A DNA stretch of 64,000 nucleotides from a virus. The notes beneath the pieces were generated by a model. That model was not told where the DNA came from. It made no database searches and worked only from the letters and a program-made list of their open reading frames with translations. Positions 1 through 64,000 of this stretch are shown piece by piece. Location: positions 31,013 through 95,012 of the IMG/VR virus record IMGVR_UViG_3300021425_000014, one strand, 5' to 3'. Every line of letters begins with the position of its first letter. Position 1 is the stretch's first letter. The position numbers and the translations under genes were made by a program.

Positions 1-149
1 TCCCAGAAGAATATATACACCAAAAATTAAATCAATACGCCACATTCAAACTTCTCGACGCACTAGATGAATTGGTAGAAGATGGACTAGTAGTTAAAAG
101 CCAAAACGAAGATGGCGAAGATGTTTGGAGAATTGCAGGTACGGTCTAA
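1..149 (+). CDS. 3' end of hypothetical protein (possible winged-helix C-terminus), truncated by window edge
   Basis: Open frame 3..149 reading ...LLDALDELVEDGLVVKSQNEDGEDVWRIAGTV*, followed by a hairpin at about 186-209. Confidence 0.5.
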   Translation, partial: PEEYIHQKLNQYATFKLLDALDELVEDGLVVKSQNEDGEDVWRIAGTV

Positions 150-230
150 AATTATACTCACAAGGAGAGCAGCATCCCTTTATAAAACCCCTCTTAATCG
201 GGGGGTTTTACTGTCCACAGGTTAAATAAA

Positions 231-2303
231 ATGGTATTCCTAACGAAAGATTTTCTTAAGAAGTACGAAGGCATTAGCCCATTCAGGAATGCAATGTCAG
301 AGTTCGTATACCTACGAACCTATTCGCGCTGGTTAGAAAAGCGCAGAGAGACTTGGCTTGAAACCTGCGAGCGAGTTGTAAACTACTCATTCAGGCTATA
401 TAGCGGCCCCAAGGGCCATCAAGAACTAGCGCAAGAAGCAGAAAAGATGTTTGACGATGTTTTCAATCTTCGTTACCTTCCCGCTGGTCGAACTCTATGG
501 GTTGGCGGAACAGAAATTATTGATCACGTAAGTGAGGCAAACTTCAACTGTTCATTTACTGCTATTGAAAAAATCGAGGACATTAAAGACCTATTCTTCC
601 TTTTGATGGTAGGAACAGGCGTAGGATTCTCTGTTCAAAAGCAGCATATTGAGAAACTTCCTAAGTTTAATAATAAGATTTCATTAGAAATTCAAGAGTA
701 TCAATCTAGACAGCCACATCTGCGAAACGAAGATACTTGGTCTTCTTGCAGCGCAGACGGTATTGGTGTTCTTACTATTGGCGATTCTCGCGAAGCATGG
801 GCGAACGGATTAGAAGTTTTCCTAAACTTAATGAGGAATGATAAGCTCAACAAGATCATTCTTAATCTAGACAATGTTCGCCCGAAAGGTGAGAGGTTAA
901 AGCGTTTCGGAGGCAAAGCATCTGGCCCAGAGCCATACGCTCAAATGATTAAAAAGATGCATGAAATAATCGCGGCAACTGATGGTACGCTTAAACCTGT
1001 AGATGTATTAGATATCTGTAATATCGCAGCAGAGAATGTAGTTGCCGGGGGTGTTAGACGCTCCGCCGAGTTAGCTATGGTTGACGCAGATGAAGAAGAA
1101 GCCATTTACGCCAAGAAGGGCTATTGGCTGACTGGCAAGTATCATCGTGCAATGTCAAACAACTCCATTGCTTTCTGGGAAAAGCCAACGAAAGAATATC
1201 TTGGCACGCTTATTGAATCAATCAAAGAGTCATATGAGCCTGGATTTATTAACGCCGAAGCCGCAAACCGGCGCAGGCCGTGGTTTTCCGGTTTCAATCC
1301 ATGCGTTGAAATCATTTTGGCTAACAAGGGATTTTGTAATCTTTCAACCGTATTCGTTCCTGCATTTATTAATGATAAAAATGAATTGCAGCTATACGAG
1401 TTAGAAAAAGCGGTACGAAACTCCGCTCGTCACTGCTTAAGAATCACTAATGTAGATATTTCATTAAAAGAATGGGATAAAAACCAAAAGCGAGATAGAT
1501 TGCTTGGCGTAAATCTAACTGGCGTAGAAGATGCATTCGACAAGTGCGGTATCTCAGATGATAAAAGAGGTTATATCTTTAACCTATTAAAGAGTGCTGC
1601 AAATGATGAAGCTGCTAAATATGCAAAAGAGATGAGAGTTCCTACCCCACTTTTGGTGACTACCATTCAGCCCGGCGGAACACTTAGCCAACTCAATGCT
1701 TCCGGGCCTTGTTCGCCAGGTTTTCACAAGTCCTTTGCTCCATTTATCAAGCGCACTGTCCGCATTTCTAGTCAAGATGCTCTAGCTAAGACGGTTCTCA
1801 AGCAAGGTTACAAAGTATATCCAGATCCCATGTCAGGCATCTCTTCTGCGGAATTCGACGCCATGACGCCAGAGAATCAGAAGAAGTGCTTGTCAACCGT
1901 ACCAACTTGGGTCGTAGTCTTTGGCATTGATACAGGTGCCAAAATGAAGGCATCGGACGAATCTGCCATTTCACAGCTAGAAAGATATAAGCAATATTTA
2001 CAAGACTACTCCGATCACAATGTATCATCCACAATTCAAGTTGCTGATGATGAATGGGATCAAGTAATTGACTGGATCTATGATAATTGGGATAGCTACA
2101 TTGGTGTGTCCTTCCAGAATAAATCTAATGATAAATATGATCTTCCGCCATACGAGGCAGTCACGGAAGAAGAGTATCATGAGATTATGAAGAACTGCCC
2201 GCCGATCGACCATGATCTGCTTAATAAGATTGAGAATGGTCATTCAAGCGCGGACGATGATCTTGGCAATGATTGCGCGGGAGGGGCTTGTCCAATCCGC
2301 TAG
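231..2303 (+). CDS. nrdJ: Adenosylcobalamin-dependent (class II, monomeric RTPR-type) ribonucleotide reductase
   Basis: RTYSR N-terminus, NCSF, GGVRRSA, NPCVEI active-site loop, C-terminal CAGGACPIR redox pair. Confidence 0.93.
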   Translation: MVFLTKDFLKKYEGISPFRNAMSEFVYLRTYSRWLEKRRETWLETCERVVNYSFRLYSGPKGHQELAQEAEKMFDDVFNLRYLPAGRTLWVGGTEIIDHVSEANFNCSFTAIEKIEDIKDLFFLLMVGTGVGFSVQKQHIEKLPKFNNKISLEIQEYQSRQPHLRNEDTWSSCSADGIGVLTIGDSREAWANGLEVFLNLMRNDKLNKIILNLDNVRPKGERLKRFGGKASGPEPYAQMIKKMHEIIAATDGTLKPVDVLDICNIAAENVVAGGVRRSAELAMVDADEEEAIYAKKGYWLTGKYHRAMSNNSIAFWEKPTKEYLGTLIESIKESYEPGFINAEAANRRRPWFSGFNPCVEIILANKGFCNLSTVFVPAFINDKNELQLYELEKAVRNSARHCLRITNVDISLKEWDKNQKRDRLLGVNLTGVEDAFDKCGISDDKRGYIFNLLKSAANDEAAKYAKEMRVPTPLLVTTIQPGGTLSQLNASGPCSPGFHKSFAPFIKRTVRISSQDALAKTVLKQGYKVYPDPMSGISSAEFDAMTPENQKKCLSTVPTWVVVFGIDTGAKMKASDESAISQLERYKQYLQDYSDHNVSSTIQVADDEWDQVIDWIYDNWDSYIGVSFQNKSNDKYDLPPYEAVTEEEYHEIMKNCPPIDHDLLNKIENGHSSADDDLGNDCAGGACPIR

Positions 2304-2312
2304 GAAACAAAG

Positions 2313-2340
2313 AAACCCCTTGCTTCGGCAGGGGGTTTTT
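2313..2340 (+). terminator. Intrinsic terminator after nrdJ
   Basis: AACCCCTTGC-TTCG-GCAGGGGGTTTTT. Confidence 0.8.
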
Positions 2341-2367
2341 GCTATAATGGTATTCAAGGAGGGCCAT

Positions 2368-2838
2368 ATGAGCCAAAATATTATGGTATATCAAACTATT
2401 CCTGTTATTACTTTTCAAAAGACAGAAAGCTGTCCAGATGTAGTTCAGTTGCCCGATTATAAGACAGATCTCGCGGCGGCATTTGATCTACAGGCCGCTG
2501 AAACTGTCACGATCCCTGCTCGCTCTAAGGCGATTATTGGAACTGGCTTGCGGGCCTTGATTCCTGAGAACTTCTACGTTAGAATTGAATCACGTTCTGG
2601 CCTTAGTGCTAAATTTAGTATTGAAAAAGGCGCAGGTATAATTGACGCTGATTACTGTGACGAATGGCGTGTAATCCTTTATAATCACTCAAACGAGGCA
2701 ATCCATATTGTTGCAGGCGATCGCGTTGCGCAGGCCATTGTAGCACCCTGTATTCAGGCTTATTTAGAATGGGGCGAAGTACCAAACAAGCACCCTCAAT
2801 CGAACCGCAAGGGCGGATTTGGCTCAACTGGAGTTTGA
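2368..2838 (+). CDS. dut: dUTPase (trimeric)
   Basis: AAAFDL, SRSGLS, GIIDADY, RVAQ, RKGGFGSTG motifs; start placed at ATG 2368 after AGGAGG. Confidence 0.95.
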   Translation: MSQNIMVYQTIPVITFQKTESCPDVVQLPDYKTDLAAAFDLQAAETVTIPARSKAIIGTGLRALIPENFYVRIESRSGLSAKFSIEKGAGIIDADYCDEWRVILYNHSNEAIHIVAGDRVAQAIVAPCIQAYLEWGEVPNKHPQSNRKGGFGSTGV

Positions 2839-2839
2839 A

Positions 2840-3388
2840 ATGAAAATTGCTTTAATGGGAGCAAACAACACGGGTAAGACTACCCTAGCTATTGAGCTAC
2901 ATAAGATCGTTGGAAACACTCATGGCCTAATCGCATATAGTAGGCCAACCGCTGCCGCAAGGCGACTGGGGTATCAAAGCGCAAGAGATGTTCCAGAAGA
3001 TGTAGAAAAACAATTCGAGTTTCAATATGAATGTTTATTGGAACAAATTCGGGCACAAAAACAAATGGGAAAAAACTACATAGCAGATAGATCAACGCTT
3101 GATCCGCTCGCATTTTTAAACGCTAAGTTACCATTTTTAAATCTAACAATACAGCATCAAATGTATGAGAAGTTGGCTTTCGAATTCTGCGAATATGACT
3201 TTCTGTTCTTTGTGCCAGCATTTGGTGGCAAGATGGAAGATAATGGCGTCAGATTATTAACACCACAGGAGCCAGTAGAATTAGAAATAAAAAAACTACT
3301 TGCAAAGAGTAAGAAGCCGGCGTATACTCTCAAAACAACTTCGCTAACTAATCGCGTTCAGGAAGTTTGCCAGATTTTGAGGATCTAA
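2840..3388 (+). CDS. P-loop nucleotide kinase/ATPase (AAA_28/NadR-like)
   Basis: GANNTGKTT Walker A, DRSTLD, DNGVR. Confidence 0.75.
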   Translation: MKIALMGANNTGKTTLAIELHKIVGNTHGLIAYSRPTAAARRLGYQSARDVPEDVEKQFEFQYECLLEQIRAQKQMGKNYIADRSTLDPLAFLNAKLPFLNLTIQHQMYEKLAFEFCEYDFLFFVPAFGGKMEDNGVRLLTPQEPVELEIKKLLAKSKKPAYTLKTTSLTNRVQEVCQILRI

Positions 3389-4611
3389 TGAATTACGACA
3401 AAGACACAAAGGATTATCTTCTTCGCGCACTTATTACAAAAATGTGCGAGGAAAAAGAGTACATCGATCTTCGTTATGATAAAGACTTCTTCGAGGATCA
3501 CTGGTTAATATTTAAAAAGATCAATGATCGCAAGAATGATATGCCTTCATTGACCTACATTAAAGAAACGTACAAATTTAAACCGCACTCAACGGATTAC
3601 ACCATTACCGATCTAGTAGAGAAACTTAATCAGTTCTATTACTACGAAAAAACAAACATCGTGCTTAGAGACGTTATCACCGCTCGTAAAAATGGAACCG
3701 ATACGAATGATGCTATTACTGCCCTAGACAATCTGAACAAAGAGTTCTCTAAGATTCGTAGTGCAATCACTAACACTCAAGTTGTTGACATTGCAAATGA
3801 ACCAGAAAAGGTTGCCGAAGAATACCGTAAGGTAAAAGAAAACCTAACACTTATTCCAACTGGACTTGGAAGGCTTGACGACATCTGCTGCCCAAGGCTT
3901 GGTAACTTCCTGTTACTATGCGCTGCAACTGGTGGCGGCAAGTCGCTTATTATGACTCATATGCAAAAAGCGGCGAACGAAAACAACATTCCCTCTTTGT
4001 ACATCTCTCTAGAAATGACTCTAGTGGAGCAAACAAACCGCTTATTGGCACTCAAGGGCATCAAATCGTTTACAGATCTGCACAATAACAATGTAGACCC
4101 CAAAGAGTATCAAGACCTGGTTAAACAGCTAAATAGCTCAAATACTCATATTCTTACAAGGACAACGGAAACAAAGATCAATCTTCAAACTATTGAGAAA
4201 TATGTGCAAGAATTAAAGCCGCGCGTTGTTTTCCTAGATTATATGACACTGCTGCAAGATGCTGACTTCTCTTGGAATTCGGAAGTATCAATCAGTGCAG
4301 AATTAAAGCGTATCGCGCTACAGAATAATCTACTGATGATCTCAGCAGTTCAAGCAGACTCAGCCTCTATGACGAGTGGCGAGGTTCCAGATCTTCATAA
4401 TGTTCGCGGTAATAAATCGTTCTCTTTTGACACAGATATGTTCGTTGGCCTAGCTTCAGAACGCTACTTAACTGAGCCCGATAAGTTTAAGTTTAAGTTT
4501 GCTGTTCGTAAGAATCGCAATGGCATCCTTACCGAGTTTGCCTATCGCGTTAAGCCCGAAACTGGAATATTCGAAGACATTACCGATGATGTTGCGAATG
4601 GTTTAGCATAA
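3388..4611 (+). CDS. dnaB: Replicative helicase, DnaB-like
   Basis: ATGGGKS Walker A, ISLEM, FLDYM, SAVQ, KNRNG arginine finger. Confidence 0.88.
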   Translation: MNYDKDTKDYLLRALITKMCEEKEYIDLRYDKDFFEDHWLIFKKINDRKNDMPSLTYIKETYKFKPHSTDYTITDLVEKLNQFYYYEKTNIVLRDVITARKNGTDTNDAITALDNLNKEFSKIRSAITNTQVVDIANEPEKVAEEYRKVKENLTLIPTGLGRLDDICCPRLGNFLLLCAATGGGKSLIMTHMQKAANENNIPSLYISLEMTLVEQTNRLLALKGIKSFTDLHNNNVDPKEYQDLVKQLNSSNTHILTRTTETKINLQTIEKYVQELKPRVVFLDYMTLLQDADFSWNSEVSISAELKRIALQNNLLMISAVQADSASMTSGEVPDLHNVRGNKSFSFDTDMFVGLASERYLTEPDKFKFKFAVRKNRNGILTEFAYRVKPETGIFEDITDDVANGLA

Positions 4612-5417
4612 TGTCAAATAATTTTCATATCAAACCAATAATCAAGCAAGTTGGCAACAAAAGCTGGCTCAAGGAAGATGTATGGAGATTTTATCTAAGG
4701 TCTTCGGTTAATGCTGGGAAAAGCCTTAGATTCGTTGATCCCTTTTGCGGAAGCTTAGCGGTTCCATTTTTTATTATCCCAGATCGGGCTTGGGTTAACG
4801 ATGCAAATCATTATATAATTAATTTATACAAACAACTTATTATTAACCCAACTATGCCACCACAAGAAAGAAGCAAGGAGCTATATCTATCAAAGCGAAA
4901 TGAGTTTAATAATCTAATTGAAAATGGCGTAACTGATGGTAGAGAATTAGCGGAATTATTTTACTACTTAAATAGATTTGGATATAATGGGGTGATTAGA
5001 TTCAATAAAAGTGGTAAATTTAATACACCATTTGGCATGTCGAAAATATATAATACAGATTTTGAGACTGAAGCTAGTGTTCTAAAAGATTGGAAGATAA
5101 CAAATCTAGACTTCAGGGAAGTGATTCATAATTGCGATGAATCCGATTTTATATTTGCAGATCCACCATACGATGAGCAATTTAATCACTATGTAAAAGC
5201 TTCATTTCCTTGGGAGAATCAAGTAGACTTAGCACAATTACTAGCAAAGCACCCTGGGCCAGTAGTGACAACAAATAATCCTAGTGATAGAATCGTTGAA
5301 TTATATACTTCACTTGGCTTCTCAAGAATTAACAGGCGTAGGTTTAATCATTTAAAAAATGCTAAACTTCAAACTGGATTGGTATTCAAGGAAGTTATTT
5401 TTACGAGGAACATCTAA
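4611..5417 (+). CDS. dam: Dam-like N6-adenine DNA methyltransferase (D12 family)
   Basis: KQVGNK, DPFCGS, YLNRFGYNG..RFN..G.FN.PFG, DPPY; GATC specificity inferred only. Confidence 0.8.
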   Translation: MSNNFHIKPIIKQVGNKSWLKEDVWRFYLRSSVNAGKSLRFVDPFCGSLAVPFFIIPDRAWVNDANHYIINLYKQLIINPTMPPQERSKELYLSKRNEFNNLIENGVTDGRELAELFYYLNRFGYNGVIRFNKSGKFNTPFGMSKIYNTDFETEASVLKDWKITNLDFREVIHNCDESDFIFADPPYDEQFNHYVKASFPWENQVDLAQLLAKHPGPVVTTNNPSDRIVELYTSLGFSRINRRRFNHLKNAKLQTGLVFKEVIFTRNI

Positions 5418-5749
5418 TGAATATGCCAGCAGAAAAGCGGTGCGAAAAGCTTCTTTCCGTAATTAATGCAAAGGAGTATTATCATTCTGGAATAACTGAT
5501 AGATTTGCGGCAAGCCATCTTGGTTGGGAAATTAGCTCAGTTAGATCAACCGCTAGTCAACTACAAAACAAGGGCTATGTCTACGTGGTAAAAGATGATG
5601 ATGATTATTGGAAACTTTTTTCCGATACAACATTAGATGAAGATGACACTCAGGAAATCCAAGAAGAACTAGATGACGCAATTTACGAGCTAGGACAAGA
5701 TATCGCAAATGCTATTGCAAAATATGTCAAATCAACTAAACGTAACTGA
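5417..5749 (+). CDS. Hypothetical protein, probable winged helix-turn-helix
   Basis: Translationally coupled ORF; ASHLG..ISSVRST.SQLQNKGYV pattern. Confidence 0.55.
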   Translation: MNMPAEKRCEKLLSVINAKEYYHSGITDRFAASHLGWEISSVRSTASQLQNKGYVYVVKDDDDYWKLFSDTTLDEDDTQEIQEELDDAIYELGQDIANAIAKYVKSTKRN

Positions 5750-6608
5750 ATCCAAGCTACAGAAAGCAGGATTCTTGATCTCGTATCGCTCAAAAGGTGA
5801 GCTTAAACTACAAAACTGTCCACTCCATCGCGATAAAACGCCAAGCCTAAGTATTAACACAATTGATAAAACTTATAATTGTTTCTCATGCGGAGACAAA
5901 GGTACTATCAATAAGCTTCTTTCGTATTTTGGGATTGATAGTTATAATGCCCCAAAATTGGATGAACTTGAAGATTTACTTTTGGAACAAGAAGAGCAGC
6001 AAATTGAGGAAAATCAATACACTGCCGACGAAAGAGAACTAATTAAATTCAGATACTTTCATCCGTATCTAGTAAAACGCGGCCTATCAAAAGACTTCAT
6101 TCTTGCAAATAAAATAGGTTTTGATCCAGAAAGAGCAAGAGTGACGATCCCTATTTACTTTGATGATAAATATTATGGCTGTGCAGCAAGAACGGTTATT
6201 GACGAGATCCCGAAAATAACTTATAATAAGGGTATGCCAAAGGACAAGATACTCTATATGCCGGTTGTTCGGCACGATTCAGAGTTTATTGTCGTAGTAG
6301 AAGGCCCGATTGATGCCCTAAAAGCATCTTACTTTGGTCAAGATTCAGTCTGCATTATGGGATGCAATCCTTCGCTGGTTCAGATCAATTTGATCAAGCG
6401 TATTGCCAACGGTCGCAAGGTTGTGTTAGCATTAGATAATGACGATCCAGGAAAGAGAGGTATTGAAAAATGGTTCAAGCTAACTTCGGATATTGAGACA
6501 AGTGTATTTGCTTATCCTCAAGGCGTCAAAGATATTGGCGATATGAATAAGCAGCAATTCGAAAATGGTTTGCAGCAATCAGTTTTGTTTTGGGAGTCTA
6601 TAGCTTGA
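5724..6608 (+). CDS. dnaG: DNA primase (CHC2 zinc finger + TOPRIM)
   Basis: CPLH.DKTPS...CFSC, VEGPIDA, LDNDDPG. Confidence 0.92.
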   Translation: MSNQLNVTESKLQKAGFLISYRSKGELKLQNCPLHRDKTPSLSINTIDKTYNCFSCGDKGTINKLLSYFGIDSYNAPKLDELEDLLLEQEEQQIEENQYTADERELIKFRYFHPYLVKRGLSKDFILANKIGFDPERARVTIPIYFDDKYYGCAARTVIDEIPKITYNKGMPKDKILYMPVVRHDSEFIVVVEGPIDALKASYFGQDSVCIMGCNPSLVQINLIKRIANGRKVVLALDNDDPGKRGIEKWFKLTSDIETSVFAYPQGVKDIGDMNKQQFENGLQQSVLFWESIA

Positions 6609-6760
6609 GCCTGAATGATAGCAAATGGTTTGATACTGAGAGTAACTTCAAGGATGTTGTCAAGAGAAAGCGGGGAAATAAAGCCCGAGAAGCGTATGAC
6701 ACATTAGATGAAGAACTCGAAGCCCTTAAAGAGATTGACACTGACTTTTTTGGAGATTAA
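6605..6760 (+). CDS. Small hypothetical protein (51 aa, TTG start; below ORF-track cutoff)
   Basis: Fills the primase-SSB gap, GGGAG upstream; MSLNDSKWFD...IDTDFFGD. Confidence 0.5.
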   Translation: MSLNDSKWFDTESNFKDVVKRKRGNKAREAYDTLDEELEALKEIDTDFFGD

Positions 6761-6767
6761 TTAACAA

Positions 6768-7532
6768 ATGAACTTGAATGATATTTTTAATGCACCGGCC
6801 ACCAGCAGCGAATCAACCGAAAGCGTGTATGTCAAATATGACTACAAGACGCAATTCATCCGCTTTCGATTCCTAGAAGAGCTAGAAGTCCTTAAGGCAA
6901 ATACCCAAGTATCACACTGGGTAAAGGGCGTTGGTATGGTTCAGTGCAACCTTAAACCCCTATACGACAAGAACAAAGGAACAATCTTTCTTTGGGATGG
7001 CTGGGGAAAGGATAAGACCACTGGTGTTAGGATCAACAAGAGCCCTGAATTCAACTGCGTATTCTGCGCCGAAACGCGCAAAGCGAAGGACGAAGCAGGC
7101 AATGATCTACAGGCACAAATCACGGCAGGTAACCTGCATCGCCGCTCACAATCTTTCGTAGCAAATGTAGTATATGAAATCCTTGAACGCAAAGCTGGCC
7201 AAAAGAAGCCAGAAGTTGTTAAGCAAGCATCTCAAGCGCTGCTTCGTATTCGCATTAATGATCTATTCTCCGATAAAGGTAAGGGTGAATACAAGACTCT
7301 TAATAACTTCAACGACATCAAGGGAACTATCACGGAACATTGGTTTGTTATGAATGGCGAAGGCCGCATCACGCCAGACGATCCTCTTACCACTGCCGAA
7401 AAAGAGGAAGTCTTCGAATGGATTGAGCGCAAGGCACCGATGCCCTATCAGGACGGCAAGGAGCGTTACGCCAAGAAGTCGCAGGCGGTATCCGAAGCTG
7501 AACCGTTCAAAGAAGAAGACATCGCCTTCTAA
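6768..7532 (+). CDS. Putative single-stranded DNA-binding protein (gp32-like)
   Basis: Position in replication module, H/C..CxxC zinc ligands, acidic aromatic-ending tail EEDIAF. Confidence 0.65.
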   Translation: MNLNDIFNAPATSSESTESVYVKYDYKTQFIRFRFLEELEVLKANTQVSHWVKGVGMVQCNLKPLYDKNKGTIFLWDGWGKDKTTGVRINKSPEFNCVFCAETRKAKDEAGNDLQAQITAGNLHRRSQSFVANVVYEILERKAGQKKPEVVKQASQALLRIRINDLFSDKGKGEYKTLNNFNDIKGTITEHWFVMNGEGRITPDDPLTTAEKEEVFEWIERKAPMPYQDGKERYAKKSQAVSEAEPFKEEDIAF

Positions 7533-7699
7533 TCTAAGTAAGCCCTGCCCTCGATCTGAAAAGATCGGGGGTATTGCTTTATGGGTGTAATTGGGTTACA
7601 ATATGGTAACAGAAAGGACATTGAAATGCAGTTATTTCCATTATTCTTTGAACTACCGCGCTTCTCATTAAATTATTCCGACTTCTGGGAGGAACGACT

Positions 7700-8125
7700 G
7701 TGATTCCACAGAGAAGTTACGACATAGAAGATCCTTTGATAGAAGAGGCTAGGCATTATCGTTGGCTTAGCTGCGCTGCTAAATTAGCGCACAAATCAAC
7801 TTATAAGAAGTATAAAATGGCCGCAGTATGCGTCAAGGGCGGAAGAGTTGTTGGAGTTGGCTTCAATAAAGACAAAAACGGCGTAATTAAAAATAAAAAC
7901 TATTTACTCAAAGGGCATCACGCGGAGCTTGATCTGATTCTTTCCATGCCAAGAGAAGTTTTAAAAGGCTCTATAATATATGTAGCTGGAATCACACGCG
8001 GTGGTTCGCTCTGTTGGTCGTCTAAACCCTGCTCAGCCTGCCAGGCCACGCTGCGCTCATATGGCATTAAAGCTGCGATATACCACGATCAGTACGGGAG
8101 GGCATACGAATGGCGAACCAAGTGA
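7700..8125 (+). CDS. Cytidine/deoxycytidylate deaminase-family protein
   Basis: HAE and SKPCSAC zinc motifs. Confidence 0.8.
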   Translation: MIPQRSYDIEDPLIEEARHYRWLSCAAKLAHKSTYKKYKMAAVCVKGGRVVGVGFNKDKNGVIKNKNYLLKGHHAELDLILSMPREVLKGSIIYVAGITRGGSLCWSSKPCSACQATLRSYGIKAAIYHDQYGRAYEWRTK

Positions 8126-8304
8126 TGACAGAAGTAGCAATCGGCGTTACTATGTTATACGCTATATCCTCAACTTTAATTCTTAGTCTAAAAATCAGGG
8201 AACTAAACAGAAGAATATTAAGACTAGAATTTCAATACAGAGGGCGCGCGTTTAGAGAGCTTGTGGGCCTGAGTGAAAAAATGGGCCTATACGAAGACAA
8301 ATAA
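8110..8304 (+). CDS. Small hypothetical membrane-anchored protein
   Basis: N-terminal hydrophobic helix, operon position. Confidence 0.5.
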   Translation: MANQVMTEVAIGVTMLYAISSTLILSLKIRELNRRILRLEFQYRGRAFRELVGLSEKMGLYEDK

Positions 8305-8351
8305 GTGTCATTCGTGCTAAACTTGATTGTCCCACTTTTTGGAGAACGACA

Positions 8352-8822
8352 TTGAATATCTTTGTTCTTGACCGCAACCCTGTTACCGCTGCTAAATATC
8401 ATTGCGACAAACATGCCGTCAAAATGGTTTGCGAGGCAACTCAGATGCTATCGGCAGCGATGCATTTAACTGGTGCTATCGGCCCATACAAGTTAGCATA
8501 TAAGAATCACCCCTGCACTATCTGGGTTCGCGAGACTCGCAGTAATTATCTCTGGATGTGTGAACACTTCGAGGCGTTGTTACAGGAATATACAGAGCGC
8601 TATGGTAAGATCCATTCTTGCGCTAGGCTTTTAGATCTATTCTTAGAGCATGCAGATAATATCCCAGAAGGCCCATTAACTGAGCATCCACAGTGCATGC
8701 CAGATTACTGCAAGTCCGAAGACACTGTCGCGGCTTATCGCAACTACTACATTAACGAGAAGTCATACTTCGCAAAATGGAAGAATGGCAATGTGCCCGA
8801 ATGGTGGACAGCCAATGTGTAA
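8352..8822 (+). CDS. Pyrimidine-dimer DNA glycosylase/endonuclease V-like protein
   Basis: MNIFVLD..P..AA..HCDKH.VKM, NHPCT.W, RYGKIH, AYR.YY..EK..FAKW signature. Confidence 0.8.
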   Translation: MNIFVLDRNPVTAAKYHCDKHAVKMVCEATQMLSAAMHLTGAIGPYKLAYKNHPCTIWVRETRSNYLWMCEHFEALLQEYTERYGKIHSCARLLDLFLEHADNIPEGPLTEHPQCMPDYCKSEDTVAAYRNYYINEKSYFAKWKNGNVPEWWTANV

Positions 8823-11800
8823 ACATTCAATGGTTAACTTTCATGGTCATACTAATCGTTCGTTTCAGGACGCGATTATTAGGCCAGAAGACTATGTAGA
8901 GCTTGCTGGTATGCTCAACTCCAAGAGCATCGCAATGTCCGATCACGGTAATATTTGTTCCTGGATTGAGTTCGAATCGGCAATGAAAAAAGCCGGTATC
9001 AAACCAATACTCGCTGTTGAATTTTATTTCTACTTTGCAGATGATGCAAAAGCTAAAAGTTCTCATCACTTGTTGGTGATCGCTAAGAACGATGTTGGTT
9101 ATAGAAATATATTGAAACTATTATATATGAGCAATATTCCACTTGAGCAGGGCGGTGGATTCTTTTATCGTCCGCGAATCTCAGATGAAATGTTGTTTGC
9201 AAATAAAGAAGGACTACTAGTTGGCTCAGCATGTCTTTCATCTCCAATCACTTCGAGACTCATCAATGGCGACGAAACCAATGCTCGTATTGTTGCCGAA
9301 AAGTTTAAACAGGAGTTTGGCGATAACTTCTTTATGGAAATATTCCCGCATAAACTAGCAATTCAAGCCGAAGCCAATCGCAAGATTGAGCAGATGGCTA
9401 AGGATATGGATATTCCAATTTGCGTGACGCTTGATTCGCATTTTAAGAATAATGAATACGAAGAAGCCTATTTGGTTAATGGCAGAAATCGGCGCAACAT
9501 CAAAGAAAAAGATGTTGATAGCAATCCAGATTGCCTAAAGGAAGCAGACTTCCATCTTAAGACCTCAGACGAAGTATATGAAACGCTTGTAAACAAACAC
9601 GGTCTTCAATCCTCTACCGTCTTAGCGGCGATGGATCACACTGTTCAGCTAGATAAACTAATTACTTTTGAATATAAGGACAAGTTCGAGCTTCCGAAGT
9701 TCTGCGAAGATTCTGATAAATACTTAGAAAAACTATTAAGCGAAAAGTTAATCAAGCATTTTGGCGGAAGGGAAAACATTCCACAAGAATATAAAGAAAG
9801 ACTTCGTTATGAGTTTACTGTAGTCAAAGAAAAGAAGTTTAGTGATTACTTTAATATTCTGTATGACACCGTAGAGTTCTGCCGAAACGACGGCATTAGG
9901 CTTGGTGGCCGTGGCTCTGTTGGTGGCTCGCTAATGGCCTTCCTGCTTGGCTTTAATCCTATGGATCCTATCAAGTACGCGCTGCCGTTTGAGCGCTTCC
10001 TGAACCCATTCCGCTCCAGCATGCCTGACGTTGATCTGGATTGCCCAGGCTCAAAGCGCGAATACATCATTGAATACCTGAAGTCAAAGTGGGGATCAAA
10101 ACGAGTAGTACAGGTAATCACATTCGGTGAAGTAAAAGCTAAAGTAGCAATTAAAGAAGTTGCCAAATATCTCGACATCCCGTTCCAAGAGGTAAACGCA
10201 CTAACATCGCACATCCCTTCCTTCGAGAAGGAAGATGGCGCTCTTCACGATCTTCCACTTAGCAGGGCTTTGGAGATCCCAGAGGTTGCTGTATATAATA
10301 AAAAGAATCCAAAACTATTTGACCTAGCGCTCAAGCTAGAAGGCACATATAAGAGTTATGGCGTACACGCTGGTGGCGTTGTAATCCTTCCAGATAATGC
10401 TGAGAACATCATTCCAGTTATGCATAAGAAGGGTGAGTCTGGCGCAGATGTCCAGATTTCAGCTTGGGAGAAAAAGGACATTGAAAAAATCGGGCTAGTT
10501 AAATACGACTTCCTTGGTCTAAACACTCTTGAGATACTTGGAGAATGCGAAAGATTAACAGGTATTAAGCTAGAAGATATTCCATTAGATGATCCTAAGA
10601 CTTGGCGCTTTATTCAAGAAGCTAAGTATATGAACTCTATCTTCCAGCTATCAGAGCCAAAGACGCGTAAATATCTAAGAGATGCAAAGCCAGAGAACCT
10701 ATTCGATCTGGCGGCTGTGAATACAGGCATTCGCCCCGGCGCTGACTGGGATACTTTCATCGAAGGCAAGAAAAAGCGGCAATACAATGGCAAGTTCAAT
10801 CTCCCAGAATTTAAAGAAACACTAAAGAATACATACGGTGCTATTCTATTCCAAGATGATATTCTATTCCTCTTTGCTAGACTATCAGAGCTAACCCTTG
10901 GGGAAAGTGATCTACTAAGGCGTGCTCTAGAGAAGGGCGACAGAAACGGCGCAAAACAATACGAAGATAAATTCATTTCCACTTGCAAATATCCAGAACT
11001 GGCATCAGAAATATTTGAGTATATATGCGGCTCCATGGGCTACGTCTTTAATTCCTCGCATTGTTTAGTTTATAGCCTAAATGGGTATTGGACAGCGTAT
11101 TTTAAATCTAATTATCCCAATGAGTTTCTTGTTGCAAATATTAAGTTTGCGCGATCTTCTGGCAAGATGACTGAAACTGAATCTATTGCTGAACTTATCA
11201 AAGAAGCGAGAGAGATGGGTATAAACGTAAAGATTCCCGCTTTCTCTAGGGCTAGAATTGAACCCTGGCACGATCGCTCAGAAGGTTGCGTTTACCTTGG
11301 TATAAGCAATCTAAAGGGCGTTGGCGAAGTTGCTGCTGGCGTTATCACTGAGGCAGCAAATAAAACAAATACTTTTAAAGAGTTTAGTGATTACTGCATT
11401 AATACAAAGGTTGAAACTGGCAGGATGCGTAAAGATGGGACTCCTATTATGCGTCCTCTGGTAAATAAATCACATATTCATACTTTAGTATGCATCGGAT
11501 TTTTCGGCGAAATAGAATCAGTAGCACAAGAATATGAGCAATTATTTAAAGAACAAGTTGAGATCAAGGCTGAGTCTGAGATGATAAACGAAGCTCTTGG
11601 TTTCGATTATTATTCACCGTTTGAAGGCTATAGGGCTAAGTTGCCAGATTATCTTCAAGACCAAGATAGGTATCTAATCATAAAAATTATTGAAACAAAA
11701 TCGGGGCAAAAGAACGGAAGAAAATGGCATATGTTAAAAGCTAACTCAGAGATCGGCCAGATCACAGCTTTCGCAGACTCCGTTGCTGGCATTGACAAGG

Positions 11801-11874
11801 GAGATACTCTTTTGGTAGAATACTCTAGAGGCAGAGGTGACGCACTAAGCATTAAGAGTCACAAGCTTCTTTAG
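8815..11874 (+). CDS. dnaE: DNA polymerase III alpha subunit (C-family, PHP domain)
   Basis: HGHT..S..D, SDHG, GRGSVGGSL, FERFLNP, MPDVDLD, HAGG, KYDFLGL, YVFNSSH. Confidence 0.95.
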   Translation: MCKHSMVNFHGHTNRSFQDAIIRPEDYVELAGMLNSKSIAMSDHGNICSWIEFESAMKKAGIKPILAVEFYFYFADDAKAKSSHHLLVIAKNDVGYRNILKLLYMSNIPLEQGGGFFYRPRISDEMLFANKEGLLVGSACLSSPITSRLINGDETNARIVAEKFKQEFGDNFFMEIFPHKLAIQAEANRKIEQMAKDMDIPICVTLDSHFKNNEYEEAYLVNGRNRRNIKEKDVDSNPDCLKEADFHLKTSDEVYETLVNKHGLQSSTVLAAMDHTVQLDKLITFEYKDKFELPKFCEDSDKYLEKLLSEKLIKHFGGRENIPQEYKERLRYEFTVVKEKKFSDYFNILYDTVEFCRNDGIRLGGRGSVGGSLMAFLLGFNPMDPIKYALPFERFLNPFRSSMPDVDLDCPGSKREYIIEYLKSKWGSKRVVQVITFGEVKAKVAIKEVAKYLDIPFQEVNALTSHIPSFEKEDGALHDLPLSRALEIPEVAVYNKKNPKLFDLALKLEGTYKSYGVHAGGVVILPDNAENIIPVMHKKGESGADVQISAWEKKDIEKIGLVKYDFLGLNTLEILGECERLTGIKLEDIPLDDPKTWRFIQEAKYMNSIFQLSEPKTRKYLRDAKPENLFDLAAVNTGIRPGADWDTFIEGKKKRQYNGKFNLPEFKETLKNTYGAILFQDDILFLFARLSELTLGESDLLRRALEKGDRNGAKQYEDKFISTCKYPELASEIFEYICGSMGYVFNSSHCLVYSLNGYWTAYFKSNYPNEFLVANIKFARSSGKMTETESIAELIKEAREMGINVKIPAFSRARIEPWHDRSEGCVYLGISNLKGVGEVAAGVITEAANKTNTFKEFSDYCINTKVETGRMRKDGTPIMRPLVNKSHIHTLVCIGFFGEIESVAQEYEQLFKEQVEIKAESEMINEALGFDYYSPFEGYRAKLPDYLQDQDRYLIIKIIETKSGQKNGRKWHMLKANSEIGQITAFADSVAGIDKGDTLLVEYSRGRGDALSIKSHKLL

Positions 11875-11883
11875 GAGAGAATA

Positions 11884-12159
11884 ATGCGTATAGATCTAGA
11901 GCCAATCAAGGCGCGGCTAAACATAGAAATAAGTCCTTCTTGGGACGTGCATTTATATGTCAATGGCTCGACTTACGTGAAAACCTGCAAGGGTGACTTA
12001 GTGTGCAATGTTTACGGCAATCGCGTGGACATTGCCAAGTTTATCGCCAATGCCCCGACAGATATCACCAACCTAATCGCGGAAGTAGAACGACTCCAAG
12101 AAGTTGTAGAACATCAAAAAGAAACCATTGACTTTATGCTTGAAAAGGTAAATAGCTAA
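11884..12159 (+). CDS. Ead/Ea22-like paralog 1
   Basis: DLEPIKARL ... FIANAPTDITNLIAEVERL. Confidence 0.65.
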   Translation: MRIDLEPIKARLNIEISPSWDVHLYVNGSTYVKTCKGDLVCNVYGNRVDIAKFIANAPTDITNLIAEVERLQEVVEHQKETIDFMLEKVNS

Positions 12160-12234
12160 TTCGCTAGAAAAATAGTTATAAAAATATACAAACCATACTG
12201 AGGATTAGCTCGATATGGTATAAGGAGATATATA

Positions 12235-12486
12235 ATGTATCAATCAGAAAGAGCTATTGACCCACCTCCGCATTGGACTGACAACCTGCTTGGTCACTAT
12301 GTGTTTTTAAATGGCGAAGTAGTAGCATGTGAGTCTGAACGCGAGATTGACATTATCGCAAGATTTGTACACGATCTAGCCGACGATAACATTCCCAGCG
12401 TTGATGTGTTCGATAGGCGTGGTATTAAACGTGGCGAGATCGACCACAGTGGTTTCAGTGCGATGCCTTATGATGAGGACGCGTAA
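12235..12486 (+). CDS. Hypothetical protein
   Basis: AAGGAG SD; stop overlaps next start. Confidence 0.65.
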   Translation: MYQSERAIDPPPHWTDNLLGHYVFLNGEVVACESEREIDIIARFVHDLADDNIPSVDVFDRRGIKRGEIDHSGFSAMPYDEDA

Positions 12487-12815
12487 TGTTAAATCTTGAG
12501 CCAATAAAAGCCCGCTTGGCGGCGGCAACACCCGGCTTGAGCCATCCCTTTAGGGACTGGCCGCTGAAGCCAGATGATGCGGCCCTGATCGCCAATGCCG
12601 CCACTGACCTAACTGCCCTAGTAGAGGAGGTCGAGCGGCTGCGAGTAAGGTTAGAGCAGCTAGAAGCAACGGAAGCGCTAGAGAGAGCAATATGGAGAAA
12701 ATGTATTCTTGACGATGAAGATCGTGTTAATGGATTGCATAAAGAGGCAACAAAGAATCTGGATTTGATGCCCGGAAAGCCTATTGATTGGAGTAGATAT
12801 AATGCTGAATCTTGA
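12486..12815 (+). CDS. Ead/Ea22-like paralog 2
   Basis: MLNLEPIKARLAAATPG ... LIANAATDLTALVEEVERLR. Confidence 0.7.
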   Translation: MLNLEPIKARLAAATPGLSHPFRDWPLKPDDAALIANAATDLTALVEEVERLRVRLEQLEATEALERAIWRKCILDDEDRVNGLHKEATKNLDLMPGKPIDWSRYNAES

Positions 12816-13173
12816 GCCCATTAAAGCCCGGTTGGCAGAAGCCCCGCCAGGCCCTTGGACAGCCGAATATGATGATTTGGTCGAAGAAACCTATTTAGTA
12901 GACGCGAAAGGCGAGTTTGGCATCGCAACTATTCATAATCCAAACAAGACGCTAGATCCTTTAGTTAACTACCCCACTGATGTGTCGGCTCTTATTGAAG
13001 AGGTTGAACGACTTCGAGCGGAATGTAAACGATACAGAGATGTTTTTGTTGAGTTAGGTATAACCCTCGGAAGGCTTGAGAATACCGTAATGGATACTAT
13101 CGTCCATGATGGATATATCGGCTCAAAGGTGGACATAAACGAAATAATCACATCGGAAAAAGATGAGAATTAA
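12802..13173 (+). CDS. Ead/Ea22-like paralog 3
   Basis: MLNLEPIKARLAEAPPGPW ... DVSALIEEVERLR. Confidence 0.7.
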   Translation: MLNLEPIKARLAEAPPGPWTAEYDDLVEETYLVDAKGEFGIATIHNPNKTLDPLVNYPTDVSALIEEVERLRAECKRYRDVFVELGITLGRLENTVMDTIVHDGYIGSKVDINEIITSEKDEN

Positions 13174-13205
13174 ATATTCTAACAGTAAGAAAAGAGCCTG
13201 TATAA

Positions 13206-13544
13206 ATGCTTGACTTAACTTACTTAAAAAGTCGCCTTGAGTGGCTAAAAAATAAACCAGTCGAGTACGAATACGAATACACCACAGACCCCGCCACTGG
13301 ATACCACATAGGCCCAGATTGCATACGTTGCGGCACTAAAGATTGTCATCCTTATTTCAAAGGATATTGCAGCGAGCAATGTGCAGATATTGCTTACGAC
13401 GAAGAAGATATGCTAGAGTTAGTTAACGAAGTGGAACGACTTCGAGCGGCTATCCAAAAACATAAGGATAGTACCTTAGCGAATTATAAGTTTCAAAAAC
13501 TAAGGGATCTAGAATTATGGAGTACAATAAATGCTGAATCTTGA
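13206..13544 (+). CDS. Ead/Ea22-like paralog 4 with Cys-rich insert
   Basis: MLDLTYLKSRL ... CIRC..CH..YCSEQC ... DMLELVNEVERLR. Confidence 0.65.
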   Translation: MLDLTYLKSRLEWLKNKPVEYEYEYTTDPATGYHIGPDCIRCGTKDCHPYFKGYCSEQCADIAYDEEDMLELVNEVERLRAAIQKHKDSTLANYKFQKLRDLELWSTINAES

Positions 13545-13770
13545 GCCTATTAGAGATAGATTGGCAGCTACAACGCGCGGCGAATGGTGGGTTGATTCAG
13601 ATCTAATTAGAGCATCTGGATTAAACCAAATTTTATTTCGTAGCGAAGAAGCATCTGAGGCAGATAAAAAGTTTATTTCTTATGCGCATAGTGACATTTC
13701 CAAGCTATTGGCAGAAGTTGAGCGATTGCGTGATGAATTAGAAAAGAGAAAATATAAATGCCTAACTTAG
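13531..13770 (+). CDS. Ead/Ea22-like paralog 5
   Basis: MLNLEPIRDRLAATTRGEW ... DKKFISYAHSDISKLLAEVERLR. Confidence 0.7.
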   Translation: MLNLEPIRDRLAATTRGEWWVDSDLIRASGLNQILFRSEEASEADKKFISYAHSDISKLLAEVERLRDELEKRKYKCLT

Positions 13771-14021
13771 ACTTAATTATCGAAGACCTGGACAACAGAT
13801 TCGCTCTAGAGATGGCTGGAGAGAAAGATCAAGATCTAGATGATAGAATCTTTACTCACGCTTTTGGTCTATTTTTAACAGTCAGTTGCCTTAGAAAAGC
13901 ATTGGAAGATTTGATTAAAGCCTGTCGCGATGGCGAGGATCAAGAGGGCATGGAGATTGTATTATCAGACGCTGAAGATACCTTAAAGGGGGCATTTAGT
14001 GCTAAATCTAAAGACGATTAA
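13758..14021 (+). CDS. Divergent Ead/Ea22-like paralog 6 (hypothetical)
   Basis: MPNLDLIIEDL start and position in the array; weak C-terminal similarity. Confidence 0.45.
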   Translation: MPNLDLIIEDLDNRFALEMAGEKDQDLDDRIFTHAFGLFLTVSCLRKALEDLIKACRDGEDQEGMEIVLSDAEDTLKGAFSAKSKDD

Positions 14022-14295
14022 ACAAAGAATAAATAATGCTTATAAACAAGATTGGCACTATTGTGCATATGGAATAGAGTCAACCGGCAAGAGAGACGGA
14101 ATAATCTCAGACCTTGGCTATACATTTAGAGTTATAGAGAGTGAGGATACGGAAAACATTGATCCACACGAAAGGCTTATTGCTTGGTCTTTTTATGACT
14201 TAGTTAGACTTGTTCACGAACTTGAATCACAAAGAGAAGAATGCAGAAAGTTAACTTCTAAGTTAGAAGGTATTCTGGAGGCTAAAAATGAGTGA
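13999..14295 (+). CDS. Ead/Ea22-like paralog 7
   Basis: MLNLKTIKQRI ... LIAWSFYDLVRLVHELE. Confidence 0.6.
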   Translation: MLNLKTIKQRINNAYKQDWHYCAYGIESTGKRDGIISDLGYTFRVIESEDTENIDPHERLIAWSFYDLVRLVHELESQREECRKLTSKLEGILEAKNE

Positions 14296-14626
14296 AAATG
14301 AAATTGAAGCAAAAAGCTATGTTGTTCCAAAGAACAAAAAGCAACTAATCGAGTACATCAACGAGGTTGGTATTGAAGACATTTTCTGTACAACTATCCT
14401 TCAGGATGGGCCGCATTTTGGGGTAGAAATACTAACTAAAGATAAAAAGTGCTTCAGCATTACACAAGATGTTAATGTAACCTTTGGCGAGATGGTGGTT
14501 GAAGATTTCAGTACAGGAAATGGATACTCCGTTTTGAGTCTTGGTAAGCATTTTAATCCAAAAAAATATAGTTATAATCTAGATTCCCCTTGGGTTATTG
14601 AAAGCGAATTCACAGAAGAGGATTAG
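14288..14626 (+). CDS. Hypothetical protein
   Basis: GGAGG SD, coupled ORF. Confidence 0.65.
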   Translation: MSENEIEAKSYVVPKNKKQLIEYINEVGIEDIFCTTILQDGPHFGVEILTKDKKCFSITQDVNVTFGEMVVEDFSTGNGYSVLSLGKHFNPKKYSYNLDSPWVIESEFTEED

Positions 14627-14702
14627 TGTTCCGCGAATCGTGGAACATCAATAAATATGAAATATAGCTGAAATAACATGTGTACTATATGGAGGTATTA
14701 TC

Positions 14703-15200
14703 ATGAAGAGAATTATTTCAGCTTTTTTATTAGCTACATTAAGCCTTCTTTTAATTGGCGCAGATGGTGATTATTGTCCGCGATTTCGCCCTGAGATCGT
14801 CTCAGTTCGTGGCGTATCGAAAGAACACAGGAGTGAAGTAATTGAAGCTGTAAAGGGTTGGAATAAAGCTCTTGGATATAACTACTTCCAACTAGGCGAT
14901 TATACCTTCACGCTATCTATCTTTACGCATAGAATACCAGAGGAGTTTGGCGCTGCTGGACTATACTATGATGATATAATTATGCTAGATGAGTCAGTGC
15001 CAGACTTCGCTGTTAGAATCGTGGCATATCACGAATTAGGCCACGCTATCGGCCTACCGCACCATACAGATGCATTTAGCATAATGTTTCCAAGTGTGCA
15101 AGGTTTGAGAGTTTTCTCGCCACAAAAGGTTGATGTACTATTGGCCCATCATTATATTGAACAAAGAATAAATGGAAAAGTTAGATCCCAGATCAATTAA
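14703..15200 (+). CDS. Secreted matrixin-family (metzincin) zinc metalloprotease
   Basis: Signal peptide, HELGHAIGLPH, SIMFP Met-turn. Confidence 0.85.
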   Translation: MKRIISAFLLATLSLLLIGADGDYCPRFRPEIVSVRGVSKEHRSEVIEAVKGWNKALGYNYFQLGDYTFTLSIFTHRIPEEFGAAGLYYDDIIMLDESVPDFAVRIVAYHELGHAIGLPHHTDAFSIMFPSVQGLRVFSPQKVDVLLAHHYIEQRINGKVRSQIN

Positions 15201-15441
15201 GGAGGTTAAAGTGTCTACTATTTACTCAGATAAAGATGACGAGCACACTAAAAAGTTAATTCAACTTTTTTTAGCTAAGCGTCTTGGAAAAAAAGTGGCA
15301 CTTTCACTCTTCGCAGATGTATACGGTAAAGAAGTAACAACAGAGCCAATTAATGTAGTTGTTGCTGGCGTAAACAATGGTAAAGCATGGTTCTGCGTTG
15401 ATACTGACGAGATCTCTTCCGTAGACGATACTGTATACTAA
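15172..15441 (+). CDS. Hypothetical protein
   Basis: ORF in operon; start may be GTG 15211 after AAGGAGG. Confidence 0.55.
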   Translation: MEKLDPRSIKEVKVSTIYSDKDDEHTKKLIQLFLAKRLGKKVALSLFADVYGKEVTTEPINVVVAGVNNGKAWFCVDTDEISSVDDTVY

Positions 15442-15518
15442 TCCTGATCTAGCTCTTTACTTCATAGCCCCCCAGTGCTATACTTAATTTGTAAGGCAAC
15501 GAGATTGAGGTTACTGAA

Positions 15519-15731
15519 GTGAACTGCAAGAAGTGCGACGACACGGGAAGTTGCTTCGAAACTCGCTGGTATGTTGATGAGTTTCGTGGCTATGGCCTTA
15601 TTGAAGATGTTTATGATTACTGGTGCAATTGCAGCATTGGTAGGCATCTTCGCGCCAAAGACGAAGAACGCTTAGCTAAAGAAGAAGAAGAGTTCAAGCA
15701 AAAGTGCGGACTTGACTACGTTGGATTTTAA
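15519..15731 (+). CDS. Hypothetical zinc-ribbon protein
   Basis: CKKCDDTG ... CNC..G; GAGG SD. Confidence 0.6.
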   Translation: MNCKKCDDTGSCFETRWYVDEFRGYGLIEDVYDYWCNCSIGRHLRAKDEERLAKEEEEFKQKCGLDYVGF

Positions 15732-15745
15732 AGGAGTTTATTAAA

Positions 15746-16114
15746 GTGAAAGAAAATAAATTTGATCCAGAAGTGATCTCAACGGGATTCCAGAATAATT
15801 TCTTGTCAAAGTCTACGCCTAGAATTTCTTCAATGACAGAAGGCATACTAAGTATTCATAAGGTTAACAATCACTACTATTTTAACGTATCATTCTTCCC
15901 GCCATTTGAAACAAAAAGATTAGAATTGGAGTGGCAGGATCGCGAAACCGGAAACCTTATCGGTGGAACATTTTTTGCGGCAAAAAATGATAGTTATGAG
16001 TGGACTATCATGGCACACATCTATGACTACGAAAAACAGAAACTAACTAAATATGAAAAGATTGACAATAAATTCGTAGAAGTAGAACCAACTTACCAGA
16101 AGATTCTTTATTAA
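15746..16114 (+). CDS. Hypothetical protein
   Basis: AAGGAG SD + GTG. Confidence 0.6.
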   Translation: MKENKFDPEVISTGFQNNFLSKSTPRISSMTEGILSIHKVNNHYYFNVSFFPPFETKRLELEWQDRETGNLIGGTFFAAKNDSYEWTIMAHIYDYEKQKLTKYEKIDNKFVEVEPTYQKILY

Positions 16115-16177
16115 TGAGTAAGTTTGGCGATTATAAATTTCTTCTACCGTAGTCCTGAAATAGAAAGAGTATTAATT

Positions 16178-16801
16178 ATGCCCTTAGTTCCTATGGTAAT
16201 CGAGCGTTCTAGCAATGGCGAAAGGTCTATGGATCTCTGGAGTCGCCTAATGGATGAGCGTATTGTAATGGTCACTGAGCCAGTAGATGACGCTATGGCA
16301 AGCATTATTATCGGCCAACTTCTATTCTTAGACTACAAAGATCCTAGCAAGGACATTACTCTTTACGTGAATTCGCCTGGCGGTTCCGTGACCGCAGGAT
16401 TAGGAATCTTCGATACAATGAATCTTGTTACCTGCGATATTGCGACCGTATGCGTTGGACAAGCCTGTTCTATGGGCTGCTTTCTTTTGGCAGCAGGGAC
16501 TAAAGGTAAGCGCTACGCAACACCAAGCGCTACGATTATGGCCCATCAGCCTTTGGGTGGGGCTAGAGGTCAAGCAACGGATATTCTTATTCAGAACGCC
16601 GAAATGCAGCGATTGAAGAAATATCTGACTGAAACAATGGCTGATAATTGCGGCATGGAGCACTCTAAGATGTATGAACTCTGTGAGCGCGATTACTTCA
16701 TGAGTGCAGATCATGCCAAGGAACTTGGCTTTATTGATGAAATTATTGGCAAGAAACCAGAAAGTTCAATGGATCAATTCAAGGGCGCGGTGAATCACTG
16801 A
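16178..16801 (+). CDS. clpP: ATP-dependent Clp protease proteolytic subunit (host-like)
   Basis: MPLVPMVIE..GERS.D.WSRL, NSPGGSVTAG, ACSMG (Ser), HQP (His), ERD (Asp). Confidence 0.93.
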   Translation: MPLVPMVIERSSNGERSMDLWSRLMDERIVMVTEPVDDAMASIIIGQLLFLDYKDPSKDITLYVNSPGGSVTAGLGIFDTMNLVTCDIATVCVGQACSMGCFLLAAGTKGKRYATPSATIMAHQPLGGARGQATDILIQNAEMQRLKKYLTETMADNCGMEHSKMYELCERDYFMSADHAKELGFIDEIIGKKPESSMDQFKGAVNH

Positions 16802-17025
16802 TGACTGAAGCAGAGAATATCAAAAAGCGGTACAGAAAAATAATCGAAGAATGTGATAAAATGGAAGAGAACATTCTATCTGCTCTCGTTCTAGTATATA
16901 ATGAAAGACTTAAAGAGTTAGAACAAGAGTGTGAAGAATTAACGGGCCACGATTGGTACGATGCCTACTTCGGTAGTCAATCTATTTGCAGAAACTGTGA
17001 CGCAAGAAAGCAGAATAATGCCTGA
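16801..17025 (+). CDS. Hypothetical protein
   Basis: Coupled ORF; C..GH.W..CRNC. Confidence 0.6.
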   Translation: MTEAENIKKRYRKIIEECDKMEENILSALVLVYNERLKELEQECEELTGHDWYDAYFGSQSICRNCDARKQNNA

Positions 17026-17656
17026 ATATACTTATGAAATTAAATTGAATAGCGAACAAACGCTGCTCGTTGCAAGAGCCTTGGACTTCTGGGCTCGTTG
17101 TAGTGCAGGTCAATTATCAGAATTGAGTTTTGAGTTCAAAAACGAGGAAGCTCACTATGTAGAAGTTGATTATCATATTCTTCAACTTAAAAAGTTATTG
17201 TTCCCAAATTTTGATAAGTATCAATGTAACTTTGATCAACCTAAAACAAAAGAGGCTCTAAACATTGTAAGAGCAATTGAATCATGTTATTATAATACGG
17301 AGCACCCAATCAAGAAAAGGGATCCAATGGACGGCAGCTTCGTTGGAAGCAGATACGAAGGCCCATACGAAGACTGGTGGATTGACAAGCCAGCAGAAGT
17401 TAGTGCCTGGGCTAGTGCCAGCGGTGAAGAGCCTGAAGACTACTCAATCTTCTCAGTTGGCCAAGAGTCAGACGAAGAAGAGAAAGTATGGTGGAGTTTT
17501 GACAAGGGAAGAATGGAGTGGATGTGCGAGCATGGCGTAGGGCATCCTGACCCCGCTCTTAATGAAAACTCAGTCCATGGCTGCGATGGCTGTTGTGGTA
17601 GAGAAGACTTTCCCGGTAATCATGCAAATAATCTAGGTAAAGATGGAAAGTGGTGA
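17018..17656 (+). CDS. Hypothetical protein with C-terminal Cys/His metal-binding motif
   Basis: RMEWMCEHGVGHPDP...HGCDGCC. Confidence 0.65.
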   Translation: MPEYTYEIKLNSEQTLLVARALDFWARCSAGQLSELSFEFKNEEAHYVEVDYHILQLKKLLFPNFDKYQCNFDQPKTKEALNIVRAIESCYYNTEHPIKKRDPMDGSFVGSRYEGPYEDWWIDKPAEVSAWASASGEEPEDYSIFSVGQESDEEEKVWWSFDKGRMEWMCEHGVGHPDPALNENSVHGCDGCCGREDFPGNHANNLGKDGKW

Positions 17657-17927
17657 AATAATGCCAGCTTATATTGATACTGGACTTATGGCTAAGTATG
17701 GCCTACCCTCACCAAAAAGAATTGAAACCCTTGAAATGTTGATGTTGGCTGAAGAAGCTGACGCTATTGATAAGATCGTTGAAAAAATGAGGGGTAAAAA
17801 CCGCGCCCCATTGAATGAAAAAACGCGGGAACTTCACAGACAAGCATCCATCCTTTGGAGTAAATATTATCAAATTGATTCAGAAGTAAATAAAGAGTAT
17901 CATGCTTTCTGGTCAACCGAATCATAA
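17643..17927 (+). CDS. Hypothetical protein
   Basis: Coupled ORF. Confidence 0.55.
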   Translation: MESGEIMPAYIDTGLMAKYGLPSPKRIETLEMLMLAEEADAIDKIVEKMRGKNRAPLNEKTRELHRQASILWSKYYQIDSEVNKEYHAFWSTES

Positions 17928-17989
17928 CCCCCCAAGTTACCCCCTAAGTACCCCCCATGTACCCCCTAAGTTCCAAATATACCCCCTGT
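17927..17989. repeat. About 11-bp tandem repeat ACCCCCYAAGT (4-5 units)
   Basis: Units at 17927, 17939, 17950, 17961, partial 17981. Confidence 0.8.
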
Positions 17990-18001
17990 CTGACAGAAAT
18001 C

Positions 18002-18030
18002 TTGCAAATGCGCGCGATGCATGTTAAAAT
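18002..18030 (+). promoter_or_regulatory. sigma70-type promoter
   Basis: TTGCAA-17-TAAAAT. Confidence 0.7.
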
Positions 18031-18054
18031 CTATTCAGCAAGATTGGAGGAGTA

Positions 18055-18306
18055 ATGAGCACAAAAGAAACAATAGATGCACTATATAAGCTAAATAAAA
18101 AACTAACATCTAACAACAGGAAGTTCAGCAACCAATCATCAGCAATGCTGGACGCTATCAAGCAATCTTTGATCATGATTCACGATCATAAATGTACAAC
18201 AAGGAATGAATTTGAAGAGCTTCTTGGTAAAATATCGGGCGCACTAACTCTATCAGTCACTAAATCTATTAACTACAGTAAGGACTACTCAGTAGAGGAT
18301 CGTTAA
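18055..18306 (+). CDS. Hypothetical protein
   Basis: GGAGGAG SD, own promoter. Confidence 0.7.
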   Translation: MSTKETIDALYKLNKKLTSNNRKFSNQSSAMLDAIKQSLIMIHDHKCTTRNEFEELLGKISGALTLSVTKSINYSKDYSVEDR

Positions 18307-18719
18307 ATATCATCAAAAGAAATGCACAAACTAGTCAGTCAAAAAATTTGGGAGGCGGATTAAGTTTCGCCTCCTTATATACATGTATATATAAAAACTT
18401 TTTGGCCCCATGGGGGGGATCTCCAAACTAAAAAAAGCAGCTAATATATGTTTTGAATTTTAATTCCTTAATTTTTTAACAGAAAATTTTTTCTCGCGCG
18501 AGCGAGCCCTCATTGTATTGCATCGTATTGAATTGTATTGTATTGCTTGGTATTGTATTAAGTTGTATTGTATTGTATTGCCGACACCCCAGCGCCCGAA
18601 CCCCAATACAATGTAATGCAATCAAACGCGGAACCCCAATACAATGCAATGTGATAAGCTAGATCACATTCCTTATACATGCGAGAAAAAAGTTTTTTTA
18701 GTTTTTTTCAAAAAAGGGC

Positions 18720-18748
18720 TTGCAATCGATCGCGCATTGCCCTATGAT
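18720..18748 (+). promoter_or_regulatory. Cassette promoter P1
   Basis: TTGCAA-17-TATGAT; same core as P2. Confidence 0.85.
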
Positions 18749-18787
18749 GTTTTTGTTCCCCACACAACAGAGGAGATTAAAACCATC

Positions 18788-19606
18788 ATGGCTTGCACAC
18801 TCATTAAGCCGGAAGCCCCCAAGTATCGCACTCCCAAGCGCGATGAATACAAGTCTATGGCGTTCTTTCATGCTCTTATGGATGACGCCAAGCGGGCATT
18901 AGAGCGGGCCCCGATGCCCGAGATCGGGAAAAATGGCAACAGCAAGATCGGCGCGCGTGGCGTCAAGGCATACACTCTGGTATATTCCGGCGTGGCGTGG
19001 CACGATTGCACGCCTACGATCGGCTGTAATTCCTGCTATGCGATGGGCTTTAGATACATGCATGCCATCGCACACCGCAAGGGTAAATCGTGGCTTTATT
19101 CCTACATGGCGCGGGAAGCGATCGAACCATTAGAATTTATCATCCGCCATGAGATCATGGAAGCGCTGATCAAGTCTAAGCGATTGGGCTTAACTCTGGC
19201 CGTCAGGATTCACGAAGCGGGCGATTTTATATCACCTGAACACGTCGCGATGTGGGATCGCATTGCAAAAGAATTTAAAACGGCTGTTTTTTGGTGCTAC
19301 ACTCGCTCAGATCTGGCAAGCGATGCCATGCGCGATGCCTTAGTATCTTTCGCGGAAAATGAAAATGTGCATTGTCGCGCATCATTTGATCCTGTTAATG
19401 ATGGGGAAGAAATCAAGCTTACCCGTAATGGTTTACCCGGCGCGATCATCGTTGGCACTAAGCATAAGGGCAAGCGCAAGGGCCCCGAACACGTTAAGGG
19501 GGCTGTTAATTGCCCCGAACAGCTTACAAATGGTGAGATCGGCTGTTCCGATTGTGGGCTATGCTGGAATAAATCCAAGCCTGTGATCCGATTCTGGAAG
19601 CACTAG
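18788..19606 (+). CDS. GP88-like Cys-rich phage protein (radical-SAM-like fold family)
   Basis: GNSKIG, C...C..CYA, RIHEAGDF, WCYTRS, CP...CSDCGLC; start at ATG 18788 after AGGAG (upstream part of the tracked ORF is promoter DNA). Confidence 0.75.
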   Translation: MACTLIKPEAPKYRTPKRDEYKSMAFFHALMDDAKRALERAPMPEIGKNGNSKIGARGVKAYTLVYSGVAWHDCTPTIGCNSCYAMGFRYMHAIAHRKGKSWLYSYMAREAIEPLEFIIRHEIMEALIKSKRLGLTLAVRIHEAGDFISPEHVAMWDRIAKEFKTAVFWCYTRSDLASDAMRDALVSFAENENVHCRASFDPVNDGEEIKLTRNGLPGAIIVGTKHKGKRKGPEHVKGAVNCPEQLTNGEIGCSDCGLCWNKSKPVIRFWKH

Positions 19607-19922
19607 CTTGTATTGTATTGCCCCCCGCAAGGGGGGCTTTTTTCTGCGTGCCCATATATTGCATTGTATTGTATTGCCGTTCGCTCTCGCCTGAGATTGT
19701 ATTGCATTGTATTGTATTGGCAGGCCCCCCGGCTTCGCCGGGCTCCGAGCCCCGATCGCGGCACAATACAATATCATACAGTATAAATAAAATCCCCAAT
19801 ACAATACAATTACATACATCGTTACACCAGCCGCTGGCCCCAATACAATGCAATCTAACATAGGGCCAGATCTGAGCCAGATCGAGCGAAAAAAGAAAAT
19901 CAAAAAAAGATCGTTTTGGGGC

Positions 19923-19951
19923 TTGCAATCGATCGCGCATTGCCCTATGAT
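19923..19951 (+). promoter_or_regulatory. Cassette promoter P2
   Basis: TTGCAA-17-TATGAT. Confidence 0.85.
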
Positions 19952-20011
19952 GGGTTTGTTAAGGCAACGGGGGGCACGGAAAACCCCCCCTGAATAAGGA
20001 GAGTGGCCGCC

Positions 20012-21001
20012 ATGGCACACGAAATGAAAAACAACGATCACATGGTTTCGGGTATGGGCATCAAGCCCTGGCACGGTCTGGGAACCGTCGTAGACGGGCT
20101 GTTGACGGCCCGCGAGACTCTGGAAGCCGCCAGGCTTGATTGGGAAGTTATCAAACACCCGATCACGCTGCAAGGTTCCGATCAAATCGTACCCGATTCG
20201 TTCGCAACCATCCGCACAGATGATCGCTCTGTGCTTGGCATCGTCGGCAATCAATACACGATTCTTCAGAATGTCGATGCTTTCAACTTTTTCGATAGCA
20301 TCGCAGAACGCGGCGATGCGATCTATGAAACAGCGGGATCGCTGTTTGGTGGGCGTAAAATCTACGTCACCGCAAAAATCCCAGGCTTGATCCGCGTTGG
20401 TGATGCGGGCAACGAAGATGTAAGCGAAAAATACGTATTACTCACAAACAGCCATGACGGCACTGGGGCTGTTACAGTCAAGCTGATCACAACCAGGGTG
20501 GTCTGCAACAACACGTTAACGGCAGCATTACGCGAAGGCGGGCGCGGTGTGTCGATCCGGCACTCCCAACTAATGCATGATAAATTGGCGCTTGCATCGA
20601 ACATGCTAGGGATCGCTAATCAGCGCTTCCAGCAAATGGAAGAAACATTTAACCAGTTTGCCAACGTGCAACTAAAAGAAATCGAGGTACGCGATTTCTT
20701 GCGGAAATGTTTTGAGCTTCCATCTGATGCAGATAAAGCAACCGATAAAGACAAACGCGCCATTGCCCAGGTAATGGAACTGCATGAGTCTGGCCGTGGC
20801 TCAGAGTTTACCCGTGGCACTCTCTGGGGGGCATTTAATGCCGTCACAGAGTGGACAAACCATTACCGCACATATAAAGAGCAGGCAAACGGTAACACGC
20901 GGGCAGATAACAAGCTTGGATCTATCTTTTACGGTCAATCTGCTACACTCACCGATCGAGCGTATGACCTTGCGCGGGATCTTGTGTTAGCTAAGCGCTA
21001 A
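20012..21001 (+). CDS. DUF932/TIGR03299-family phage/plasmid protein
   Basis: MAHE...PWHGLG, LGIVG..Y..LQN..AF.F.D, YETAGSL..GR, NSHDG, RVVCNNTL, TLWGAFNAVTE. Confidence 0.88.
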   Translation: MAHEMKNNDHMVSGMGIKPWHGLGTVVDGLLTARETLEAARLDWEVIKHPITLQGSDQIVPDSFATIRTDDRSVLGIVGNQYTILQNVDAFNFFDSIAERGDAIYETAGSLFGGRKIYVTAKIPGLIRVGDAGNEDVSEKYVLLTNSHDGTGAVTVKLITTRVVCNNTLTAALREGGRGVSIRHSQLMHDKLALASNMLGIANQRFQQMEETFNQFANVQLKEIEVRDFLRKCFELPSDADKATDKDKRAIAQVMELHESGRGSEFTRGTLWGAFNAVTEWTNHYRTYKEQANGNTRADNKLGSIFYGQSATLTDRAYDLARDLVLAKR

Positions 21002-21276
21002 CGCGGGGCAATGGGGGCCCCAAATCGGGGCCCCTTACCCGACACGTGGTATACTTACCATACCAGTTATACGATCGGCCCTTATGGGGCTTGTGTGAGG
21101 GCTTATGCACCTTTTATTTTTACCGCTTGTTTTAGTTTTTTGTTTCGCCGTTTTACTTATTCAATTTATAGGCATGGCGATCATTCACGGGATCTCTGGC
21201 CGTCGCAGATGGTATAGTTAATCTGTCGGAATCATCGGGGCCCCAAATCGGGGCCCCACACAGAAAGGATCATAAA

Positions 21277-21660
21277 ATGACAACTTCTCTAGACATGTTC
21301 AAGGTTCGCTGGGATAAGCAAGATACAGAATGGAACAGCAGCAACATAAACCCTATGGCTTGCCATGATTTCTTCGATAAATTCATTAATGATGTGGAGT
21401 TTCAAACTAGCATTAACTTGAATAACAACATTCAAATTTACAAAGATTATTACGTAAGGGGCAAATATAACTTTGTAAAAGTATTTCAATCGTTAATGCG
21501 GATCCTGAATACGTACCGCAAAAAAACGGGGGACACGACGATCACAACAATTGATGAAATTAAATTTATTGCCGATATGGTAGAAAATAACATATGGAAC
21601 AAACACCTAGTACCGTTAACCATTCAACGGGAATACATTAAGTCTATCTACTCCGAATAA
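21277..21660 (+). CDS. Cassette gene, hypothetical
   Basis: AAAGGA SD, upstream hairpin and TGGTATAGT extended -10, downstream hairpin. Confidence 0.7.
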   Translation: MTTSLDMFKVRWDKQDTEWNSSNINPMACHDFFDKFINDVEFQTSINLNNNIQIYKDYYVRGKYNFVKVFQSLMRILNTYRKKTGDTTITTIDEIKFIADMVENNIWNKHLVPLTIQREYIKSIYSE

Positions 21661-22699
21661 TCACAGAGCGCAGAGCAGAGAAACAAGCAAAGGGGCCCCC
21701 CAAAATCGGGGGCCCTTACTGCATGAATAATATATATATTATAGATAATACCATAAGCTTATAAGGTATAAAGAATAACACGAAGGTACAAACACTCAAG
21801 GAAAGAAAATCAAGCCCCTTCTAGGGCATTCTAGGCCCCTCTATTGAGGCCCTTACCGATCCAGTTTTCAAGCCCCCATGAAAAACCCTGTATAAACCTT
21901 TTTATTTGTCTGCTAGGGGCCCTTGAATCAATACAAAATACCCCCTTTGGGGCATCCCCAGCCTAAAAATAGCACTATAAGCCCCTTTCGGGCAGATTCT
22001 TTAAAAAATCCAGCGCCGCATAAGAGGCTGTACCATATTAAATTGTATTGTTAAGCTCTATGTTTAGTTCTTTTACTCCTCTATATATAGTATGATATTG
22101 TATTGATACTATATATATATTATAAGTTATTATATTGTATTGGGGTTATTAGGCCCCGTTTTGTGTTGTATTGTATTGTAGACTCAGTTCGACACCTTTA
22201 GTACTTTCGCACAGCCGAGTGGAATACAATTCAATACTCTACAATGCTTATTTTAGTTCAAAGATATATATATATTATATTGTATTGTATGGGCCCCCGT
22301 TTTCTGTGGGGTAGTTTAGACTAAAAGTTTAGGCCAACTTTTCGGGGCCCCTTACTTTGTAGTTATTAAACATGTATATATATAATAAATAAAAACTTCG
22401 AGCCCTATATATAGGATCCCCCACTTTCTTTTAACAGCTTTATATATATAATACAATACAATACATTAGGTGCCCCGCTTTTTCACCCAACCGCGAGCGC
22501 CCTGTATTGTATCGCATCACATTGTATTACATTGTATTGTATTGCCTTGTATTGTATTGTATGACATTGTATTGTATTGGTGATGGGTGGCGGTGTGTCC
22601 TCAATACAATATAATGCAATGCGAGAGCGAGGGGCCCCGGCAATACAATGCAATCTAATGCGAGCCTGATCTGGCCTGATCTGACACAAAAGATTTTTC

Positions 22700-22728
22700 T
22701 TGCAATCTTTCGCCAGATATGTTGTAAT
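22700..22728 (+). promoter_or_regulatory. Cassette promoter
   Basis: TTGCAA-17-TGTAAT preceded by GATCTG doublet. Confidence 0.7.
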
Positions 22729-22775
22729 TAGATTGTCGCACAAACGAGATGCCCAAACGGGCGGGAGACAAGACC

Positions 22776-23207
22776 TTGCATACAGAATTGACCAAAGACC
22801 AAATCGCTTTCTTGCGTAAGGCACGCCACATTTACTTCAGCGCACGTCGCAATGATGACGGTGTGTTTGTTGGCCACATCGAAGCAATCCAAGAAGATAA
22901 GGATAACCATTCCGTGGCGCGGATGGAAATCACAACACGCGCCATGATTAGTGGTGGGAACCGTGCTAACTGTTCGATCGCAATCGCTGGATTCTGTGAA
23001 GTCTGGCAAACTGTGTTAGCTTTCATCAAGTCTGGCGATTCGCTTGGCCTACGCTTTGAGGCCAACGGATTCCGCCCGTTGGATGAAAAGTACAATGACG
23101 TTAATCTTGATGTCTTGTATGTCAGTGTAGAACGGAATAATAAATTCTATAAATTCTTACTGGATGTTCACTTGACCAAGGAGGGTCATTACCGGATCAT
23201 CCAGTAA
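22776..23207 (+). CDS. Cassette gene, hypothetical
   Basis: TTG start after GGGAG; terminator 23213-23235. Confidence 0.7.
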   Translation: MHTELTKDQIAFLRKARHIYFSARRNDDGVFVGHIEAIQEDKDNHSVARMEITTRAMISGGNRANCSIAIAGFCEVWQTVLAFIKSGDSLGLRFEANGFRPLDEKYNDVNLDVLYVSVERNNKFYKFLLDVHLTKEGHYRIIQ

Positions 23208-23477
23208 ACCACGGGGCCCCGCAAGGGGCCCTTTTAACTAAAGTTAATTATATTGTATTGTATTGCATTAGTTCTTTTAATTGTATTGTATTGGCGTACT
23301 GGCCTCCGAGAAATCGGGGGCCTTTACGTTTCAATACAATTCAATACTATATATTAAAAACATTGTATTGTATTGTATGTGTAATTGGTTGGCCCCGAAA
23401 TCGCGGCCCTCAACCTACCAATACAATACTATAATATATATACCAAATATTAAATAAAAATAGTTTCAAAAAAGGGC

Positions 23478-23506
23478 TTGCAATGATTCTCAGGATATGC
23501 TTTAAT
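23478..23506 (+). promoter_or_regulatory. Cassette promoter
   Basis: TTGCAA-17-TTTAAT with TG extension. Confidence 0.7.
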
Positions 23507-23557
23507 GGTATTGTCAGGTTATGGCCCCACCTTTGAGCGGGCCCGGAGATCGGAACC

Positions 23558-23749
23558 TTGCCTAACACAAAACTTATCAGCAAGCACGGAACCAAAGATC
23601 GCGTTTTCTGCCCCCGGTGTTTGAGAGAGTTGCAGAGTGATATCAAAAGCGATATAAGTTTTTGGTTTCATTGGGCAGATAATTATCACGCGGCTGGACA
23701 CCAAACGGAAGAGCCATGCCAGCGGTATGCAGATACTTGCGGAGATTAA
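23558..23749 (+). CDS. Cassette gene, small hypothetical (CPRC)
   Basis: TTG after GGAG; terminator follows the stop directly. Confidence 0.65.
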   Translation: MPNTKLISKHGTKDRVFCPRCLRELQSDIKSDISFWFHWADNYHAAGHQTEEPCQRYADTCGD

Positions 23750-23988
23750 GCCCTGCCCCCTTCGGGGGGCTTTTTTATTATGCCTATATATATTGGATTG
23801 TATTGTATTGGCGATCGCCATCCGCCAAATCGCGAACACTCACTCTTTGAATACAATATAATATATTAATCTTATTGCATTGTATTGTATTAAGGCACCC
23901 CGATTCGCGGGCCCTTAAAACTTACCAATACAATACACTATAATAATAAAACCAAAGATCTGGCTCAGATCAACATGACCTTGATCAC

Positions 23989-24017
23989 TTGCGCCATGCC
24001 CCCCATCGTGCTACACT
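23989..24017 (+). promoter_or_regulatory. Cassette promoter
   Basis: TTGCGC-17-TACACT with TG extension. Confidence 0.7.
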
Positions 24018-24067
24018 AAGGTTGTTCGGTTAAGCGATGGCGCTGGACGCGCCGGGAGGTAAACGCA

Positions 24068-24259
24068 ATGGGTGATTTAAACTGGCCTTTCTGGCACACG
24101 CAAGAAGAGTGTGACGAGATGAACAAAACGCTTGTGGATGATATGAAAAACAACATGAGCAAGATTCTGTGGAACAACGATCATGATACAGTTCAAGAAA
24201 TTCTTTCGAGATGGGAAGAAAACACAGGCATCGATCTTCGCCTTGAGCGCGATTGGTAA
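24068..24259 (+). CDS. Cassette gene, small acidic hypothetical
   Basis: GGGAGGT SD after leader hairpin. Confidence 0.8.
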   Translation: MGDLNWPFWHTQEECDEMNKTLVDDMKNNMSKILWNNDHDTVQEILSRWEENTGIDLRLERDW

Positions 24260-24274
24260 AAAGGGAGGTAAGCA

Positions 24275-24559
24275 ATGCAGACCACGCAAGTTTATAACAA
24301 CGTCATCGAGGCTGTTGTGTGCAACAGCATGGCGTATGACTTTCAATTACCCATCGGCAAGTTCGATGGCGAAAGTTTACTCAAAAAGATCTGGTTCAAG
24401 ATTCAAAAGAAAGGGAATAGTAAAAGCCCTGACATCCAAATGCAGCGCGCCATGTGGCTAAGCCCTTGCAGGTTCGATGGAAGCGCTTTAAGGTCAATGG
24501 ATATGAAAGGGCAATGGTGGGACACAGGCATGGAGCTTGTAGCCAAGCGAGACATTTAA
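24275..24559 (+). CDS. Cassette gene (second cistron), hypothetical
   Basis: GGGAGGT SD; terminator at 24572. Confidence 0.75.
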   Translation: MQTTQVYNNVIEAVVCNSMAYDFQLPIGKFDGESLLKKIWFKIQKKGNSKSPDIQMQRAMWLSPCRFDGSALRSMDMKGQWWDTGMELVAKRDI

Positions 24560-24783
24560 TAGTATTGTATTGCCCCCCGAGAGGGGGGCTTTCTCGTATG
24601 CCCCTGTGTATTGTATTGTATGGGCGGATACCCCTGCTTAATCAAAATTCAAAAAAACGCGCCGCCGCATATTCGATACAATTCAATTCAATGCGATGAA
24701 TGTATGGTATTGTATTGTATAAAAACGCGGGCACTCACTCTTTGCCAATACAATACAAACAGATCTGACTCTGATCTAAACAC

Positions 24784-24812
24784 TTGCGTCATTAATATAT
24801 ATCTGCTAGAAT
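24784..24812 (+). promoter_or_regulatory. Cassette promoter
   Basis: TTGCGT-17-TAGAAT with TG extension. Confidence 0.75.
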
Positions 24813-24848
24813 TAAAGAGTAAAGGCAAGGGCTCAAGCGAGCCGGAAA

Positions 24849-25088
24849 GTGAAGGTTATGATCCCTTTTGCTGAGATTGAATTGTGGGATGACTACGGCC
24901 ACAAGAAGTGGATTGAATATGACAATATTGATGATGTCATATGGGGCCATAAATGGGATGACTCGGACGATCATGAGTGTGAGAGATCGGGTAACGTAGA
25001 AATCCACAAGCTGGGGCCCAAGGATCATTATTATTGTATTATCATGGTTAAGAAATACGGGATGCCCAAACTCGAACTCCAACTCTAA
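24849..25088 (+). CDS. Cassette gene, small acidic hypothetical
   Basis: Between promoter and terminator; start GTG 24849 or ATG 24858. Confidence 0.7.
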   Translation: MKVMIPFAEIELWDDYGHKKWIEYDNIDDVIWGHKWDDSDDHECERSGNVEIHKLGPKDHYYCIIMVKKYGMPKLELQL

Positions 25089-25325
25089 CTTAACAGCTTT
25101 ATATTGTATTGCCCCTCTGGCTCTGGCTGGCGGGGCACTTTTGCGCTCAGGCCCGCCTCGCTGTATTGCATTGTATTGTATGCCCCCGTCGTATTGCATT
25201 GTATTGTATTGGTGGCCATCGACCCACGGCAATACAATTCAATTCAATGTAAAGGTTGTATGGTATTGTATTGTATTGGTCGGATCCGGGGCCCGATCTG
25301 GCCTGAAAAATGTTTTCAAAAACTA

Positions 25326-25355
25326 TTGACTTGGCCATGGACGGCATGTTACTCT
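25326..25355 (+). promoter_or_regulatory. Cassette promoter
   Basis: TTGACT-18-TACTCT with TG extension. Confidence 0.7.
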
Positions 25356-25401
25356 TGAGGAGTCAACACAAGCGATGGCGCTGACGCGCCGGGAGGCTCA
25401 A

Positions 25402-25770
25402 ATGCTCAAGAACATGATCGCCACGGATGCCCTGGGTGGGTTGCAGGTCAAGGTGTACCGCAACCTTCACAAGAAGTGCCTCAGCGTGTGGCATGCGGGC
25501 TATGTCGTGGCCCATGTTGACTCCATCACGCTGGATGGCGTGCTTTTCAAGGTGAACGAAGCTGGACGCCAACGCGTGTTGCGTGAGAAGAAAAAGAACG
25601 TCCACGCTTTCGTGACGGGCACAGTCACAGGCGTTAACGCGCCCCCACGGGGGGCTGTTCCCGTGTCCTACAACCCTTATAAGGGGGCTTCTTTCACCCT
25701 GCCTGATGGCCAGGCCATTATGGCGGCCGGAACGGTCACGGTGACGACCAGGGGGGCCTTCGTAGACTGA
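25402..25770 (+). CDS. Cassette gene, conserved phage hypothetical (VYRNLH...GRQRVLREKKKNVHAFV family)
   Basis: GGGAGG SD before ATG 25402; recognisable widespread phage motif of unknown function. Confidence 0.8.
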   Translation: MLKNMIATDALGGLQVKVYRNLHKKCLSVWHAGYVVAHVDSITLDGVLFKVNEAGRQRVLREKKKNVHAFVTGTVTGVNAPPRGAVPVSYNPYKGASFTLPDGQAIMAAGTVTVTTRGAFVD

Positions 25771-25928
25771 GGGCCCCGGCTCTCTTTCCCCATAGGGATC
25801 AATACAATGCAATGCAGTCCAATACAATGCAATTCAATGCAACGGTTATATTGTATTGTATTGTATGGCCCCCATCCGGGGGGGCTGATCTGGGGCTGAT
25901 CTGGGCTGAAAAATCTTTTTTGAAATCG

Positions 25929-25957
25929 TTGACATCTCGCTTGAAACTTGCTACTAT
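25929..25957 (+). promoter_or_regulatory. Cassette promoter
   Basis: TTGACA-17-TACTAT with TG extension. Confidence 0.85.
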
Positions 25958-25998
25958 TAAAGAGTAGTCGTTATGGCGCTGAGCGCCGGGAGGTCAAA

Positions 25999-26232
25999 GT
26001 GAAGGGCATCGACATCATTCGGGAATCGGACAACGGCGGAGAAATCATCGGATTTCGCATCAGCGCCAAGCACGGCGGATTCGGGTTTGACGTACCGCTT
26101 GTAGACTTAGTCAACGCTGAGGTGTTCACGGAAGAGAAGCGCGAGGCGCTGCTCAAGCGATACCAGGCCTACTTGGCCGATATCGTCAAAACCTGGGAGC
26201 AGCCGGGCACGGCTAATCGCTGGGATGTTTAG
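25999..26232 (+). CDS. Cassette gene, small hypothetical (DLVN family A)
   Basis: GTG after GGGAGGT. Confidence 0.75.
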   Translation: MKGIDIIRESDNGGEIIGFRISAKHGGFGFDVPLVDLVNAEVFTEEKREALLKRYQAYLADIVKTWEQPGTANRWDV

Positions 26233-26389
26233 CCCAGGGCCCCCCGAAAGGGGGGCTTTTTTCGTGTGGCTTATCAATACAATACAATTCAATACAACGC
26301 GGGGGGAATATATTGCATTGTATTGTATGGGCGGGATCGCCGTGCGCCATTCGGCCTCATCGGGCCAGCAATGCGGTGCGCAACGCAGC

Positions 26390-26495
26390 ATCGCATTTAA
26401 GGGCCCTGTGAGGGCCATGAAGGGGCTTATAGGTATCCGGGAGGGTGATTGTACCCTGAACGCCATCAGGGGCCTTTACGGGCCTTGTGGTGGCT
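26390..26495. repeat. About 100-bp dyad element with AGGGTGATTGTAC core (copy 1; others at 27993, 29743, 30537, 37100)
   Basis: Exact 13-bp core in five places, CCTTTA 31-32 bp downstream of core start in all five. Confidence 0.85.
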
Positions 26496-26518
26496 TGATC
26501 TGGAATAAAAAGTTTTTC

Positions 26519-26547
26519 TTGACATCCAATGATGGGGTTGATATGAT
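26519..26547 (+). promoter_or_regulatory. Cassette promoter
   Basis: TTGACA-17-TATGAT with TG extension. Confidence 0.9.
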
Positions 26548-26594
26548 GAAAGAGTCAGGCAAACGAGATGGCGCTGACGCGCCGGGAGGTCGAA

Positions 26595-26756
26595 ATGATG
26601 GTAAGCTTTCAGGAAGAAGAAAAGGGATTCTTGGTAGCGGTGACTGAAGACGATTTCGTCTTCATTCCCGTTCAGAACGGGAACCGCGTAGCCGCCTTCG
26701 AAGAGGCGATCGAGCAGCTTAACGAATGGTTCTATGCATCACTTAAATACAAGTGA
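26595..26756 (+). CDS. Cassette gene, small acidic hypothetical
   Basis: GGGAGGT SD; terminator 26763. Confidence 0.75.
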   Translation: MMVSFQEEEKGFLVAVTEDDFVFIPVQNGNRVAAFEEAIEQLNEWFYASLKYK

Positions 26757-26956
26757 TGCGAGGCCCCCGAAAGGGGGCTTTTTTCGTGCCAATCATCAAT
26801 ACAATACAATTCTATACAATCACTGCATCGCATTGTATTGTATGGGGAAGAATCGGGGGGCCATACCTACTTCCCTTTGAATCACCAATACAATACAGTT
26901 TAATATATGACCTGATCTGGCCTCAAAATATTTTTAAAATAGTTTCTGAAAAGGGG

Positions 26957-26985
26957 TTTACATTCCCAGGTGAAACGGGTATGAT
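26957..26985 (+). promoter_or_regulatory. Cassette promoter
   Basis: TTTACA-17-TATGAT. Confidence 0.8.
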
Positions 26986-27035
26986 ATTAATGTAAGGGTT
27001 AAGCGACACCCCTGAGTCGCGGAGAACAGACCACC

Positions 27036-27272
27036 ATGGCTATCTTCAATGTTGTAATGGTTAAGGATCCGATGATGGCCCCCGTGCTCGTTGAGCAGCA
27101 CAAAGTCGAGAGCCTGAAAGAGGCTCGTAAGATCCTCAGCCAGTGGGCTGAAGATGGGGACAAAATAGTAGCCCTCAAGAAGGCGCCGCTTCCCTCAGGG
27201 CGCCACGTGACGCCACTGGTTATACAGACGATGGAAGAGGATTCCGATATCTTCGGACAATACATAGATTAA
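27036..27272 (+). CDS. Cassette gene, small hypothetical
   Basis: GGAG SD after hairpin; terminator 27278. Confidence 0.75.
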   Translation: MAIFNVVMVKDPMMAPVLVEQHKVESLKEARKILSQWAEDGDKIVALKKAPLPSGRHVTPLVIQTMEEDSDIFGQYID

Positions 27273-27506
27273 GCGAGGGGCCCCGCGAGGGGCCCTTTTT
27301 TTTATGCCCCTGTGTATATTGCATTGTATTGCCAGGGCGATCGCCCATCGGGACTTATCAATACAATTCAATGCAACCAATGTATTGCATTGTATTGGAC
27401 GGGGGCCCCGGCGAGCTTGCGCCAAATCGCGCGCCCTTACTCTTTGCAATACAATACAATCTAATTCATACCTGATCTGACCTTGATCTGACACAAGTTG
27501 ATTTAT

Positions 27507-27535
27507 TTGACATCCTTCCCGATAGTTGTTATTAT
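27507..27535 (+). promoter_or_regulatory. Cassette promoter
   Basis: TTGACA-17-TATTAT with TG extension. Confidence 0.9.
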
Positions 27536-27599
27536 AAAAGAGTCAAGGCAAGCGGGCCCGACGCCCGCCAGATGAACCCCAGGGGTTCGGGAGGTAAAC

Positions 27600-27821
27600 A
27601 TGACCATCACCATTGCCGTTGTTATCGCTGTGCTTACATTTGCGCTGGGCATGTCGCTCGGCGTGAGCCTTCAGCAATCATACGGTAATCGTACCGAAAG
27701 AATTTTATATGAGGCGTACCGCCAGGCGCGGGATGAGGCCCTTCACCTTGAAAGGAAAATCGCCACGGGCGAAAGTTTTAGGAGAAACGTCATCCGCTCA
27801 ATAAAGAAAATCTCAGACTAA
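27600..27821 (+). CDS. Cassette gene, small membrane-anchored protein
   Basis: N-terminal TM helix; GGGAGGT SD. Confidence 0.8.
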   Translation: MTITIAVVIAVLTFALGMSLGVSLQQSYGNRTERILYEAYRQARDEALHLERKIATGESFRRNVIRSIKKISD

Positions 27822-28209
27822 CACAGGGCCCCCGAAAGGGGGCTCTTTTTTTATGCCTGTTAATATATTGCATTGCATTGTATTGTTAGCCCCCCTTTTC
27901 TTCGTGCGTTCGAAACATCCGATAAGCCCCACAGCGTAGCACCCTTTTAAAGCGTGCTGTGAGCCCGTTAAACGCGTTTCAGGGGGGTGGGTAGGGTGAT
28001 TGTACCTTAGAACAATTTAAACGCCTTTAAAGCCCGTATGTTTAATCAATGCGATCGCCCATAGAAGATCAATACAATTCAATTCAATGCAGCCGTGGTA
28101 TCGCATTGTATTGTATGGACACAGGGCAGGGGCAAAAGCGGGGCCCGTCACTTTTTGCAATACAATATAATTATATATAAAAGGGTTGATCTGGGTTGAT
28201 CTGGTTTAG

Positions 28210-28238
28210 TTGACATCATAAGCCTGGTTTGATATGAT
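28210..28238 (+). promoter_or_regulatory. Cassette promoter
   Basis: TTGACA-17-TATGAT with TG extension. Confidence 0.9.
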
Positions 28239-28278
28239 TAAAGAGTAAAGGTTATGGCCTGATGGCCGGGAGGTTCTA

Positions 28279-28533
28279 ATGCGCGAGTACGTGGGCAATG
28301 TCGAGGATCTGTGGGAAAACCCTTTCGATGGCTATTGCCGTGCGCTTGACCGTTATGACCGCTTTGCGGTCTATGAACGGGACACGGACGGGTATGGATT
28401 CCCGATCTATCATTGCTGGTCAAGCAAGGAGCAGGAAACCATATGGTTCACAAGAGAGGACGCCGCCATGCGCTGGTGTCAAAACATGATGGTTGCCCTA
28501 CGACTTGAGGGGCATTATATCTGGATGGTTTAA
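28279..28533 (+). CDS. Cassette gene, small hypothetical
   Basis: GGGAGGT SD; terminator 28537. Confidence 0.8.
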   Translation: MREYVGNVEDLWENPFDGYCRALDRYDRFAVYERDTDGYGFPIYHCWSSKEQETIWFTREDAAMRWCQNMMVALRLEGHYIWMV

Positions 28534-28671
28534 CAGGGGGCCCCGCAAGGGGCCTCTTTTTTTATTGCCATAAGTCCATACAATACAATTCAATAACTTG
28601 ATTAGATTGCATTGCATTGTATTGCCCCGATACCGGGCTGATCTGGTCTGATTTGACAAGAAAAGTTTTTC

Positions 28672-28700
28672 TTGACATCCCGCTTGCGATTTGCTATTAT
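28672..28700 (+). promoter_or_regulatory. Cassette promoter
   Basis: TTGACA-17-TATTAT with TG extension. Confidence 0.9.
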
Positions 28701-28748
28701 TAAATTAGTCAAGCAAACGAGATGGCGCTGAGCGCCGGGAGGTTGAAA

Positions 28749-29072
28749 ATGGCAAAGCAACTTTGGTACGACATCAACAAGTTTCACGAAGGAAAGAATG
28801 TAGCCGATTGCCTTATCGGCACTGCAAGCCGCGAGGATCTGCACCATTATTTCTTGGTGCTGAATCGCTACAATGACACCAAAACGGGATACCTCCCTGG
28901 GGCATATCTTGAAAACCCAGAAAAAGATTATGTACTTGTGTCGGGAACGGAAACTACTGAAGAAATCGAAAGTTTCATGAAAAAAATTGTCCAGTGGTCA
29001 CTGGAGGATAAGGATTTTTCGGAAGAATTCAACGAAAGAACAAGACAGCTTGAAAAGGAATTCCAAGCTTAA
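28749..29072 (+). CDS. Cassette gene, hypothetical
   Basis: GGGAGGT SD before ATG 28749. Confidence 0.8.
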   Translation: MAKQLWYDINKFHEGKNVADCLIGTASREDLHHYFLVLNRYNDTKTGYLPGAYLENPEKDYVLVSGTETTEEIESFMKKIVQWSLEDKDFSEEFNERTRQLEKEFQA

Positions 29073-29256
29073 AGCCAAGCCCCCGCAAGGGGGCTTTTTT
29101 CTTGGCTTACCTTCCATACAATACAATGCAATTTAATGATTGTATGGGATTGTATTGTATTGATTAGTGGCAGGGCGCTAAAGGGCGATCGCCCATCGCG
29201 GCACAGCAATACAATGCAATGAGATACATCACCTGATCTGGCTTGATCTTAAAATG

Positions 29257-29285
29257 TTGACATCAGGTGTGCCAGATGTTATTAT
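29257..29285 (+). promoter_or_regulatory. Cassette promoter
   Basis: TTGACA-17-TATTAT with TG extension. Confidence 0.9.
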
Positions 29286-29344
29286 TAAATAGTCAAGGCG
29301 ACGGGGCGCTGCCCCAAGATGGCCCCAGTGGCCGGGAGGTTCTA

Positions 29345-29551
29345 ATGTTGGTTGACGCGATCAAGCTCAAGGGCAAAGGTTCTGACGCGGCTGATCCCGC
29401 TTATGGGATCGCTTTCACCGATAAGGATGGGGTCATCCTCGACATCACCGTCGAGGATCTGGTGAACGCTGCGGCGTTGCACAACCCATACCTTGACAAG
29501 GTGTCGTACCAAAAACATATCGAGCGTTGCATCGAAAGGATTTTCGAATAA
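29345..29551 (+). CDS. Cassette gene, small hypothetical (DLVN family B)
   Basis: GGGAGGT SD before ATG 29345. Confidence 0.8.
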   Translation: MLVDAIKLKGKGSDAADPAYGIAFTDKDGVILDITVEDLVNAAALHNPYLDKVSYQKHIERCIERIFE

Positions 29552-29830
29552 AGCCAAGCCCCCGCAAGGGGGCTTTTTTCTTGGCACATGTTCAATACAA
29601 TACAATTCAATGCGTTTAAGTTATTACATTGCATTGTATTGGCGATAAACCGTGCCCCCGGCGATCGCCCGTGGCGTCGTACACCACGACATCGCGTTTA
29701 AGGGGCCTGTGAGGGCCGTAAAGGGGCCTCTCGGTGTCTGGCAGGGTGATTGTACCCTAGCAGGGTTCAAGGGCCTTTACGGGGCTCCTGTGGCCTGATC
29801 TGATGGTTGATCTGGAGTGAAAGATTTTTG

Positions 29831-29859
29831 TTGACATCCTGTGACCGGCTTGCTATGAT
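29831..29859 (+). promoter_or_regulatory. Cassette promoter
   Basis: TTGACA-17-TATGAT with TG extension. Confidence 0.9.
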
Positions 29860-29923
29860 GAAATAGTCAAGGCGACGGGGCCCGATGCCCCGGTTATGGC
29901 CCCCAGGGGGCCGGGAGGTAAAC

Positions 29924-30178
29924 ATGACCATGATCGTTAACAAAGAGTACACCGTAAAGCTGGCTATAAACGGTAGCCAAGATCCGGTGGATCCAGTGGG
30001 AACCTTGAGGTTCCACGGTTTCACCGTTATCGGTGAAAACGGCGAAGAATTCTTCGTCGACTTTCAGGACTTGGCCAACGGTCGCCAGGTCGATGAAAAG
30101 TTCGACGTGACGATCTTGTGGCGGCTCAGTGAGTTCTACAAGTCACAGTTTCTCAAGGTTATCGGCGAGAAACTGTAA
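29924..30178 (+). CDS. Cassette gene, small hypothetical (DLAN family C)
   Basis: GGGAGGT SD before ATG 29924; terminator 30186. Confidence 0.8.
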   Translation: MTMIVNKEYTVKLAINGSQDPVDPVGTLRFHGFTVIGENGEEFFVDFQDLANGRQVDEKFDVTILWRLSEFYKSQFLKVIGEKL

Positions 30179-30824
30179 CCCAAGGGCCCCCCGCAAGGGG
30201 GGCTTTTTTTATTGCCCCCTATTATATGGCATTGTATTGTATTGCCCCCGGCATATAGCCCCTCCCCATCAATGCCCCTGTTAATCAGAAAAATAAATGT
30301 TTCACGCGCCGTATATTATAAAAATAATCGTTCGGTGGCCCCGAATGGCGGCCAATACAATTCAACACAATTCAATTCAATTCTAAAACATTTTATTGCA
30401 TTGTATTGAAAAAAGTTTCTGGGGGTGCGCAAAAAGCGGGAAGATTAATTCCCCACATTTTTCACTCAACCCTTAAAACTTAACACCCTTTTCTTTGCGT
30501 ACAGAATGGCGTTAAACACGTTTCAGATACCACGGCAGGGTGATTGTACCTTGAACGATTTTCAGGCACCTTTACGGGGCTTGCGTAGGCTGTTTTAAAT
30601 TTAACTCACATCAGGCTTGTTCAACTTGACGTTGAATTGACACAGCCTGAAAAATCCCATACAATACAATTCAACACATGGGGCCATGATCATGAGTTTT
30701 CCCCATGTATAGGATCCCCAACTTTCGACCAATAGCTTTAAAAACCCTTTCCCGCTTTCGATCGCCAGCCCCGGCGCACAGGGCGAAAAAAGTCGATTTT
30801 TGCTGTATTGTATTGTATTGTATT

Positions 30825-31310
30825 GTTAACCTAACCTTACCCTCATCTTAACCTGTTCTTAACCTTCGATGTCAACTAAGAGATCTTTAAGAGATCGTTA
30901 AATTTAGGTTAAATTTTGGTGTAAAATATTTTACCATATTTCGTCGAAAATGTCAATTAAAAGATCTTTAAAAGATCTTAAAATTTAGGTTAAATTTTGC
31001 TACCACGAAAATCCAGATCTGTCAACTAAATTTAGGTTAAAGATCTTTAAATTATGGTTAAATTTTACGATCACAGATCTCGTCGAAAGTCAATTAAATT
31101 TGAGTTAAAGATCTTTAAGTTTAGGTTAAGTTTTACGATCAGATTTTTCGTCGAAAGTCAATTAAAAATAAGTTAAAGATCTTAAAGGTTTGGTTAAATT
31201 TTACAGGCACATTTTTCACCGAAAGTCAATTAAATTCAGGTTAAAGATCTTTAAGATTTGATTAAACTTTTTTCGTCGAAAAAAATCAGATGAATCGGAT
31301 TTTGTCAATA
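30825..31310. repeat. About 68-bp tandem repeat array with phased TTAA boxes and the TTAAAGATCTTTAA palindrome
   Basis: GTCAA unit starts at 30871, 30952, 31021, 31089, 31157, 31225, 31304; CTTAACCT-type 11-bp repeats at 30825-30865. Confidence 0.9.
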
Positions 31311-32024
31311 CTTTTTTACAATTTGTAATATTCCTGATCAGTAATATTTGTTGTCAGATCCGCAACGTGACAACAAAAAAAAATCATGGAAAATCTAATA
31401 TGTCAATGGTTCAGATCAAGCTCAGATCATGTGAGTCTCATGCACTCAACATGTTGCCACGGCGGAAAAATCATGCGAATCGGATTTTGTCAAGCTTTAC
31501 ATTGCTTCACATTATCGTATGACATAAAAACGATCCCCGAAACCGGCTCCCAGTGCGGGCCCGTTTACAGGATGCCCGTAAAGGCCCTTGATCTACCCTT
31601 GCCCTTATGTCCGGACGTTGGACGCCTCAAGGGGCCCGGACGGGCATCCAGGGGCCCTAGGATGGCCTGTGAGGGGCCCGCCATCGGGCACGATTTGCCG
31701 ATCACGTCGAACATACAATCGAACAGTCATGCGCGCGCCATGCGTGTCGCGCGGGTACGCTGTGCGCTTGACGCCGTGATCTGACGTCAAACCCTGATGT
31801 GGCGCGGGTTTCCGGGTTTCCAGATCTAGCACGGTCAAACTGGATTGAATTGTATTGAAAGACGGGAAACGTAGACGCCGTGCCGGTTTCCGGGTTTTCA
31901 TGCTTGGATAGGCTCAAAATCGAGTCGATTTTGGGCTGTACATCAGGGGCCCGATGTGAGACTATATTCATGGCCAAGGGGCCACGGGGCAAAGCGGGGC
32001 CCGATACCCGCGGGGAGATACCAC

Positions 32025-32546
32025 ATGTCCGATATCACCACATTGCAAGCCGCCCTCGCACGTATCGCTGAGCTTGAGGCCGCTCAATCGGCACAAGCAG
32101 CCCCCTCGATTGCGGTAGAAGTCACAATCGAGGATCTCGATGTGGAGGGGGTGCAAACGGATGTACGTGCTGCTAACTTTGAACCCGCCGTTCGCGGCTC
32201 GCGGCTCGCGAAAAATCCAAGCGTGACGGGCAAGGGTATGAAGTCTTGTCATCACGCCGTTGACCTTGAACATGCCGTAAAAACGTTAAATAAGCTGGTC
32301 GCAGAATTCGGGCCCGTGTTCAAGCGGCCTCAAGCCCGCCGCTGGTTTTTCAATGCAGCCCGTACGGGTTTCGGGGAATATCAGCGCTACACGAACGAGG
32401 GTAGCGTAAACGGCCACTTCAGTGGCCTTAAGGCGCGCGTTGACGACGAAGCACCGGGTCTGCTCACCACGAGGAGCAAACCCGAAACTTGGACGGTTGA
32501 CCTATTCAAACTTGCACAGCTTAACAAACTCTTTAACATCTCTTAA
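32025..32546 (+). CDS. Hypothetical protein (last gene of the early-type island)
   Basis: GGGGAG SD before ATG 32025; hairpin 32557-32581. Confidence 0.75.
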   Translation: MSDITTLQAALARIAELEAAQSAQAAPSIAVEVTIEDLDVEGVQTDVRAANFEPAVRGSRLAKNPSVTGKGMKSCHHAVDLEHAVKTLNKLVAEFGPVFKRPQARRWFFNAARTGFGEYQRYTNEGSVNGHFSGLKARVDDEAPGLLTTRSKPETWTVDLFKLAQLNKLFNIS

Positions 32547-32758
32547 CCTTGGGTGGGGGGCCCGTCCAGCGGGCCCCCTTTAAGTTCTGGTTAAGGTTTT
32601 CCCCTGTGGAAGACCCCCTCCTTAACAAAAATTTAACCTTCCCTTAAGAAAGGGCGTTATAACAATCTAGTGCGTGACCTTGTTACCATAGACAGGAATG
32701 GCATAAAACGCCACTACAACCTCACCCGGCGCTATGGCTTTACCATAGACAGGATTCA

Positions 32759-33589
32759 TTAAAGCATACTTGTGTATAGGGGGATACTCATATTTAGTTC
32801 TGATTGTAGTTTATTATTTGATAAGGGTATTGATAATACTCTATTAGGGGTTAGTATTCTTTTATGGTTTTGTTGTCCCAATATTTTGGCTAGTTGATAT
32901 ATTGTTATTGGGGTTCCTGAGTTTACTGCGTTGTATATTCCTTTTTGTATGATGCCGCCTTTTATTAGCATATGTGAGAATACGAAGATGATCTCTGCTA
33001 GGGTCTTATAGGACGTTGGGATTCCATAACTTATATCGTCAAGATTTGCCTCTTTAATCTTTCCGTCGATTAGTTTGCTTAGGAAGTTATCTTCCCCTTT
33101 TTCGAACAGCCATTGTGTCCGTAGTATATAATACTTTCTTGAGTTGAGTCTTAGGTTATTTTCCCCGATTAATTTGTGCATACCGTAAGCAGTTTCAGGG
33201 CCTAAAAATTGATCGTCGTATTCTGTGTAGAACTGTGGCTGTTCCGCGAATAGTTGTTTCTTGCTTGAGAATACATAATTCGTGGAAATGTGAATAATTG
33301 GGCTTGACGTAGCCATAGCTAGATTTTTAGGGCCAAGGGCGTTCGTCTTGTAGCATTTTATGTGCTCCTTGGGATCCTGATCGGGCATGTATGTCTCAGT
33401 GTATGCCGATAGATTTATGACTAGATCTGGAGAGATTTGTTCGAGAACTTTTGATACCATTAAAGAATCGGCAACGTCACACTCTTGGCGACCAAGGGCG
33501 AACACCTTGACATCTTCTAGGCTTTCAACAAAAGGTTTTAGATACTTATAGGTTTTAGAGTTGGCTCCCGTGATTAGTATCTTTTTCAT
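32759..33589 (-). CDS. rmlD: dTDP-4-dehydrorhamnose reductase-like SDR (RmlD/RfbD)
   Basis: KILITGA, VINLSAYT, HISTNYVF, YGMHK (YxxxK), ILRT.W. Confidence 0.8.
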   Translation of the reverse strand: MKKILITGANSKTYKYLKPFVESLEDVKVFALGRQECDVADSLMVSKVLEQISPDLVINLSAYTETYMPDQDPKEHIKCYKTNALGPKNLAMATSSPIIHISTNYVFSSKKQLFAEQPQFYTEYDDQFLGPETAYGMHKLIGENNLRLNSRKYYILRTQWLFEKGEDNFLSKLIDGKIKEANLDDISYGIPTSYKTLAEIIFVFSHMLIKGGIIQKGIYNAVNSGTPITIYQLAKILGQQNHKRILTPNRVLSIPLSNNKLQSELNMSIPLYTSML

Positions 33590-33704
33590 TTGGCTCTCCA
33601 GATTGTTTATCTAGTTGTTCTTTAATTTTTTTATTTGTACGCTTTCGCGATTTTTCCAGAACCCTGTTCAAGACGTGCTCTGTTACACTACTCTTCTTTG
33701 CCAT
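33555..33704 (-). CDS. Small basic hypothetical protein
   Basis: MAKKSSV..., fills gap between MTase and rmlD. Confidence 0.4.
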   Translation of the reverse strand: MAKKSSVTEHVLNRVLEKSRKRTNKKIKEQLDKQSGEPNEKDTNHGSQL

Positions 33705-34806
33705 TATGATGCTCGATTCTTTTTTGTGCGATCTCAAAAAAGTGTGGGTCTAACTCAATGCCGATAAAGTCAAAACCCTCTTTTACCGCTCCAACACCAG
33801 TTGAACCTGAGCCCATAAATGGATCCAATATGGTTCCACCCGGCGGTGTGATTAACCTACATAGATAGGACATTAGCTTGATAGGCTTTACCGTTGGATG
33901 GTTATTCTTGCGCTTTACTGGTGCCCATCTTGGGTCGTTCTCAATGCCGCCTGGGTTTACTCTATTGAGTGTTGAATCCTTTAGATCAACGAGGCCATCT
34001 TCTTTTTCGCCTACACTAGCTTTAGCGCAATAGAAAAAACGGACGGCATCACCAAGTAATTCAATTACCTCTTCATCTCCATCATGAATAAAATTAGAAG
34101 GCCATCTTCCTAATTCGTGAGGAGATTTATTGATTACTGGGGTTTCGCCTTCTGTGAAAAATTTAACAGTACCAAGTCCAGTAGCTTTATGGGATTTCCA
34201 GGGTTCGCCTTCAATCCTGCATCCATCAATATTCAATGCGCCCGTTTTGTGTTCCAGCATATTGTTAGAAACAGAACCTTTAAATGGCTTTCTTGCTAGA
34301 ACAATAGGCTCCCAGGCTGGCTTAAGTGCTGTTCCCCAACCTTTCCAGTCGTTGGCCTCGTCACTACCTGGGATATATTCGTGGTATTCACCACCAGTAA
34401 AGTCACCGGCCATTGAATTTCTTTTTGATCCACTCTTACCTTTCACTTCACCCTTTTTGCCCTGGGATCCAAGCTCTCGATCGATCGCCTTTGATAAATC
34501 CATAGACTTGGGAAATCCGCTTCCAAAGGCCCAGCCAATCTGATCACGAATTTCAAAACCTGCATCCTCTAAATTCGTTACACCTCTGTGATATGTTCTT
34601 GTGCCAAAAAAGGAAAGAAGGTGTGCGCCAGGTTTTAGTACGCGAAACACTTCCTTCCACAATTCAACACTAGGAACATCATGATCCCATTTTTTGTTCA
34701 TGAACTTTATCCCATATGGGGGATCGCATACGCATGAATCAATAGAATTATCTTGAACATATTTTAGGATCTGAAGTGAGTCGCCTTGTTCTAGTCTAAT
34801 GTGCAT
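33688..34806 (-). CDS. Site-specific DNA methyltransferase (N4-C/N6-A, beta class)
   Basis: DPPYG, HPTVKP, LDPFMGSGSTG. Confidence 0.92.
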   Translation of the reverse strand: MHIRLEQGDSLQILKYVQDNSIDSCVCDPPYGIKFMNKKWDHDVPSVELWKEVFRVLKPGAHLLSFFGTRTYHRGVTNLEDAGFEIRDQIGWAFGSGFPKSMDLSKAIDRELGSQGKKGEVKGKSGSKRNSMAGDFTGGEYHEYIPGSDEANDWKGWGTALKPAWEPIVLARKPFKGSVSNNMLEHKTGALNIDGCRIEGEPWKSHKATGLGTVKFFTEGETPVINKSPHELGRWPSNFIHDGDEEVIELLGDAVRFFYCAKASVGEKEDGLVDLKDSTLNRVNPGGIENDPRWAPVKRKNNHPTVKPIKLMSYLCRLITPPGGTILDPFMGSGSTGVGAVKEGFDFIGIELDPHFFEIAQKRIEHHNGKEE

Positions 34807-34809
34807 TTA

Positions 34810-35016
34810 TTATCCTTCTTCGCAATCGTAACAATCTAGAATACCACAAATCGGGCAACCAAACTCACTCAGATCAACATTAACCTCACGAGGCTTATCG
34901 CCGCCATGTGGCCCACAACCCGTGCCGTGAGTAATCTCACTCAGGTGAACGAAATCTCTTTCTTTTGGGCGAGAGATTTTCAATATTATCTTCTCTTTGT
35001 TGCGCTTTCGTCCCAC
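34810..35016 (-). CDS. Small hypothetical protein (C-terminal CxxC..CxxC)
   Basis: ORF in minus-strand operon. Confidence 0.5.
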   Translation of the reverse strand: MGRKRNKEKIILKISRPKERDFVHLSEITHGTGCGPHGGDKPREVNVDLSEFGCPICGILDCYDCEEG

Positions 35017-35239
35017 TTAAATATTCCCCTGCATCATTAAAGCATTCTGAACAAATATGAACGTCTTCTCTATTGGATAATAGATCTTCTTCACCAGTAC
35101 AATGCCAAGCTTCCCAGTATGATTCCCGCTTTTGGTTGTTCTTTTTATCTGTAATATCCCATAAAATTTTATTGCAGAAATTGCAAGTCATTCTGTGGGT
35201 TCTTTTGAATACTACTATGCGCTTTTTTCTGTGTTCCAT
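34937..35239 (-). CDS. Hypothetical zinc-binding protein
   Basis: CNFC ... HICSEC. Confidence 0.55.
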   Translation of the reverse strand: MEHRKKRIVVFKRTHRMTCNFCNKILWDITDKKNNQKRESYWEAWHCTGEEDLLSNREDVHICSECFNDAGEYLSGTKAQQREDNIENLSPKRKRFRSPE

Positions 35240-35240
35240 A

Positions 35241-35876
35241 TTAAGTTAAATCCGTGCCAATGCAGTGCGTGAAGTTATTATACTCTTTTTGAAGTAAAGA
35301 TTCTAGTGATTCGGCATAACTATCTTTTTCGGACATTATTAGATCTGATAGAGATAAACCAAGATCTGAAACTTTTTGGTGAATGTCCATTAATAGGTTT
35401 AGGTTATCTGAGGTTACTGACTGAATTTGAGCGTCAAGTGGGTTAATAATCCGTTCGTGTTGCGGAAATCTAGAGCCATCAACCAGATAATTGACGATTG
35501 TGTTGTCCTGAGTTGTTAAGAATCCGTGAGCGTATCCATTTGGAACACGCAGAGATTGGCCTTGTGTTAGCTCAAAACCTGCAAACTTGCCGAAGGTCTT
35601 TGACTTTGGTCGAATATCAACAACATAATCAACGATTCCTCCAGTAATGACACTCACCAGCTTCGATTGTGGCAAGAATACCTGAAAATGCATCCCCCTG
35701 AAAGTTCCTGCCTTTTTGTTTACGGATAGATTTGATTGTACAGCGTTAAAGCCAGTAGCCCTCACGTTCCATAGCTCAGCAAATGAGCCACGATTATCTT
35801 CGTGTACGGCTAAATTAATTAGTGTTGGGCAAATTCCATCAAATGCTGTAATTTTCTCAACAGTTGTTTGACTCAT
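35241..35876 (-). CDS. rmlC: dTDP-4-dehydrorhamnose 3,5-epimerase (RmlC/RfbC)
   Basis: DNRGSF.E, Q.N.S, RGMHFQ, QSKLV, VDIRP.S.TFG, P.GYAHGF, SEKD. Confidence 0.92.
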   Translation of the reverse strand: MSQTTVEKITAFDGICPTLINLAVHEDNRGSFAELWNVRATGFNAVQSNLSVNKKAGTFRGMHFQVFLPQSKLVSVITGGIVDYVVDIRPKSKTFGKFAGFELTQGQSLRVPNGYAHGFLTTQDNTIVNYLVDGSRFPQHERIINPLDAQIQSVTSDNLNLLMDIHQKVSDLGLSLSDLIMSEKDSYAESLESLLQKEYNNFTHCIGTDLT

Positions 35877-35899
35877 AATTATCTCCTGGGGATAAAAAA

Positions 35900-36142
35900 A
35901 TGAAACTTAAGCCCACGATTGGCAATAAACGGATTATCGAGTTGGTGAAGGATATTGAAGGTATTTTAAACCATGAAGAGCTTGCTGTCAAGCACGGAAT
36001 TTCAATTCACAACCTCAGATACTTGCTTAGGAAAATGACCGATCTTGGCATCATTCAGGTCGAGAGAACAAGGAATTCTGACGGAGTATTTGGCCCAACT
36101 TACGTAACCGTATTAAAATGGCCTGAGCTAGATGTACGATAG
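35900..36142 (+). CDS. Winged HTH DNA-binding protein
   Basis: EELAVKHGISIHNLRYLLRKMTDLGII. Confidence 0.7.
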   Translation: MKLKPTIGNKRIIELVKDIEGILNHEELAVKHGISIHNLRYLLRKMTDLGIIQVERTRNSDGVFGPTYVTVLKWPELDVR

Positions 36143-36710
36143 CGAAATAAGGCAATTTATTAAAAGCAGTAATCCTTTAAGAATTATTGTTGATGAAGTT
36201 GTTCTTGGTAGAGCAAGAATTGATTTACTTGATTTAACTGATGAATTACACGGCTACGAAATTAAAAGCGATCACGATGATTATTCGCGGCTAAAAAATC
36301 AAAAGAAGTATTACAATAAGTTTCTATCTAGAATAACGATAATTGTGGGATCAACAAAGAGAGAAGAAATAGTTAAATTAGTTCCAGAATTTTGGGGTAT
36401 TAAAAGTATTTCCCAAATCGGGAACAAAACCGTACTTGAAACAATTAGAGAACCTAAGCCTAATCCCTTCTTCGATAAGTCTGCCGTTTGCTCCTTGCTT
36501 TGGAGATCTGAACTGCTGGATTTGTTGTGTAAACGACATAAAGTGAGCAAATCAGGTAGATACTCAAAATACAGAAGATGGAAATTATCATATACATTGC
36601 AAAAAGAACTTTCTAAAAGTGATGCTATACAAATAATAAGATCATGTTTATTAAACAGGATCAAAGAGGGATGGAGATTAGATTTTAACAAAGAGAAAGA
36701 AGAAGAGTAA
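36132..36710 (+). CDS. sce7726-family PD-(D/E)xK nuclease-like protein
   Basis: DE..LG.ARID, HGYEIKSD.D...RL..Q, VP.FWGI, LLWR.E. Confidence 0.8.
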   Translation: MYDSEIRQFIKSSNPLRIIVDEVVLGRARIDLLDLTDELHGYEIKSDHDDYSRLKNQKKYYNKFLSRITIIVGSTKREEIVKLVPEFWGIKSISQIGNKTVLETIREPKPNPFFDKSAVCSLLWRSELLDLLCKRHKVSKSGRYSKYRRWKLSYTLQKELSKSDAIQIIRSCLLNRIKEGWRLDFNKEKEEE

Positions 36711-36755
36711 ATATACTTTACTTCATGTTCCCCTAATTAGCAATACCCTACCGGA

Positions 36756-36870
36756 AGATCATGGTAATTAAGATCTTTAAATTTAGATCATGGTAATTAG
36801 AGAGAACCTTAATTAGATCATGTTAATATAGATCTTTTACATGAGATCATGGTAAATAAGATCATGTAAA
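36756..36870. repeat. About 15-bp tandem AGATC(ATGGTAA) repeat, 7 GATC sites
   Basis: GATC at 36757, 36772, 36786, 36816, 36831, 36845, 36860. Confidence 0.88.
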
Positions 36871-37208
36871 TATAATATATAAAAAAATAAGGTTCCCCCT
36901 TTTCCCCTACCCACATCGTAGCATATATTTTTAAGGCCGTCAAGTACCCCCCCGGAAATTTTTTCATGAAGTTTAAGCAGGTATCGCGGCAAAAAACTGA
37001 AAAACCTCCTCTTTGTAAATCATTAGGGGTAACAGTATAAACTTTGCTCAATGAATTACTGTAGAAGTTGTATGCTAAAAGTGATTTCAGATAGTCTCAA
37101 GGGTGATTGTACATTGCCGCAATTTCAATGGCCTTTATCGAGCCCACATAAGCCAACAGCCCCCAGACGAATCTGGAGGCTGTCGAAGGAGGCACAGTTA
37201 ATTTTAGT

Positions 37209-37685
37209 TTAATCTTCGTTCTTTTTATAAATTAAATGCCAATCTTTATCATCAAATTGATTATTCAAATACTGTCGATTAAATGCAACATCTTCTGGCC
37301 TGTATTCAAGAGTGATCTTCTCGAATTCAATATCTTTTAGAATAAAATCAATCAAATCGGCGTCCACAACTTTATAAGGCATATTCATTTCAACCATTAG
37401 TTGTGCTTCTAATTTCATTCCTTGAGATAACTTTTCACCTTTCTGTAAAAAGAACCAAACTTCATCACACTTAGACATTAAAGCAAGCGCTCCTTCAATG
37501 CCCAATTCCCTTTCTTCGGGCCTGAGATCGTCTAAAAATCGCGGAAAATAAACGTGCGGCGCTACAGGTATATGTCCCATATTTACAACATATTTACAAA
37601 ACCGCTCCGCCCGCTCAATGTTCTCTTCTTTGCCACCAAAACGGCTGCTTACCATAACCAGTTTCTTTGTAGTGCTGTTTTTCAT
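37209..37685 (-). CDS. DUF4406/nucleoside 2-deoxyribosyltransferase-like protein
   Basis: V.S.F.G..ENI..A..FC, P.APH.YFP.FL.D, ERELG, CDEVW, S.GM..E. Confidence 0.75.
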   Translation of the reverse strand: MKNSTTKKLVMVSSRFGGKEENIERAERFCKYVVNMGHIPVAPHVYFPRFLDDLRPEERELGIEGALALMSKCDEVWFFLQKGEKLSQGMKLEAQLMVEMNMPYKVVDADLIDFILKDIEFEKITLEYRPEDVAFNRQYLNNQFDDKDWHLIYKKNED

Positions 37686-37687
37686 CT

Positions 37688-37990
37688 TTACACCACCTTC
37701 TCTAATTTGTTATCATTCAAAAGTTCAATTAATTCACGTTCTTTGCGCGCATAAAACAATATCGCTTCTTTTTTCATTGCAATAATTGTTCCAAGTAGAT
37801 ACTCTGCTGCCTCCTTTTCAATGTCATATAATTCATTTTCCAACATATATAAATTATTTCTAACCGAGTACCAATACCAGTCTTTGTTGCAAACAGGAAT
37901 CAAAACCTCTTGCTCAACTTTTAACTCTCTCCAGTTGATATAATAGATTTGTTTGTCTATAATATCTAATAGGTCAACACTTCTAGCCAT
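37688..37990 (-). CDS. Hypothetical protein
   Basis: GGAGGT SD. Confidence 0.7.
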   Translation of the reverse strand: MARSVDLLDIIDKQIYYINWRELKVEQEVLIPVCNKDWYWYSVRNNLYMLENELYDIEKEAAEYLLGTIIAMKKEAILFYARKERELIELLNDNKLEKVV

Positions 37991-38001
37991 TATAACCTCC
38001 T

Positions 38002-38403
38002 ATGACTTACGAAGATAAAATCAACTACATTATAACAAATAGACCGCCATTATCCAAGCGCGCACAAAAAATATATGATATTATAAATAATTCTGGTGGA
38101 AATTTGAGAGCTTGGAATATTACTTTCTCAAAAGCAATTGGATTAGCATCTACCGGGCAAAATGATTTCTTTACATATCTTGATGAGTGTATAGAAAAAG
38201 ATTATGTTAGAGTTCACTTCAACAAAAAAAGGGGCGAAAAAAACTGGTTCTTTACTTTTGAGTATTGGTCTTTTCAACTTTTGCCGAATCTAGGAACTTG
38301 CGTAACTTCTGAAGCTCATAATCAATATATTGAAGATAAACTTTCGGAAGTGCTACCTCGTAAAGAGCCTCATTCTGAACAGGATCCAATTCAACACCCA
38401 TGA
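38002..38403 (+). CDS. Hypothetical protein (possible wHTH); overlaps an antisense gene
   Basis: 133-aa ORF, no clear SD. Confidence 0.4.
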   Translation: MTYEDKINYIITNRPPLSKRAQKIYDIINNSGGNLRAWNITFSKAIGLASTGQNDFFTYLDECIEKDYVRVHFNKKRGEKNWFFTFEYWSFQLLPNLGTCVTSEAHNQYIEDKLSEVLPRKEPHSEQDPIQHP

Positions 38404-38551
38404 TTCCATAAATGCCTTCTTTGGCATATTTCTTAAATGTATCACCGGGTTGAAAGTTTCGGGGAAGAATAACCTTTGAACCAAACTCCTGAACAAGAGT
38501 TAACATCAAATCTTCTTCTGGGTGACTTTTAACTAAAAGCATCTCAGTCAT
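38252..38551 (-). CDS. Hypothetical protein
   Basis: GGAGGT SD before ATG 38551. Confidence 0.6.
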   Translation of the reverse strand: MTEMLLVKSHPEEDLMLTLVQEFGSKVILPRNFQPGDTFKKYAKEGIYGIMGVELDPVQNEALYEVALPKVYLQYIDYELQKLRKFLDSAKVEKTNTQK

Positions 38552-38609
38552 TCTTACCTCCATAAACTAAAATAAATTGTATTGACCTTTTATTATTTTA
38601 AGGGAAACT

Positions 38610-40340
38610 ATGTATAACGATTTTAAATTTGCAATTCCAATTACTAGAGCATATATGAGTGAAAGCGGGGAAATGCTATTTGAAGGCATCGCCTCGTCTA
38701 CTAGTATAGATACTTTTGAAACTGTTTTCAATGCGAATTGCCAAAATTCTTTCGCTTTTGATATTGCGAGAGGAATGGAAACCGGAGAGCCCGTAGAGTT
38801 AGAAGCCGAACATCTTGGCGAAGAAGAACCAATGAATATTCTTGGTGCAGTCATCAACGCCGAAGTTACAGAAGATTCCAGGCTAAAGGTAATCGCCAGA
38901 TTAGACTCCGATAATCCTAAAGCTGTTTACTATTTCAAGAAAATGACTGTACCCGATGCCATTACTGGTAAAACTAAGCAGTTTGGCTTATCAATTAATG
39001 GTGTTGTAAGAGAAGCAGAATATCAATATAATGAAGAGCTTCGCAAAAACATTAGGGTATTTAATCGTGTCCAATTAAGAAAGATTGGGATTGTTCGCCG
39101 CCCCTCCAATCCAGATTCGTGGATTGAAAAAATTATCCGCTCAGTAGATTGGTCTGAAGTTGAAGAGACAAAGCAAGAAATTGCTGAAAGAAATAGCTCT
39201 GAGCTTAAGAAATTAATTGAAATTCTAATGCACGCATATCAAGCTATGGAAATGCTTGAAATGGAAGAAGATGAAATGGATTCCGAAGAGCAAGGCGAAG
39301 AAGAGGATTACTCAGAAGAGCAAATGATGTCCGCCATTGAATATATGCGTGGCTGGATGAAAAAGCGGATGGCAAATACCTCAAATATGGCAACTAGTAT
39401 TAAGGAAGATCTATCAGACGAATATATGCTCTTAGAAAGAGCCAAATATGATGGAATTGATTTCAGTCCTCCAGAAGCAGTTAAGTCTAAGCTCAGAAAA
39501 GGACTAAAATTATACGAAGATGGAAGAGGTGGTAAGGGATTAGTCTCTGCCACAATTTCATGGGCACGCAAACTTGCAGCCGGGGAAAACATTTCTCCAG
39601 AGAAGGCTCGTAAGATGAGTGCTTGGCACGCACGTCACGCAGTCGATAAGCGTCCAGGTTGGGATAAAGCAGGTGAGGAAACTCCAGGTTATGTCGCAAA
39701 TCTGCTTTGGGGTGGTGAACCGGGTCGCAAATGGGCTGATCGTCTAGTAGAGGCTATGGAGAAAAAGGATTCCGAAATGAAAGAAACTCGACAAGAAGAA
39801 CTAGTTCTTGATTCCGCTGAAGTTACTGAAGCCGCCGAGGCCGTAGAGGTTGAGGTTGTTGAGGTTCGTGAAGAGGAATCCCAAGAAAAGGAACTCGAAG
39901 TAGAAGCAGTGGAAGAGGCCGTAGAGGCTGAAGAGGTTGCAGAGGAAGTTGTAGCTGAAGAGCCTGCCGAAAGGGCTGAATCTTCTACCGAATCTCTTGT
40001 TGCCGCAGTTGCTTCCATGTTGGACGAAAAAATCGCGGAACTACGCTCATCTTTGGAAACTACTATTAAGGAAGTTTCTGAACAAAATAAAGAGCTACGT
40101 TCAGAACTACAAAACGTAAAGAAAGCTAATGAAGAGTTAGTTGAGCGTGTACAGAAAGTTGAATCAGAACCCGCAACCAAACCTGGTTCTCAGCTAATGG
40201 AAGCTGTCACCCGTGAGCAATCAACCGCTTCAAAGCGCGAAGAAAATATTCAACGCGCAAAAGAAACGAACGACACTCAAGAGTTAATCAAGCATAAGCT
40301 ATTTGGCGCTAAATATCTAGGATATGGTGAATTTGCCTAA
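38610..40340 (+). CDS. Prohead protease-scaffold fusion
   Basis: N-terminal HK97-like protease (EGIAS...D, EH, GLSING, IGIV.RP.N), acidic linker, C-terminal coiled coil; directly upstream of capsid gene. Confidence 0.8.
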   Translation: MYNDFKFAIPITRAYMSESGEMLFEGIASSTSIDTFETVFNANCQNSFAFDIARGMETGEPVELEAEHLGEEEPMNILGAVINAEVTEDSRLKVIARLDSDNPKAVYYFKKMTVPDAITGKTKQFGLSINGVVREAEYQYNEELRKNIRVFNRVQLRKIGIVRRPSNPDSWIEKIIRSVDWSEVEETKQEIAERNSSELKKLIEILMHAYQAMEMLEMEEDEMDSEEQGEEEDYSEEQMMSAIEYMRGWMKKRMANTSNMATSIKEDLSDEYMLLERAKYDGIDFSPPEAVKSKLRKGLKLYEDGRGGKGLVSATISWARKLAAGENISPEKARKMSAWHARHAVDKRPGWDKAGEETPGYVANLLWGGEPGRKWADRLVEAMEKKDSEMKETRQEELVLDSAEVTEAAEAVEVEVVEVREEESQEKELEVEAVEEAVEAEEVAEEVVAEEPAERAESSTESLVAAVASMLDEKIAELRSSLETTIKEVSEQNKELRSELQNVKKANEELVERVQKVESEPATKPGSQLMEAVTREQSTASKREENIQRAKETNDTQELIKHKLFGAKYLGYGEFA

Positions 40341-40532
40341 ATTGCTTACGGATTAGTAAGTTTAAAATACCCCGCCACACTTCAGGTCTACTATAGATAC
40401 AGTGCTCCAACGGCGGGCTTTAATCTAAAATATATATAGAACACTCTTCTCCGTAATACATTCCTCCACTGGACTGAGTGTAGAGAAGAATCGCAAATCC
40501 CTTTTTTCTTACTTCATTTTGAAAGGTAAAAA

Positions 40533-41480
40533 ATGTCAGATCTATCTAAGAAAGAAGAGGCGCTTCTTCGCGCACTCAATACTACCAACTTCGCTGATTC
40601 AATCCACGAAGATCTATCAGATCTAATCCAGTATATCACCCCTCCCGATGTACCCCTATTCTCACGCCTACGTCGCACGAATGCCACCGCTCTAACCCAT
40701 GAGTGGACTGAGACTTCTCTAACGTCTTCATTCACTGCTTCAGCCTATGGCGATGGCGGCGCGCCTAATGATCACGAAAGCACCACTGTTCGTCGTGACA
40801 ACAAGGTAATGTCAATCGGTCGTATCGCCAAAGCAACCGAGTTGCTAAATGCCACCAACACCATTGGTAAGGCTGGCGGTATGGATGCATTTGCTCGCGA
40901 AGTCGAAGAGAAAATGCAAGACGTTATGCGTGCAATCGAATACTGGGTATGGAATGGTGACAAGACCCAAACCTCACCTCAGCAGATGAACGGCCTAATC
41001 GCTGAACTAGCTTCCGGCACCAACGAAATTCAGAACGCTGGCTCAGCTTCTGCCCTAGTTGAAACCAAGCTACAAGAAGCACTAATCGCTGCTTATGCTG
41101 CCGGTGGCAACCCCAACGTAATCCTATGCCGTCCTGCCGTTGCTCAACGCATCGCCAACTTCACCGCCGAGAGAGTTCGCTATCTAGCCGGTGGCCAACC
41201 AGGCGGACTAGGCGTTTCCACGCTACGTTATCTATCACCTCTAGGTTATGACCTAGAAATCGTTCCCGTCCGTGGCGACTTCCTACCCTCTGGTAAAGTA
41301 TTCGTCGTAGACACCACCAAGGTTGCAATCGCTGACCTAGCTGGTGGCATCCGTATGAAGGAATTGTCAATTGGCAATGCCGACATTGTAGCCAACCGCC
41401 TAATCAAGTGGTATGGCACCTTGGAACTACGTGCGAAAACTCACCACGCAGTCATCACCAACGTATCAGACGGTCTATAA
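40533..41480 (+). CDS. Major capsid protein (SU10/DUF5309-like)
   Basis: EDLSDLI..I.P.D.P, HEW, RDN, R.IEY...G, QMNG, GTLE. Confidence 0.85.
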   Translation: MSDLSKKEEALLRALNTTNFADSIHEDLSDLIQYITPPDVPLFSRLRRTNATALTHEWTETSLTSSFTASAYGDGGAPNDHESTTVRRDNKVMSIGRIAKATELLNATNTIGKAGGMDAFAREVEEKMQDVMRAIEYWVWNGDKTQTSPQQMNGLIAELASGTNEIQNAGSASALVETKLQEALIAAYAAGGNPNVILCRPAVAQRIANFTAERVRYLAGGQPGGLGVSTLRYLSPLGYDLEIVPVRGDFLPSGKVFVVDTTKVAIADLAGGIRMKELSIGNADIVANRLIKWYGTLELRAKTHHAVITNVSDGL

Positions 41481-41491
41481 ACCTCTTAATG

Positions 41492-41517
41492 GAGGCCCCT
41501 GCAAAGGGGCCTCTTTT
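41492..41517 (+). terminator. Intrinsic terminator after capsid gene
   Basis: GAGGCCCCT-GCAA-AGGGGCCTC-TTTT. Confidence 0.85.
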
Positions 41518-41571
41518 ATATGGGCCTAAAAACGGGCTCATAACTATAAAATAATAATAGTAGGTATAGAT

Positions 41572-42219
41572 ATGTCATACGTAACAGTACAAGAATTTTT
41601 ATCATCACCTTATGGAGCGGATTTCCAGCCCGGCGAAGACTGCTCTGTTTTCGCGTCAACTGGGGATGTTTTTGACTTCCTAGAATACATTTCTTCGCTG
41701 ATTGATTTATATGCTGGTCAATCATTTGGAACTGGCGTAGTTGAAGAAGAGTTCATCGGAAAAGCGGGACAAACAAGAGTATATCTAAGAAAGTTCCCAT
41801 TGCATTCTATTCAATCAATCAAATATGATCAAGCGTCTTACAGTAGCACTTTTAATATTGAAGGCTATTCGTTGCAGCAAATCACGATGGATCCAGGCAA
41901 TTATAGATTCTTCAAAGATGGAAGAGTTATATTCAATGGAAGCCTTTATTCTGATGCTGTTTACCAAGTTACTTATGTTGCGGGATATCAAGAAATACCA
42001 TCCCCAATAAAAATGGCAACCCTAATGCTTGCAAATACATATGCTCAATCAGTAGATACCGGCTCTGTTGCAATTCCAGAAGGTGGCTCAATCACCAGAT
42101 TCGTATTCAATAAATTTGAAAGTAATTACGTTGATCCTCGCCAAAGATACGACGATATGAATATTGGCATCCCAGTAACTGTTCAGGCAATCTTAAACAG
42201 ATATAAGTTCTTAAAATGA
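41572..42219 (+). CDS. Head-tail adaptor
   Basis: YVT..EF, S..ID.Y, VTY.AGY..IP..IK.A, IL..YK. Confidence 0.75.
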   Translation: MSYVTVQEFLSSPYGADFQPGEDCSVFASTGDVFDFLEYISSLIDLYAGQSFGTGVVEEEFIGKAGQTRVYLRKFPLHSIQSIKYDQASYSSTFNIEGYSLQQITMDPGNYRFFKDGRVIFNGSLYSDAVYQVTYVAGYQEIPSPIKMATLMLANTYAQSVDTGSVAIPEGGSITRFVFNKFESNYVDPRQRYDDMNIGIPVTVQAILNRYKFLK

Positions 42220-42614
42220 GTAGAAGAATACGAAGACTTATATGTAAAAGATTTATTAATAACATCGGAATTGATGTTATTCTAAAAAGATTTGATAATC
42301 AAGAGGCTCTAGATATATACGGCGAACCGCTTGATGGCGACATAACGCTAGCTAGCTCTAGAATTATCAAAATAGTTGTTAATACAGATAAAAGACAAGT
42401 TGAGGAAACTGTGGCTGGCGGCCAACCAGAAAACGACAAAAAAGAACAACTCTATTTCTTTTGCGCAGGAAACGAAGACGTTAAAACCGGAGATAAAATA
42501 GTATATCCACCAAACACCGAAACTGAATGGCTTGTTTATTATATTGAACCAAGTGTTCTGTCTGGGACGATCATAATGAATGAAGTCAAGTGCAAGAGGG
42601 ATGCTAGATTTTAA
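42216..42614 (+). CDS. Head closure/stopper protein
   Basis: Synteny, size, DIYGEP and GDKI motifs. Confidence 0.55.
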   Translation: MSRRIRRLICKRFINNIGIDVILKRFDNQEALDIYGEPLDGDITLASSRIIKIVVNTDKRQVEETVAGGQPENDKKEQLYFFCAGNEDVKTGDKIVYPPNTETEWLVYYIEPSVLSGTIIMNEVKCKRDARF

Positions 42615-43144
42615 TGGCACGTGGCGAATATCTTGGTGCAAAAGAATTTAATAAAAGATTAAGGGAATTAATGGCGAGAGTTGAAAACTCATTGCCAGAG
42701 CTTGGCGAAATAGTTGCTTCAGAGATATCCGAAAAAGCAGTTAAAAATGCTAAGAATAATATTGAGTACGGAATGCAGATGGATGGACATTCCGAGTTTA
42801 CCTCTGAATTAACAGAAAAATTAAGAGGTGGCGATACTGGGAATGTTTTAGACGAAAGTGGATATTTAAAAGATTCTATCTATGTTGTAGACAAATTGTT
42901 TAATAGAGATTCAATTATAGTTGTAATCGGTTCATATATGCCATATGCGGCATATCACGAAGAAGGATTTGACGCAAGAATACCAGGATTAAAAGAAACT
43001 AAAAAAGTTCCCGCTAGGCCATTCTTGAAGCCCGGCGTAGAAAAAGCCATAAAAGACGCGTTTTCTTTTGGTCTCGAATCAAGAGTAAGAAGAGCCTTAG
43101 ATGCGAAAGTAAGGGGCAGAAGCTGGAAGAAGTTCTTCAAATGA
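42614..43144 (+). CDS. Virion morphogenesis/tail completion protein (HK97 gp10-like)
   Basis: SGYLKDSI, YAAYHEEG, PARPFLKP. Confidence 0.75.
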   Translation: MARGEYLGAKEFNKRLRELMARVENSLPELGEIVASEISEKAVKNAKNNIEYGMQMDGHSEFTSELTEKLRGGDTGNVLDESGYLKDSIYVVDKLFNRDSIIVVIGSYMPYAAYHEEGFDARIPGLKETKKVPARPFLKPGVEKAIKDAFSFGLESRVRRALDAKVRGRSWKKFFK

Positions 43145-43857
43145 GAGATTTAGAACATTTAATTCTTTATACACTATGTATGAATATTTCGGAAGTATCC
43201 GGTATTCCTACTGGTAGAATTATGGCTAAAATGCCTGATATTCAATTTGTTAATAAATACGACGGAACTAATAATCCTGAACAAAATGCTCAAAAATTTC
43301 CATGCGTTGGCATGAAATACGCCGGAGAAGTCAAGTATAAAATCAATAAATATGGCGAAAAGCACAAAGTTCTTGTAACACCAACACAAGTCAAGATATA
43401 TGAACCACTTGGCGAATTATGGCTACCATTAACAATTTATCTATATACAAACTCAAGAAAAGAGCAAAGGGAAATTGGGAACTCTATTGGGTTTTATTTA
43501 GCAACGAATAATATGATCGCACTTAGGGGCGATGAAATGCCTGGCGAATATATTTCGATAATTTATGAATCATATAGAGATTTTTGCGAATTAAGGCCAT
43601 ATGTCAGGGCATATGACATAAAAGTAAACGGAAGAATGTTGCAAGAAATCTCTGGACACCTAATTGACGAAATAAATACAAGTTTAACTACTATAACAAA
43701 TGGAGCAACATCAACTGCCTCTGAGCCAGAAGTTTTAACTAATACTATTACTGGTGATTTATACATAAACGAAGATGTTACGATCAAGTATAGTATATCC
43801 GAAGAAGGATTAATTTTCGTAACAGAAGATGGAACAGAACTAGCATTTGAGCTTTAA
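43141..43857 (+). CDS. Putative tail terminator/neck protein
   Basis: Synteny; C-terminal TEDG peptide. Confidence 0.5.
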   Translation: MRDLEHLILYTLCMNISEVSGIPTGRIMAKMPDIQFVNKYDGTNNPEQNAQKFPCVGMKYAGEVKYKINKYGEKHKVLVTPTQVKIYEPLGELWLPLTIYLYTNSRKEQREIGNSIGFYLATNNMIALRGDEMPGEYISIIYESYRDFCELRPYVRAYDIKVNGRMLQEISGHLIDEINTSLTTITNGATSTASEPEVLTNTITGDLYINEDVTIKYSISEEGLIFVTEDGTELAFEL

Positions 43858-43871
43858 ATAGAGGAACTAAG

Positions 43872-44612
43872 ATGGCAGTTAAAATCTCTAGTTTGCCATT
43901 AGCTAATAAGCTAAACGGTGACGAAATTATTCCAGTAATTCAAGGTGGTAGAACAAGGCGCTCTAGAATTAAAGACGTAAATACAGAGAAAATTGAGACT
44001 AGAAAGTCTAATTATACATTGTCAGAATTAGACGGAACTGCCATTTGCGATGCATCTGCTGAATCTTTTTCTATTTTATTACCACAGGCTGATCTATTTA
44101 GGGGTAAAATTTACGAATTTAAAAAGATTGACACAAGTGAAAATACTGTAACAATTTCAAGCCTAGCTGGCGAAACAATTGATGGAGCTACTGGATTAGT
44201 TCTAGAAAATGAAAACGACTCATACACCTTAAGGTCTAGCGGCTCTGGCTGGATTGTAACATCTGAAAAAACTCGCGCAACCAGAACTGCTCCAGAATAT
44301 GCTTTTATGCATAGAGAAATTACCGCCGCAAATATCGAAGCAAATATTCCTAGTCAAAAAAAGGGAAGAATACTTAAAGGTTATTCTAAACTAATAATAG
44401 ATGTAGATGTTATTGAGCCTGGCTCATATGTTCAACTTTTGCCTTTAACCTGGAATCCTCTTCTTGAGAAATATATTCCGGGTGCAGTGTCTGCCAGAAT
44501 TCGGGAAAGTAAACGGTTTATTTTGGATATTCAAAGTCCCGATGATGTTTATCTAGTACCTGTAGATGTTCAAGGCAAGGTTTCAGTTGTGGTTGGAGGC
44601 TATAATCCATGA
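43872..44612 (+). CDS. Virion fibre/adaptor protein
   Basis: KISSLP N-terminus, LP.A...GK....K.D...N.VTI...ETIDG domain. Confidence 0.6.
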   Translation: MAVKISSLPLANKLNGDEIIPVIQGGRTRRSRIKDVNTEKIETRKSNYTLSELDGTAICDASAESFSILLPQADLFRGKIYEFKKIDTSENTVTISSLAGETIDGATGLVLENENDSYTLRSSGSGWIVTSEKTRATRTAPEYAFMHREITAANIEANIPSQKKGRILKGYSKLIIDVDVIEPGSYVQLLPLTWNPLLEKYIPGAVSARIRESKRFILDIQSPDDVYLVPVDVQGKVSVVVGGYNP

Positions 44613-44890
44613 CTTGGGACACATTTGGATTTAGTGGCACAGATGGTGTCAGTTTAACTGCTGACGCTGTTCGCGTTAATGAAGAAGTTATAACCCTAGA
44701 TTTTGTAGACTTTCAACTGCAAACAATCTATCCAATTTATCCAGGCAGTTTAAAGGTTTATATAAATGGGGTGAATCAATCACCGGAATTAGATTTCCAA
44801 GAAAATGGTGACGGGAAGTCATTTACTTGGATCTCTGAAGAGGCAATTACGGTAGATGACAGCGTGTTGGTGGATTACATTATTGCTTAA
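44609..44890 (+). CDS. Small virion protein
   Basis: LKVYING..Q...DF.E domain. Confidence 0.55.
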   Translation: MTWDTFGFSGTDGVSLTADAVRVNEEVITLDFVDFQLQTIYPIYPGSLKVYINGVNQSPELDFQENGDGKSFTWISEEAITVDDSVLVDYIIA

Positions 44891-44912
44891 AGAAAGGTGA
44901 AATTTACCCAAA

Positions 44913-46544
44913 ATGCAAAAGATTAATCTAAAGAATCAGGGTAAGCTTGGTTCAATTGAGTTTGAACTACTTAGCTCTGGTGCGGTAGAGGCGATTACCT
45001 CTGGTCTAGTTGCCGATCTATCGTTTGTATCCGGTGCCGTAACTGGCAATGTTTCTGACATCTCTGCTGAGCAGTCTGCCCGTGAAGCCGCTGATGCGGT
45101 CATCTCCGGTGCAGTAACTGGCCTAGTCGCAGACGTAGGTGAACTAGACGGTCGTTTAGACACTCTCGAAGGTGGCTCTGGTGTAGTTGGTTCAGTAGCA
45201 AAATCCTTGGCCGATGCTAAGGCATATACCGATCAAAAGGTATCAGACCTAGTTGATTCAGCACCCGAAGTTCTAGACACCCTAAACGAACTAGCCGCAG
45301 CGCTAGGTGATGACCCCGCATTCGCAACCACGATTGCTGGACAAATCGGCGCAGTTTCTGGTTCAGTTGCTTCAGTTGCTGGCGATCTAGCAAACGAAAC
45401 CTCTGCCCGTGAAGCAGCAGATACTTTCATTTCTGGTGCAGTAACCGGCGTAGTAGCAGATCTTGCAAATGAGACTTCAGCGCGCGAAGCGGCTGATACC
45501 TTCATTTCCGGCGCTGTTACCGGCGTTGTTGCTGACCTAGCGAATGAAACTTCTGCTCGCGAAGCAGCGGACACGTTCATCTCAGGTGCCGTAACTGGCG
45601 TAGTTGCCGATCTAGCTAACGAGACTTCTGCTCGCGAAGCCGCAGATACCTTTATCTCTGGTGCCGTGACTGGTGTCGTAGCTGATCTAGCCAACGAAAC
45701 CTCCGCTCGTCAAGCCGCTGATACTGCACTAGGCAACGATGTTGCTTATGTATCAGGCGTAGTAACTGGCGCAGTTGCCGACATTCTATCACTAGATGGT
45801 CGCCTAGACACTCTAGAGGGTGGTTCCGGCGTTGTTGGTTCAGTCGCTAAGTCACTAGCTGATGCTAAGACTTATACCGATGAAAAGGTTGCTGCTCTAG
45901 TAGATTCAGCGCCTGCCGTTCTAGATACCCTAAATGAGTTGGCCGCTGCTCTAGGTGACGACCCTGCGTTCGCCACCACGATCGCTGGTCAAATCGGTGC
46001 AGTATCTGGCGATGTCGCTTCTGAGACTTCAGCCCGCGAAGCTGCTGATACCTTCATCTCTGGTGCTGTAACTGGTGTTGTAGCGGATCTTGCGAACGAA
46101 ACTTCAGCAAGAGAAGCTGCCGACACCTTTATTTCAGGTGCAGTAACCGGAGTTGTTGCCGATCTAGCTAATGAAACCTCTGCTCGCCAGGCCGCAGATA
46201 CCTCAATCTCTGGCGCAGTAACAGGTGCAGTAGCTGATCTATCAGCACTAACTTCTGCATTCAACAGTTTCCGTGCTTCAGTTGGTACTTTCGTAGACGA
46301 AGAAACCGTAACTTTCGATGGTTCCGGCGAATACGTCCTAGCGTCTGCACCTTCTGGCCTAGTATCAGGCTCACGCCCAATTCTAGCAATCAACGGTGTC
46401 ATCCAAGAGCTAGGCGCTGGCGCGTCTGATGACTTCCAAATGGTTGACGATGGTACAGGCGTAGTCCGTATGGTCAAGCTAAATGCTGGTTTCGTCCTCG
46501 AAGAAGGCGACACCGCAGTAATCTGGTATCGCGCCGCTCTATAA
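44913..46544 (+). CDS. Coiled-coil fibre (neck/whisker-like) with 25-aa repeats
   Basis: ANETSAREAADTFISGAVTGVVADL repeats; two AP..LDTLNELAAALGDDP.FATT fibre motifs. Confidence 0.75.
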   Translation: MQKINLKNQGKLGSIEFELLSSGAVEAITSGLVADLSFVSGAVTGNVSDISAEQSAREAADAVISGAVTGLVADVGELDGRLDTLEGGSGVVGSVAKSLADAKAYTDQKVSDLVDSAPEVLDTLNELAAALGDDPAFATTIAGQIGAVSGSVASVAGDLANETSAREAADTFISGAVTGVVADLANETSAREAADTFISGAVTGVVADLANETSAREAADTFISGAVTGVVADLANETSAREAADTFISGAVTGVVADLANETSARQAADTALGNDVAYVSGVVTGAVADILSLDGRLDTLEGGSGVVGSVAKSLADAKTYTDEKVAALVDSAPAVLDTLNELAAALGDDPAFATTIAGQIGAVSGDVASETSAREAADTFISGAVTGVVADLANETSAREAADTFISGAVTGVVADLANETSARQAADTSISGAVTGAVADLSALTSAFNSFRASVGTFVDEETVTFDGSGEYVLASAPSGLVSGSRPILAINGVIQELGAGASDDFQMVDDGTGVVRMVKLNAGFVLEEGDTAVIWYRAAL

Positions 46545-46634
46545 GAGTAGCAAGGTTAAGGCCCCCCTTGTGGGGGCCTTTTCCAGATTAAGTATAAAAT
46601 AAAAAATAGCCTTGCGCCCGAAAGCGGAACATAA

Positions 46635-47273
46635 ATGAATTTTAACGGTTTTTCTAATAAGAGAATACCAGATCTAGCCTCTGCCATTACACTTACTGGC
46701 TCAGAGTATGTTAGTATCTTTCAAGATGGCACACTTAAGAAGGTAACAGTATCTCAAATTTCAGCAGGAACCGGAACCATTGACGGAAGTGTTCCATCTG
46801 GCGGTATTGAGGGTAACTTTTTAAGAAAATCTAGCGGAACAAACTTCGATTCCGCTTGGGCAAATATTACAGAAGACGATCTTCCTGCTACAGTAAAGCA
46901 GGGCTTGGAAAGACTTGTAGCAATCGGGGAACTTTCCACCTTTGAAGAATTTGCTACAGGATTAGTATGTGATTATACACTTGTGTGGGCTCCGTTTACA
47001 ATAAAAGCTATTGACGTTATTTGCCCAATAACTCCAGCAAGTGGTTCAATCACGATTGATCTAGTATATAGAGAGACACCCGGAGGCGAATTAACTTCAT
47101 TATACACAACAAATTCTAAACCAACTATTCAATGTAATGGATATGCATCCTGGGCTACTTTTACCGGAGAAAACTTACCAAATACGGTTCAATTAGCACA
47201 GGGTTCAATTCTTGGATTTAGAATATTATCCGCCCCCAAAGATGCTCAAGATCTATATATAACCGTGAGGTAG
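46635..47273 (+). CDS. Virion fibre/adaptor protein
   Basis: KRIPDL..A..LTGSE N-terminus. Confidence 0.55.
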   Translation: MNFNGFSNKRIPDLASAITLTGSEYVSIFQDGTLKKVTVSQISAGTGTIDGSVPSGGIEGNFLRKSSGTNFDSAWANITEDDLPATVKQGLERLVAIGELSTFEEFATGLVCDYTLVWAPFTIKAIDVICPITPASGSITIDLVYRETPGGELTSLYTTNSKPTIQCNGYASWATFTGENLPNTVQLAQGSILGFRILSAPKDAQDLYITVR

Positions 47274-47276
47274 AAA

Positions 47277-47855
47277 GTGCCAATTTTTAATTTAAACGAT
47301 TATTTTCCTACAAGATTAGGACAAAGTGGAAAGTTTTTAACTACTGACGGCCTTTCGTTAAGCTGGTCTAGTGTAGCCGTTTCTGGTATTACAGATTTCC
47401 CTCTTCAATCAGAAAATAGTGGAAAATTCCTAACAACTAATGGTTCAGCTTTAAGCTGGTCTACGTTATCAACATCTGACTTATCGGATTCTTCTTCAAT
47501 TGCCTTAGAAGGAACTGTAAATGTATTTACAGCGCAGCAATATTTTGGGGAAGTTGCTTTAACTGACGCAGCAACTATTAGTTGGGAGGTTTCCTCTGCC
47601 CAAGTTGCAAAAGTTACATTGACAGGCAATAGAACCGTTGCAGCGCCAACTGGACTACAAAACGGCGCATTCTACTCTTTGATGGTAATTCAAGACGGTA
47701 CAGGATCAAGAACTCTAAGCTGGGATGCTGTATTTAAATGGAACTCTGGTGCCGCTCCAACATTAAGCACTGCTGCAAACGCAAAAGACATCTTTACATT
47801 CCGCTCAGATGGTACTAATCTATATGAAGTTGGACGCAATTTGGGCCTAGCATAG
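47277..47855 (+). CDS. Tail-fibre-like protein
   Basis: GKFLTT.G..LSW repeats; QDGTGSRTLSW...W..G.APTLST domain. Confidence 0.65.
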   Translation: MPIFNLNDYFPTRLGQSGKFLTTDGLSLSWSSVAVSGITDFPLQSENSGKFLTTNGSALSWSTLSTSDLSDSSSIALEGTVNVFTAQQYFGEVALTDAATISWEVSSAQVAKVTLTGNRTVAAPTGLQNGAFYSLMVIQDGTGSRTLSWDAVFKWNSGAAPTLSTAANAKDIFTFRSDGTNLYEVGRNLGLA

Positions 47856-47907
47856 TCTAATATAAAAGATATATTGTGCCCGCACCAGGAAAGGATATTT
47901 AGAAGAA

Positions 47908-49377
47908 ATGGCAATCGTTTCTAACTTTGATAATTTATTTACGCCAGACGTAAACCTTCGCGAAGCTTCTCCTTCACCATCAATTAGAGCGGCTGCCGTT
48001 GGGATCGTTGGCGTCGTAGGCCAAGCAACCCGTGGCCCTGTCGGCGTTCCGACTCGTGTCACCTCACTAAATGATTGGGTTCGTAAATTCGGCGGATATG
48101 ACGCTGCTCAAAATGGCGAAGGTTATATGTTTATGTATAATCTATTCCGCTCTGGTGCATCAACCGTTGACTTCGTTCGCGTTACCGATGGTAATGAAAC
48201 CGCCGCAAGCGCCGCTGTTGACGGTTCAGTGTTTGAATTAATGCAGCCCGGTTCATATGGCAACAGTGTTTCAGTAGTAATTAGCGCTAACAGCGTAACT
48301 GGCTTCGTTGACATTCTATTCAGAAATGGCTCTGAAACATATGAATATAAAGCAGTAACCTTTACCGATGCTCAAAATTCTCGCTATATTCAAACTGTTC
48401 TAGATAATGCTGAAGAGGTTGATGGTTTCGTAAAGATTACAACTGTCGGAGCATCTAATCCGGCAACTGGAACAATTCTGTTTACTGGAGGTTCCAACGG
48501 AACTGTTCAGGGAACATCTCTATTGGACTCTGCATTCGTTGGTCAGAATACGGGTAATGGTCTAACTGGCTTAGTTGCACTCGAAGCAGATGATGATGTT
48601 GAAATCGTTGTTTGCACTCGCACTAATCTAACCCTAGCTAATGCCCTCAAGGATCACGTCTCTCTATCAAGCGTATCCCCAAGAATGGCAGTAGCTGCTC
48701 CGGCATCTGGAACAACCGTTGACACGCTAGCAACGACAATGCAATCATTTAATAGCGATCGCGTTGTTATGACTTATCCATTCCTTCAAATCCTTAATCC
48801 TTTCAACAACAAGAAGGAATACCACGCACCAACTGCATTCTATGCTGGATTGTTATCAACCTTATCCTATCATATCTCCCCCTCTCGCAATGTAGTTAAT
48901 GGCGTAATCGGAACCGAACGCGCTCTAACTCGCGGTGAAGTTGATACCCTATCACGCAATCGCGTATCCCCAATCACTCTATTGAGTGGCTTCGGATTTG
49001 TGGTACGCAACGGTTATAACACTTCAAATCTACCCTCGCTAGCCAATGTCACTCGTCGTCGCGCAGTTAACTTCTTCGCCAAGACGTTTGAAACCGGCTT
49101 GCAGCAGTTCGTATCAAGGCCACATACTCCTGCTCTACGCAGTGATGTCGTTTCAGTTCTAAGTGGCCTACTACAGAACGAAGTAAACTTGGGCAAGATT
49201 GGTCAGGTAAACGGTGGAACTGCATTCGCGGTAAAATGCGATGCTCAAAATAACCCTGATTCCGTCGTGCAGCAAGGTCAATTAATTGTTGACATTCAGA
49301 TCTCACTCTGGAGCCCTGCTGACTTCATCAATGTCACGCTTGATGCCTCAGAAGCCAAGGTAATCAGTATCGGCTAA
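47908..49377 (+). CDS. Tail sheath protein
   Basis: G.VG.A.RGPVG.PT.VTS..D....FG, RRA, F.VKCD..NN, PADFI. Confidence 0.92.
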   Translation: MAIVSNFDNLFTPDVNLREASPSPSIRAAAVGIVGVVGQATRGPVGVPTRVTSLNDWVRKFGGYDAAQNGEGYMFMYNLFRSGASTVDFVRVTDGNETAASAAVDGSVFELMQPGSYGNSVSVVISANSVTGFVDILFRNGSETYEYKAVTFTDAQNSRYIQTVLDNAEEVDGFVKITTVGASNPATGTILFTGGSNGTVQGTSLLDSAFVGQNTGNGLTGLVALEADDDVEIVVCTRTNLTLANALKDHVSLSSVSPRMAVAAPASGTTVDTLATTMQSFNSDRVVMTYPFLQILNPFNNKKEYHAPTAFYAGLLSTLSYHISPSRNVVNGVIGTERALTRGEVDTLSRNRVSPITLLSGFGFVVRNGYNTSNLPSLANVTRRRAVNFFAKTFETGLQQFVSRPHTPALRSDVVSVLSGLLQNEVNLGKIGQVNGGTAFAVKCDAQNNPDSVVQQGQLIVDIQISLWSPADFINVTLDASEAKVISIG

Positions 49378-49444
49378 TATAAAGTCAAAAATGGGGGGCC
49401 ATAAACCCCCCATATCGACATAAGTTGTAGAGGAAAGGAACAAA

Positions 49445-49981
49445 ATGGGTAAGCCTAGAGTTAGGGGTAATCACGCCACCGTGATTGTAGTTGATAAATC
49501 CGGCAAAGAAATTAATGTTGGCGAAATATCCAAATTTTCAGTAAAAGAACTTGGCGAAGTAAAGAAATCGAGAGCTATTGGTCAAAACTCAGTAACTGCC
49601 AATAAGACTTTTGAAGGATATGATTTATCTTTCGAAGGCGGCAAGGTTGACTGGAGAATGGCCCAATTGTTGCACAGACAAGACAAAAATATTTATGATG
49701 GTGGTCGCGCACCATACTTTAAAGTTGTCCAGAAAGTTCATTTTTTCGATAACTCTATCGAGGAATATAGCTATAATGATGTAATTATCTATGGCTATAA
49801 TTTAGATATTGATGCCAATGATGAATTAATGGAAAAATTTGAAGGCTTTTGCGGAACTCTAAGAAATCCTAACCACCAGGGACTAGGCTCTGCACTTGGT
49901 GAAAGCCTAACAACTGTTGATGAACTAATTAAGCAAACGCTTGAAAAGGATGTCTTACCAGATACTAGCAGAATTAGCTAA
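49445..49981 (+). CDS. Tail tube protein (putative)
   Basis: Follows sheath; paralogous to next two ORFs. Confidence 0.65.
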   Translation: MGKPRVRGNHATVIVVDKSGKEINVGEISKFSVKELGEVKKSRAIGQNSVTANKTFEGYDLSFEGGKVDWRMAQLLHRQDKNIYDGGRAPYFKVVQKVHFFDNSIEEYSYNDVIIYGYNLDIDANDELMEKFEGFCGTLRNPNHQGLGSALGESLTTVDELIKQTLEKDVLPDTSRIS

Positions 49982-49999
49982 ATATAGCGAATAAAAATT

Positions 50000-50629
50000 A
50001 TGGCCCCAAGAATATTAGGTAGAAACACATTCCTATTTGTTCACTCATCGAAGTGGCTTCTACCTATCGCCCTTGGGGAAATAGATGAATTTCGTGCAAC
50101 CTCTACAACTGATATGATTAAAAGCCGACCAGTAGGGTTTTCCCTACAGTCGGCTACTCTTCGTTATAGTGGATATGATTTGCAGCTAAGAATCGGCAAA
50201 ACTGACCCACTATTGGCCAGATGGAATCACTTGGTAGATAGAGGATTGATGGCTGGAAATCAACCACCAGAACTATTTATTACTGAAACAATTACTCATT
50301 ATAAAAATATACCTTTAACAAATTTCCCCTTGATTGAGAATTGGGTATATAAAGGCGTAACTCTATTTGGTTTAGATGTTGCAAATTCAGGCCAGGGTGA
50401 GTTTGAACAGGACATCAAGGGCTTTGCTGCCTGGAAAGAGCTTGGCCCTGTCGATACAACTTTTATTGACCTACAATGGGTGGCTGGTATTGGATTCCAG
50501 GAAGTTGTTGTTAGAACTAATAATATTCAGGGCGGAATAGCTGAAGATATAACATCTTTAATAAATAACGCTCTTGAGCCAAGAAAAAACGCAAAAAATA
50601 CTCCAGGATTTGGCTCATTAGAAGTTTAG
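50000..50629 (+). CDS. Tail tube-like paralog
   Basis: GEI..F, KSR..G, GYDL....K.D shared with 49445. Confidence 0.55.
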   Translation: MAPRILGRNTFLFVHSSKWLLPIALGEIDEFRATSTTDMIKSRPVGFSLQSATLRYSGYDLQLRIGKTDPLLARWNHLVDRGLMAGNQPPELFITETITHYKNIPLTNFPLIENWVYKGVTLFGLDVANSGQGEFEQDIKGFAAWKELGPVDTTFIDLQWVAGIGFQEVVVRTNNIQGGIAEDITSLINNALEPRKNAKNTPGFGSLEV

Positions 50630-50643
50630 CTAGAATTAATTAA

Positions 50644-51306
50644 ATGTCATTTTTTGAAAATTCAATATCAGAATTGCAGAAAACCGGCCTGGACTTGCTT
50701 TTAAGTAGACCAGGCTCAGTCGGTATAATGCCATCTCAGGTGGTTCTATCTTCACAATGCTTTGTATCATTTTTCGTTGACTCAAAAGAATATATTGCGG
50801 AATTTGATCAATTCTCGAAAACAAAGATTATAACCGAAAAAAAGAACTTTAAGCCATATGGGTATATGCATAATATATCACTAATAAATGATCAAGGCTG
50901 GGAGCTATCACTAACCGGCAAAAAAACGGATCAAAAACTTGGATTAATTATATCTTTGCAAGATTATCTATTATCTGGCAATACAAACTCAGGCTTTGGC
51001 GATAAGTATAAAGCATCTGCTGCCAAACTCACATTTAACATAGAAGAAATAGTTACATATAAATCAGACCCAACTGGACAACCATTAATGGTTGAATATT
51101 ATACATATAAAAACTGCTCACTTACTTCCTATAGCGAAGATACTCCATCCGATAATCAACCAGTAACATTTAGTATGAAGTTCTTTTGCCCAAAAAGGGG
51201 ATACAGAAATACCCTAAGTGGAAATGACGATATCGTAACTCCTGCAAAGCTTGGTGATTCCATAAGTAATATGATTAATGGGATACTTAAATCCAACAAG
51301 CAATAA
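50644..51306 (+). CDS. Tail tube-like paralog
   Basis: EF..F, GWELSL.G.K.D, EYYTY. Confidence 0.5.
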   Translation: MSFFENSISELQKTGLDLLLSRPGSVGIMPSQVVLSSQCFVSFFVDSKEYIAEFDQFSKTKIITEKKNFKPYGYMHNISLINDQGWELSLTGKKTDQKLGLIISLQDYLLSGNTNSGFGDKYKASAAKLTFNIEEIVTYKSDPTGQPLMVEYYTYKNCSLTSYSEDTPSDNQPVTFSMKFFCPKRGYRNTLSGNDDIVTPAKLGDSISNMINGILKSNKQ

Positions 51307-51315
51307 GGAGCAAAA

Positions 51316-51627
51316 ATGAGAACCAAAGAAGTTGAATTAAAGAGTGGTCGGAAGTTTGTTGTCCGCGAATTATCAGCCCTGGAAGATGTCTTATCATTCC
51401 GCATGGTTGGCCCCGACTTTGACCAGAATAACCAGTTTGGTGGCGGCGTAACGGTTCGCTCTATTCAGATCTCTCTATCTGTCGTATCAGTCGATGGCAA
51501 GGAATGCAAGCCGCTTCGCAAGCTTGAAGAAGTATTCGAATTTATGTCTCAATTTACTAAGCGCGAATGGCTTGCCGTTGCAGAAGCTTATTCAGAGCTT
51601 AATGAGGCAGAAGACGAGGGGGAATAG
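51316..51627 (+). CDS. Tail assembly chaperone (short form)
   Basis: Position upstream of TMP; ends at G-GGG-GAA-TAG slippery site. Confidence 0.75.
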   Translation: MRTKEVELKSGRKFVVRELSALEDVLSFRMVGPDFDQNNQFGGGVTVRSIQISLSVVSVDGKECKPLRKLEEVFEFMSQFTKREWLAVAEAYSELNEAEDEGE

Positions 51628-51800
51628 CAGCCCTGGCGGATAACGATTACTTCCGTCAGGGGATGATGCTACTCAAATGGGGTGTTCCATATGAATGTAT
51701 ATTCGGAACACCCAAGCCTTGGTCAAAAGGTTGGAGAAACGCAGCAACTTTAGTTATGAATGATTATTATAGCCCAGAAGATGCTACTGGCCTCGGTTAA
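51618..51800 (+). CDS. -1 frameshift extension of tail assembly chaperone
   Basis: -1 frame open from GGGGGAA to TAA 51798-51800 (IAALADNDYFRQG...DATGLG*). Confidence 0.7.
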   Translation, partial: GGIAALADNDYFRQGMMLLKWGVPYECIFGTPKPWSKGWRNAATLVMNDYYSPEDATGLG

Positions 51801-51841
51801 TCCGGGGCCATTAAACATAAATAAATATTGGAGCATATAAA

Positions 51842-52585
51842 ATGATTTATTTTACAGAAATAACTAAAGCCAATGGAACGGGTGAAGAACAGATCACCTT
51901 CCAGTTCTTTCCAAAAGAATTGCCAGAATTTATTCCCCATATGTATTCAACCAAGATTAATCGAATTGAATACAATGGCGGCTTCATAACCAACCAAATT
52001 ATTGGAACATTTCAACAACCTATTGAATGGGAAGGTTGCTTCTTTGGTAAGTATGAAATAGGCGGAACTGTACTTACAGCTAAAGAGAGAGCGCAGCAAA
52101 TTAAAAGTTTTATGGGTAGACCAATTAGAGTTGGATTCTCTCCACCCGATGATGAGTTACAATATAAAGTTGGACAAACAGACGCGAAGTTAGCTGGCGA
52201 CAAAGGTATTTACATTATTGAAGAGTACGAAATGCGGGTAAGAAACTACGTCGATATTGATTACAAAATCAGATTAGTTCCACATATGCGTCAAGAGAAA
52301 ATTAAACCAATGGATTCCGACGTTGTGATCGTGAAAGTAAATGAGGAAGCTGTTTTATCATCAGGCTTAAAAGCAAACTCAGTTGCAGCAAATAGTAAAA
52401 ATAAGACCTTGAAAAATTCTGCCAAGGCGGCTGTCAATTCGTCAAGAACTATGGGGCCAGATGCTCAAATTCCGCCTTCTGTCCTTAGAGAGATTTTGAA
52501 TAGTCCACCCAAGAAAGCCGAAAAATTATTAAGGCTCTACAAGCCAACACTTGCACAGCAAATATACGGCAATCCGCAGAATTAG
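51842..52585 (+). CDS. Tail/baseplate protein (tube initiator-like)
   Basis: Synteny. Confidence 0.5.
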   Translation: MIYFTEITKANGTGEEQITFQFFPKELPEFIPHMYSTKINRIEYNGGFITNQIIGTFQQPIEWEGCFFGKYEIGGTVLTAKERAQQIKSFMGRPIRVGFSPPDDELQYKVGQTDAKLAGDKGIYIIEEYEMRVRNYVDIDYKIRLVPHMRQEKIKPMDSDVVIVKVNEEAVLSSGLKANSVAANSKNKTLKNSAKAAVNSSRTMGPDAQIPPSVLREILNSPPKKAEKLLRLYKPTLAQQIYGNPQN

Positions 52586-52606
52586 AATTAATGATCGAGT
52601 ATAGTA

Positions 52607-55255
52607 ATGAGTCAAGGCACACCTAATTTAAGAGTTGGTCTAGAAGTACAAATCTTTGGCACTGCCCAAATGGCTAGAGCACAAAGAGCTTTATCTTCCC
52701 TTGGTCTTAGTATAGATAATGTAGAGACTGCGTTAATTGATGTCAATGGCACTCAGACTCGTTATCACAGAGGCGTAGTTAGATTAACTGGAGCTACAAG
52801 GCAGGCACGAGAGGCGCAAGAACAAGCAGCAGCGGCAGCAATTGAAAATGCTACAGCAAATGCTAGAGTTGCTGCCGAAGTAAGAAGAACTGCAAGTGCT
52901 GCATCTCAGGCTACTGCCCAACTACAGCAATTATCCAGACAGCAACAATCCGCAGCAAGATCCGCCGCTCAATTAGCCCAGCACCAAGCCAGGGTAAACA
53001 TTACCACCACAGGGAGAATTACGGCTCAAAACAATGCTGCTCAAAATCAACAGCAAACTGCCAATCTAAGGCATAACAACGTCATAGCTGCTCAAAATAA
53101 TGCAACTAATAATGCGATATTATTAGGCAATAGAAGATTTACACAAGGACTTCATCTTCAAAGAGTTAGACAAATAGGTCAAGCCCAGGCTCAAAATCAT
53201 CAGGCCCAGATGCTAAATCAAAGGCATTTGAATGCTATCCAAATGCAAAATTTGCGACATCAGCAGATACTGCAAAGAATGCAGCAAGGCGGTGGCGGCG
53301 GTGCTGGTCAAGCATTTGGCGTTCTCGGTAACGTCGGTCGCGTTATTGCCTACGATATGCTCCGTCGCACAATTACAAATATTTATCAAGCAGCTTGGCG
53401 AGTTGCGGATGTTCTTGGCCAATGGACTATTGAATCAATAAACTTTAACGATGAATTAGCTAGGGCTCAAACTGTATTTACGGGCCTTGGGCTTATTGGT
53501 ACAAGGAATAACGAGGGTGGCCCTATGACCATCCCGCAGGCTGAAGTTTCATCAGACCCCAAAGTGCAAGAAGTTTTAAGAAAAGCACAAGAGGGTTCTG
53601 ATAAAATGATGCGCGGCTTGATTGAGATTACTGCATTAACTGGCTCAGATATGGATGAAGTCGTAAGTTCCGCTAGACAGATACTACCAGACTTAATCAA
53701 TAAACGCTCAAGAGCGGGCATGCCTAACCCATATTTGCAAAATCCAGACGAATTAAATATGATTACACAGCAAATGGTTAAACTTGCTTCCGTTTTGAAA
53801 ATGAGCGATCCCGGCGGAAGACCTTTGAAGTGGCATATGGTTGCCTTGCAGGAATTGTTCTCTGGCACAAGTGGCGGTGGAAAGGATAAAGGCAGGGAGG
53901 CCGTTAGATCATTAAGAGCTAGAGAAGGTATTAAGATGACTGACGAAGAGGCTTCAACTCTTGCTAAAGCTGTAAATACTGGCGATCTCGTTAGGGCATC
54001 ACAAATTATTGAAGCAACCCTAGAGAGATCTGGTCAAGGTTTGCAGAATTTGTCCAATCTTTTGGCTAAAACTTTAAAACCGAATGTCGATGGCACTATT
54101 ACCGCGCTAAGAATATTTGGGAAAAGCTTCACAGAAGTCCTACACAAGGATTTAATTTCCGATTTTACGGCAATTCGAGTCTCACTTTTTGAAATTTTCG
54201 AAGATCCAAGATTTAAAACTGGAATGACTGCGCTATCTCAAATATTCGCAGAATCATTTAAAGATATTAGGGATATTGTATTTAGATACTTAGATATGAT
54301 ACATGCAGATCCACAGGCAGCATTGAAAAAACTTGAGCCTATAGTTACTAACTTTAGGCATGGCATAACGGCTCTCGGGTATGCAATAGAAGCAGTCGGC
54401 CTTTTTTTGATGGGATTCTTTGGGACAGATTTAGGGATGAAAAATCTATCCGATTCATTCAAAGAGCTTAGAGATGGAGCTTATCAGAATGGCGCTCAAA
54501 TGGCGACAACTATATCTAGTATAAATGCGTTTACCAATAGCCTAGTCCCAGTCGCAAACATGATTACGACAGTTATGCCATTATTTAACCAGATACTTGG
54601 TTATTTACTAGTTGGATTTACGGCGGTTTTTGACCTCATAGAAAGTTCACTAAGAAACGTATTAAGATTTGTACCAGATTTTCTTTTGCCGGAAGCAATT
54701 GCTCGATTCAAGAATGAGACAACGGAAGAGAGTGGCCAATTTAGAATCCTTGGAAGCAATTTCAACTTTGCAAGAACAATGGATTTGATAGATAGAATTA
54801 ACGAAGGCTCTGGACTTTTTAATGGGCAAAGACCGCCATTTCCCCAAAATTTACCAACACCGGCTCAACCCATTCCATCCCCGGCAGCCATTGCTGGCGC
54901 CGCTCCACTGAATAATGCTGGTATGATCGCTGGTCAACCCGCTGGCGGCGGTGGTGGCGGCGGAAGAATGGCTCCAATTGACTTGAATAATCAATTAAAT
55001 AATCCAAATATTAGGTTAAGTGATAACGCAGTTGTTGAAGGTCTTAAAGCCGCCAAGCCAATGCGCTTCGAGCCAAGAAGAGTTGAACAGACGGTCAACG
55101 TAAATATAGGAACCATGAATGTGACGGCTAGCGACGCTCAGGGCCTAGTTGATCAGCTTTCGAATATTCAAAAGGGAAATACTCCTGGGCCTAAGCAAAA
55201 ATTCAGAGGGCCACTTACTCCTGATGCTGCCGCAGCAAGAGGTTTATCGTACTAA
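52607..55255 (+). CDS. Tape measure protein
   Basis: Long A/Q-rich helical protein with hydrophobic segments in tail module. Confidence 0.8.
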   Translation: MSQGTPNLRVGLEVQIFGTAQMARAQRALSSLGLSIDNVETALIDVNGTQTRYHRGVVRLTGATRQAREAQEQAAAAAIENATANARVAAEVRRTASAASQATAQLQQLSRQQQSAARSAAQLAQHQARVNITTTGRITAQNNAAQNQQQTANLRHNNVIAAQNNATNNAILLGNRRFTQGLHLQRVRQIGQAQAQNHQAQMLNQRHLNAIQMQNLRHQQILQRMQQGGGGGAGQAFGVLGNVGRVIAYDMLRRTITNIYQAAWRVADVLGQWTIESINFNDELARAQTVFTGLGLIGTRNNEGGPMTIPQAEVSSDPKVQEVLRKAQEGSDKMMRGLIEITALTGSDMDEVVSSARQILPDLINKRSRAGMPNPYLQNPDELNMITQQMVKLASVLKMSDPGGRPLKWHMVALQELFSGTSGGGKDKGREAVRSLRAREGIKMTDEEASTLAKAVNTGDLVRASQIIEATLERSGQGLQNLSNLLAKTLKPNVDGTITALRIFGKSFTEVLHKDLISDFTAIRVSLFEIFEDPRFKTGMTALSQIFAESFKDIRDIVFRYLDMIHADPQAALKKLEPIVTNFRHGITALGYAIEAVGLFLMGFFGTDLGMKNLSDSFKELRDGAYQNGAQMATTISSINAFTNSLVPVANMITTVMPLFNQILGYLLVGFTAVFDLIESSLRNVLRFVPDFLLPEAIARFKNETTEESGQFRILGSNFNFARTMDLIDRINEGSGLFNGQRPPFPQNLPTPAQPIPSPAAIAGAAPLNNAGMIAGQPAGGGGGGGRMAPIDLNNQLNNPNIRLSDNAVVEGLKAAKPMRFEPRRVEQTVNVNIGTMNVTASDAQGLVDQLSNIQKGNTPGPKQKFRGPLTPDAAAARGLSY

Positions 55256-55629
55256 TGGCTTTAGAATATACAAAAACTAAGTACAATGAGATAGTCTCCG
55301 CTAAGATTTCTAACGAAAGCGCAATAAGTGATTTATATGCAAATTTCGATAGCTTTAGTCAGGATGACAAATTTATTGCATTAGAAATTATTGATAATCT
55401 AAATATTATTAATGAAGAATTTAATAAGTATATCGCGGTATACAACACAATTGAGCAAAGCGATGAACAAGATCTAGAATATGTTGTTTCATTGGGAGAT
55501 ACCATATTAAGTATTGCACAAAAGATGACCGGCGATTATAATAACTGGAAAGAGATCATGCGCTTTAACAACCTAAGCGATATAGATCTTGAGATTGGTT
55601 CCATTCTCTTGATACCGCGAATTTCATAG
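55255..55629 (+). CDS. LysM-domain baseplate/tail protein
   Basis: YVV..GDTI.SIA....G....W.EI...N.L....L.IG..L.IP. Confidence 0.85.
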   Translation: MALEYTKTKYNEIVSAKISNESAISDLYANFDSFSQDDKFIALEIIDNLNIINEEFNKYIAVYNTIEQSDEQDLEYVVSLGDTILSIAQKMTGDYNNWKEIMRFNNLSDIDLEIGSILLIPRIS

Positions 55630-55630
55630 A

Positions 55631-56911
55631 ATGACAGATCAAAATAAAGACATCTACAGAAGCCATATGCCATATGCTTTCGTTTTTATCGGAAAGCAAT
55701 TGTGTCTTGTTGAAAGCTTTGATATGTCTGTTACAACCAGGGGCGAATCAAGTAGATGTACTTTGACAATCCCCCTTGACAATATTGATACAACTGTATT
55801 TGCTAGTTCAACTAATTCTGACGAAAGAGTTCCCGTAGAAATCTGGTCTGGCTACTTAAGAGATATGCAAGATAAAAAAGGCGAAAGCATACCGAAGCAA
55901 ATCGAAAGAATCGCGTCAAAAATATCTCAAGGCAAAAGCGATCAGCAGAAAATGTTCTCCAAGAGATTTGATGGATTCGTGTCTCAACCAGAATGGACTT
56001 TTGGGGACGAAAGGACGATAAGATTAACCTGTCACGACTACTCACAAACATTAAGAGAATACAAGTGGGATAAAAATTTAAAAGATGGAGATACAGAAGT
56101 ATCAAGAGTTATAGAAGCCGTCAAGAAAAGAATCGTTGGATTGGATATAAAATATGATGGCTATACAGGAGTCAAGAGGCTTGGTGAAAAAGATGCTGAG
56201 ACTGGCAAATATACCTACAGCGCTTCTGGTAAATCGTATTGGGATATATTGATTGATTGTGCCGATAAATTAGGCAAAAGATTATTTATTGACGGCAAGC
56301 AAATCATCATAGCCAATTTTAAGCAAAATCCTAAAATATGGAGTATGTATTATGGTTCCGCAGAACGCCAAAAGGTTGAAGGCCAAAGTGTTGGTCAATT
56401 TTTTAAAAAGCTAAATGTGCGGTATGGCGGCATCGGAGAAAGCACTCGAAGTGATGTTGTTGTCGATCTCTATTCGCAAAATTTAACCAAAAAAGGTGCG
56501 GCAAAAAAGACATATGTAAGATATCCAGAAAACGCGGCAATTAAAACCAATACTCGTCATATTGTTAAAAAAGTATCTAATAATATGTCAGAACAAGAGC
56601 TTCGCGTAATGGCCGAAAATATCTACAAAAAAAGCGCCAAGAAAACCATTACTGGAAATATTGATTTACCCTTTGCTAATAACTTCATTGATATATATGA
56701 TGTAGTCACATTCGTTAGCGATGGAAATTATAAAGATATTGAATTTCTCAAAGGTTATTATTTCTGCGTAAATAGCGTAAGCGAGAATTATGGCCAAGGC
56801 GGATATACTCAAACAATTGACTTCGACACGGATCCAGATATTAACGAAAAAACGGTCAAGCCAAAGCAGTTGATAGCTCCAGCCAAGAAGAAACCAGATG
56901 TACGGAGGTAG
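55631..56911 (+). CDS. Baseplate hub protein
   Basis: Synteny; F.GF, C.DYS, SYWD.L. Confidence 0.65.
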   Translation: MTDQNKDIYRSHMPYAFVFIGKQLCLVESFDMSVTTRGESSRCTLTIPLDNIDTTVFASSTNSDERVPVEIWSGYLRDMQDKKGESIPKQIERIASKISQGKSDQQKMFSKRFDGFVSQPEWTFGDERTIRLTCHDYSQTLREYKWDKNLKDGDTEVSRVIEAVKKRIVGLDIKYDGYTGVKRLGEKDAETGKYTYSASGKSYWDILIDCADKLGKRLFIDGKQIIIANFKQNPKIWSMYYGSAERQKVEGQSVGQFFKKLNVRYGGIGESTRSDVVVDLYSQNLTKKGAAKKTYVRYPENAAIKTNTRHIVKKVSNNMSEQELRVMAENIYKKSAKKTITGNIDLPFANNFIDIYDVVTFVSDGNYKDIEFLKGYYFCVNSVSENYGQGGYTQTIDFDTDPDINEKTVKPKQLIAPAKKKPDVRR

Positions 56912-56916
56912 GCCAA

Positions 56917-57585
56917 GTGTCTGACGAATTTCAAGCAATAAGAAATATCTATGACAGAATTGATCAAGTAAAAGGCGAAGTAAAATTCATCTCAGAAGCC
57001 TTAGTTACTAAAGTTAGAAAAAAAGATAAAAGAGTGGAACTTACCCTTTTGCCAGACTTCGAAGAGATTGGATGGGTAAGGTTATATATGTTAAATGCTA
57101 ACGGTAATTACTCATCCGGTCAGTTGCCAGAAGTAGATACAACTGTATTGGTTTTGTTCCCAAATGGTGATTCTAGAAATGCTATATGTTTATCTGGCGG
57201 ATATTGCGAGGCTGGTGAGCTTGGTTACGAGCCAACCGGCGATTATGATGTTGTTTTTACTGATAAATACGGCAACAAAGTTTTAATGGAAGAAACCGGC
57301 ATCACTATACAGGATAAAAGTGGTAATAAAATTATCACTACTAGCAGTAAAATAACTATTGAGGGTGCTAGTGCCATTGATATTAAGTCTAGCGGAACTG
57401 GAAGTGTTGATATTAATGGAGCTTCTGCCGTGAATATTAATTCAGATATACCAGTTGGCTCTATTAAGTTAGGAGATGGAACTGCGCCAGTTGCTAGGGT
57501 TGGAGATCAAGTGGCCACTCCAATGGGGCCTGGGGTTATAATCGGCACAGTTACAGGCTCACCAAATGTTAAGGTTTTAGTGTAA
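56917..57585 (+). CDS. Baseplate spike (gpV-like)
   Basis: GWVR, LPEV...VLV.F.NGD, beta-helix repeats, VARVGD. Confidence 0.8.
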   Translation: MSDEFQAIRNIYDRIDQVKGEVKFISEALVTKVRKKDKRVELTLLPDFEEIGWVRLYMLNANGNYSSGQLPEVDTTVLVLFPNGDSRNAICLSGGYCEAGELGYEPTGDYDVVFTDKYGNKVLMEETGITIQDKSGNKIITTSSKITIEGASAIDIKSSGTGSVDINGASAVNINSDIPVGSIKLGDGTAPVARVGDQVATPMGPGVIIGTVTGSPNVKVLV

Positions 57586-57869
57586 TGCCATTAGTTTCAT
57601 CAGTATTACAATTAGGTATTGCTGGCTCACTTCAGCCAAAAATAAAGCAAATTTTGGAACAAACTAAAAACGGCGATAATGCAATAACGGCAGATCAAAA
57701 AGCATTAGAATTATCTAACGCAATTGCAGAAGTAGTTGCCGCTCAAGTAGATGCTTATATCAAGATGGCTACAATAACTGTCCCTGCCGGTATTCCAGTA
57801 GCAACCGCAGGAAGTCCGGCAGCGCAAGTCGGCGCAACAACCGCACCAATGATTGCAATAATATCATGA
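57585..57869 (+). CDS. Small baseplate-associated protein
   Basis: IA..V..YIK.ATI.V..G motif typical after spike genes. Confidence 0.55.
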   Translation: MPLVSSVLQLGIAGSLQPKIKQILEQTKNGDNAITADQKALELSNAIAEVVAAQVDAYIKMATITVPAGIPVATAGSPAAQVGATTAPMIAIIS

Positions 57870-58285
57870 GCAAAAAATACGGAAATGATCTAATTATATT
57901 CGACGGAGACTTGATCGTTTCCGCTAGAGGCGATTTGGCGTCAACGAATGACTATGAAAAGACTCAAGTAATTCCATTTGACGGATACTACAATATCATA
58001 TTCTCCGCTTTGAATAGAGTTGGAACTGTTGTTGGAGAATTACCGCTACATCCAGAATACGGAACTCAAATTCCTTTATTAGTTTCAACGCCAAATAAAT
58101 ACGATTTAGCAGAGAGAATTAAGGAAGAATTATCTGTCGCACTATTGCAGGATCCAAGAATATCGGAAGTAATTACAACTGATATAATTGTAGATGGAAG
58201 TAAAATATCTACAACGGCTGAAGTTGTACTGATTGGGAAAACAGAAAGTTCCGTATTCGTATTCCCAAATTTCTATATTGAGTAA
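57866..58285 (+). CDS. Baseplate wedge gp25/gpW-like
   Basis: T..GEL..HPEYG, LLQDPRI. Confidence 0.85.
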   Translation: MSKKYGNDLIIFDGDLIVSARGDLASTNDYEKTQVIPFDGYYNIIFSALNRVGTVVGELPLHPEYGTQIPLLVSTPNKYDLAERIKEELSVALLQDPRISEVITTDIIVDGSKISTTAEVVLIGKTESSVFVFPNFYIE

Positions 58286-58287
58286 CT

Positions 58288-59391
58288 ATGGCAATAAGAC
58301 AAATATACACAATATCTCAAATAGTTAATCGCCTCATTAATAGAATGACGGCGAATAGCGGCGTTACTGATTATACCCCCGGCTCAAACATTAGAACAAT
58401 ATTTGAGAGTGTTGGTGTATTCGTCGAATATCTGCAATTCTTGGTGGAGGAGACGTATCGCTCCTTCTATATTGATACAGCAACGACAGCAGACCTTGAC
58501 GCCAGGGTTAACGATTTCGGTATGTCAAGAAAAGTGGCAAAAAACGCCACTGGAATCATTAAGTTTCAAAAAAATACGCCAGCAACTTCCACCTTTGTTA
58601 TTGCATCAGGTGTTCAGATCTCAACAGAGCCAGATGTATTCGGTAATACAATTTCATATACACTAGATAGCGATGTAACATTCGTATCGGGCTCCGTTGA
58701 AGCAACTGGATTTATCACTTGTTTGATTTCTGGGCCAGAGGGAAATGTGGCATCTGGAACAATCACTAATATCACATCTGCAATACCCGGTGTTGATGCA
58801 ATCATAAACGAATTTCCCTTAACAGATGGCGCATCAGCAGAGACTGATGAGCAGTTGAGGGGCAGGGTTCCTATCTTTATAAATGGCCTAAAACGCGCCA
58901 ATGAGGATGCAATCAAGTCTGCCATTCTAGCAATTGATGGAATTACGCTTGTAGGATTACGCGAAAATAATCCACTTCCCGGATACATTACCGTTTATGT
59001 GTCGAACGAAAGTGGCCAACTAACTGAACAACAATTAAAAGATATTAAGGAAGCTGCCGAAAACGCAGCGGCATTTGGCATTCAGACAAGTGTTGTCACT
59101 CCATCTGTTGAGTATATTACCATTGAACTTGATGCCGAACTCGATCTAGACAACTATGATCTTGATATAATCAAGCAGTCGATTCGCGATGCAATTGATG
59201 AATTTATTAGAATAAACCCAGAATCCGAAGTTCAGAGATATGATATTATACTCGCTGCAACTGTTCCAGGTGTAAATAATATCTACAATGTTAAGATTAA
59301 TGGCTTGCAATCCGATTATCAGGGCATTGGCGACTTCGTTGTCATTCGCTTAGTTGATAAAAATCTTTCAATTACGATTAACTCAGTATAA
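58288..59391 (+). CDS. Baseplate J-like wedge protein
   Basis: D...GS..R...E, TAT..DLD, G..GNV..G.I, G...ETDEQLR.R. Confidence 0.92.
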   Translation: MAIRQIYTISQIVNRLINRMTANSGVTDYTPGSNIRTIFESVGVFVEYLQFLVEETYRSFYIDTATTADLDARVNDFGMSRKVAKNATGIIKFQKNTPATSTFVIASGVQISTEPDVFGNTISYTLDSDVTFVSGSVEATGFITCLISGPEGNVASGTITNITSAIPGVDAIINEFPLTDGASAETDEQLRGRVPIFINGLKRANEDAIKSAILAIDGITLVGLRENNPLPGYITVYVSNESGQLTEQQLKDIKEAAENAAAFGIQTSVVTPSVEYITIELDAELDLDNYDLDIIKQSIRDAIDEFIRINPESEVQRYDIILAATVPGVNNIYNVKINGLQSDYQGIGDFVVIRLVDKNLSITINSV

Positions 59392-60248
59392 TGACTGTTA
59401 AAAACTTTACACTACAAGATATAACAAAACGAATAATGCTCTCATTGCCTTCTAGGTTTACAAGGGATGAGCAGTCTAATGTTTACAAGTTTTTTGAGTC
59501 TATCGCAGATGTTTTTAAGATTGACACAGACAAGATTGATGAATTAATTACACAAACCAATCTCGAAACCGCCAGCGGGGCTTATCTCGACCAATATATT
59601 TCTGGCCTAGCGGGATTCGGGCGACTAAACTCAAACTATCAAGCAATGCTTGAAACTGAAGATGATTTTGATATCATCGCAGAGGATGGAACACGCCTTT
59701 ATTTGCCAGACTACCAAGAAGGTGTACCAGAAGATGATATTCAATACAGAGAGAGATTCAATTCAGTAATCTATGATTATAATTCAACGAGAGTAGGATT
59801 AAGACAAATAGTTGTTGACTTTACTTATGAATACCCAGTTGACATGTATGCTGGATCGAAAAGGGGCGCATATTACAGTATAGAAACTATTCACGCAAAA
59901 AATTATTTCAACGATCCATCAACAGGAAGATATGGTGCCGGTGGAGATGTTGCATTTATAGGCTATATTGAGTTAACAAGAAGGCCAAATCAGGAATTAA
60001 TTGATGTTTTATGCAGCCATCTTACAGCAGCTAAAGCTTTGGGGATAAAATTATATTTGAAGTATCCAACAGAAGTTCTTGAAATAGAATTAGCCGATAG
60101 AGTAATATCGCGAGATCCATTATCTTTAAATAATTATGGTGTTCCAGAAAATTCAGTAACTGCTGGCGATACTTTGAGCGTAGAAATAACGACTGTCGTA
60201 CTAGCAGTGGTTGGTGAAGCATTAGTCGGACAATCATATGTAGGTTAA
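59391..60248 (+). CDS. Baseplate wedge (gpI-like)
   Basis: TASG..LD, E.D..YR.R, KALG. Confidence 0.7.
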   Translation: MTVKNFTLQDITKRIMLSLPSRFTRDEQSNVYKFFESIADVFKIDTDKIDELITQTNLETASGAYLDQYISGLAGFGRLNSNYQAMLETEDDFDIIAEDGTRLYLPDYQEGVPEDDIQYRERFNSVIYDYNSTRVGLRQIVVDFTYEYPVDMYAGSKRGAYYSIETIHAKNYFNDPSTGRYGAGGDVAFIGYIELTRRPNQELIDVLCSHLTAAKALGIKLYLKYPTEVLEIELADRVISRDPLSLNNYGVPENSVTAGDTLSVEITTVVLAVVGEALVGQSYVG

Positions 60249-60249
60249 T

Positions 60250-60696
60250 ATGAAAGATCAAGTCAAGCCAAGGGTAAATGTATCAATAGAAATTATTGAT
60301 GCAAAAACTGGTGAATTAATTAAAAAAAATGAGACGCATAACCTAGTAGTAGACACTGGGTTGAACCTACTTAGGGACGCGCTATACACTGGAACAATTT
60401 CCCCATTAACAAGGATTGGGCTTGGTACTTCTGGTAGCGCTGTATTGCCAACCGATACGCAGCTTGGTTCTGAGTTATTTAAAACTAATCTCTTATCTGT
60501 TACAAGTAGCAATAAAATTTTAACCTGTCAATACTTTTTAGATGAAAATACGGCAAATGGACAACTAATCAGAGAATTTGGATTATTTACCACTGGCGGA
60601 ACCCTGTACGCAAGAGTAACACAGGATCCGCCTATCGAGAAAACAGAATTAGTTGTCGCAGCCTTAACCTGGACACTTGATTGGGGCGCTGCGTAA
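60250..60696 (+). CDS. Tail fibre attachment protein (gpH N-terminal-like)
   Basis: HNLVV..G, IGLG, DTQL..E, IREFGLF. Confidence 0.7.
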   Translation: MKDQVKPRVNVSIEIIDAKTGELIKKNETHNLVVDTGLNLLRDALYTGTISPLTRIGLGTSGSAVLPTDTQLGSELFKTNLLSVTSSNKILTCQYFLDENTANGQLIREFGLFTTGGTLYARVTQDPPIEKTELVVAALTWTLDWGAA

Positions 60697-61586
60697 TGGC
60701 ATATGATCCTTTTACATTTACTTCTGGAGATATAATCACGGAAGATAGAATCAATAGTCTCCGCGCTTTTGATCTAACTGATAGTAATTTATCTTCCACT
60801 GCAAATATATCATGGGTGAAATTAAATAAAACCGGAAGTAGCTTGTCAGATTTATCGACTAGATCTGCGAGTGATTTAAATAGTGGAACACTGCCAAATT
60901 CTGTATTTCCAAATATACTCCCGTCCTCTAGTGCTATAAATTTAACAAATTTAAACGCTTCAAGTATAACAACTGGTGTAGTATCAGAAAGCGTATTGCC
61001 AAATATTTCTTGGTCAAAAATAAATAAAACCGGATCCAGCTTAGCAGATCTTTCGACTAGAACAACTTCTAATTTAACAGACTTTCCCTCTCAGACTACA
61101 AATGGTGGAAAATTCTTAACGACTAACGGCTCTACGTTATCATGGGCTAATTCTTCTGGAATAGTTCCAATTGGAAGTATTCAGGCATTGGCTTATGTCC
61201 CAAGTGTTTTACCAACTGGATATTTGGCATGTGATGGTTCGGCAATTTCTCGCACGACATACGCAGATTTGTTTTCAATAATTGGAACAACTTATGGTTC
61301 TGGAGATTTAAGTACAACATTTAATTTACCGGACTTAAGGGGCGTATTCCTTAGAGGCTTAGATCAAGGCAAGGGGTACGATCCTGGGCGCGTCATTGGC
61401 ACATATCAAGCCGACGACAACAAGGCGCACGTCCACGAATACACAGCATACAAGCAGCCAACAGCAGGTTTTTCGGTATCGTATACTGGCGGGGGCAATA
61501 CACAGCACGGCACTTTTGACACGTCCTCCACGGGTTCAGAGGCCCGACCAAAAAACATCGCAATTGTATACGTAATTAAATTTTAA
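60696..61586 (+). CDS. Tail fibre with phage tail collar domain
   Basis: PIGSI, GYL.CDG..ISR..Y..LF..IGT.YG.GD...TFNLPDLRG.F.RG, E.RP.N.A. Confidence 0.88.
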   Translation: MAYDPFTFTSGDIITEDRINSLRAFDLTDSNLSSTANISWVKLNKTGSSLSDLSTRSASDLNSGTLPNSVFPNILPSSSAINLTNLNASSITTGVVSESVLPNISWSKINKTGSSLADLSTRTTSNLTDFPSQTTNGGKFLTTNGSTLSWANSSGIVPIGSIQALAYVPSVLPTGYLACDGSAISRTTYADLFSIIGTTYGSGDLSTTFNLPDLRGVFLRGLDQGKGYDPGRVIGTYQADDNKAHVHEYTAYKQPTAGFSVSYTGGGNTQHGTFDTSSTGSEARPKNIAIVYVIKF

Positions 61587-61594
61587 GGCACGAT

Positions 61595-61810
61595 ATGTCA
61601 AGCAAAGAAGTATATAGCTACCATCAAGAAAGCGGAATTTATACTGGAAAAGTATTGGCTTATGAATCTCCATTAGAGCCAGGCATCTATCACATTCCAG
61701 CGCTTGCCACGGAAAAAAATCCACCATTATTAAAAGATGACGAATTGGCTTATTTTATAAATGGAAAATGGCAGATTAAAAAATTTGAAATTCAATCCGA
61801 AGATAAATAA
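61595..61810 (+). CDS. Tail fibre assembly chaperone-like
   Basis: Y.Y..E.G.Y.G, SPLEPG.Y.IPA.AT...PP, F.NG.W. Confidence 0.75.
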   Translation: MSSKEVYSYHQESGIYTGKVLAYESPLEPGIYHIPALATEKNPPLLKDDELAYFINGKWQIKKFEIQSEDK

Positions 61811-61841
61811 AATAACTGGCGTAAGCACATAAGGATGCATA

Positions 61842-63176
61842 ATGTCCTCAAAAAAGATCACGCAATTACCCGAAGCGACAGTAGTAGATGGAACCGAAAT
61901 CGTTCCATTTGTTCAAGCTGGACAAACTAAAAAAGCAACTTTAAATACTATCACATCCAACCTGCTTCAGGGACCACAGGGCGATCCCGGTTTATCCCTC
62001 AATTGGCAAGGCGACTGGTCAAGCGGCGCACTATACGAAGTAAACGATGTAGTATACTATCAAGGCAACTCTTTTGTTTGTATTGCCGATCACACCAATA
62101 TCACCCCGCAGCCTAATTCATATTGGAACCTAATTGCCCAAAGAGGTACTGACGGCGCGGACGGTGTTGACGGAATTGACGGCGTAGATGGCCTTGATGG
62201 TGAATCATTCTATTGGATGAGTCAATGGGCATCTGGTAATACATACGCAGAGAATGATGTTGTTGAATACGGCGGATCCGCCTTCATTGCTGTAGCGACC
62301 GCTGTTCCTGGTGATATTCCTGGTTCATCACCAGAATGGGATTTATTTGTATCAAGAGGTGTTGCGGCAACCGTTGAGATCGGCACAGTTACCACCGGAG
62401 CCCCCGGTGCATCCGCAAGCGTTGTAAATGTTGGTACATTAACTGACGCAGTATTTGATTTTGTTATCCCAGAAGGACTACAGGGCATTCAAGGCATTCA
62501 AGGCCCGCAGGGTGATCCAGGATTTGGGTTGCCAACTGGCGGCATTGATGGTCAGCTTATCGTAAAAAACGGCGCACTTGACTATGATACAAGATGGGAA
62601 ACATTATCAGTAACCGATAATGATGTATCTCCGACCGCCGAGATTGCATATTCTAAACTGAATCTTGCATCTGGTATTGTTGACAATGATGTATCAGCCT
62701 CTGCCGCAATAGTTTGGAGCAAGATAAGTAAAGCTGACTCAAGCCTCGCCGATCTGGCAACAAGATCAGCTAGTGACTTGGCGACTGGAACATTATCCGA
62801 TCTAAGGCTATCAAGCAATGTTCCGCTAAAAAACGCGGAAAATGACTTCACTGCTCAAAACGTATTCACAGAAGTAACATTATCATATGATGGCACAATG
62901 TCTTGGGATGTATCAACTGGTCAAGTCGCATCCGTTACACTGACTGGTAATCCAACATTAACAGCAACAGGGCAAAAAAACGGCGGCTTTTACTCTTTGT
63001 TAATCATTCAAGATGGAACAGGATCTAAAACAATATCTTGGGATACTAATGTATTCAAATTTAATGGTGGAGCACCACCAATTTTATCAACATCACCAAA
63101 CGCAAGAGATATATTAGTATTTAGAAGTGACGGAACCCTACTCATGGAAGTAGGAAGAAGTCTAGGAGTTTCATAA
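61842..63176 (+). CDS. Tail fibre with collagen-like repeats and carbohydrate-binding modules
   Basis: KITQLP start, GxY triplets, W.G.W...Y..NDVV.Y.G repeats. Confidence 0.8.
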   Translation: MSSKKITQLPEATVVDGTEIVPFVQAGQTKKATLNTITSNLLQGPQGDPGLSLNWQGDWSSGALYEVNDVVYYQGNSFVCIADHTNITPQPNSYWNLIAQRGTDGADGVDGIDGVDGLDGESFYWMSQWASGNTYAENDVVEYGGSAFIAVATAVPGDIPGSSPEWDLFVSRGVAATVEIGTVTTGAPGASASVVNVGTLTDAVFDFVIPEGLQGIQGIQGPQGDPGFGLPTGGIDGQLIVKNGALDYDTRWETLSVTDNDVSPTAEIAYSKLNLASGIVDNDVSASAAIVWSKISKADSSLADLATRSASDLATGTLSDLRLSSNVPLKNAENDFTAQNVFTEVTLSYDGTMSWDVSTGQVASVTLTGNPTLTATGQKNGGFYSLLIIQDGTGSKTISWDTNVFKFNGGAPPILSTSPNARDILVFRSDGTLLMEVGRSLGVS

Positions 63177-64000
63177 TGTTAGTTTTTGGCGGCGGATCCC
63201 CCGAAGAGGGCAAGCATAAAGTTGAACGCAGTCTTCGTTTCAATAGTGCCGATTCTGCTTATCTAAGCAGAACGCCAGTTGGGGCTGGCAACCGCAAAAC
63301 TTGGACGTGGAGCGGCTGGGTCAAGCGCAGTGCAATCGGAACTTACCAATCATTATTTTCTGGATCACCTGGCAACTCAACAGCAGGCCAAGATCACGGA
63401 ACCTATATAAGATTCGAATCAACGGATGAATTACAGATTTTAAGTTATGAAAATAATACGTATGGATTTCGCCTTTTAACAACTCAAAAATTCAGAGATC
63501 CTTCCGCTTGGATGCATATAGTTGTAACTATGGATACAACACAGTCTGTTGCTTCGGAGAGAGTTAAATTATTTGTCAATGGATCGCAAATAAAAACATT
63601 TTCAAATGCAACTTATCCGGCACAAAATAGCGAATGGAGGATTAATCAAAATTCAATTACTCATACTATTGGTAATGTGTTAATAGATACAACGCTAAAT
63701 CATTATTATAACGGATACCTTACAGAAATAAACTTCATCGATGGCGCTGCTCTAGGCCCATGGCATTTCGGCGAAACTGACACCCTAACAGGTAAATGGA
63801 TCCCGAAGCAGTACACCAAAGATGTCGTGCAAGTTGAATATCTTGTCATCGCTGGTGGCGGTGGGGGAGCTATGGCTGCTGGCGGCGGTGGCGGTGGTGG
63901 CGGCGCTGGTGGCTACCTTGAGGACGTGTCAACGGGCCTAAGTCTATCGCCTGGCACGACCTATACAGTCACTGTTGGCGGCGGCGACACCGGCTCTACG
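63176..64000 (+). CDS. LamG/concanavalin-like + glycine-rich receptor-binding protein, partial
   Basis: SLRFNSADSAYLSRTP...NRKTWTWSGWVKRS, FRDPSAW.H.V, YLVIAGGGGG; runs off window. Confidence 0.8.
   Translation, partial: MLVFGGGSPEEGKHKVERSLRFNSADSAYLSRTPVGAGNRKTWTWSGWVKRSAIGTYQSLFSGSPGNSTAGQDHGTYIRFESTDELQILSYENNTYGFRLLTTQKFRDPSAWMHIVVTMDTTQSVASERVKLFVNGSQIKTFSNATYPAQNSEWRINQNSITHTIGNVLIDTTLNHYYNGYLTEINFIDGAALGPWHFGETDTLTGKWIPKQYTKDVVQVEYLVIAGGGGGAMAAGGGGGGGGAGGYLEDVSTGLSLSPGTTYTVTVGGGDTGST

Follow-up and report, generated by a model that had tools for sequence, protein, structure and literature searches.

A probable PeSL-like island of self-contained expression units in an uncultured water phage

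PeSL cassettes of T4-like phages were described in 2010 and 2014 (PMC2839356, PMC4122927). The same reports provide the PeSL definition and the crossover sites, as well as the mechanism, in which homologous recombination in the regulatory spacers shuffles the cargo (PMC2839356, PMC4122927). We identified a locus of comparable design in a 95-kb phage contig. The best explanation is that its source is an uncultured water phage, a myovirus, and that the locus is a hyperplastic accessory-gene island. Positions below refer to the window, i.e., the whole stretch of 64,000 nucleotides that was analysed, and genes are named by their start positions.

Layout of the island

The cassette island (18480–30830, plus strand) is located mid-contig in the 95-kb genome, a position that gives no support to the proposal of a first-injected region, and is 53% non-coding. 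It contains 17 same-strand ORFs (18788–30178) in approximately 15 promoter-bearing units. These begin with a σ70-type promoter, continue with a short leader in which a GC hairpin adjoins the GGGAGG ribosome site, and close with a terminator formed by a GC hairpin. Throughout the spacers, the terminator is followed in one order by pentamer arrays, (ATTGN)n/(NCAAT)n, a GC linker, GATCTG boxes, an A/T tract and finally the promoter. The linker slot can hold a 100-bp element instead, with the order unchanged in every spacer. The features are as follows (+, plus strand;., no strand given).

18480–30830 (+): whole cassette island, sole place with pentamer arrays in the 95-kb genome
18512–18650 (.): leading spacer; (ATTGN) arrays of 7 and 4–6 units (two scans), GC linker, (NCAAT) arrays of 4 and 3 units
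18655–18787 (+): regulatory module 1; A/T tract, TTGCAA-17-TATGAT promoter 18720–18748, SD GAGGAG
18788–19606 (+): cargo, 272 aa, Pfam GP88 (PF17338); terminator 19620–19643
19607–19854 (.): spacer; arrays >3 >4 >5, linker, <2 <3 <3, around terminator
19860–20011 (+): regulatory module 2; GATC boxes 19869, 19880; promoter 19923–19951; leader hairpin; SD AAGGAG
20012–21001 (+): cargo, 329 aa, DUF932 / TIGR03299 'phage/plasmid-like protein'; then GGGGCCCC hairpin 21014–21035 without T run
21277–21660 (+): cargo, 127 aa, GC 0.35; own promoter absent
21661–22654 (.): gene-free run of ~1 kb; GC hairpins, TATATA tracts, pentamer arrays
22664–22775 (+): regulatory module; GATCTG boxes 22668, 22678; TTGCAA-17-TGnTGTAAT promoter 22700–22728; hairpin; GGGAG
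22776–23207 (+): cargo, 143 aa, TTG start, ORFan; terminator 23213–23236
23247–23432 (.): spacer; arrays and GC hairpins
23460–23557 (+): regulatory module; A/T tract, TTGCAA-17-TGnTTTAAT promoter 23478–23506, leader
23558–23749 (+): cargo, 63 aa; terminator 23755–23776
23792–23940 (.): spacer; arrays, linker with GGCGATCGCC
23957–24067 (+): regulatory module; GATC boxes 23957, 23968; TTGCGC-17-TGnTACACT promoter 23989–24017; hairpin GGCGC..GCGCC; GGGAGGT
24068–24559 (+): bicistronic cargo, 63 aa and 94 aa, second ORF 24275–24559; terminator 24572–24595
24610–24760 (.): spacer; arrays, including hairpin pair 24674–24720
24762–24848 (+): regulatory module; GATC boxes 24762, 24773; TTGCGT-17-TGnTAGAAT promoter 24784–24812; hairpin
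24849–25088 (+): cargo, 79 aa, GTG start, acidic; terminator ~25113–25145
25103–25279 (.): spacer; arrays, including hairpin pair 25229–25281
25283–25401 (+): regulatory module; GATC boxes 25283, 25295; TTGACT promoter 25326–25355; hairpin; GGGAGG
25402–25770 (+): cargo, 122 aa, Pfam Phage_L5_gp82, GC3 0.74; terminator 25753–25790
25799–25871 (.): pentamer hairpin (<9 >4), −23.5 kcal/mol
25881–25998 (+): regulatory module; GATCTG boxes 25887, 25898; promoter 25929–25957; hairpin; GGGAGGT
25999–26232 (+): cargo, 77 aa; terminator 26236–26265
26274–26485 (.): spacer; pentamer hairpin 26274–26328, then 100-bp element copy (core AGGGTGATTGTAC at 26442)
26497–26594 (+): regulatory module; GATCTG box 26497; promoter 26519–26547; hairpin; GGGAGGT
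26595–26756 (+): cargo, 53 aa, acidic; terminator 26760–26787
26796–26900 (.): spacer; hairpin 26796–26843, linker, <4
26914–27035 (+): regulatory module; GATCTG box 26914; TTTACA-17-TATGAT promoter 26957–26985; hairpin
27036–27272 (+): cargo, 78 aa; terminator 27275–27304
27318–27460 (.): spacer; arrays >3, hairpin 27359–27400, linker, <3
27474–27599 (+): regulatory module; GATCTG boxes 27474, 27485; promoter 27507–27535; two leader hairpins; GGGAGGT
27600–27821 (+): cargo, 73 aa, hydrophobic N-terminus; terminator 27825–27852
27867–28171 (.): spacer; array, 100-bp element (core 27993), hairpin 28070–28116, linker, <3
28188–28278 (+): regulatory module; GATCTG boxes 28188, 28198; promoter 28210–28238; hairpin; GGGAGGT
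28279–28533 (+): cargo, 84 aa, acidic; terminator 28535–28564
28578–28627 (.): pentamer hairpin; holds left end of X6 deletion joint (28608|30229)
28640–28748 (+): regulatory module; GATCTG and GATTTG boxes; promoter 28672–28700; hairpin; GGGAGGT
28749–29072 (+): cargo, 107 aa, acidic; terminator 29077–29102
29116–29220 (.): spacer; pentamer hairpin 29116–29165, linker with GGCGATCGCC, <3
29235–29344 (+): regulatory module; GATC boxes 29235, 29245; promoter 29257–29285; leader hairpins; GGGAGGT
29345–29551 (+): cargo, 68 aa; terminator 29556–29581
29592–29786 (.): spacer; pentamer hairpin 29592–29644, then 100-bp element (core 29743)
29797–29923 (+): regulatory module; GATCTG boxes 29797, 29809; promoter 29831–29859; two leader hairpins; GGGAGGT
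29924–30178 (+): cargo, 84 aa; terminator 30182–30213
30221–30826 (.): trailing spacer without cargo; arrays 30221–30245 (right end of X6 joint), hairpin 30353–30411, 100-bp element (core 30537), array 30807–30826

A sequence-only reading had proposed an array of approximately 16 stereotyped single-gene cassettes whose homologous spacers reuse the same sub-modules in the same order. The array and the common order were confirmed (17 genes, ~15 units, 18.5–30.8 kb); the count of single-gene cassettes was not, as g24068 shares a bicistronic unit with g24275 and 21.7–22.65 kb holds gene-free hairpins and arrays, which look like spacers without cargo.

Regulatory modules and spacer repeats

Fifteen promoter/leader modules could be aligned, with the consensus (C)TGATCTGG x1-2, AAAAnTTTTT, TTGACATC, 17 bp, TGnTATnAT, aAAgAGTCAAGGc, hairpin, GGGAGGT, ATG. 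Seven perfect TTGACA-17-TGnTAT(G/T)AT promoters were present within 26.5–29.9 kb, whereas matches of equal quality were merely scattered in the rest of the 95-kb genome. In the leaders (34–61 nt), the GC hairpin ends 0–1 nt 5' of the exposed GGGAGG, and at least seven different stem sequences occupy this same position, which represents compensatory variation. A strong plus-strand GC hairpin with a T run follows 13–14 stop codons, and 55 terminator-like sites were detected versus 16 ± 4.9 in shuffles. The proposal that almost all genes have their own promoter and terminator holds for most of them; exceptions are g21277, for which no promoter of its own was found and which is probably co-transcribed with g20012, and the hairpins 3' of both these genes, which lack a T run. 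Some modules are closely alike: the 34-bp promoter core is identical in modules 1 and 2 (18717–18750 in module 1), 29070–29162 matches 29549–29641 at 81%, and the terminator of g28749 (29077–29102) is identical to the next one.

In the proposed mechanism, host σ70 RNA polymerase would start at the near-consensus extended −10 promoter with its upstream A/T tract, the leader hairpin at the exposed GGGAGG would make the mRNA more stable and promote strong translation, and the GC hairpin with T run would end transcription and thereby insulate the units from one another. By analogy with T4, SPO1 and T5, the units may be expressed right after infection without phage factors, an early timing predicted from the promoter type.

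Approximately 54 pentamer arrays were detected, all inside 18512–30826, and the rest of the genome contained only two 2-unit chance matches. Their hairpin pattern occurred 12 times versus 0 in 100 shuffles, and in 12 spacers an imperfect AT-rich pentamer palindrome (−9 to −23.5 kcal/mol) is located 3' of the terminator. The core AGGGTGATTGTAC of the 100-bp element was found at 26442, 27993, 29743 and 30537. The GATC boxes are located 11–12, 22, 31–34, 42–43 and 54 bp from the −35 element and are in helical phase with it (R = 0.93 at a 10.5-bp period); 9 of the 10 genomic copies of CTGATCTG lie inside the island, all on the plus strand. Kept in this phase, the TGATCTG boxes are most likely binding sites of one protein that would co-regulate all these promoters.

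It is possible, though unlikely, that arrays and boxes are purely regulatory, i.e., operator arrays of a host or phage DNA-binding protein for island shut-off or unit insulation, with recombination joints there being incidental. Candidates would be a repressor that binds 'stoperator'-like sites in many intergenic regions, a nucleoid protein, or a protein whose binding to paired GATC sites is methylation-sensitive. Such a function is consistent with the strict helical phase across units of different spacings, with the order of arrays, boxes and promoter fixed in every spacer, and with array lengths that show no gaps over 1.3 kb compared to the 96%-identical relative X6. However, no array- or box-binding protein was identified, GATC methylation is not established because the phage methyltransferase (PF01555 class) has no assigned target, and regulation is compatible with a recombination role and may hold alongside our main explanation.

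Cargo and its exchange among relatives

Family searches gave no match for 13 of the 17 cargo proteins; the four matched families, which include the mutually unrelated GP88, DUF932 and L5 gp82, have no known function. The anti-defence or host-takeover role proposed for the cargo gained no support from these matches. No mutual similarity was found for 14 of the 17, in agreement with the proposal of autonomous promoter-to-terminator cassettes (15 alignable modules) with unrelated cargo, and the other three, which have a weak common motif (23–24% identity), may be distant paralogues. As had been suspected, cargo genes are GC-richer than core genes (GC 0.48 vs 0.41, GC3 0.58 vs 0.34, p = 3e-8), and, with few exceptions, GC-rich terminators, GGGCCC and CCGGGAGG ribosome sites fall within 18.5–32.6 kb. 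Both observations would fit an island of foreign origin, either a mobile element or a block lately acquired from a GC-richer phage, in place of a native early region. This origin is improbable: neither an integrase nor element ends were found, relatives (among the matches listed) have the island in the same location and between the same flanks, and the GC shift is equally explicable by early-gene adaptation to host translation or by many separate acquisitions.

Among the matches listed, these relatives are represented by short k-mer-assembled contigs of four other metagenomes; they are 96–99% identical where shared and differ in that whole cassettes are deleted, cargo is replaced and, in one case, the order is changed. 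The X6 contig (4365 bp, flank 99% identical) lacks the whole g27036 cassette (joint 26784>27317) as well as g28749, g29345 and g29924, with the exact joint 28608|30229 inside homologous GCATTGYATTGTATTGCCCC. In X2 (5348 bp), 218 other letters stand in place of the g23558 stretch and 377 other letters in place of 24026–24276 (g24068), and a skip 26199>27829, ending at a terminator, removes three cassettes. In an X4 contig, the joint 23264>23869 (array to array) is followed by 23903>19994, so that the DUF932 gene comes after g22776. Several listed joints were discarded as pentamer cross-matches. Among the joints listed, 15 of the 16 joint ends are in arrays, terminators or leaders, and three or four joints fall in arrays, although breakpoints between genes are to some degree expected under any mechanism. 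One further joint, 18546>31104, was considered as an empty island site and rejected, since it is a 25-nt pentamer cross-match on a contig carrying island parts. Such high identity together with differences in whole cassettes, replacements and order suggests that exchange is recent. The predicted exchange via homologous spacers was thereby supported, and identical order and cargo in relatives, named beforehand as refuting it, was checked and is not what they show.

No integrase or resolvase (tyrosine or serine recombinase) was found in the 95-kb contig, a 94%-complete genome, as an integrase-free system would have it, and no endonuclease VII was found in this genome; a RecA-family gene is present. 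Units share homologous regulatory spacers and carry unrelated cargo, so the spacers amount to portable homology. With the phage RecA-family protein, that of the host, or both, general homologous recombination at terminators, pentamer arrays and leaders would delete, insert, replace or move cargo, with the arrays supplying, at minimum, ~20 bp of homology. We consider it probable that the locus is a PeSL-like hyperplastic early-gene island of ~15 self-contained expression units shuffled in this way.

A dedicated site-specific (integron-like) system, with the pentamer palindromes as attC-like sites for a specialised, so far unrecognised recombinase, would account for the palindromes 3' of the terminators, for the joints in arrays and for the restriction of arrays to the island. 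We regard it as very unlikely, given that the recombinases and endonuclease VII are missing, the other joints fall in terminators and leaders outside arrays, the cassettes have their own promoters, and the ~20 bp of plain homology around the X6 joint suffice for recombination of the RecA or annealing type. An array produced only by duplicating a single ancestral unit in tandem, with later divergence and no ongoing exchange, is scarcely credible, as the common grammar, the near-identical neighbouring pieces and the weak cargo motif that it would explain by descent stand against mostly dissimilar cargo from unrelated families and are contradicted by closely related contigs that differ in cassettes, replacements and order. 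Ancient tandem duplication could, in part, have produced the spacer similarity.

Comparison with known systems

The label 'integron-like' was not upheld: unlike integron cassettes, those of the island carry their own promoters, and the contig has no integrase. The claim of a candidate new system was not upheld either, since the core design of the island is that of the PeSLs. The island is larger and more elaborate, and its spacers are 3–6 times longer than those of PeSLs, which suggests extra functions outside the homologous-recombination model. What goes beyond PeSLs, and what is left of the claim of novelty, is only the long composite spacers with their pentamer arrays, phased GATCTG boxes and 100-bp element.

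Organization of the cassette units

We found 17 plus-strand ORFs (53–329 aa) between 18.5 and 30.8 kb, forming a row of small-gene cassettes, here called the island; the gene carried by each unit is its cargo and is designated by its start position (e.g., g21277). Upstream regions of 15 units aligned as a single module (alignment A1), in which one or two (C)TGATCTGG boxes were followed by an AAAAnTTTTT tract, TTGACATC, 17 bp and TGnTATnAT, and, after the -10 element, by a conserved start region aAAgAGTCAAGGc, a GC hairpin, GGGAGGT and the start codon. One subclass of these modules, an older-looking type, had TTGCAA instead of TTGACATC at -35. Perfect TTGACA-17-TGnTAT(G/T)AT sequences occurred at seven sites within 26.5–29.9 kb and were scattered across the rest of the genome. 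The leaders were 34–61 nt long, and their hairpin ended 0–1 nt ahead of the ribosome site. Its stem was built from at least seven different sequences with pairing kept at the same position, which speaks for conservation of the RNA structure; neither Rfam nor tRNA scans gave a match above threshold within the island.

Terminator-like sites were also abundant (55 observed vs 16 ± 4.9 in shuffles). A strong plus-strand GC hairpin with a T run was located 3' of 13–14 stop codons, ahead of the next promoter and 250–550 bp away from it. GC-rich terminators and CCGGGAGG ribosome sites were almost confined to the island. The sequence-only reading had given almost every gene its own promoter and its own terminator. 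The first part holds for the 15 aligned modules but not for g21277, which has no promoter of its own, and g24068 and g24275 form a bicistronic unit; the second holds after the 13–14 stop codons.

The island is unusual in that more than half of it (53%) is non-coding, and in having genome-unique pentamer arrays and GATC boxes phased with promoters. Repeat analysis recovered each sub-module of the spacers (300–600 bp) as a family, and the feature map placed these uniformly in all spacers: first the terminator, then arrays, then a linker or the 100-bp element, then GATC boxes and last the promoter. The proposal that spacers reuse the same sub-modules in the same order was thus borne out. Approximately 54 (ATTGN)n/(NCAAT)n arrays were detected, within the whole genome only at 18512–30826. 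The inverted-array pattern had 12 matches vs 0 in 100 shuffles, and inverted arrays folded at -9 to -23.5 kcal/mol. A literature search turned up no counterpart to these pentanucleotide arrays in the early regions of phages.

The GATC boxes were located 11–12, 22, 31–34, 42–43 or 54 bp upstream of -35, distances that follow the helical repeat (R = 0.93 at 10.5 bp, n = 24) and are not fully independent because the units are homologous. Their phase was kept in units with different tract lengths, and 9 of 10 genomic copies of CTGATCTG were inside the island, all on the plus strand. We take the GATCTG boxes as candidate sites for a common regulator, which is supported by the helical phasing. A phage Dam acting on them is unsupported, since the phage methyltransferase is of the PF01555 class and has only the SAM-binding end in common with its nearest solved relatives.

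Several other elements were observed in the spacers. A gene-free region of approximately 1 kb (21661–22654) contained short GC hairpins, TATATA tracts and pentamer arrays; it resembles a group of cargo-less spacers and was conserved at approximately 96% in X2, one of the sequencing runs with relatives. The cyanobacterial HIP1 octamer is part of GGCGATCGCC, which had four copies, all in island GC linkers (23810, 27336, 29184 and 29660). It hints weakly that the host may be a cyanobacterium, and is taken as a lead because the four copies are homologous repeats. An element of approximately 100 bp, with an invariant core AGGGTGATTGTAC and CCTTTA downstream, was present in five copies, for which RNAalifold found no covariation support:

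Copies of the 100-bp element
26389–26485, island spacer
27940–28040, island spacer
29690–29786, island spacer
30490–30590, island spacer
37050–37150, outside the island

Cargo and genomic setting

No family was found for 13 of the 17 cargo proteins in Pfam, PHROGs and NCBIfam. Three others matched GP88, DUF932/TIGR03299 and L5 gp82, none with a known function, and g22776 had a marginal PHROG match (E = 0.0012). Sequence searches of the PDB with the cargo gave no match, and neither these searches nor the DUF932 literature provided a function for any cargo protein. The cargo genes had a GC3 of 0.58, compared with 0.34 for 36 core genes (p = 3e-8). Ten of the 17 encode small acidic proteins, and the whole set offers candidates to screen for host takeover or counter-defence. 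The proteins were mutually unrelated, apart from a possible distant trio with 23–24% identity and a weak motif, G-F..G..D-V..DLVNA, whose members may be old paralogues:

Cargo genes of the possible trio
25999–26232, plus strand, g25999
29345–29551, plus strand, g29345
29924–30178, plus strand, g29924

The IMG/VR viral contig, of which the window covers bases 31013–95012, is linear, 95,012 bp long and rated 94% complete. It has no end repeats, and the island lies mid-contig (49.5–61.8 kb of 95 kb), with the replication module on one side and the structural module on the other. Gene content includes ribonucleotide reductase, DnaB-type helicase, DnaE-like polymerase, tail sheath and tail fibres. 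No close cultured relative was found, as there was no megablast match in INPHARED phages; the DnaE-like polymerase was at most 31% identical to that of any cultured phage (the best matches, at 29–31%, were Bacillus phages) and the tail sheath at most 27%. The phage encodes a RecA-family recombinase (G000:C1:20053-20766, minus strand, before the window; PF00154, E = 3e-58). Neither a tyrosine or serine recombinase nor an endonuclease VII was found in the 95-kb contig; PF00589 (tyrosine recombinase) was absent from it and matched all control genomes. Auxiliary genes flank the island:

Auxiliary genes flanking the island
16124–16801, ClpP protease
32759–33589, minus strand, RmlD-like dTDP-sugar enzyme
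35241–35876, minus strand, RmlC-like dTDP-sugar enzyme
33688–34806, minus strand, PF01555 DNA methyltransferase

The island is bounded by a tandem array at 30870–31310 (68-bp units, 3.7 copies, 82% identity), in which AGATCT palindromes and TTAA are frequent and TTGAC(A) boxes occur on the minus strand. This array, which could be iterons or an origin, differs in relatives from runs X4 and X6 (a joint that goes back 184). A strong promoter-like site is present on the minus strand at 30956–30928. GC-rich composition continues beyond the island at 31386–32650 (GC3 of 0.58 in the ORF at 31956–32546), and all nine GGGCCC sites outside the island are within 31.5–32.6 kb, suggesting that the accessory region may reach approximately 32.6 kb. 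Elsewhere, a perfect TTGACA-16-TGnTATAAT promoter was found at genome position ~24.6 kb (window -6400 to -6200), directly before a putative tRNA gene, and two more near-consensus promoters at window -8516 and -7517, where coding density was lowered.

Cassette differences between relatives

No relatives were found in IMG/VR with flanking proteins, DnaE, DUF932 and three DNA patterns as queries, which returned chance matches or unrelated microsatellites (e.g., L100), and the hairpin pattern gave only chance matches or satellites (e.g., L223) in JGI metagenome contigs and GTDB genomes. Relatives identified by flank proteins (P0001–P0004) were 65–93% identical. A sequencing-run look-up identified the source sample (X1) as a seawater metagenome, and 23 further runs, from freshwater, pond, lake, estuary and seawater, carried 5–16% of the words of the island. 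No RNA run among the sequencing runs listed contained the sequence.

We compared contigs from four of the 23 runs over 15–33 kb of the window; the evidence is contig-level and the joints are those among the matches listed (joint a>b means that the relative's contig skips from a to b). A 4365-bp contig from X6 matched the right flank at 99% identity and the shared parts of the island at 96–98%. It lacked g27036 (joint 26784>27317) and also g28749, g29345 and g29924, the latter with an exact joint, 28608|30229, within a homologous array GCATTGYATTGTATTGCCCC. Because the homology at this joint falls short of the assembler word length, the contig is unlikely to be chimeric here. In a 5348-bp contig from X2, g23558 was replaced by 218 other letters (23568>23751) and g24068 by 377 (24026>24276), and a further skip (26199>27829), in which three cassettes were gone, ended at a terminator. 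A contig from X4 had an array-to-array joint (23264>23869) followed by 23903>19994 into the DUF932 leader, a reordering. Joints such as 18546>31104, 18579>30220 and 19719>25256 had sides of just 24–25 nt and were treated as pentamer cross-matches, not as island-less relatives. Among the joints listed, 15 of the 16 joint ends fell in arrays, terminators or leaders. The expectation that relatives would differ in their cassettes was therefore confirmed at the contig level, by loss, replacement and reordering with joints in spacer modules.

The simplest model for the island is general recombination of the type described for the promoter-early stem-loop (PeSL) cassettes of T4-type phages. Insulated promoter-terminator units would tolerate insertion anywhere, conserved regulatory DNA between them would provide short homologies, and general recombination could then excise, insert or swap cargo. 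We take the pentamer arrays as additional recombination homology, which is supported by the joints in relatives. An unlikely alternative is that the palindromes and the phased TGATCTG boxes form a binding array of one unrecognised phage or host protein, which would assemble on every spacer. The complex would silence the whole island once the early period is over, for instance by responding to replication or to the methylation of paired GATC sites, and would also make the spacers favoured places for crossover. If true, this would be an integrase-free, protein-guided system of cassette exchange and regulation, and we know of no phage for which one has been described.

Comparison with known systems

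The island has its closest parallel in PeSLs, which are known from the T4-type phages RB49/phi1, PST/T4 and nt-1/KVP40 and consist of a terminator stem-loop, A/T-rich tract, sigma70-type promoter, SD and start codon, located between ORFans in a hyperplastic region (PMC2839356, PMC4122927). Related phages with PeSLs show insertions, deletions and replacements, and their crossovers fall in the stem-loop, the A/T region or the -10-to-ATG stretch; neighbouring elements recombine to give mini-circles, and no dedicated recombinase is known (PMC2839356, PMC4122927). Similarly, the 15 island modules have an A/T-rich tract, sigma70-like -35/-10, SD and start codon, the copies lie within 12 kb next to cargo mostly without a family (13 of 17), and close relatives show, at the contig level, indels and replacements with crossovers inside the elements. 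A terminator stem-loop also precedes the promoter of the next gene, but at 250–550 bp, whereas it is immediately adjacent in PeSLs, and the PeSL composite is much shorter than island spacers of 300–600 bp. Beyond the PeSL design, the island has inverted arrays of pentamers, GATCTG boxes in helical phase, GC linkers, the 100-bp element and, within the message, a hairpin in the leader. In addition, the phage is not T4-type (Tevenvirinae), having a DnaE-type polymerase and at most 27–31% identity to cultured phages. The island matches PeSLs in functional features and departs from them in taxonomy.

Host-takeover or pre-early modules include the SPO1 terminal redundancy, the T5 first-step-transfer region and the long terminal repeats of Kayvirus. 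The island resembles them in its approximately 12 kb of small uncharacterised genes with many strong host-type promoters, strong ribosome sites and terminators. The SPO1 and T5 modules are transcribed first, by unmodified host RNA polymerase, which the promoter type of the island would fit, and from this promoter type we infer immediate-early expression by host polymerase. However, a terminal repeat and first injection are features of SPO1 and T5, whereas in the present contig the island lies between replication and structural modules. Morons of lambdoid phages, as reportedly described by Juhala et al. in 2000, are single accessory genes with their own promoter and terminator and atypical composition. 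Island genes share these features and differ in composition from the rest of the genome, but morons are scattered single insertions expressed from the prophage, whereas here approximately 15 units stand in tandem with homologous spacers and no integrase. Finally, the island had been called integron-like but integrase-free. It shares with integrons a row of same-strand single-gene cassettes, an imperfect palindrome after each and content variable between relatives, and the integrase is indeed absent; unlike integrons, it has no IntI or common Pc promoter, its cassettes each come with a promoter and terminator, and its joints also fall outside the palindromes. The palindromes after 12 island terminators are pentamer repeats without the attC consensus or an Rfam match.

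PeSL-type shuffling is documented in T4-like phages, and the island carries this logic into an unrelated, uncultured lineage of aquatic myoviruses. Contigs from independent metagenomes with recent cassette loss, swap and movement support promoter-terminator cassettes as a general route by which lytic phages trade small genes. The arrays and phased GATCTG boxes fall outside the PeSL description and offer concrete sites to study co-regulation of early promoters and the selection of short tandem repeats as recombination seams.

Follow-up and report, generated by a model that had tools for sequence, protein, structure and literature searches.

Conserved pentamer arrays in the spacers of an early-gene island

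The spacers of a 12-kb phage island carry tandem arrays of the pentamer NATTG, which we tentatively interpret as putative iterated operators: multiple sites on double-stranded DNA at which a sequence-specific protein would bind. The arrays have a stereotyped anatomy, are conserved position by position, keep to the spacers and share their core with a known operator repeat. Coordinates refer to the window, that is, the whole stretch of 64,000 nucleotides analysed.

With one mismatch allowed in inner units, 67 arrays of 2–8 units were called in the island and 71 across the whole window. The exact NATTG units of the island number 200 (114 +, 86 -) and span 1,000 bp, 990 of which are non-coding. 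Non-coding DNA makes up 52% of the island as a whole, an unusual share for a phage. The 95,012-bp genome contains 76 runs of (NATTG)≥2 (43 on the + strand, 33 on the - strand); 71 of them lie at 18.5-30.8 kb of the window, and only five outside positions 18,000-31,000. The initial annotation had described pentamer arrays in both orientations, confined to spacers between 18511 and 30825. Both orientations and the confinement were confirmed, and the range holds for nearly all arrays; one isolated 3-unit array on the + strand, GATTG AATTG TATTG, lies just outside it (31843..31857), in the gap before a 196-aa ORF. Same-strand ATTG spacings in the island have peaks only at 5, 10, 15, 20 etc. (129, 70, 34 and 18 pairs), with a flat distribution outside. 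Most arrays consist of 2–4 units, on both strands and without an invariant 3' tail; two composite tracts reach 13–15 units.

Cassette organization and array sites

The basic unit is a cassette that recurs between about 18 small, mutually unrelated early genes (ORFans): a terminator is followed by the arrays, GATCTG boxes, an UP-like A/T tract, a consensus sigma70 promoter and a conserved leader. The spacers are 230–1,100 bp long. Between terminator and GATCTG boxes, the layout is a (+) array (A), a GC-rich linker of 18–60 bp, a (-)/(+) dyad (B-C), another linker and a (-) array (D), with orientation alternating regularly (+ - + -). The arrays are clear of the -35 and -10 boxes and their distance to the -35 box is variable, which makes simple occlusion unlikely. 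Arrays are not needed for promoter activity, as they are missing from further promoter-like matches to the sigma70 consensus in the rest of the genome. As they sit downstream of strong intrinsic terminators, the arrays are probably little transcribed.

The spacer before the GP88-like gene (18511..18651) has (+) tracts at 18511-18545 and 18551-18580 (13 units), a GC linker, and (-) arrays at 18604-18623 and 18637-18651. That before the DUF932 gene (19611..19855) has three (+) arrays, of which the first, at 19611-19620, abuts the terminator stem and the others lie at 19657-19676 and 19695-19719; (-) arrays follow at 19764-19773, 19797-19811 and 19841-19855. Scattered 2-unit arrays (22041..22287; five +, one -) lie within a 1.1-kb stretch without ORFs, each adjoining TATATA-rich DNA and a small GC hairpin. 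Before the 152-aa ORFan (22454..22655), a (-) array at 22454-22463 precedes a long (+) tract, 22503-22579, of about 15 units (degenerate ones counted), and (-) arrays at 22602-22621 and 22641-22655.

A full A-A-B-C-D set occupies 23251..23428, with (+) arrays at 23251-23265 and 23279-23293, then (-) 23332-23346, (+) 23361-23375 and (-) 23419-23428. The canonical A-B-C-D spacer (27317..27461) comprises (+) 27317-27331, a 39-bp dyad at 27359-27397 and (-) 27447-27461. At 23791..23935, A (+) is at 23791-23810, B is degenerate, C (+) is at 23873-23887 and D (-) at 23926-23935. Dyads with a 9-nt centre were found at 24674-24717 (B-C, 44 bp; spacer 24563..24755, with (+) arrays at 24563-24572 and 24609-24618 and D (-) at 24746-24755), at 25230-25278 (B-C, 49 bp; spacer 25102..25278, with (+) arrays at 25102-25111, 25164-25178 and 25192-25211), at 25820-25863 (44 bp; site 25800..25863, a (-) tract at 25800-25839 and (+) 25849-25863), at 28581..28624 (a lone 44-bp B-C dyad between terminator and GATCTG boxes) and at 29593..29641 (49 bp, followed by a AGGGTGATTGTACC element). 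Further 44-bp dyads are located at 26797-26840 (B-C; site 26797..26895, D (-) at 26886-26895), at 28070-28113 (site 27866..28167, with A (+) at 27866-27885, one AGGGTGATTGTACC element and D (-) at 28158-28167) and at 29119-29162 (site 29119..29221, D (-) at 29207-29221). The dyad at 26275..26325, formed by (-) 26275-26294 and (+) 26311-26325, has a 16-nt centre; this dyad and the long tracts at 18511-18580 and 22503-22579 are the examples named in the initial annotation, and all were found.

The terminal untranslated region (30230..30825) contains (+) 30230-30244, (-) 30353-30382, (+) 30394-30408, (-) 30662-30671 and (+) 30806-30825. The (-) array at 30662-30671 provides the TACAAT -10 box of a TTGACA-17-TACAAT promoter match, and the (TATTG)4 array at 30806-30825 adjoins 68-bp iterons. 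Solitary direct arrays, with no inverted partner, occur at 22041-22287, 27866-27885 and 30806-30825.

Dyad architecture and unit conservation

The commonest module is a dyad of 39, 44 or 49 bp, in which two arrays face apart across a 9-bp, sequence-free centre; dyad patterns gave 9–10 matches against 0.00 expected in shuffles. The GC-rich linkers described earlier for inverted pairs proved to be a property of convergent (+ then -) pairs (18–60 bp, mean GC 0.60), and not of divergent (- then +) pairs, which have a short centre, 9 nt in about 9–10 of 12 dyads, with a mean GC of 0.38. Across nine dyads the arms carry 1.65–1.73 bits per column, as against ~0.6–0.7 in the fixed 9-nt centre and the flanks. 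Judged from the sequence, such a profile would be expected of a dyad operator whose spacer is not contacted by the protein. Nearly every array has a perfect 9-mer, ATTGTATTG, at its GC-clamped end, and the 5-bp unit spacing places in-phase sites on one helix face every 10 bp. Arrays are kept in at least 15 spacers differing in linker length (18–60 bp), linker sequence and the unrelated genes they serve.

Conservation of the core was measured free of ascertainment on 70 units, each lying in the middle between ATTG anchors spaced 10 bp from one another. At position 1 the counts were T29/C26/A13/G2, and positions 2–5 were conserved in 67, 68, 64 and 66 of the 70 units. Thus ATTG is 91–97% conserved, the first base is free and the register is kept across substitutions, just as had been claimed. 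The further claim, that this reflects selection rather than slippage, is supported by the restriction of variation to one of five positions, by the information content of the arms relative to centre and flanks (~0.6), and by the persistence of arrays in paralogous spacers while the cassette genes are unrelated. Part of the conservation could stem from recent duplication or gene conversion among these spacers. As AT-rich short tandem repeats whose unit number ranges from 2 to 8 across spacers, the arrays resemble neutral microsatellites grown by replication slippage in dispensable DNA. Such an origin is hardly credible, however, for a unit that recurs at 67 sites yet is nearly absent from the rest of the genome, with substitutions concentrated at one position, interruptions that are substitutions and not indels, and a stereotyped order, orientation and 9-bp centre.

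Relation to the KfrA operator of plasmid RA3

The array core, the 9-mer TGTATTGTA, is the repeat that experiments have defined as the operator unit of KfrA from the IncU plasmid RA3 (Lewicka et al. 2021, PMC7783346). The phage genome contains 50 exact copies, 49 of them in the island, whereas about 0.7 are expected. The RA3 operator O_K has three direct and two inverted copies just after a terminator; KfrA binding to it in vitro depends on three to four copies, which may have either orientation (PMC7783346). The phage arrays thus share with O_K an identical recognition repeat (TGTATTGTA/TACAATACA), present in both orientations within one site and directly after an intrinsic terminator. O_K, however, is one site of five contiguous repeats at a 9-bp period, overlapping its own promoter and autoregulating kfrA, whereas the phage has 67 arrays over 12 kb with no promoter overlap, at a 5-bp period so that the 9-mers overlap, and lacks a KfrA-type gene (PF11740) and partition genes. 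The 5-bp period and the mostly 2–4 units count against the protein-binding reading, and the identity of the core with the RA3 repeat may be convergence or chance.

KfrA_N gave no match in the phage, nor did phmmer or blastp reveal KfrA similarity. No genes for KfrA, ParA, ParB or Rep3 were detected in the phage, and none for RAMP, RAYT or integrase; the island ORFs contain no DNA-binding Pfam domains. The only winged-helix signal found, which is sub-threshold, is in an 80-aa protein encoded at 35900-36142.

Protein-binding arrays, as suggested in the initial annotation, are the best-fitting reading and have a precedent in the RA3 operator, although no binding protein was found. This reading is favoured by variation at only one of five positions with ATTG 91–97% conserved, by the information profile of the dyads, by the retention of arrays in spacers with differing linkers and unrelated genes, by their almost wholly non-coding placement, by the solitary direct arrays, by the RA3 precedent and by the lack of excess complementarity between partner arms. 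The protein, phage- or host-encoded, would read the ATTG(T) core. With the arrays on either side of a gene occupied cooperatively, spacers would be bridged or coated, and the entire 12-kb island could thereby be switched or insulated; early shut-off, or separation of supercoiling domains between strongly transcribed cassettes, would be possible outcomes.

Alternative explanations

Arrays could instead be homology tracts of a mobile, shuffling regulatory cassette with no dedicated binding factor, the whole spacer spreading by recombination or gene conversion with the arrays carried along, and the short repeats in both orientations offering microhomology for gain, loss and inversion of ORFan cassettes. 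The spacers are indeed paralogous, at 60–85% per module, whereas the 18 genes share no relationship; similarity is highest between neighbouring spacers (81% identity, with the same terminator sequence, for 29070-29162 and 29549-29641), and it stops at or just past the arrays, for example after the C array (29119-29162 versus 29593-29641). Recombination between terminator-promoter modules has a precedent in the PeSLs of T4-type phages (PMC2839356, PMC4122927). We nevertheless regard this explanation as unlikely, since spread of homology leaves unexplained both the fixed 9-bp centre and the restriction of invariance to ATTG, with linkers and dyad centre free to vary, and PeSLs function without such arrays. 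Alternatively, the inverted arrays (B with C, A with D) may pair in ssDNA, supercoiled DNA or read-through RNA, and act as structural signals, for example as supercoil-absorbing cruciforms, as targets of a nuclease or resolvase, as RNA processing sites or as insulators. The regular + - + - orientation would suit this; as ssDNA, the dyads beat shuffles (z -1.9 to -4.5; -5 to -10 kcal/mol), spacer 27305-27470 folds A:D around B:C (z -2.8) and some GC linkers self-fold (23279-23346, z -5.8; 23873-23935, z -2.5). Yet cognate arms pair no better than non-cognate ones (12.67 versus 12.98 Watson-Crick pairs of 15; 15.0 versus 15.7 of 20), and this lack of excess complementarity argues against a structure-only role, which would not need an invariant ATTG. 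The mismatch at stem position 10 is conserved and not compensated, linker self-folding is marginal overall (combined z -2.2 versus shuffles), the AT-rich stems are weak and lie behind strong terminators where they are probably little transcribed, and no Rfam family matched. Pairing is therefore quite unlikely to be what the arrays are for, and the cruciform or ssDNA hairpin substrates for cassette recombination suggested earlier lose ground, no recombinase having been found in the phage.

An RNA read in 5-nt register by a protein that polymerizes or wraps so that each pentamer takes one subunit, on the model of VIPR vrRNA-Vipr filaments or TRAP-type rings, is very improbable. VIPR vrRNA arrays (10.64898/2026.04.26.720920; 10.64898/2026.04.26.720927) are likewise phage-borne, lie in long intergenic regions and keep a strict 5-nt phase in which some positions of the unit are conserved and others vary; NATTG is formally compatible with the alternative 'YNNNG/NNNNG' patterns (10.64898/2026.04.26.720920), and the two composite tracts reach 13–15 units. 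But a vrRNA consists of 9–16 units, all in one orientation, with a conserved GGY and hypervariable NN (as in phiSUSP1); it has an invariant structured tail, and a Vipr gene adjoins it. In this phage the logic is reversed, the inner ATT being invariant and the one variable base mostly T, which leaves no encodable target; most arrays are of 2–4 units on both strands without an invariant 3' tail, and stand behind terminators. No similarity to phiSUSP1 Vipr/Vap was detected (best phmmer E-value 0.04 over 429 frames), and no Pfam RAMP match.

Comparison with other repeat systems

No analogue of the NATTG arrays was found in IMG/VR, GenBank phages, GTDB genomes and part of the metagenome collections. 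T4-type PeSLs (Arbiol et al. 2010, PMC2839356; Comeau et al. 2014, PMC4122927) resemble the cassette in their repeated G/C stem-loop terminator, A/T-rich tract and consensus sigma70 promoter, and in preceding unrelated ORFans of a plastic early region. Their stem-loop, however, lies between, overlaps or immediately adjoins the -35 and -10 boxes, and they have no pentamer arrays, dyads or GATC boxes; the phage spacers are 230–1,100 bp long, and recombination at the phage modules is only putative. The phage, an uncultured tailed phage of 95 kb, is not T4-like: its polymerase is DnaE, and no GenBank phage matches its capsid and sheath proteins at more than 25–30% identity.

Bacterial REP/BIME elements (PMC2817692, PMC3333891), which are known to bind proteins, are also extragenic repeats downstream of genes with alternating orientation and alternating short and long linkers. 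REP units are GC-rich palindromes with a GTAG-type head, dispersed genome-wide and RAYT-linked, whereas the phage units are AT-rich direct pentamer runs in one island, and no Y1 transposase was found in the phage. The injection stop signal of the virulent phage T5, an untranslated repeat region within its first-step-transfer DNA (Davison 2020, 10.1101/866236), is similar in being a large non-coding region of repeats and palindromes amid early ORFans with strong host-type promoters. In T5 this is a single region around eight DnaA boxes, while here the motif is repeated in every spacer.

Phased pentamer arrays are confined to one early-gene island

Runs of at least two NATTG units (an ATTG core with a free first base) occur 76 times in the genome, and 71 of these lie at 18.5–30.8 kb of the window, in an island of about 18 small early genes separated by array-bearing spacers. 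When a single mismatch is allowed in inner units, the island contains 67 arrays of 2–8 units. Exact units number 200 (114 on the plus and 86 on the minus strand) and amount to 1,000 bp, 990 bp of which are non-coding; the non-coding fraction of the island as a whole is 52%. A map of ATTG phasing revealed 5-bp periodicity within the island only, same-strand ATTG–ATTG distances peaking there at multiples of five and being flat elsewhere in the genome.

Conservation was determined independently of array calling, on 70 units that each have an ATTG anchor on either side, the two anchors being 10 bp apart. These units start with T in 29, C in 26, A in 13 and G in two cases, while the remaining four positions are conserved in 64–68 of the 70. 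Interruptions of the arrays are substitutions, with the register retained. The initial annotation had described arrays restricted to the cassette spacers, with ATTG kept, one base variable and the register held over mismatches, and both parts of this description are confirmed by these data. The array feature is real and statistically overwhelming, and so far unique among the sequence collections scanned.

Architecture of cassettes and spacers

Each gene of the island is an autonomous cassette with its own promoter, leader, short ORF and terminator. The promoters are near-consensus sigma70 promoters (TTGACA-17-TATGAT/TATTAT, frequently with TG). At least nine match TTGACA-17-TATAAT in 10–11 of 12 positions, and the strong GGGGCCCC-type terminators that close the ORFs are found in the same spacers.

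The arrays occupy the gap from the terminator to the following promoter in a fixed order. Array A (plus strand, approximately TATATTGCATTGTATTG) follows the terminator and is separated by a GC-rich linker from array B (minus strand, CAATACAATTCAATG). After a short centre comes array C (plus strand) and, beyond a second GC-rich linker, array D (minus strand, CCAATACAATAC), which precedes two GATCTG boxes, an A/T tract and the −35 hexamer. A–B and C–D are thus convergent pairs, and B–C is a divergent dyad. Some spacers are reduced to B–C, with or without D. The longest tracts belong to the three cassettes with TTGCAA-type promoters; about 13–15 units are present in two of these spacers, and the third cassette has nine units split over two plus-strand arrays.

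The linkers of the convergent pairs are 18–60 bp long with a mean GC content of 0.60, and the perfect 9-mer ATTGTATTG is always positioned at the GC-proximal array end. The divergent dyad has a 9-nt centre in about 9–10 of 12 cases and a total length of 39, 44 or 49 bp. In nine dyads, the information content per column is 1.65–1.73 bits in the arms, compared with 0.62 in the centre and 0.6–0.7 in the flanks. The distance from the arrays to the −35 hexamer is variable, and both the GATCTG boxes and the UP-like tract are downstream of the arrays. The paired boxes, which are about 11 bp apart and followed by a AAAAGTTTTTC-like A/T tract, are located upstream of the −35 hexamer in most cassettes (positions 19865–29816). 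A D12-class (Dam-like) methyltransferase is encoded at 4611–5417.

The cassette leaders (positions 25960–29925) have the conserved 5′ sequence (A/T)AGAGTCAAGGCAA, after which a short hairpin, GGCGC TGA(C) GCGCC or GGCC...GGCC, stands directly before a GGGAGG ribosome-binding site. An upstream sequence starting with ATGGCGCTGA was considered as a shared amino terminus; in one copy or more the ATG does not fit the reading frame, and the sequence is therefore a 5′-UTR hairpin with a Shine–Dalgarno sequence.

Additional elements in and near the island

An element of about 110 bp is present in five copies, at 26442, 27993, 29743, 30537 and 37100. All share the invariant core AGGGTGATTGTAC, and CCTTTA is conserved about 31 bp further downstream. 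The core is a GGGT/ACCC dyad that displays one GATTGTA unit and thereby the pentamer of the arrays. Four of the five copies are located in island spacers, with array C on one side and the GATCTG boxes on the other.

The region 21660–22749 comprises 1.1 kb without an ORF of at least 50 residues. It carries TATATA-rich blocks, six two-unit arrays and several small GC hairpins with T-runs behind them, and may represent decayed cassettes or non-coding RNA genes. At 30637–30665, a TTGACA-17-TACAAT promoter match takes its −10 hexamer from a (CAATA)n array; TACAAT, which agrees with the −10 consensus in five of six positions, is contained in every minus-strand array at 5-bp steps.

Directly after the last (TATTG)4 array, within a 1.2-kb ORF-free stretch, tandem units of about 68 bp begin (30869–31270; four to five copies, 62–90% identical, rich in TTAA-N7-TTAA and GATC). 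This repeat is a candidate iteron-type origin, although no Rep3, ParA or ParB gene was found in the genome.

Comparison with known systems

Promoter-early stem-loop (PeSL) cassettes of T4-type phages combine a G/C stem-loop terminator with a sigma70 early promoter preceded by an A/T tract, and flank ORFans; a further trait of theirs is recombination from module to module, detected by comparing related genomes or as mini-circles (PMC2839356, PMC4122927). The island spacers likewise unite a G/C stem-loop terminator, an A/T tract and a consensus sigma70 promoter, and the ORFans on either side of these modules, in a hyperplastic region, are unrelated to one another. This phage is unrelated to T4-type phages, and its spacers carry extra modules. 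Families of spacer modules recur at 60–85% identity. The 18 island proteins have no mutual similarity by blastp, and only three contain a Pfam family (GP88-like, DUF932 and L5 gp82-like).

Among published sequences matched by 10-mers from the arrays is the operator of KfrA, a DNA-binding protein of the IncU plasmid RA3, whose repeat unit is TGTATTGTA. In the RA3 operator (O_K), the 9-nt repeat occurs five times, three times in direct and twice in inverted orientation; the site comes directly after a terminator and overlaps kfrAp. KfrA binding in vitro requires three to four repeats and is nearly indifferent to their orientation (PMC7783346). We confirmed the O_K site on NC_010919 (4759–4889). 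The phage contains 50 exact copies of the repeat (36 on the plus and 14 on the minus strand), 49 of them within the island, so that direct and inverted copies of the 9-nt repeat are common to both systems. In RA3, however, the repeats are contiguous with a 9-bp period and form a single site overlapping the regulated promoter, whereas the phage arrays have a 5-bp period and lie clear of the promoters at variable distance from the −35 hexamer. Nor was a cognate KfrA gene found in the phage: KfrA_N (PF11740) matched nothing in the genome at E ≤ 1, and RA3 KfrA gave nothing significant against all 429 open frames by phmmer and blastp. One weak KfrA-like blastp match (genome 9703–10014, minus strand) is a stop-to-stop frame lacking a start codon and was discarded. 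A 576-residue coiled-coil protein was also considered and has no KfrA similarity; the one family that it matched, the prohead serine proteases (Peptidase_S78), scored below threshold (E 0.0037), which is consistent with a putative prohead protease/scaffold. The RA3 precedent shows that an HTH-plus-coiled-coil protein is able to read exactly this repeat, cooperatively and in mixed orientations. The shared 9-mer is no demonstration of homology between operator and arrays. The exact match points to a candidate type of protein, with an N-terminal HTH and a coiled-coil oligomeriser.

Strict 5-nt phasing is also a property of the vrRNAs, the guide RNAs of VIPR loci (10.64898/2026.04.26.720920; 10.64898/2026.04.26.720927). 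They comprise 9–16 YNNGG units, in which GGY (or a related consensus) is conserved and the guide positions NN are hypervariable, and end in an invariant tail; a RAMP gene adjoins them. The VIPR locus of phiSUSP1, inspected for comparison, has arrays with hypervariable NN. In the phage arrays, by contrast, ATT and G are invariant and the sole variable base is mostly T; they mostly comprise two to four units on both strands with differing sequence after each copy, unlike the 9–16 units and invariant structured 3′ tail of a vrRNA. Sequence comparison detected no similarity to phiSUSP1 Vipr and Vap and no Pfam RAMP match in the phage, a comparison to be read with the fact that Vipr proteins were found by structure.

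REP/BIME units are GC-rich imperfect palindromes dispersed genome-wide and tied to RAYT, a Y1 transposase (PMC2817692, PMC3333891). They resemble the phage units in alternating orientation and alternating linkers and differ in that the latter are AT-rich direct repeats concentrated in one island. The Y1 transposase family PF01797 is absent from the phage genome. Integron cassettes are promoterless and go with attC sites that have R and L boxes and with the tyrosine recombinase IntI. They were excluded because the genome contains no integrase (PF00589) and every island cassette has its own promoter, as well as a terminator. A plasmid-type centromere (parS/parC repeats) would have partner segregation genes of the ParA/ParB or ParR type; for the ParA/ParB type it was rejected, since the genome, which is 94% complete, lacks ParB_N and AAA_31 and also Rep3_N. 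NtcA sites were likewise rejected (GTA-N8-TAC occurs only twice in the island), as were fixed-position activator sites, in view of the varying distance to the −35 hexamer.

Possible nature of the arrays

It is rare for a phage to leave half of a 12-kb stretch without coding sequence, and the spacers are therefore probably functional. As the likeliest of several readings, we tentatively regard the arrays as iterated operators of a sequence-specific DNA-binding protein, forming one module within PeSL-like early cassettes; they would serve to repress the whole island, to bridge or insulate, or to capture a factor. A more far-reaching version appears rather doubtful. In this version, a protein hidden to sequence search would polymerise on the approximately 67 phased arrays around every early cassette and make the 12-kb island, half of it non-coding, a single nucleoprotein domain that can be switched; this would shut off the whole island early, insulate supercoils or capture a host factor. 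Such a system of iterated operators, on the scale of a phage and with a 5-bp code, would be distinct from PeSLs, stoperators and VIPR. The arrays might instead be tracts of recombination homology or the result of selfish spread of the spacer, which we consider unlikely. An RNA ligand read in 5-nt register is very improbable, and neutral slippage is scarcely credible.

It was also proposed at the outset that the arrays form hairpins or cruciforms, and we rate such signals as improbable. Single-stranded dyads indeed fold better than shuffles, but the effect is weak, with energies of −5 to −10 kcal/mol and z from −1.9 to −4.5, and one whole spacer is able to nest A:D around B:C (z −2.8). Partner arms, however, form 12.67 Watson–Crick pairs of 15, compared with 12.98 for arms of other spacers (permutation p for an excess 0.998), in a test limited by the little variation that the conserved motif leaves. 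Convergent pairs likewise lack excess complementarity between partners, the mismatch at stem position 10 is kept rather than compensated, linker folding is barely above that of shuffles (combined z −2.2, due to two linkers), and there is no match to Rfam families. For these reasons, the arrays are conserved as a sequence motif and not as pairing partners.

If the arrays are operators, they would represent a compact natural case in which a single factor reaches about 18 strong, mutually independent promoter–terminator cassettes via a 5-bp repeat code. This would bear on early-gene shut-off, or on the insulation of strong transcription units, in uncultured phages, and would offer a design for synthetic multi-cassette control. 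If they are recombination joints, the PeSL idea of mobile regulatory cassettes would reach beyond T4-type phages.

The phage, its relatives and the search for arrays elsewhere

Capsid, tail sheath and baseplate genes identify a contractile-tailed phage. The genome also codes for a DnaE-type polymerase, DnaB- and DnaG-like proteins, RNR, dUTPase, ClpP and two DNA methyltransferases. The window spans 31,013–95,012 of the virus record, a metagenome assembly of 95,012 bp. The ends of the record overlap by 140 bp with one mismatch (genome positions 1–140 and 94873–95012), and this overlap falls in a fibre-like gene, within a Gly-rich repeat. The assembly has therefore probably been closed as a circle and opened within a gene, so that its end is not a true terminus.

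No host is indicated, as the best matches of RNR, ClpP and sheath are spread over several phyla; tRNA genes were not found in the genome. Five of the seven HIP1-type octamers (GCGATCGC) of the genome, compared with 0.7 expected, form the palindromic core of a linker in the island (GGGCGATCGCCC; positions 23811, 27337, 28051, 29185 and 29661). Such a number is too small to point to a cyanobacterial host.

Searches for similar arrays covered several collections. In IMG/VR, (TATTG)3 gave only single chance matches and giant-virus or eukaryote-like satellites, and the dyad pattern gave 27 single matches, of which the 11 inspected are coding-looking sequence without arrays. A 22-base dyad pattern yielded six single matches in GTDB genomes, which is chance level. 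The convergent pattern had at least 120 matches in metagenomes, and among those listed no locus is related to this phage; the two densest (L211 and L174), the only ones read, are eukaryote-type satellites. Comparison of the island with GenBank phages (megablast, blastn) gave no match other than a stretch of about 60 bp, which belongs to the L5 gp82-like gene.

With the exception of one IMG/VR fragment, L360, the best protein identities to GenBank phages and IMG/VR are 25–39%, apart from the widely shared ClpP (about 50–54%), and queries with DUF932, ClpP and DnaE against IMG/VR gave no match above 38%. Closer relatives, with 98% to 60% identity, are present in the protein database (P0001–P0023, P0121–P0128). 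An RmlD profile search of IMG/VR detected one true relative, L360 (IMGVR_UViG_3300047564_003626), a 44.8-kb fragment syntenic to 44.9 to 33.0 kb of the window, whose capsid protein is up to about 87–89% identical (tblastx segments). No arrays are present within its 44.8 kb; the contig stops 1.9 kb past RmlD, short of the expected place of the island. At the contig end (L360:12560–12672), at least eight tandem copies of the 14-mer GAGCACCTGCCTCG follow right after GATC-rich non-coding DNA, and the assembly may have broken at a repeat-rich island of its own.
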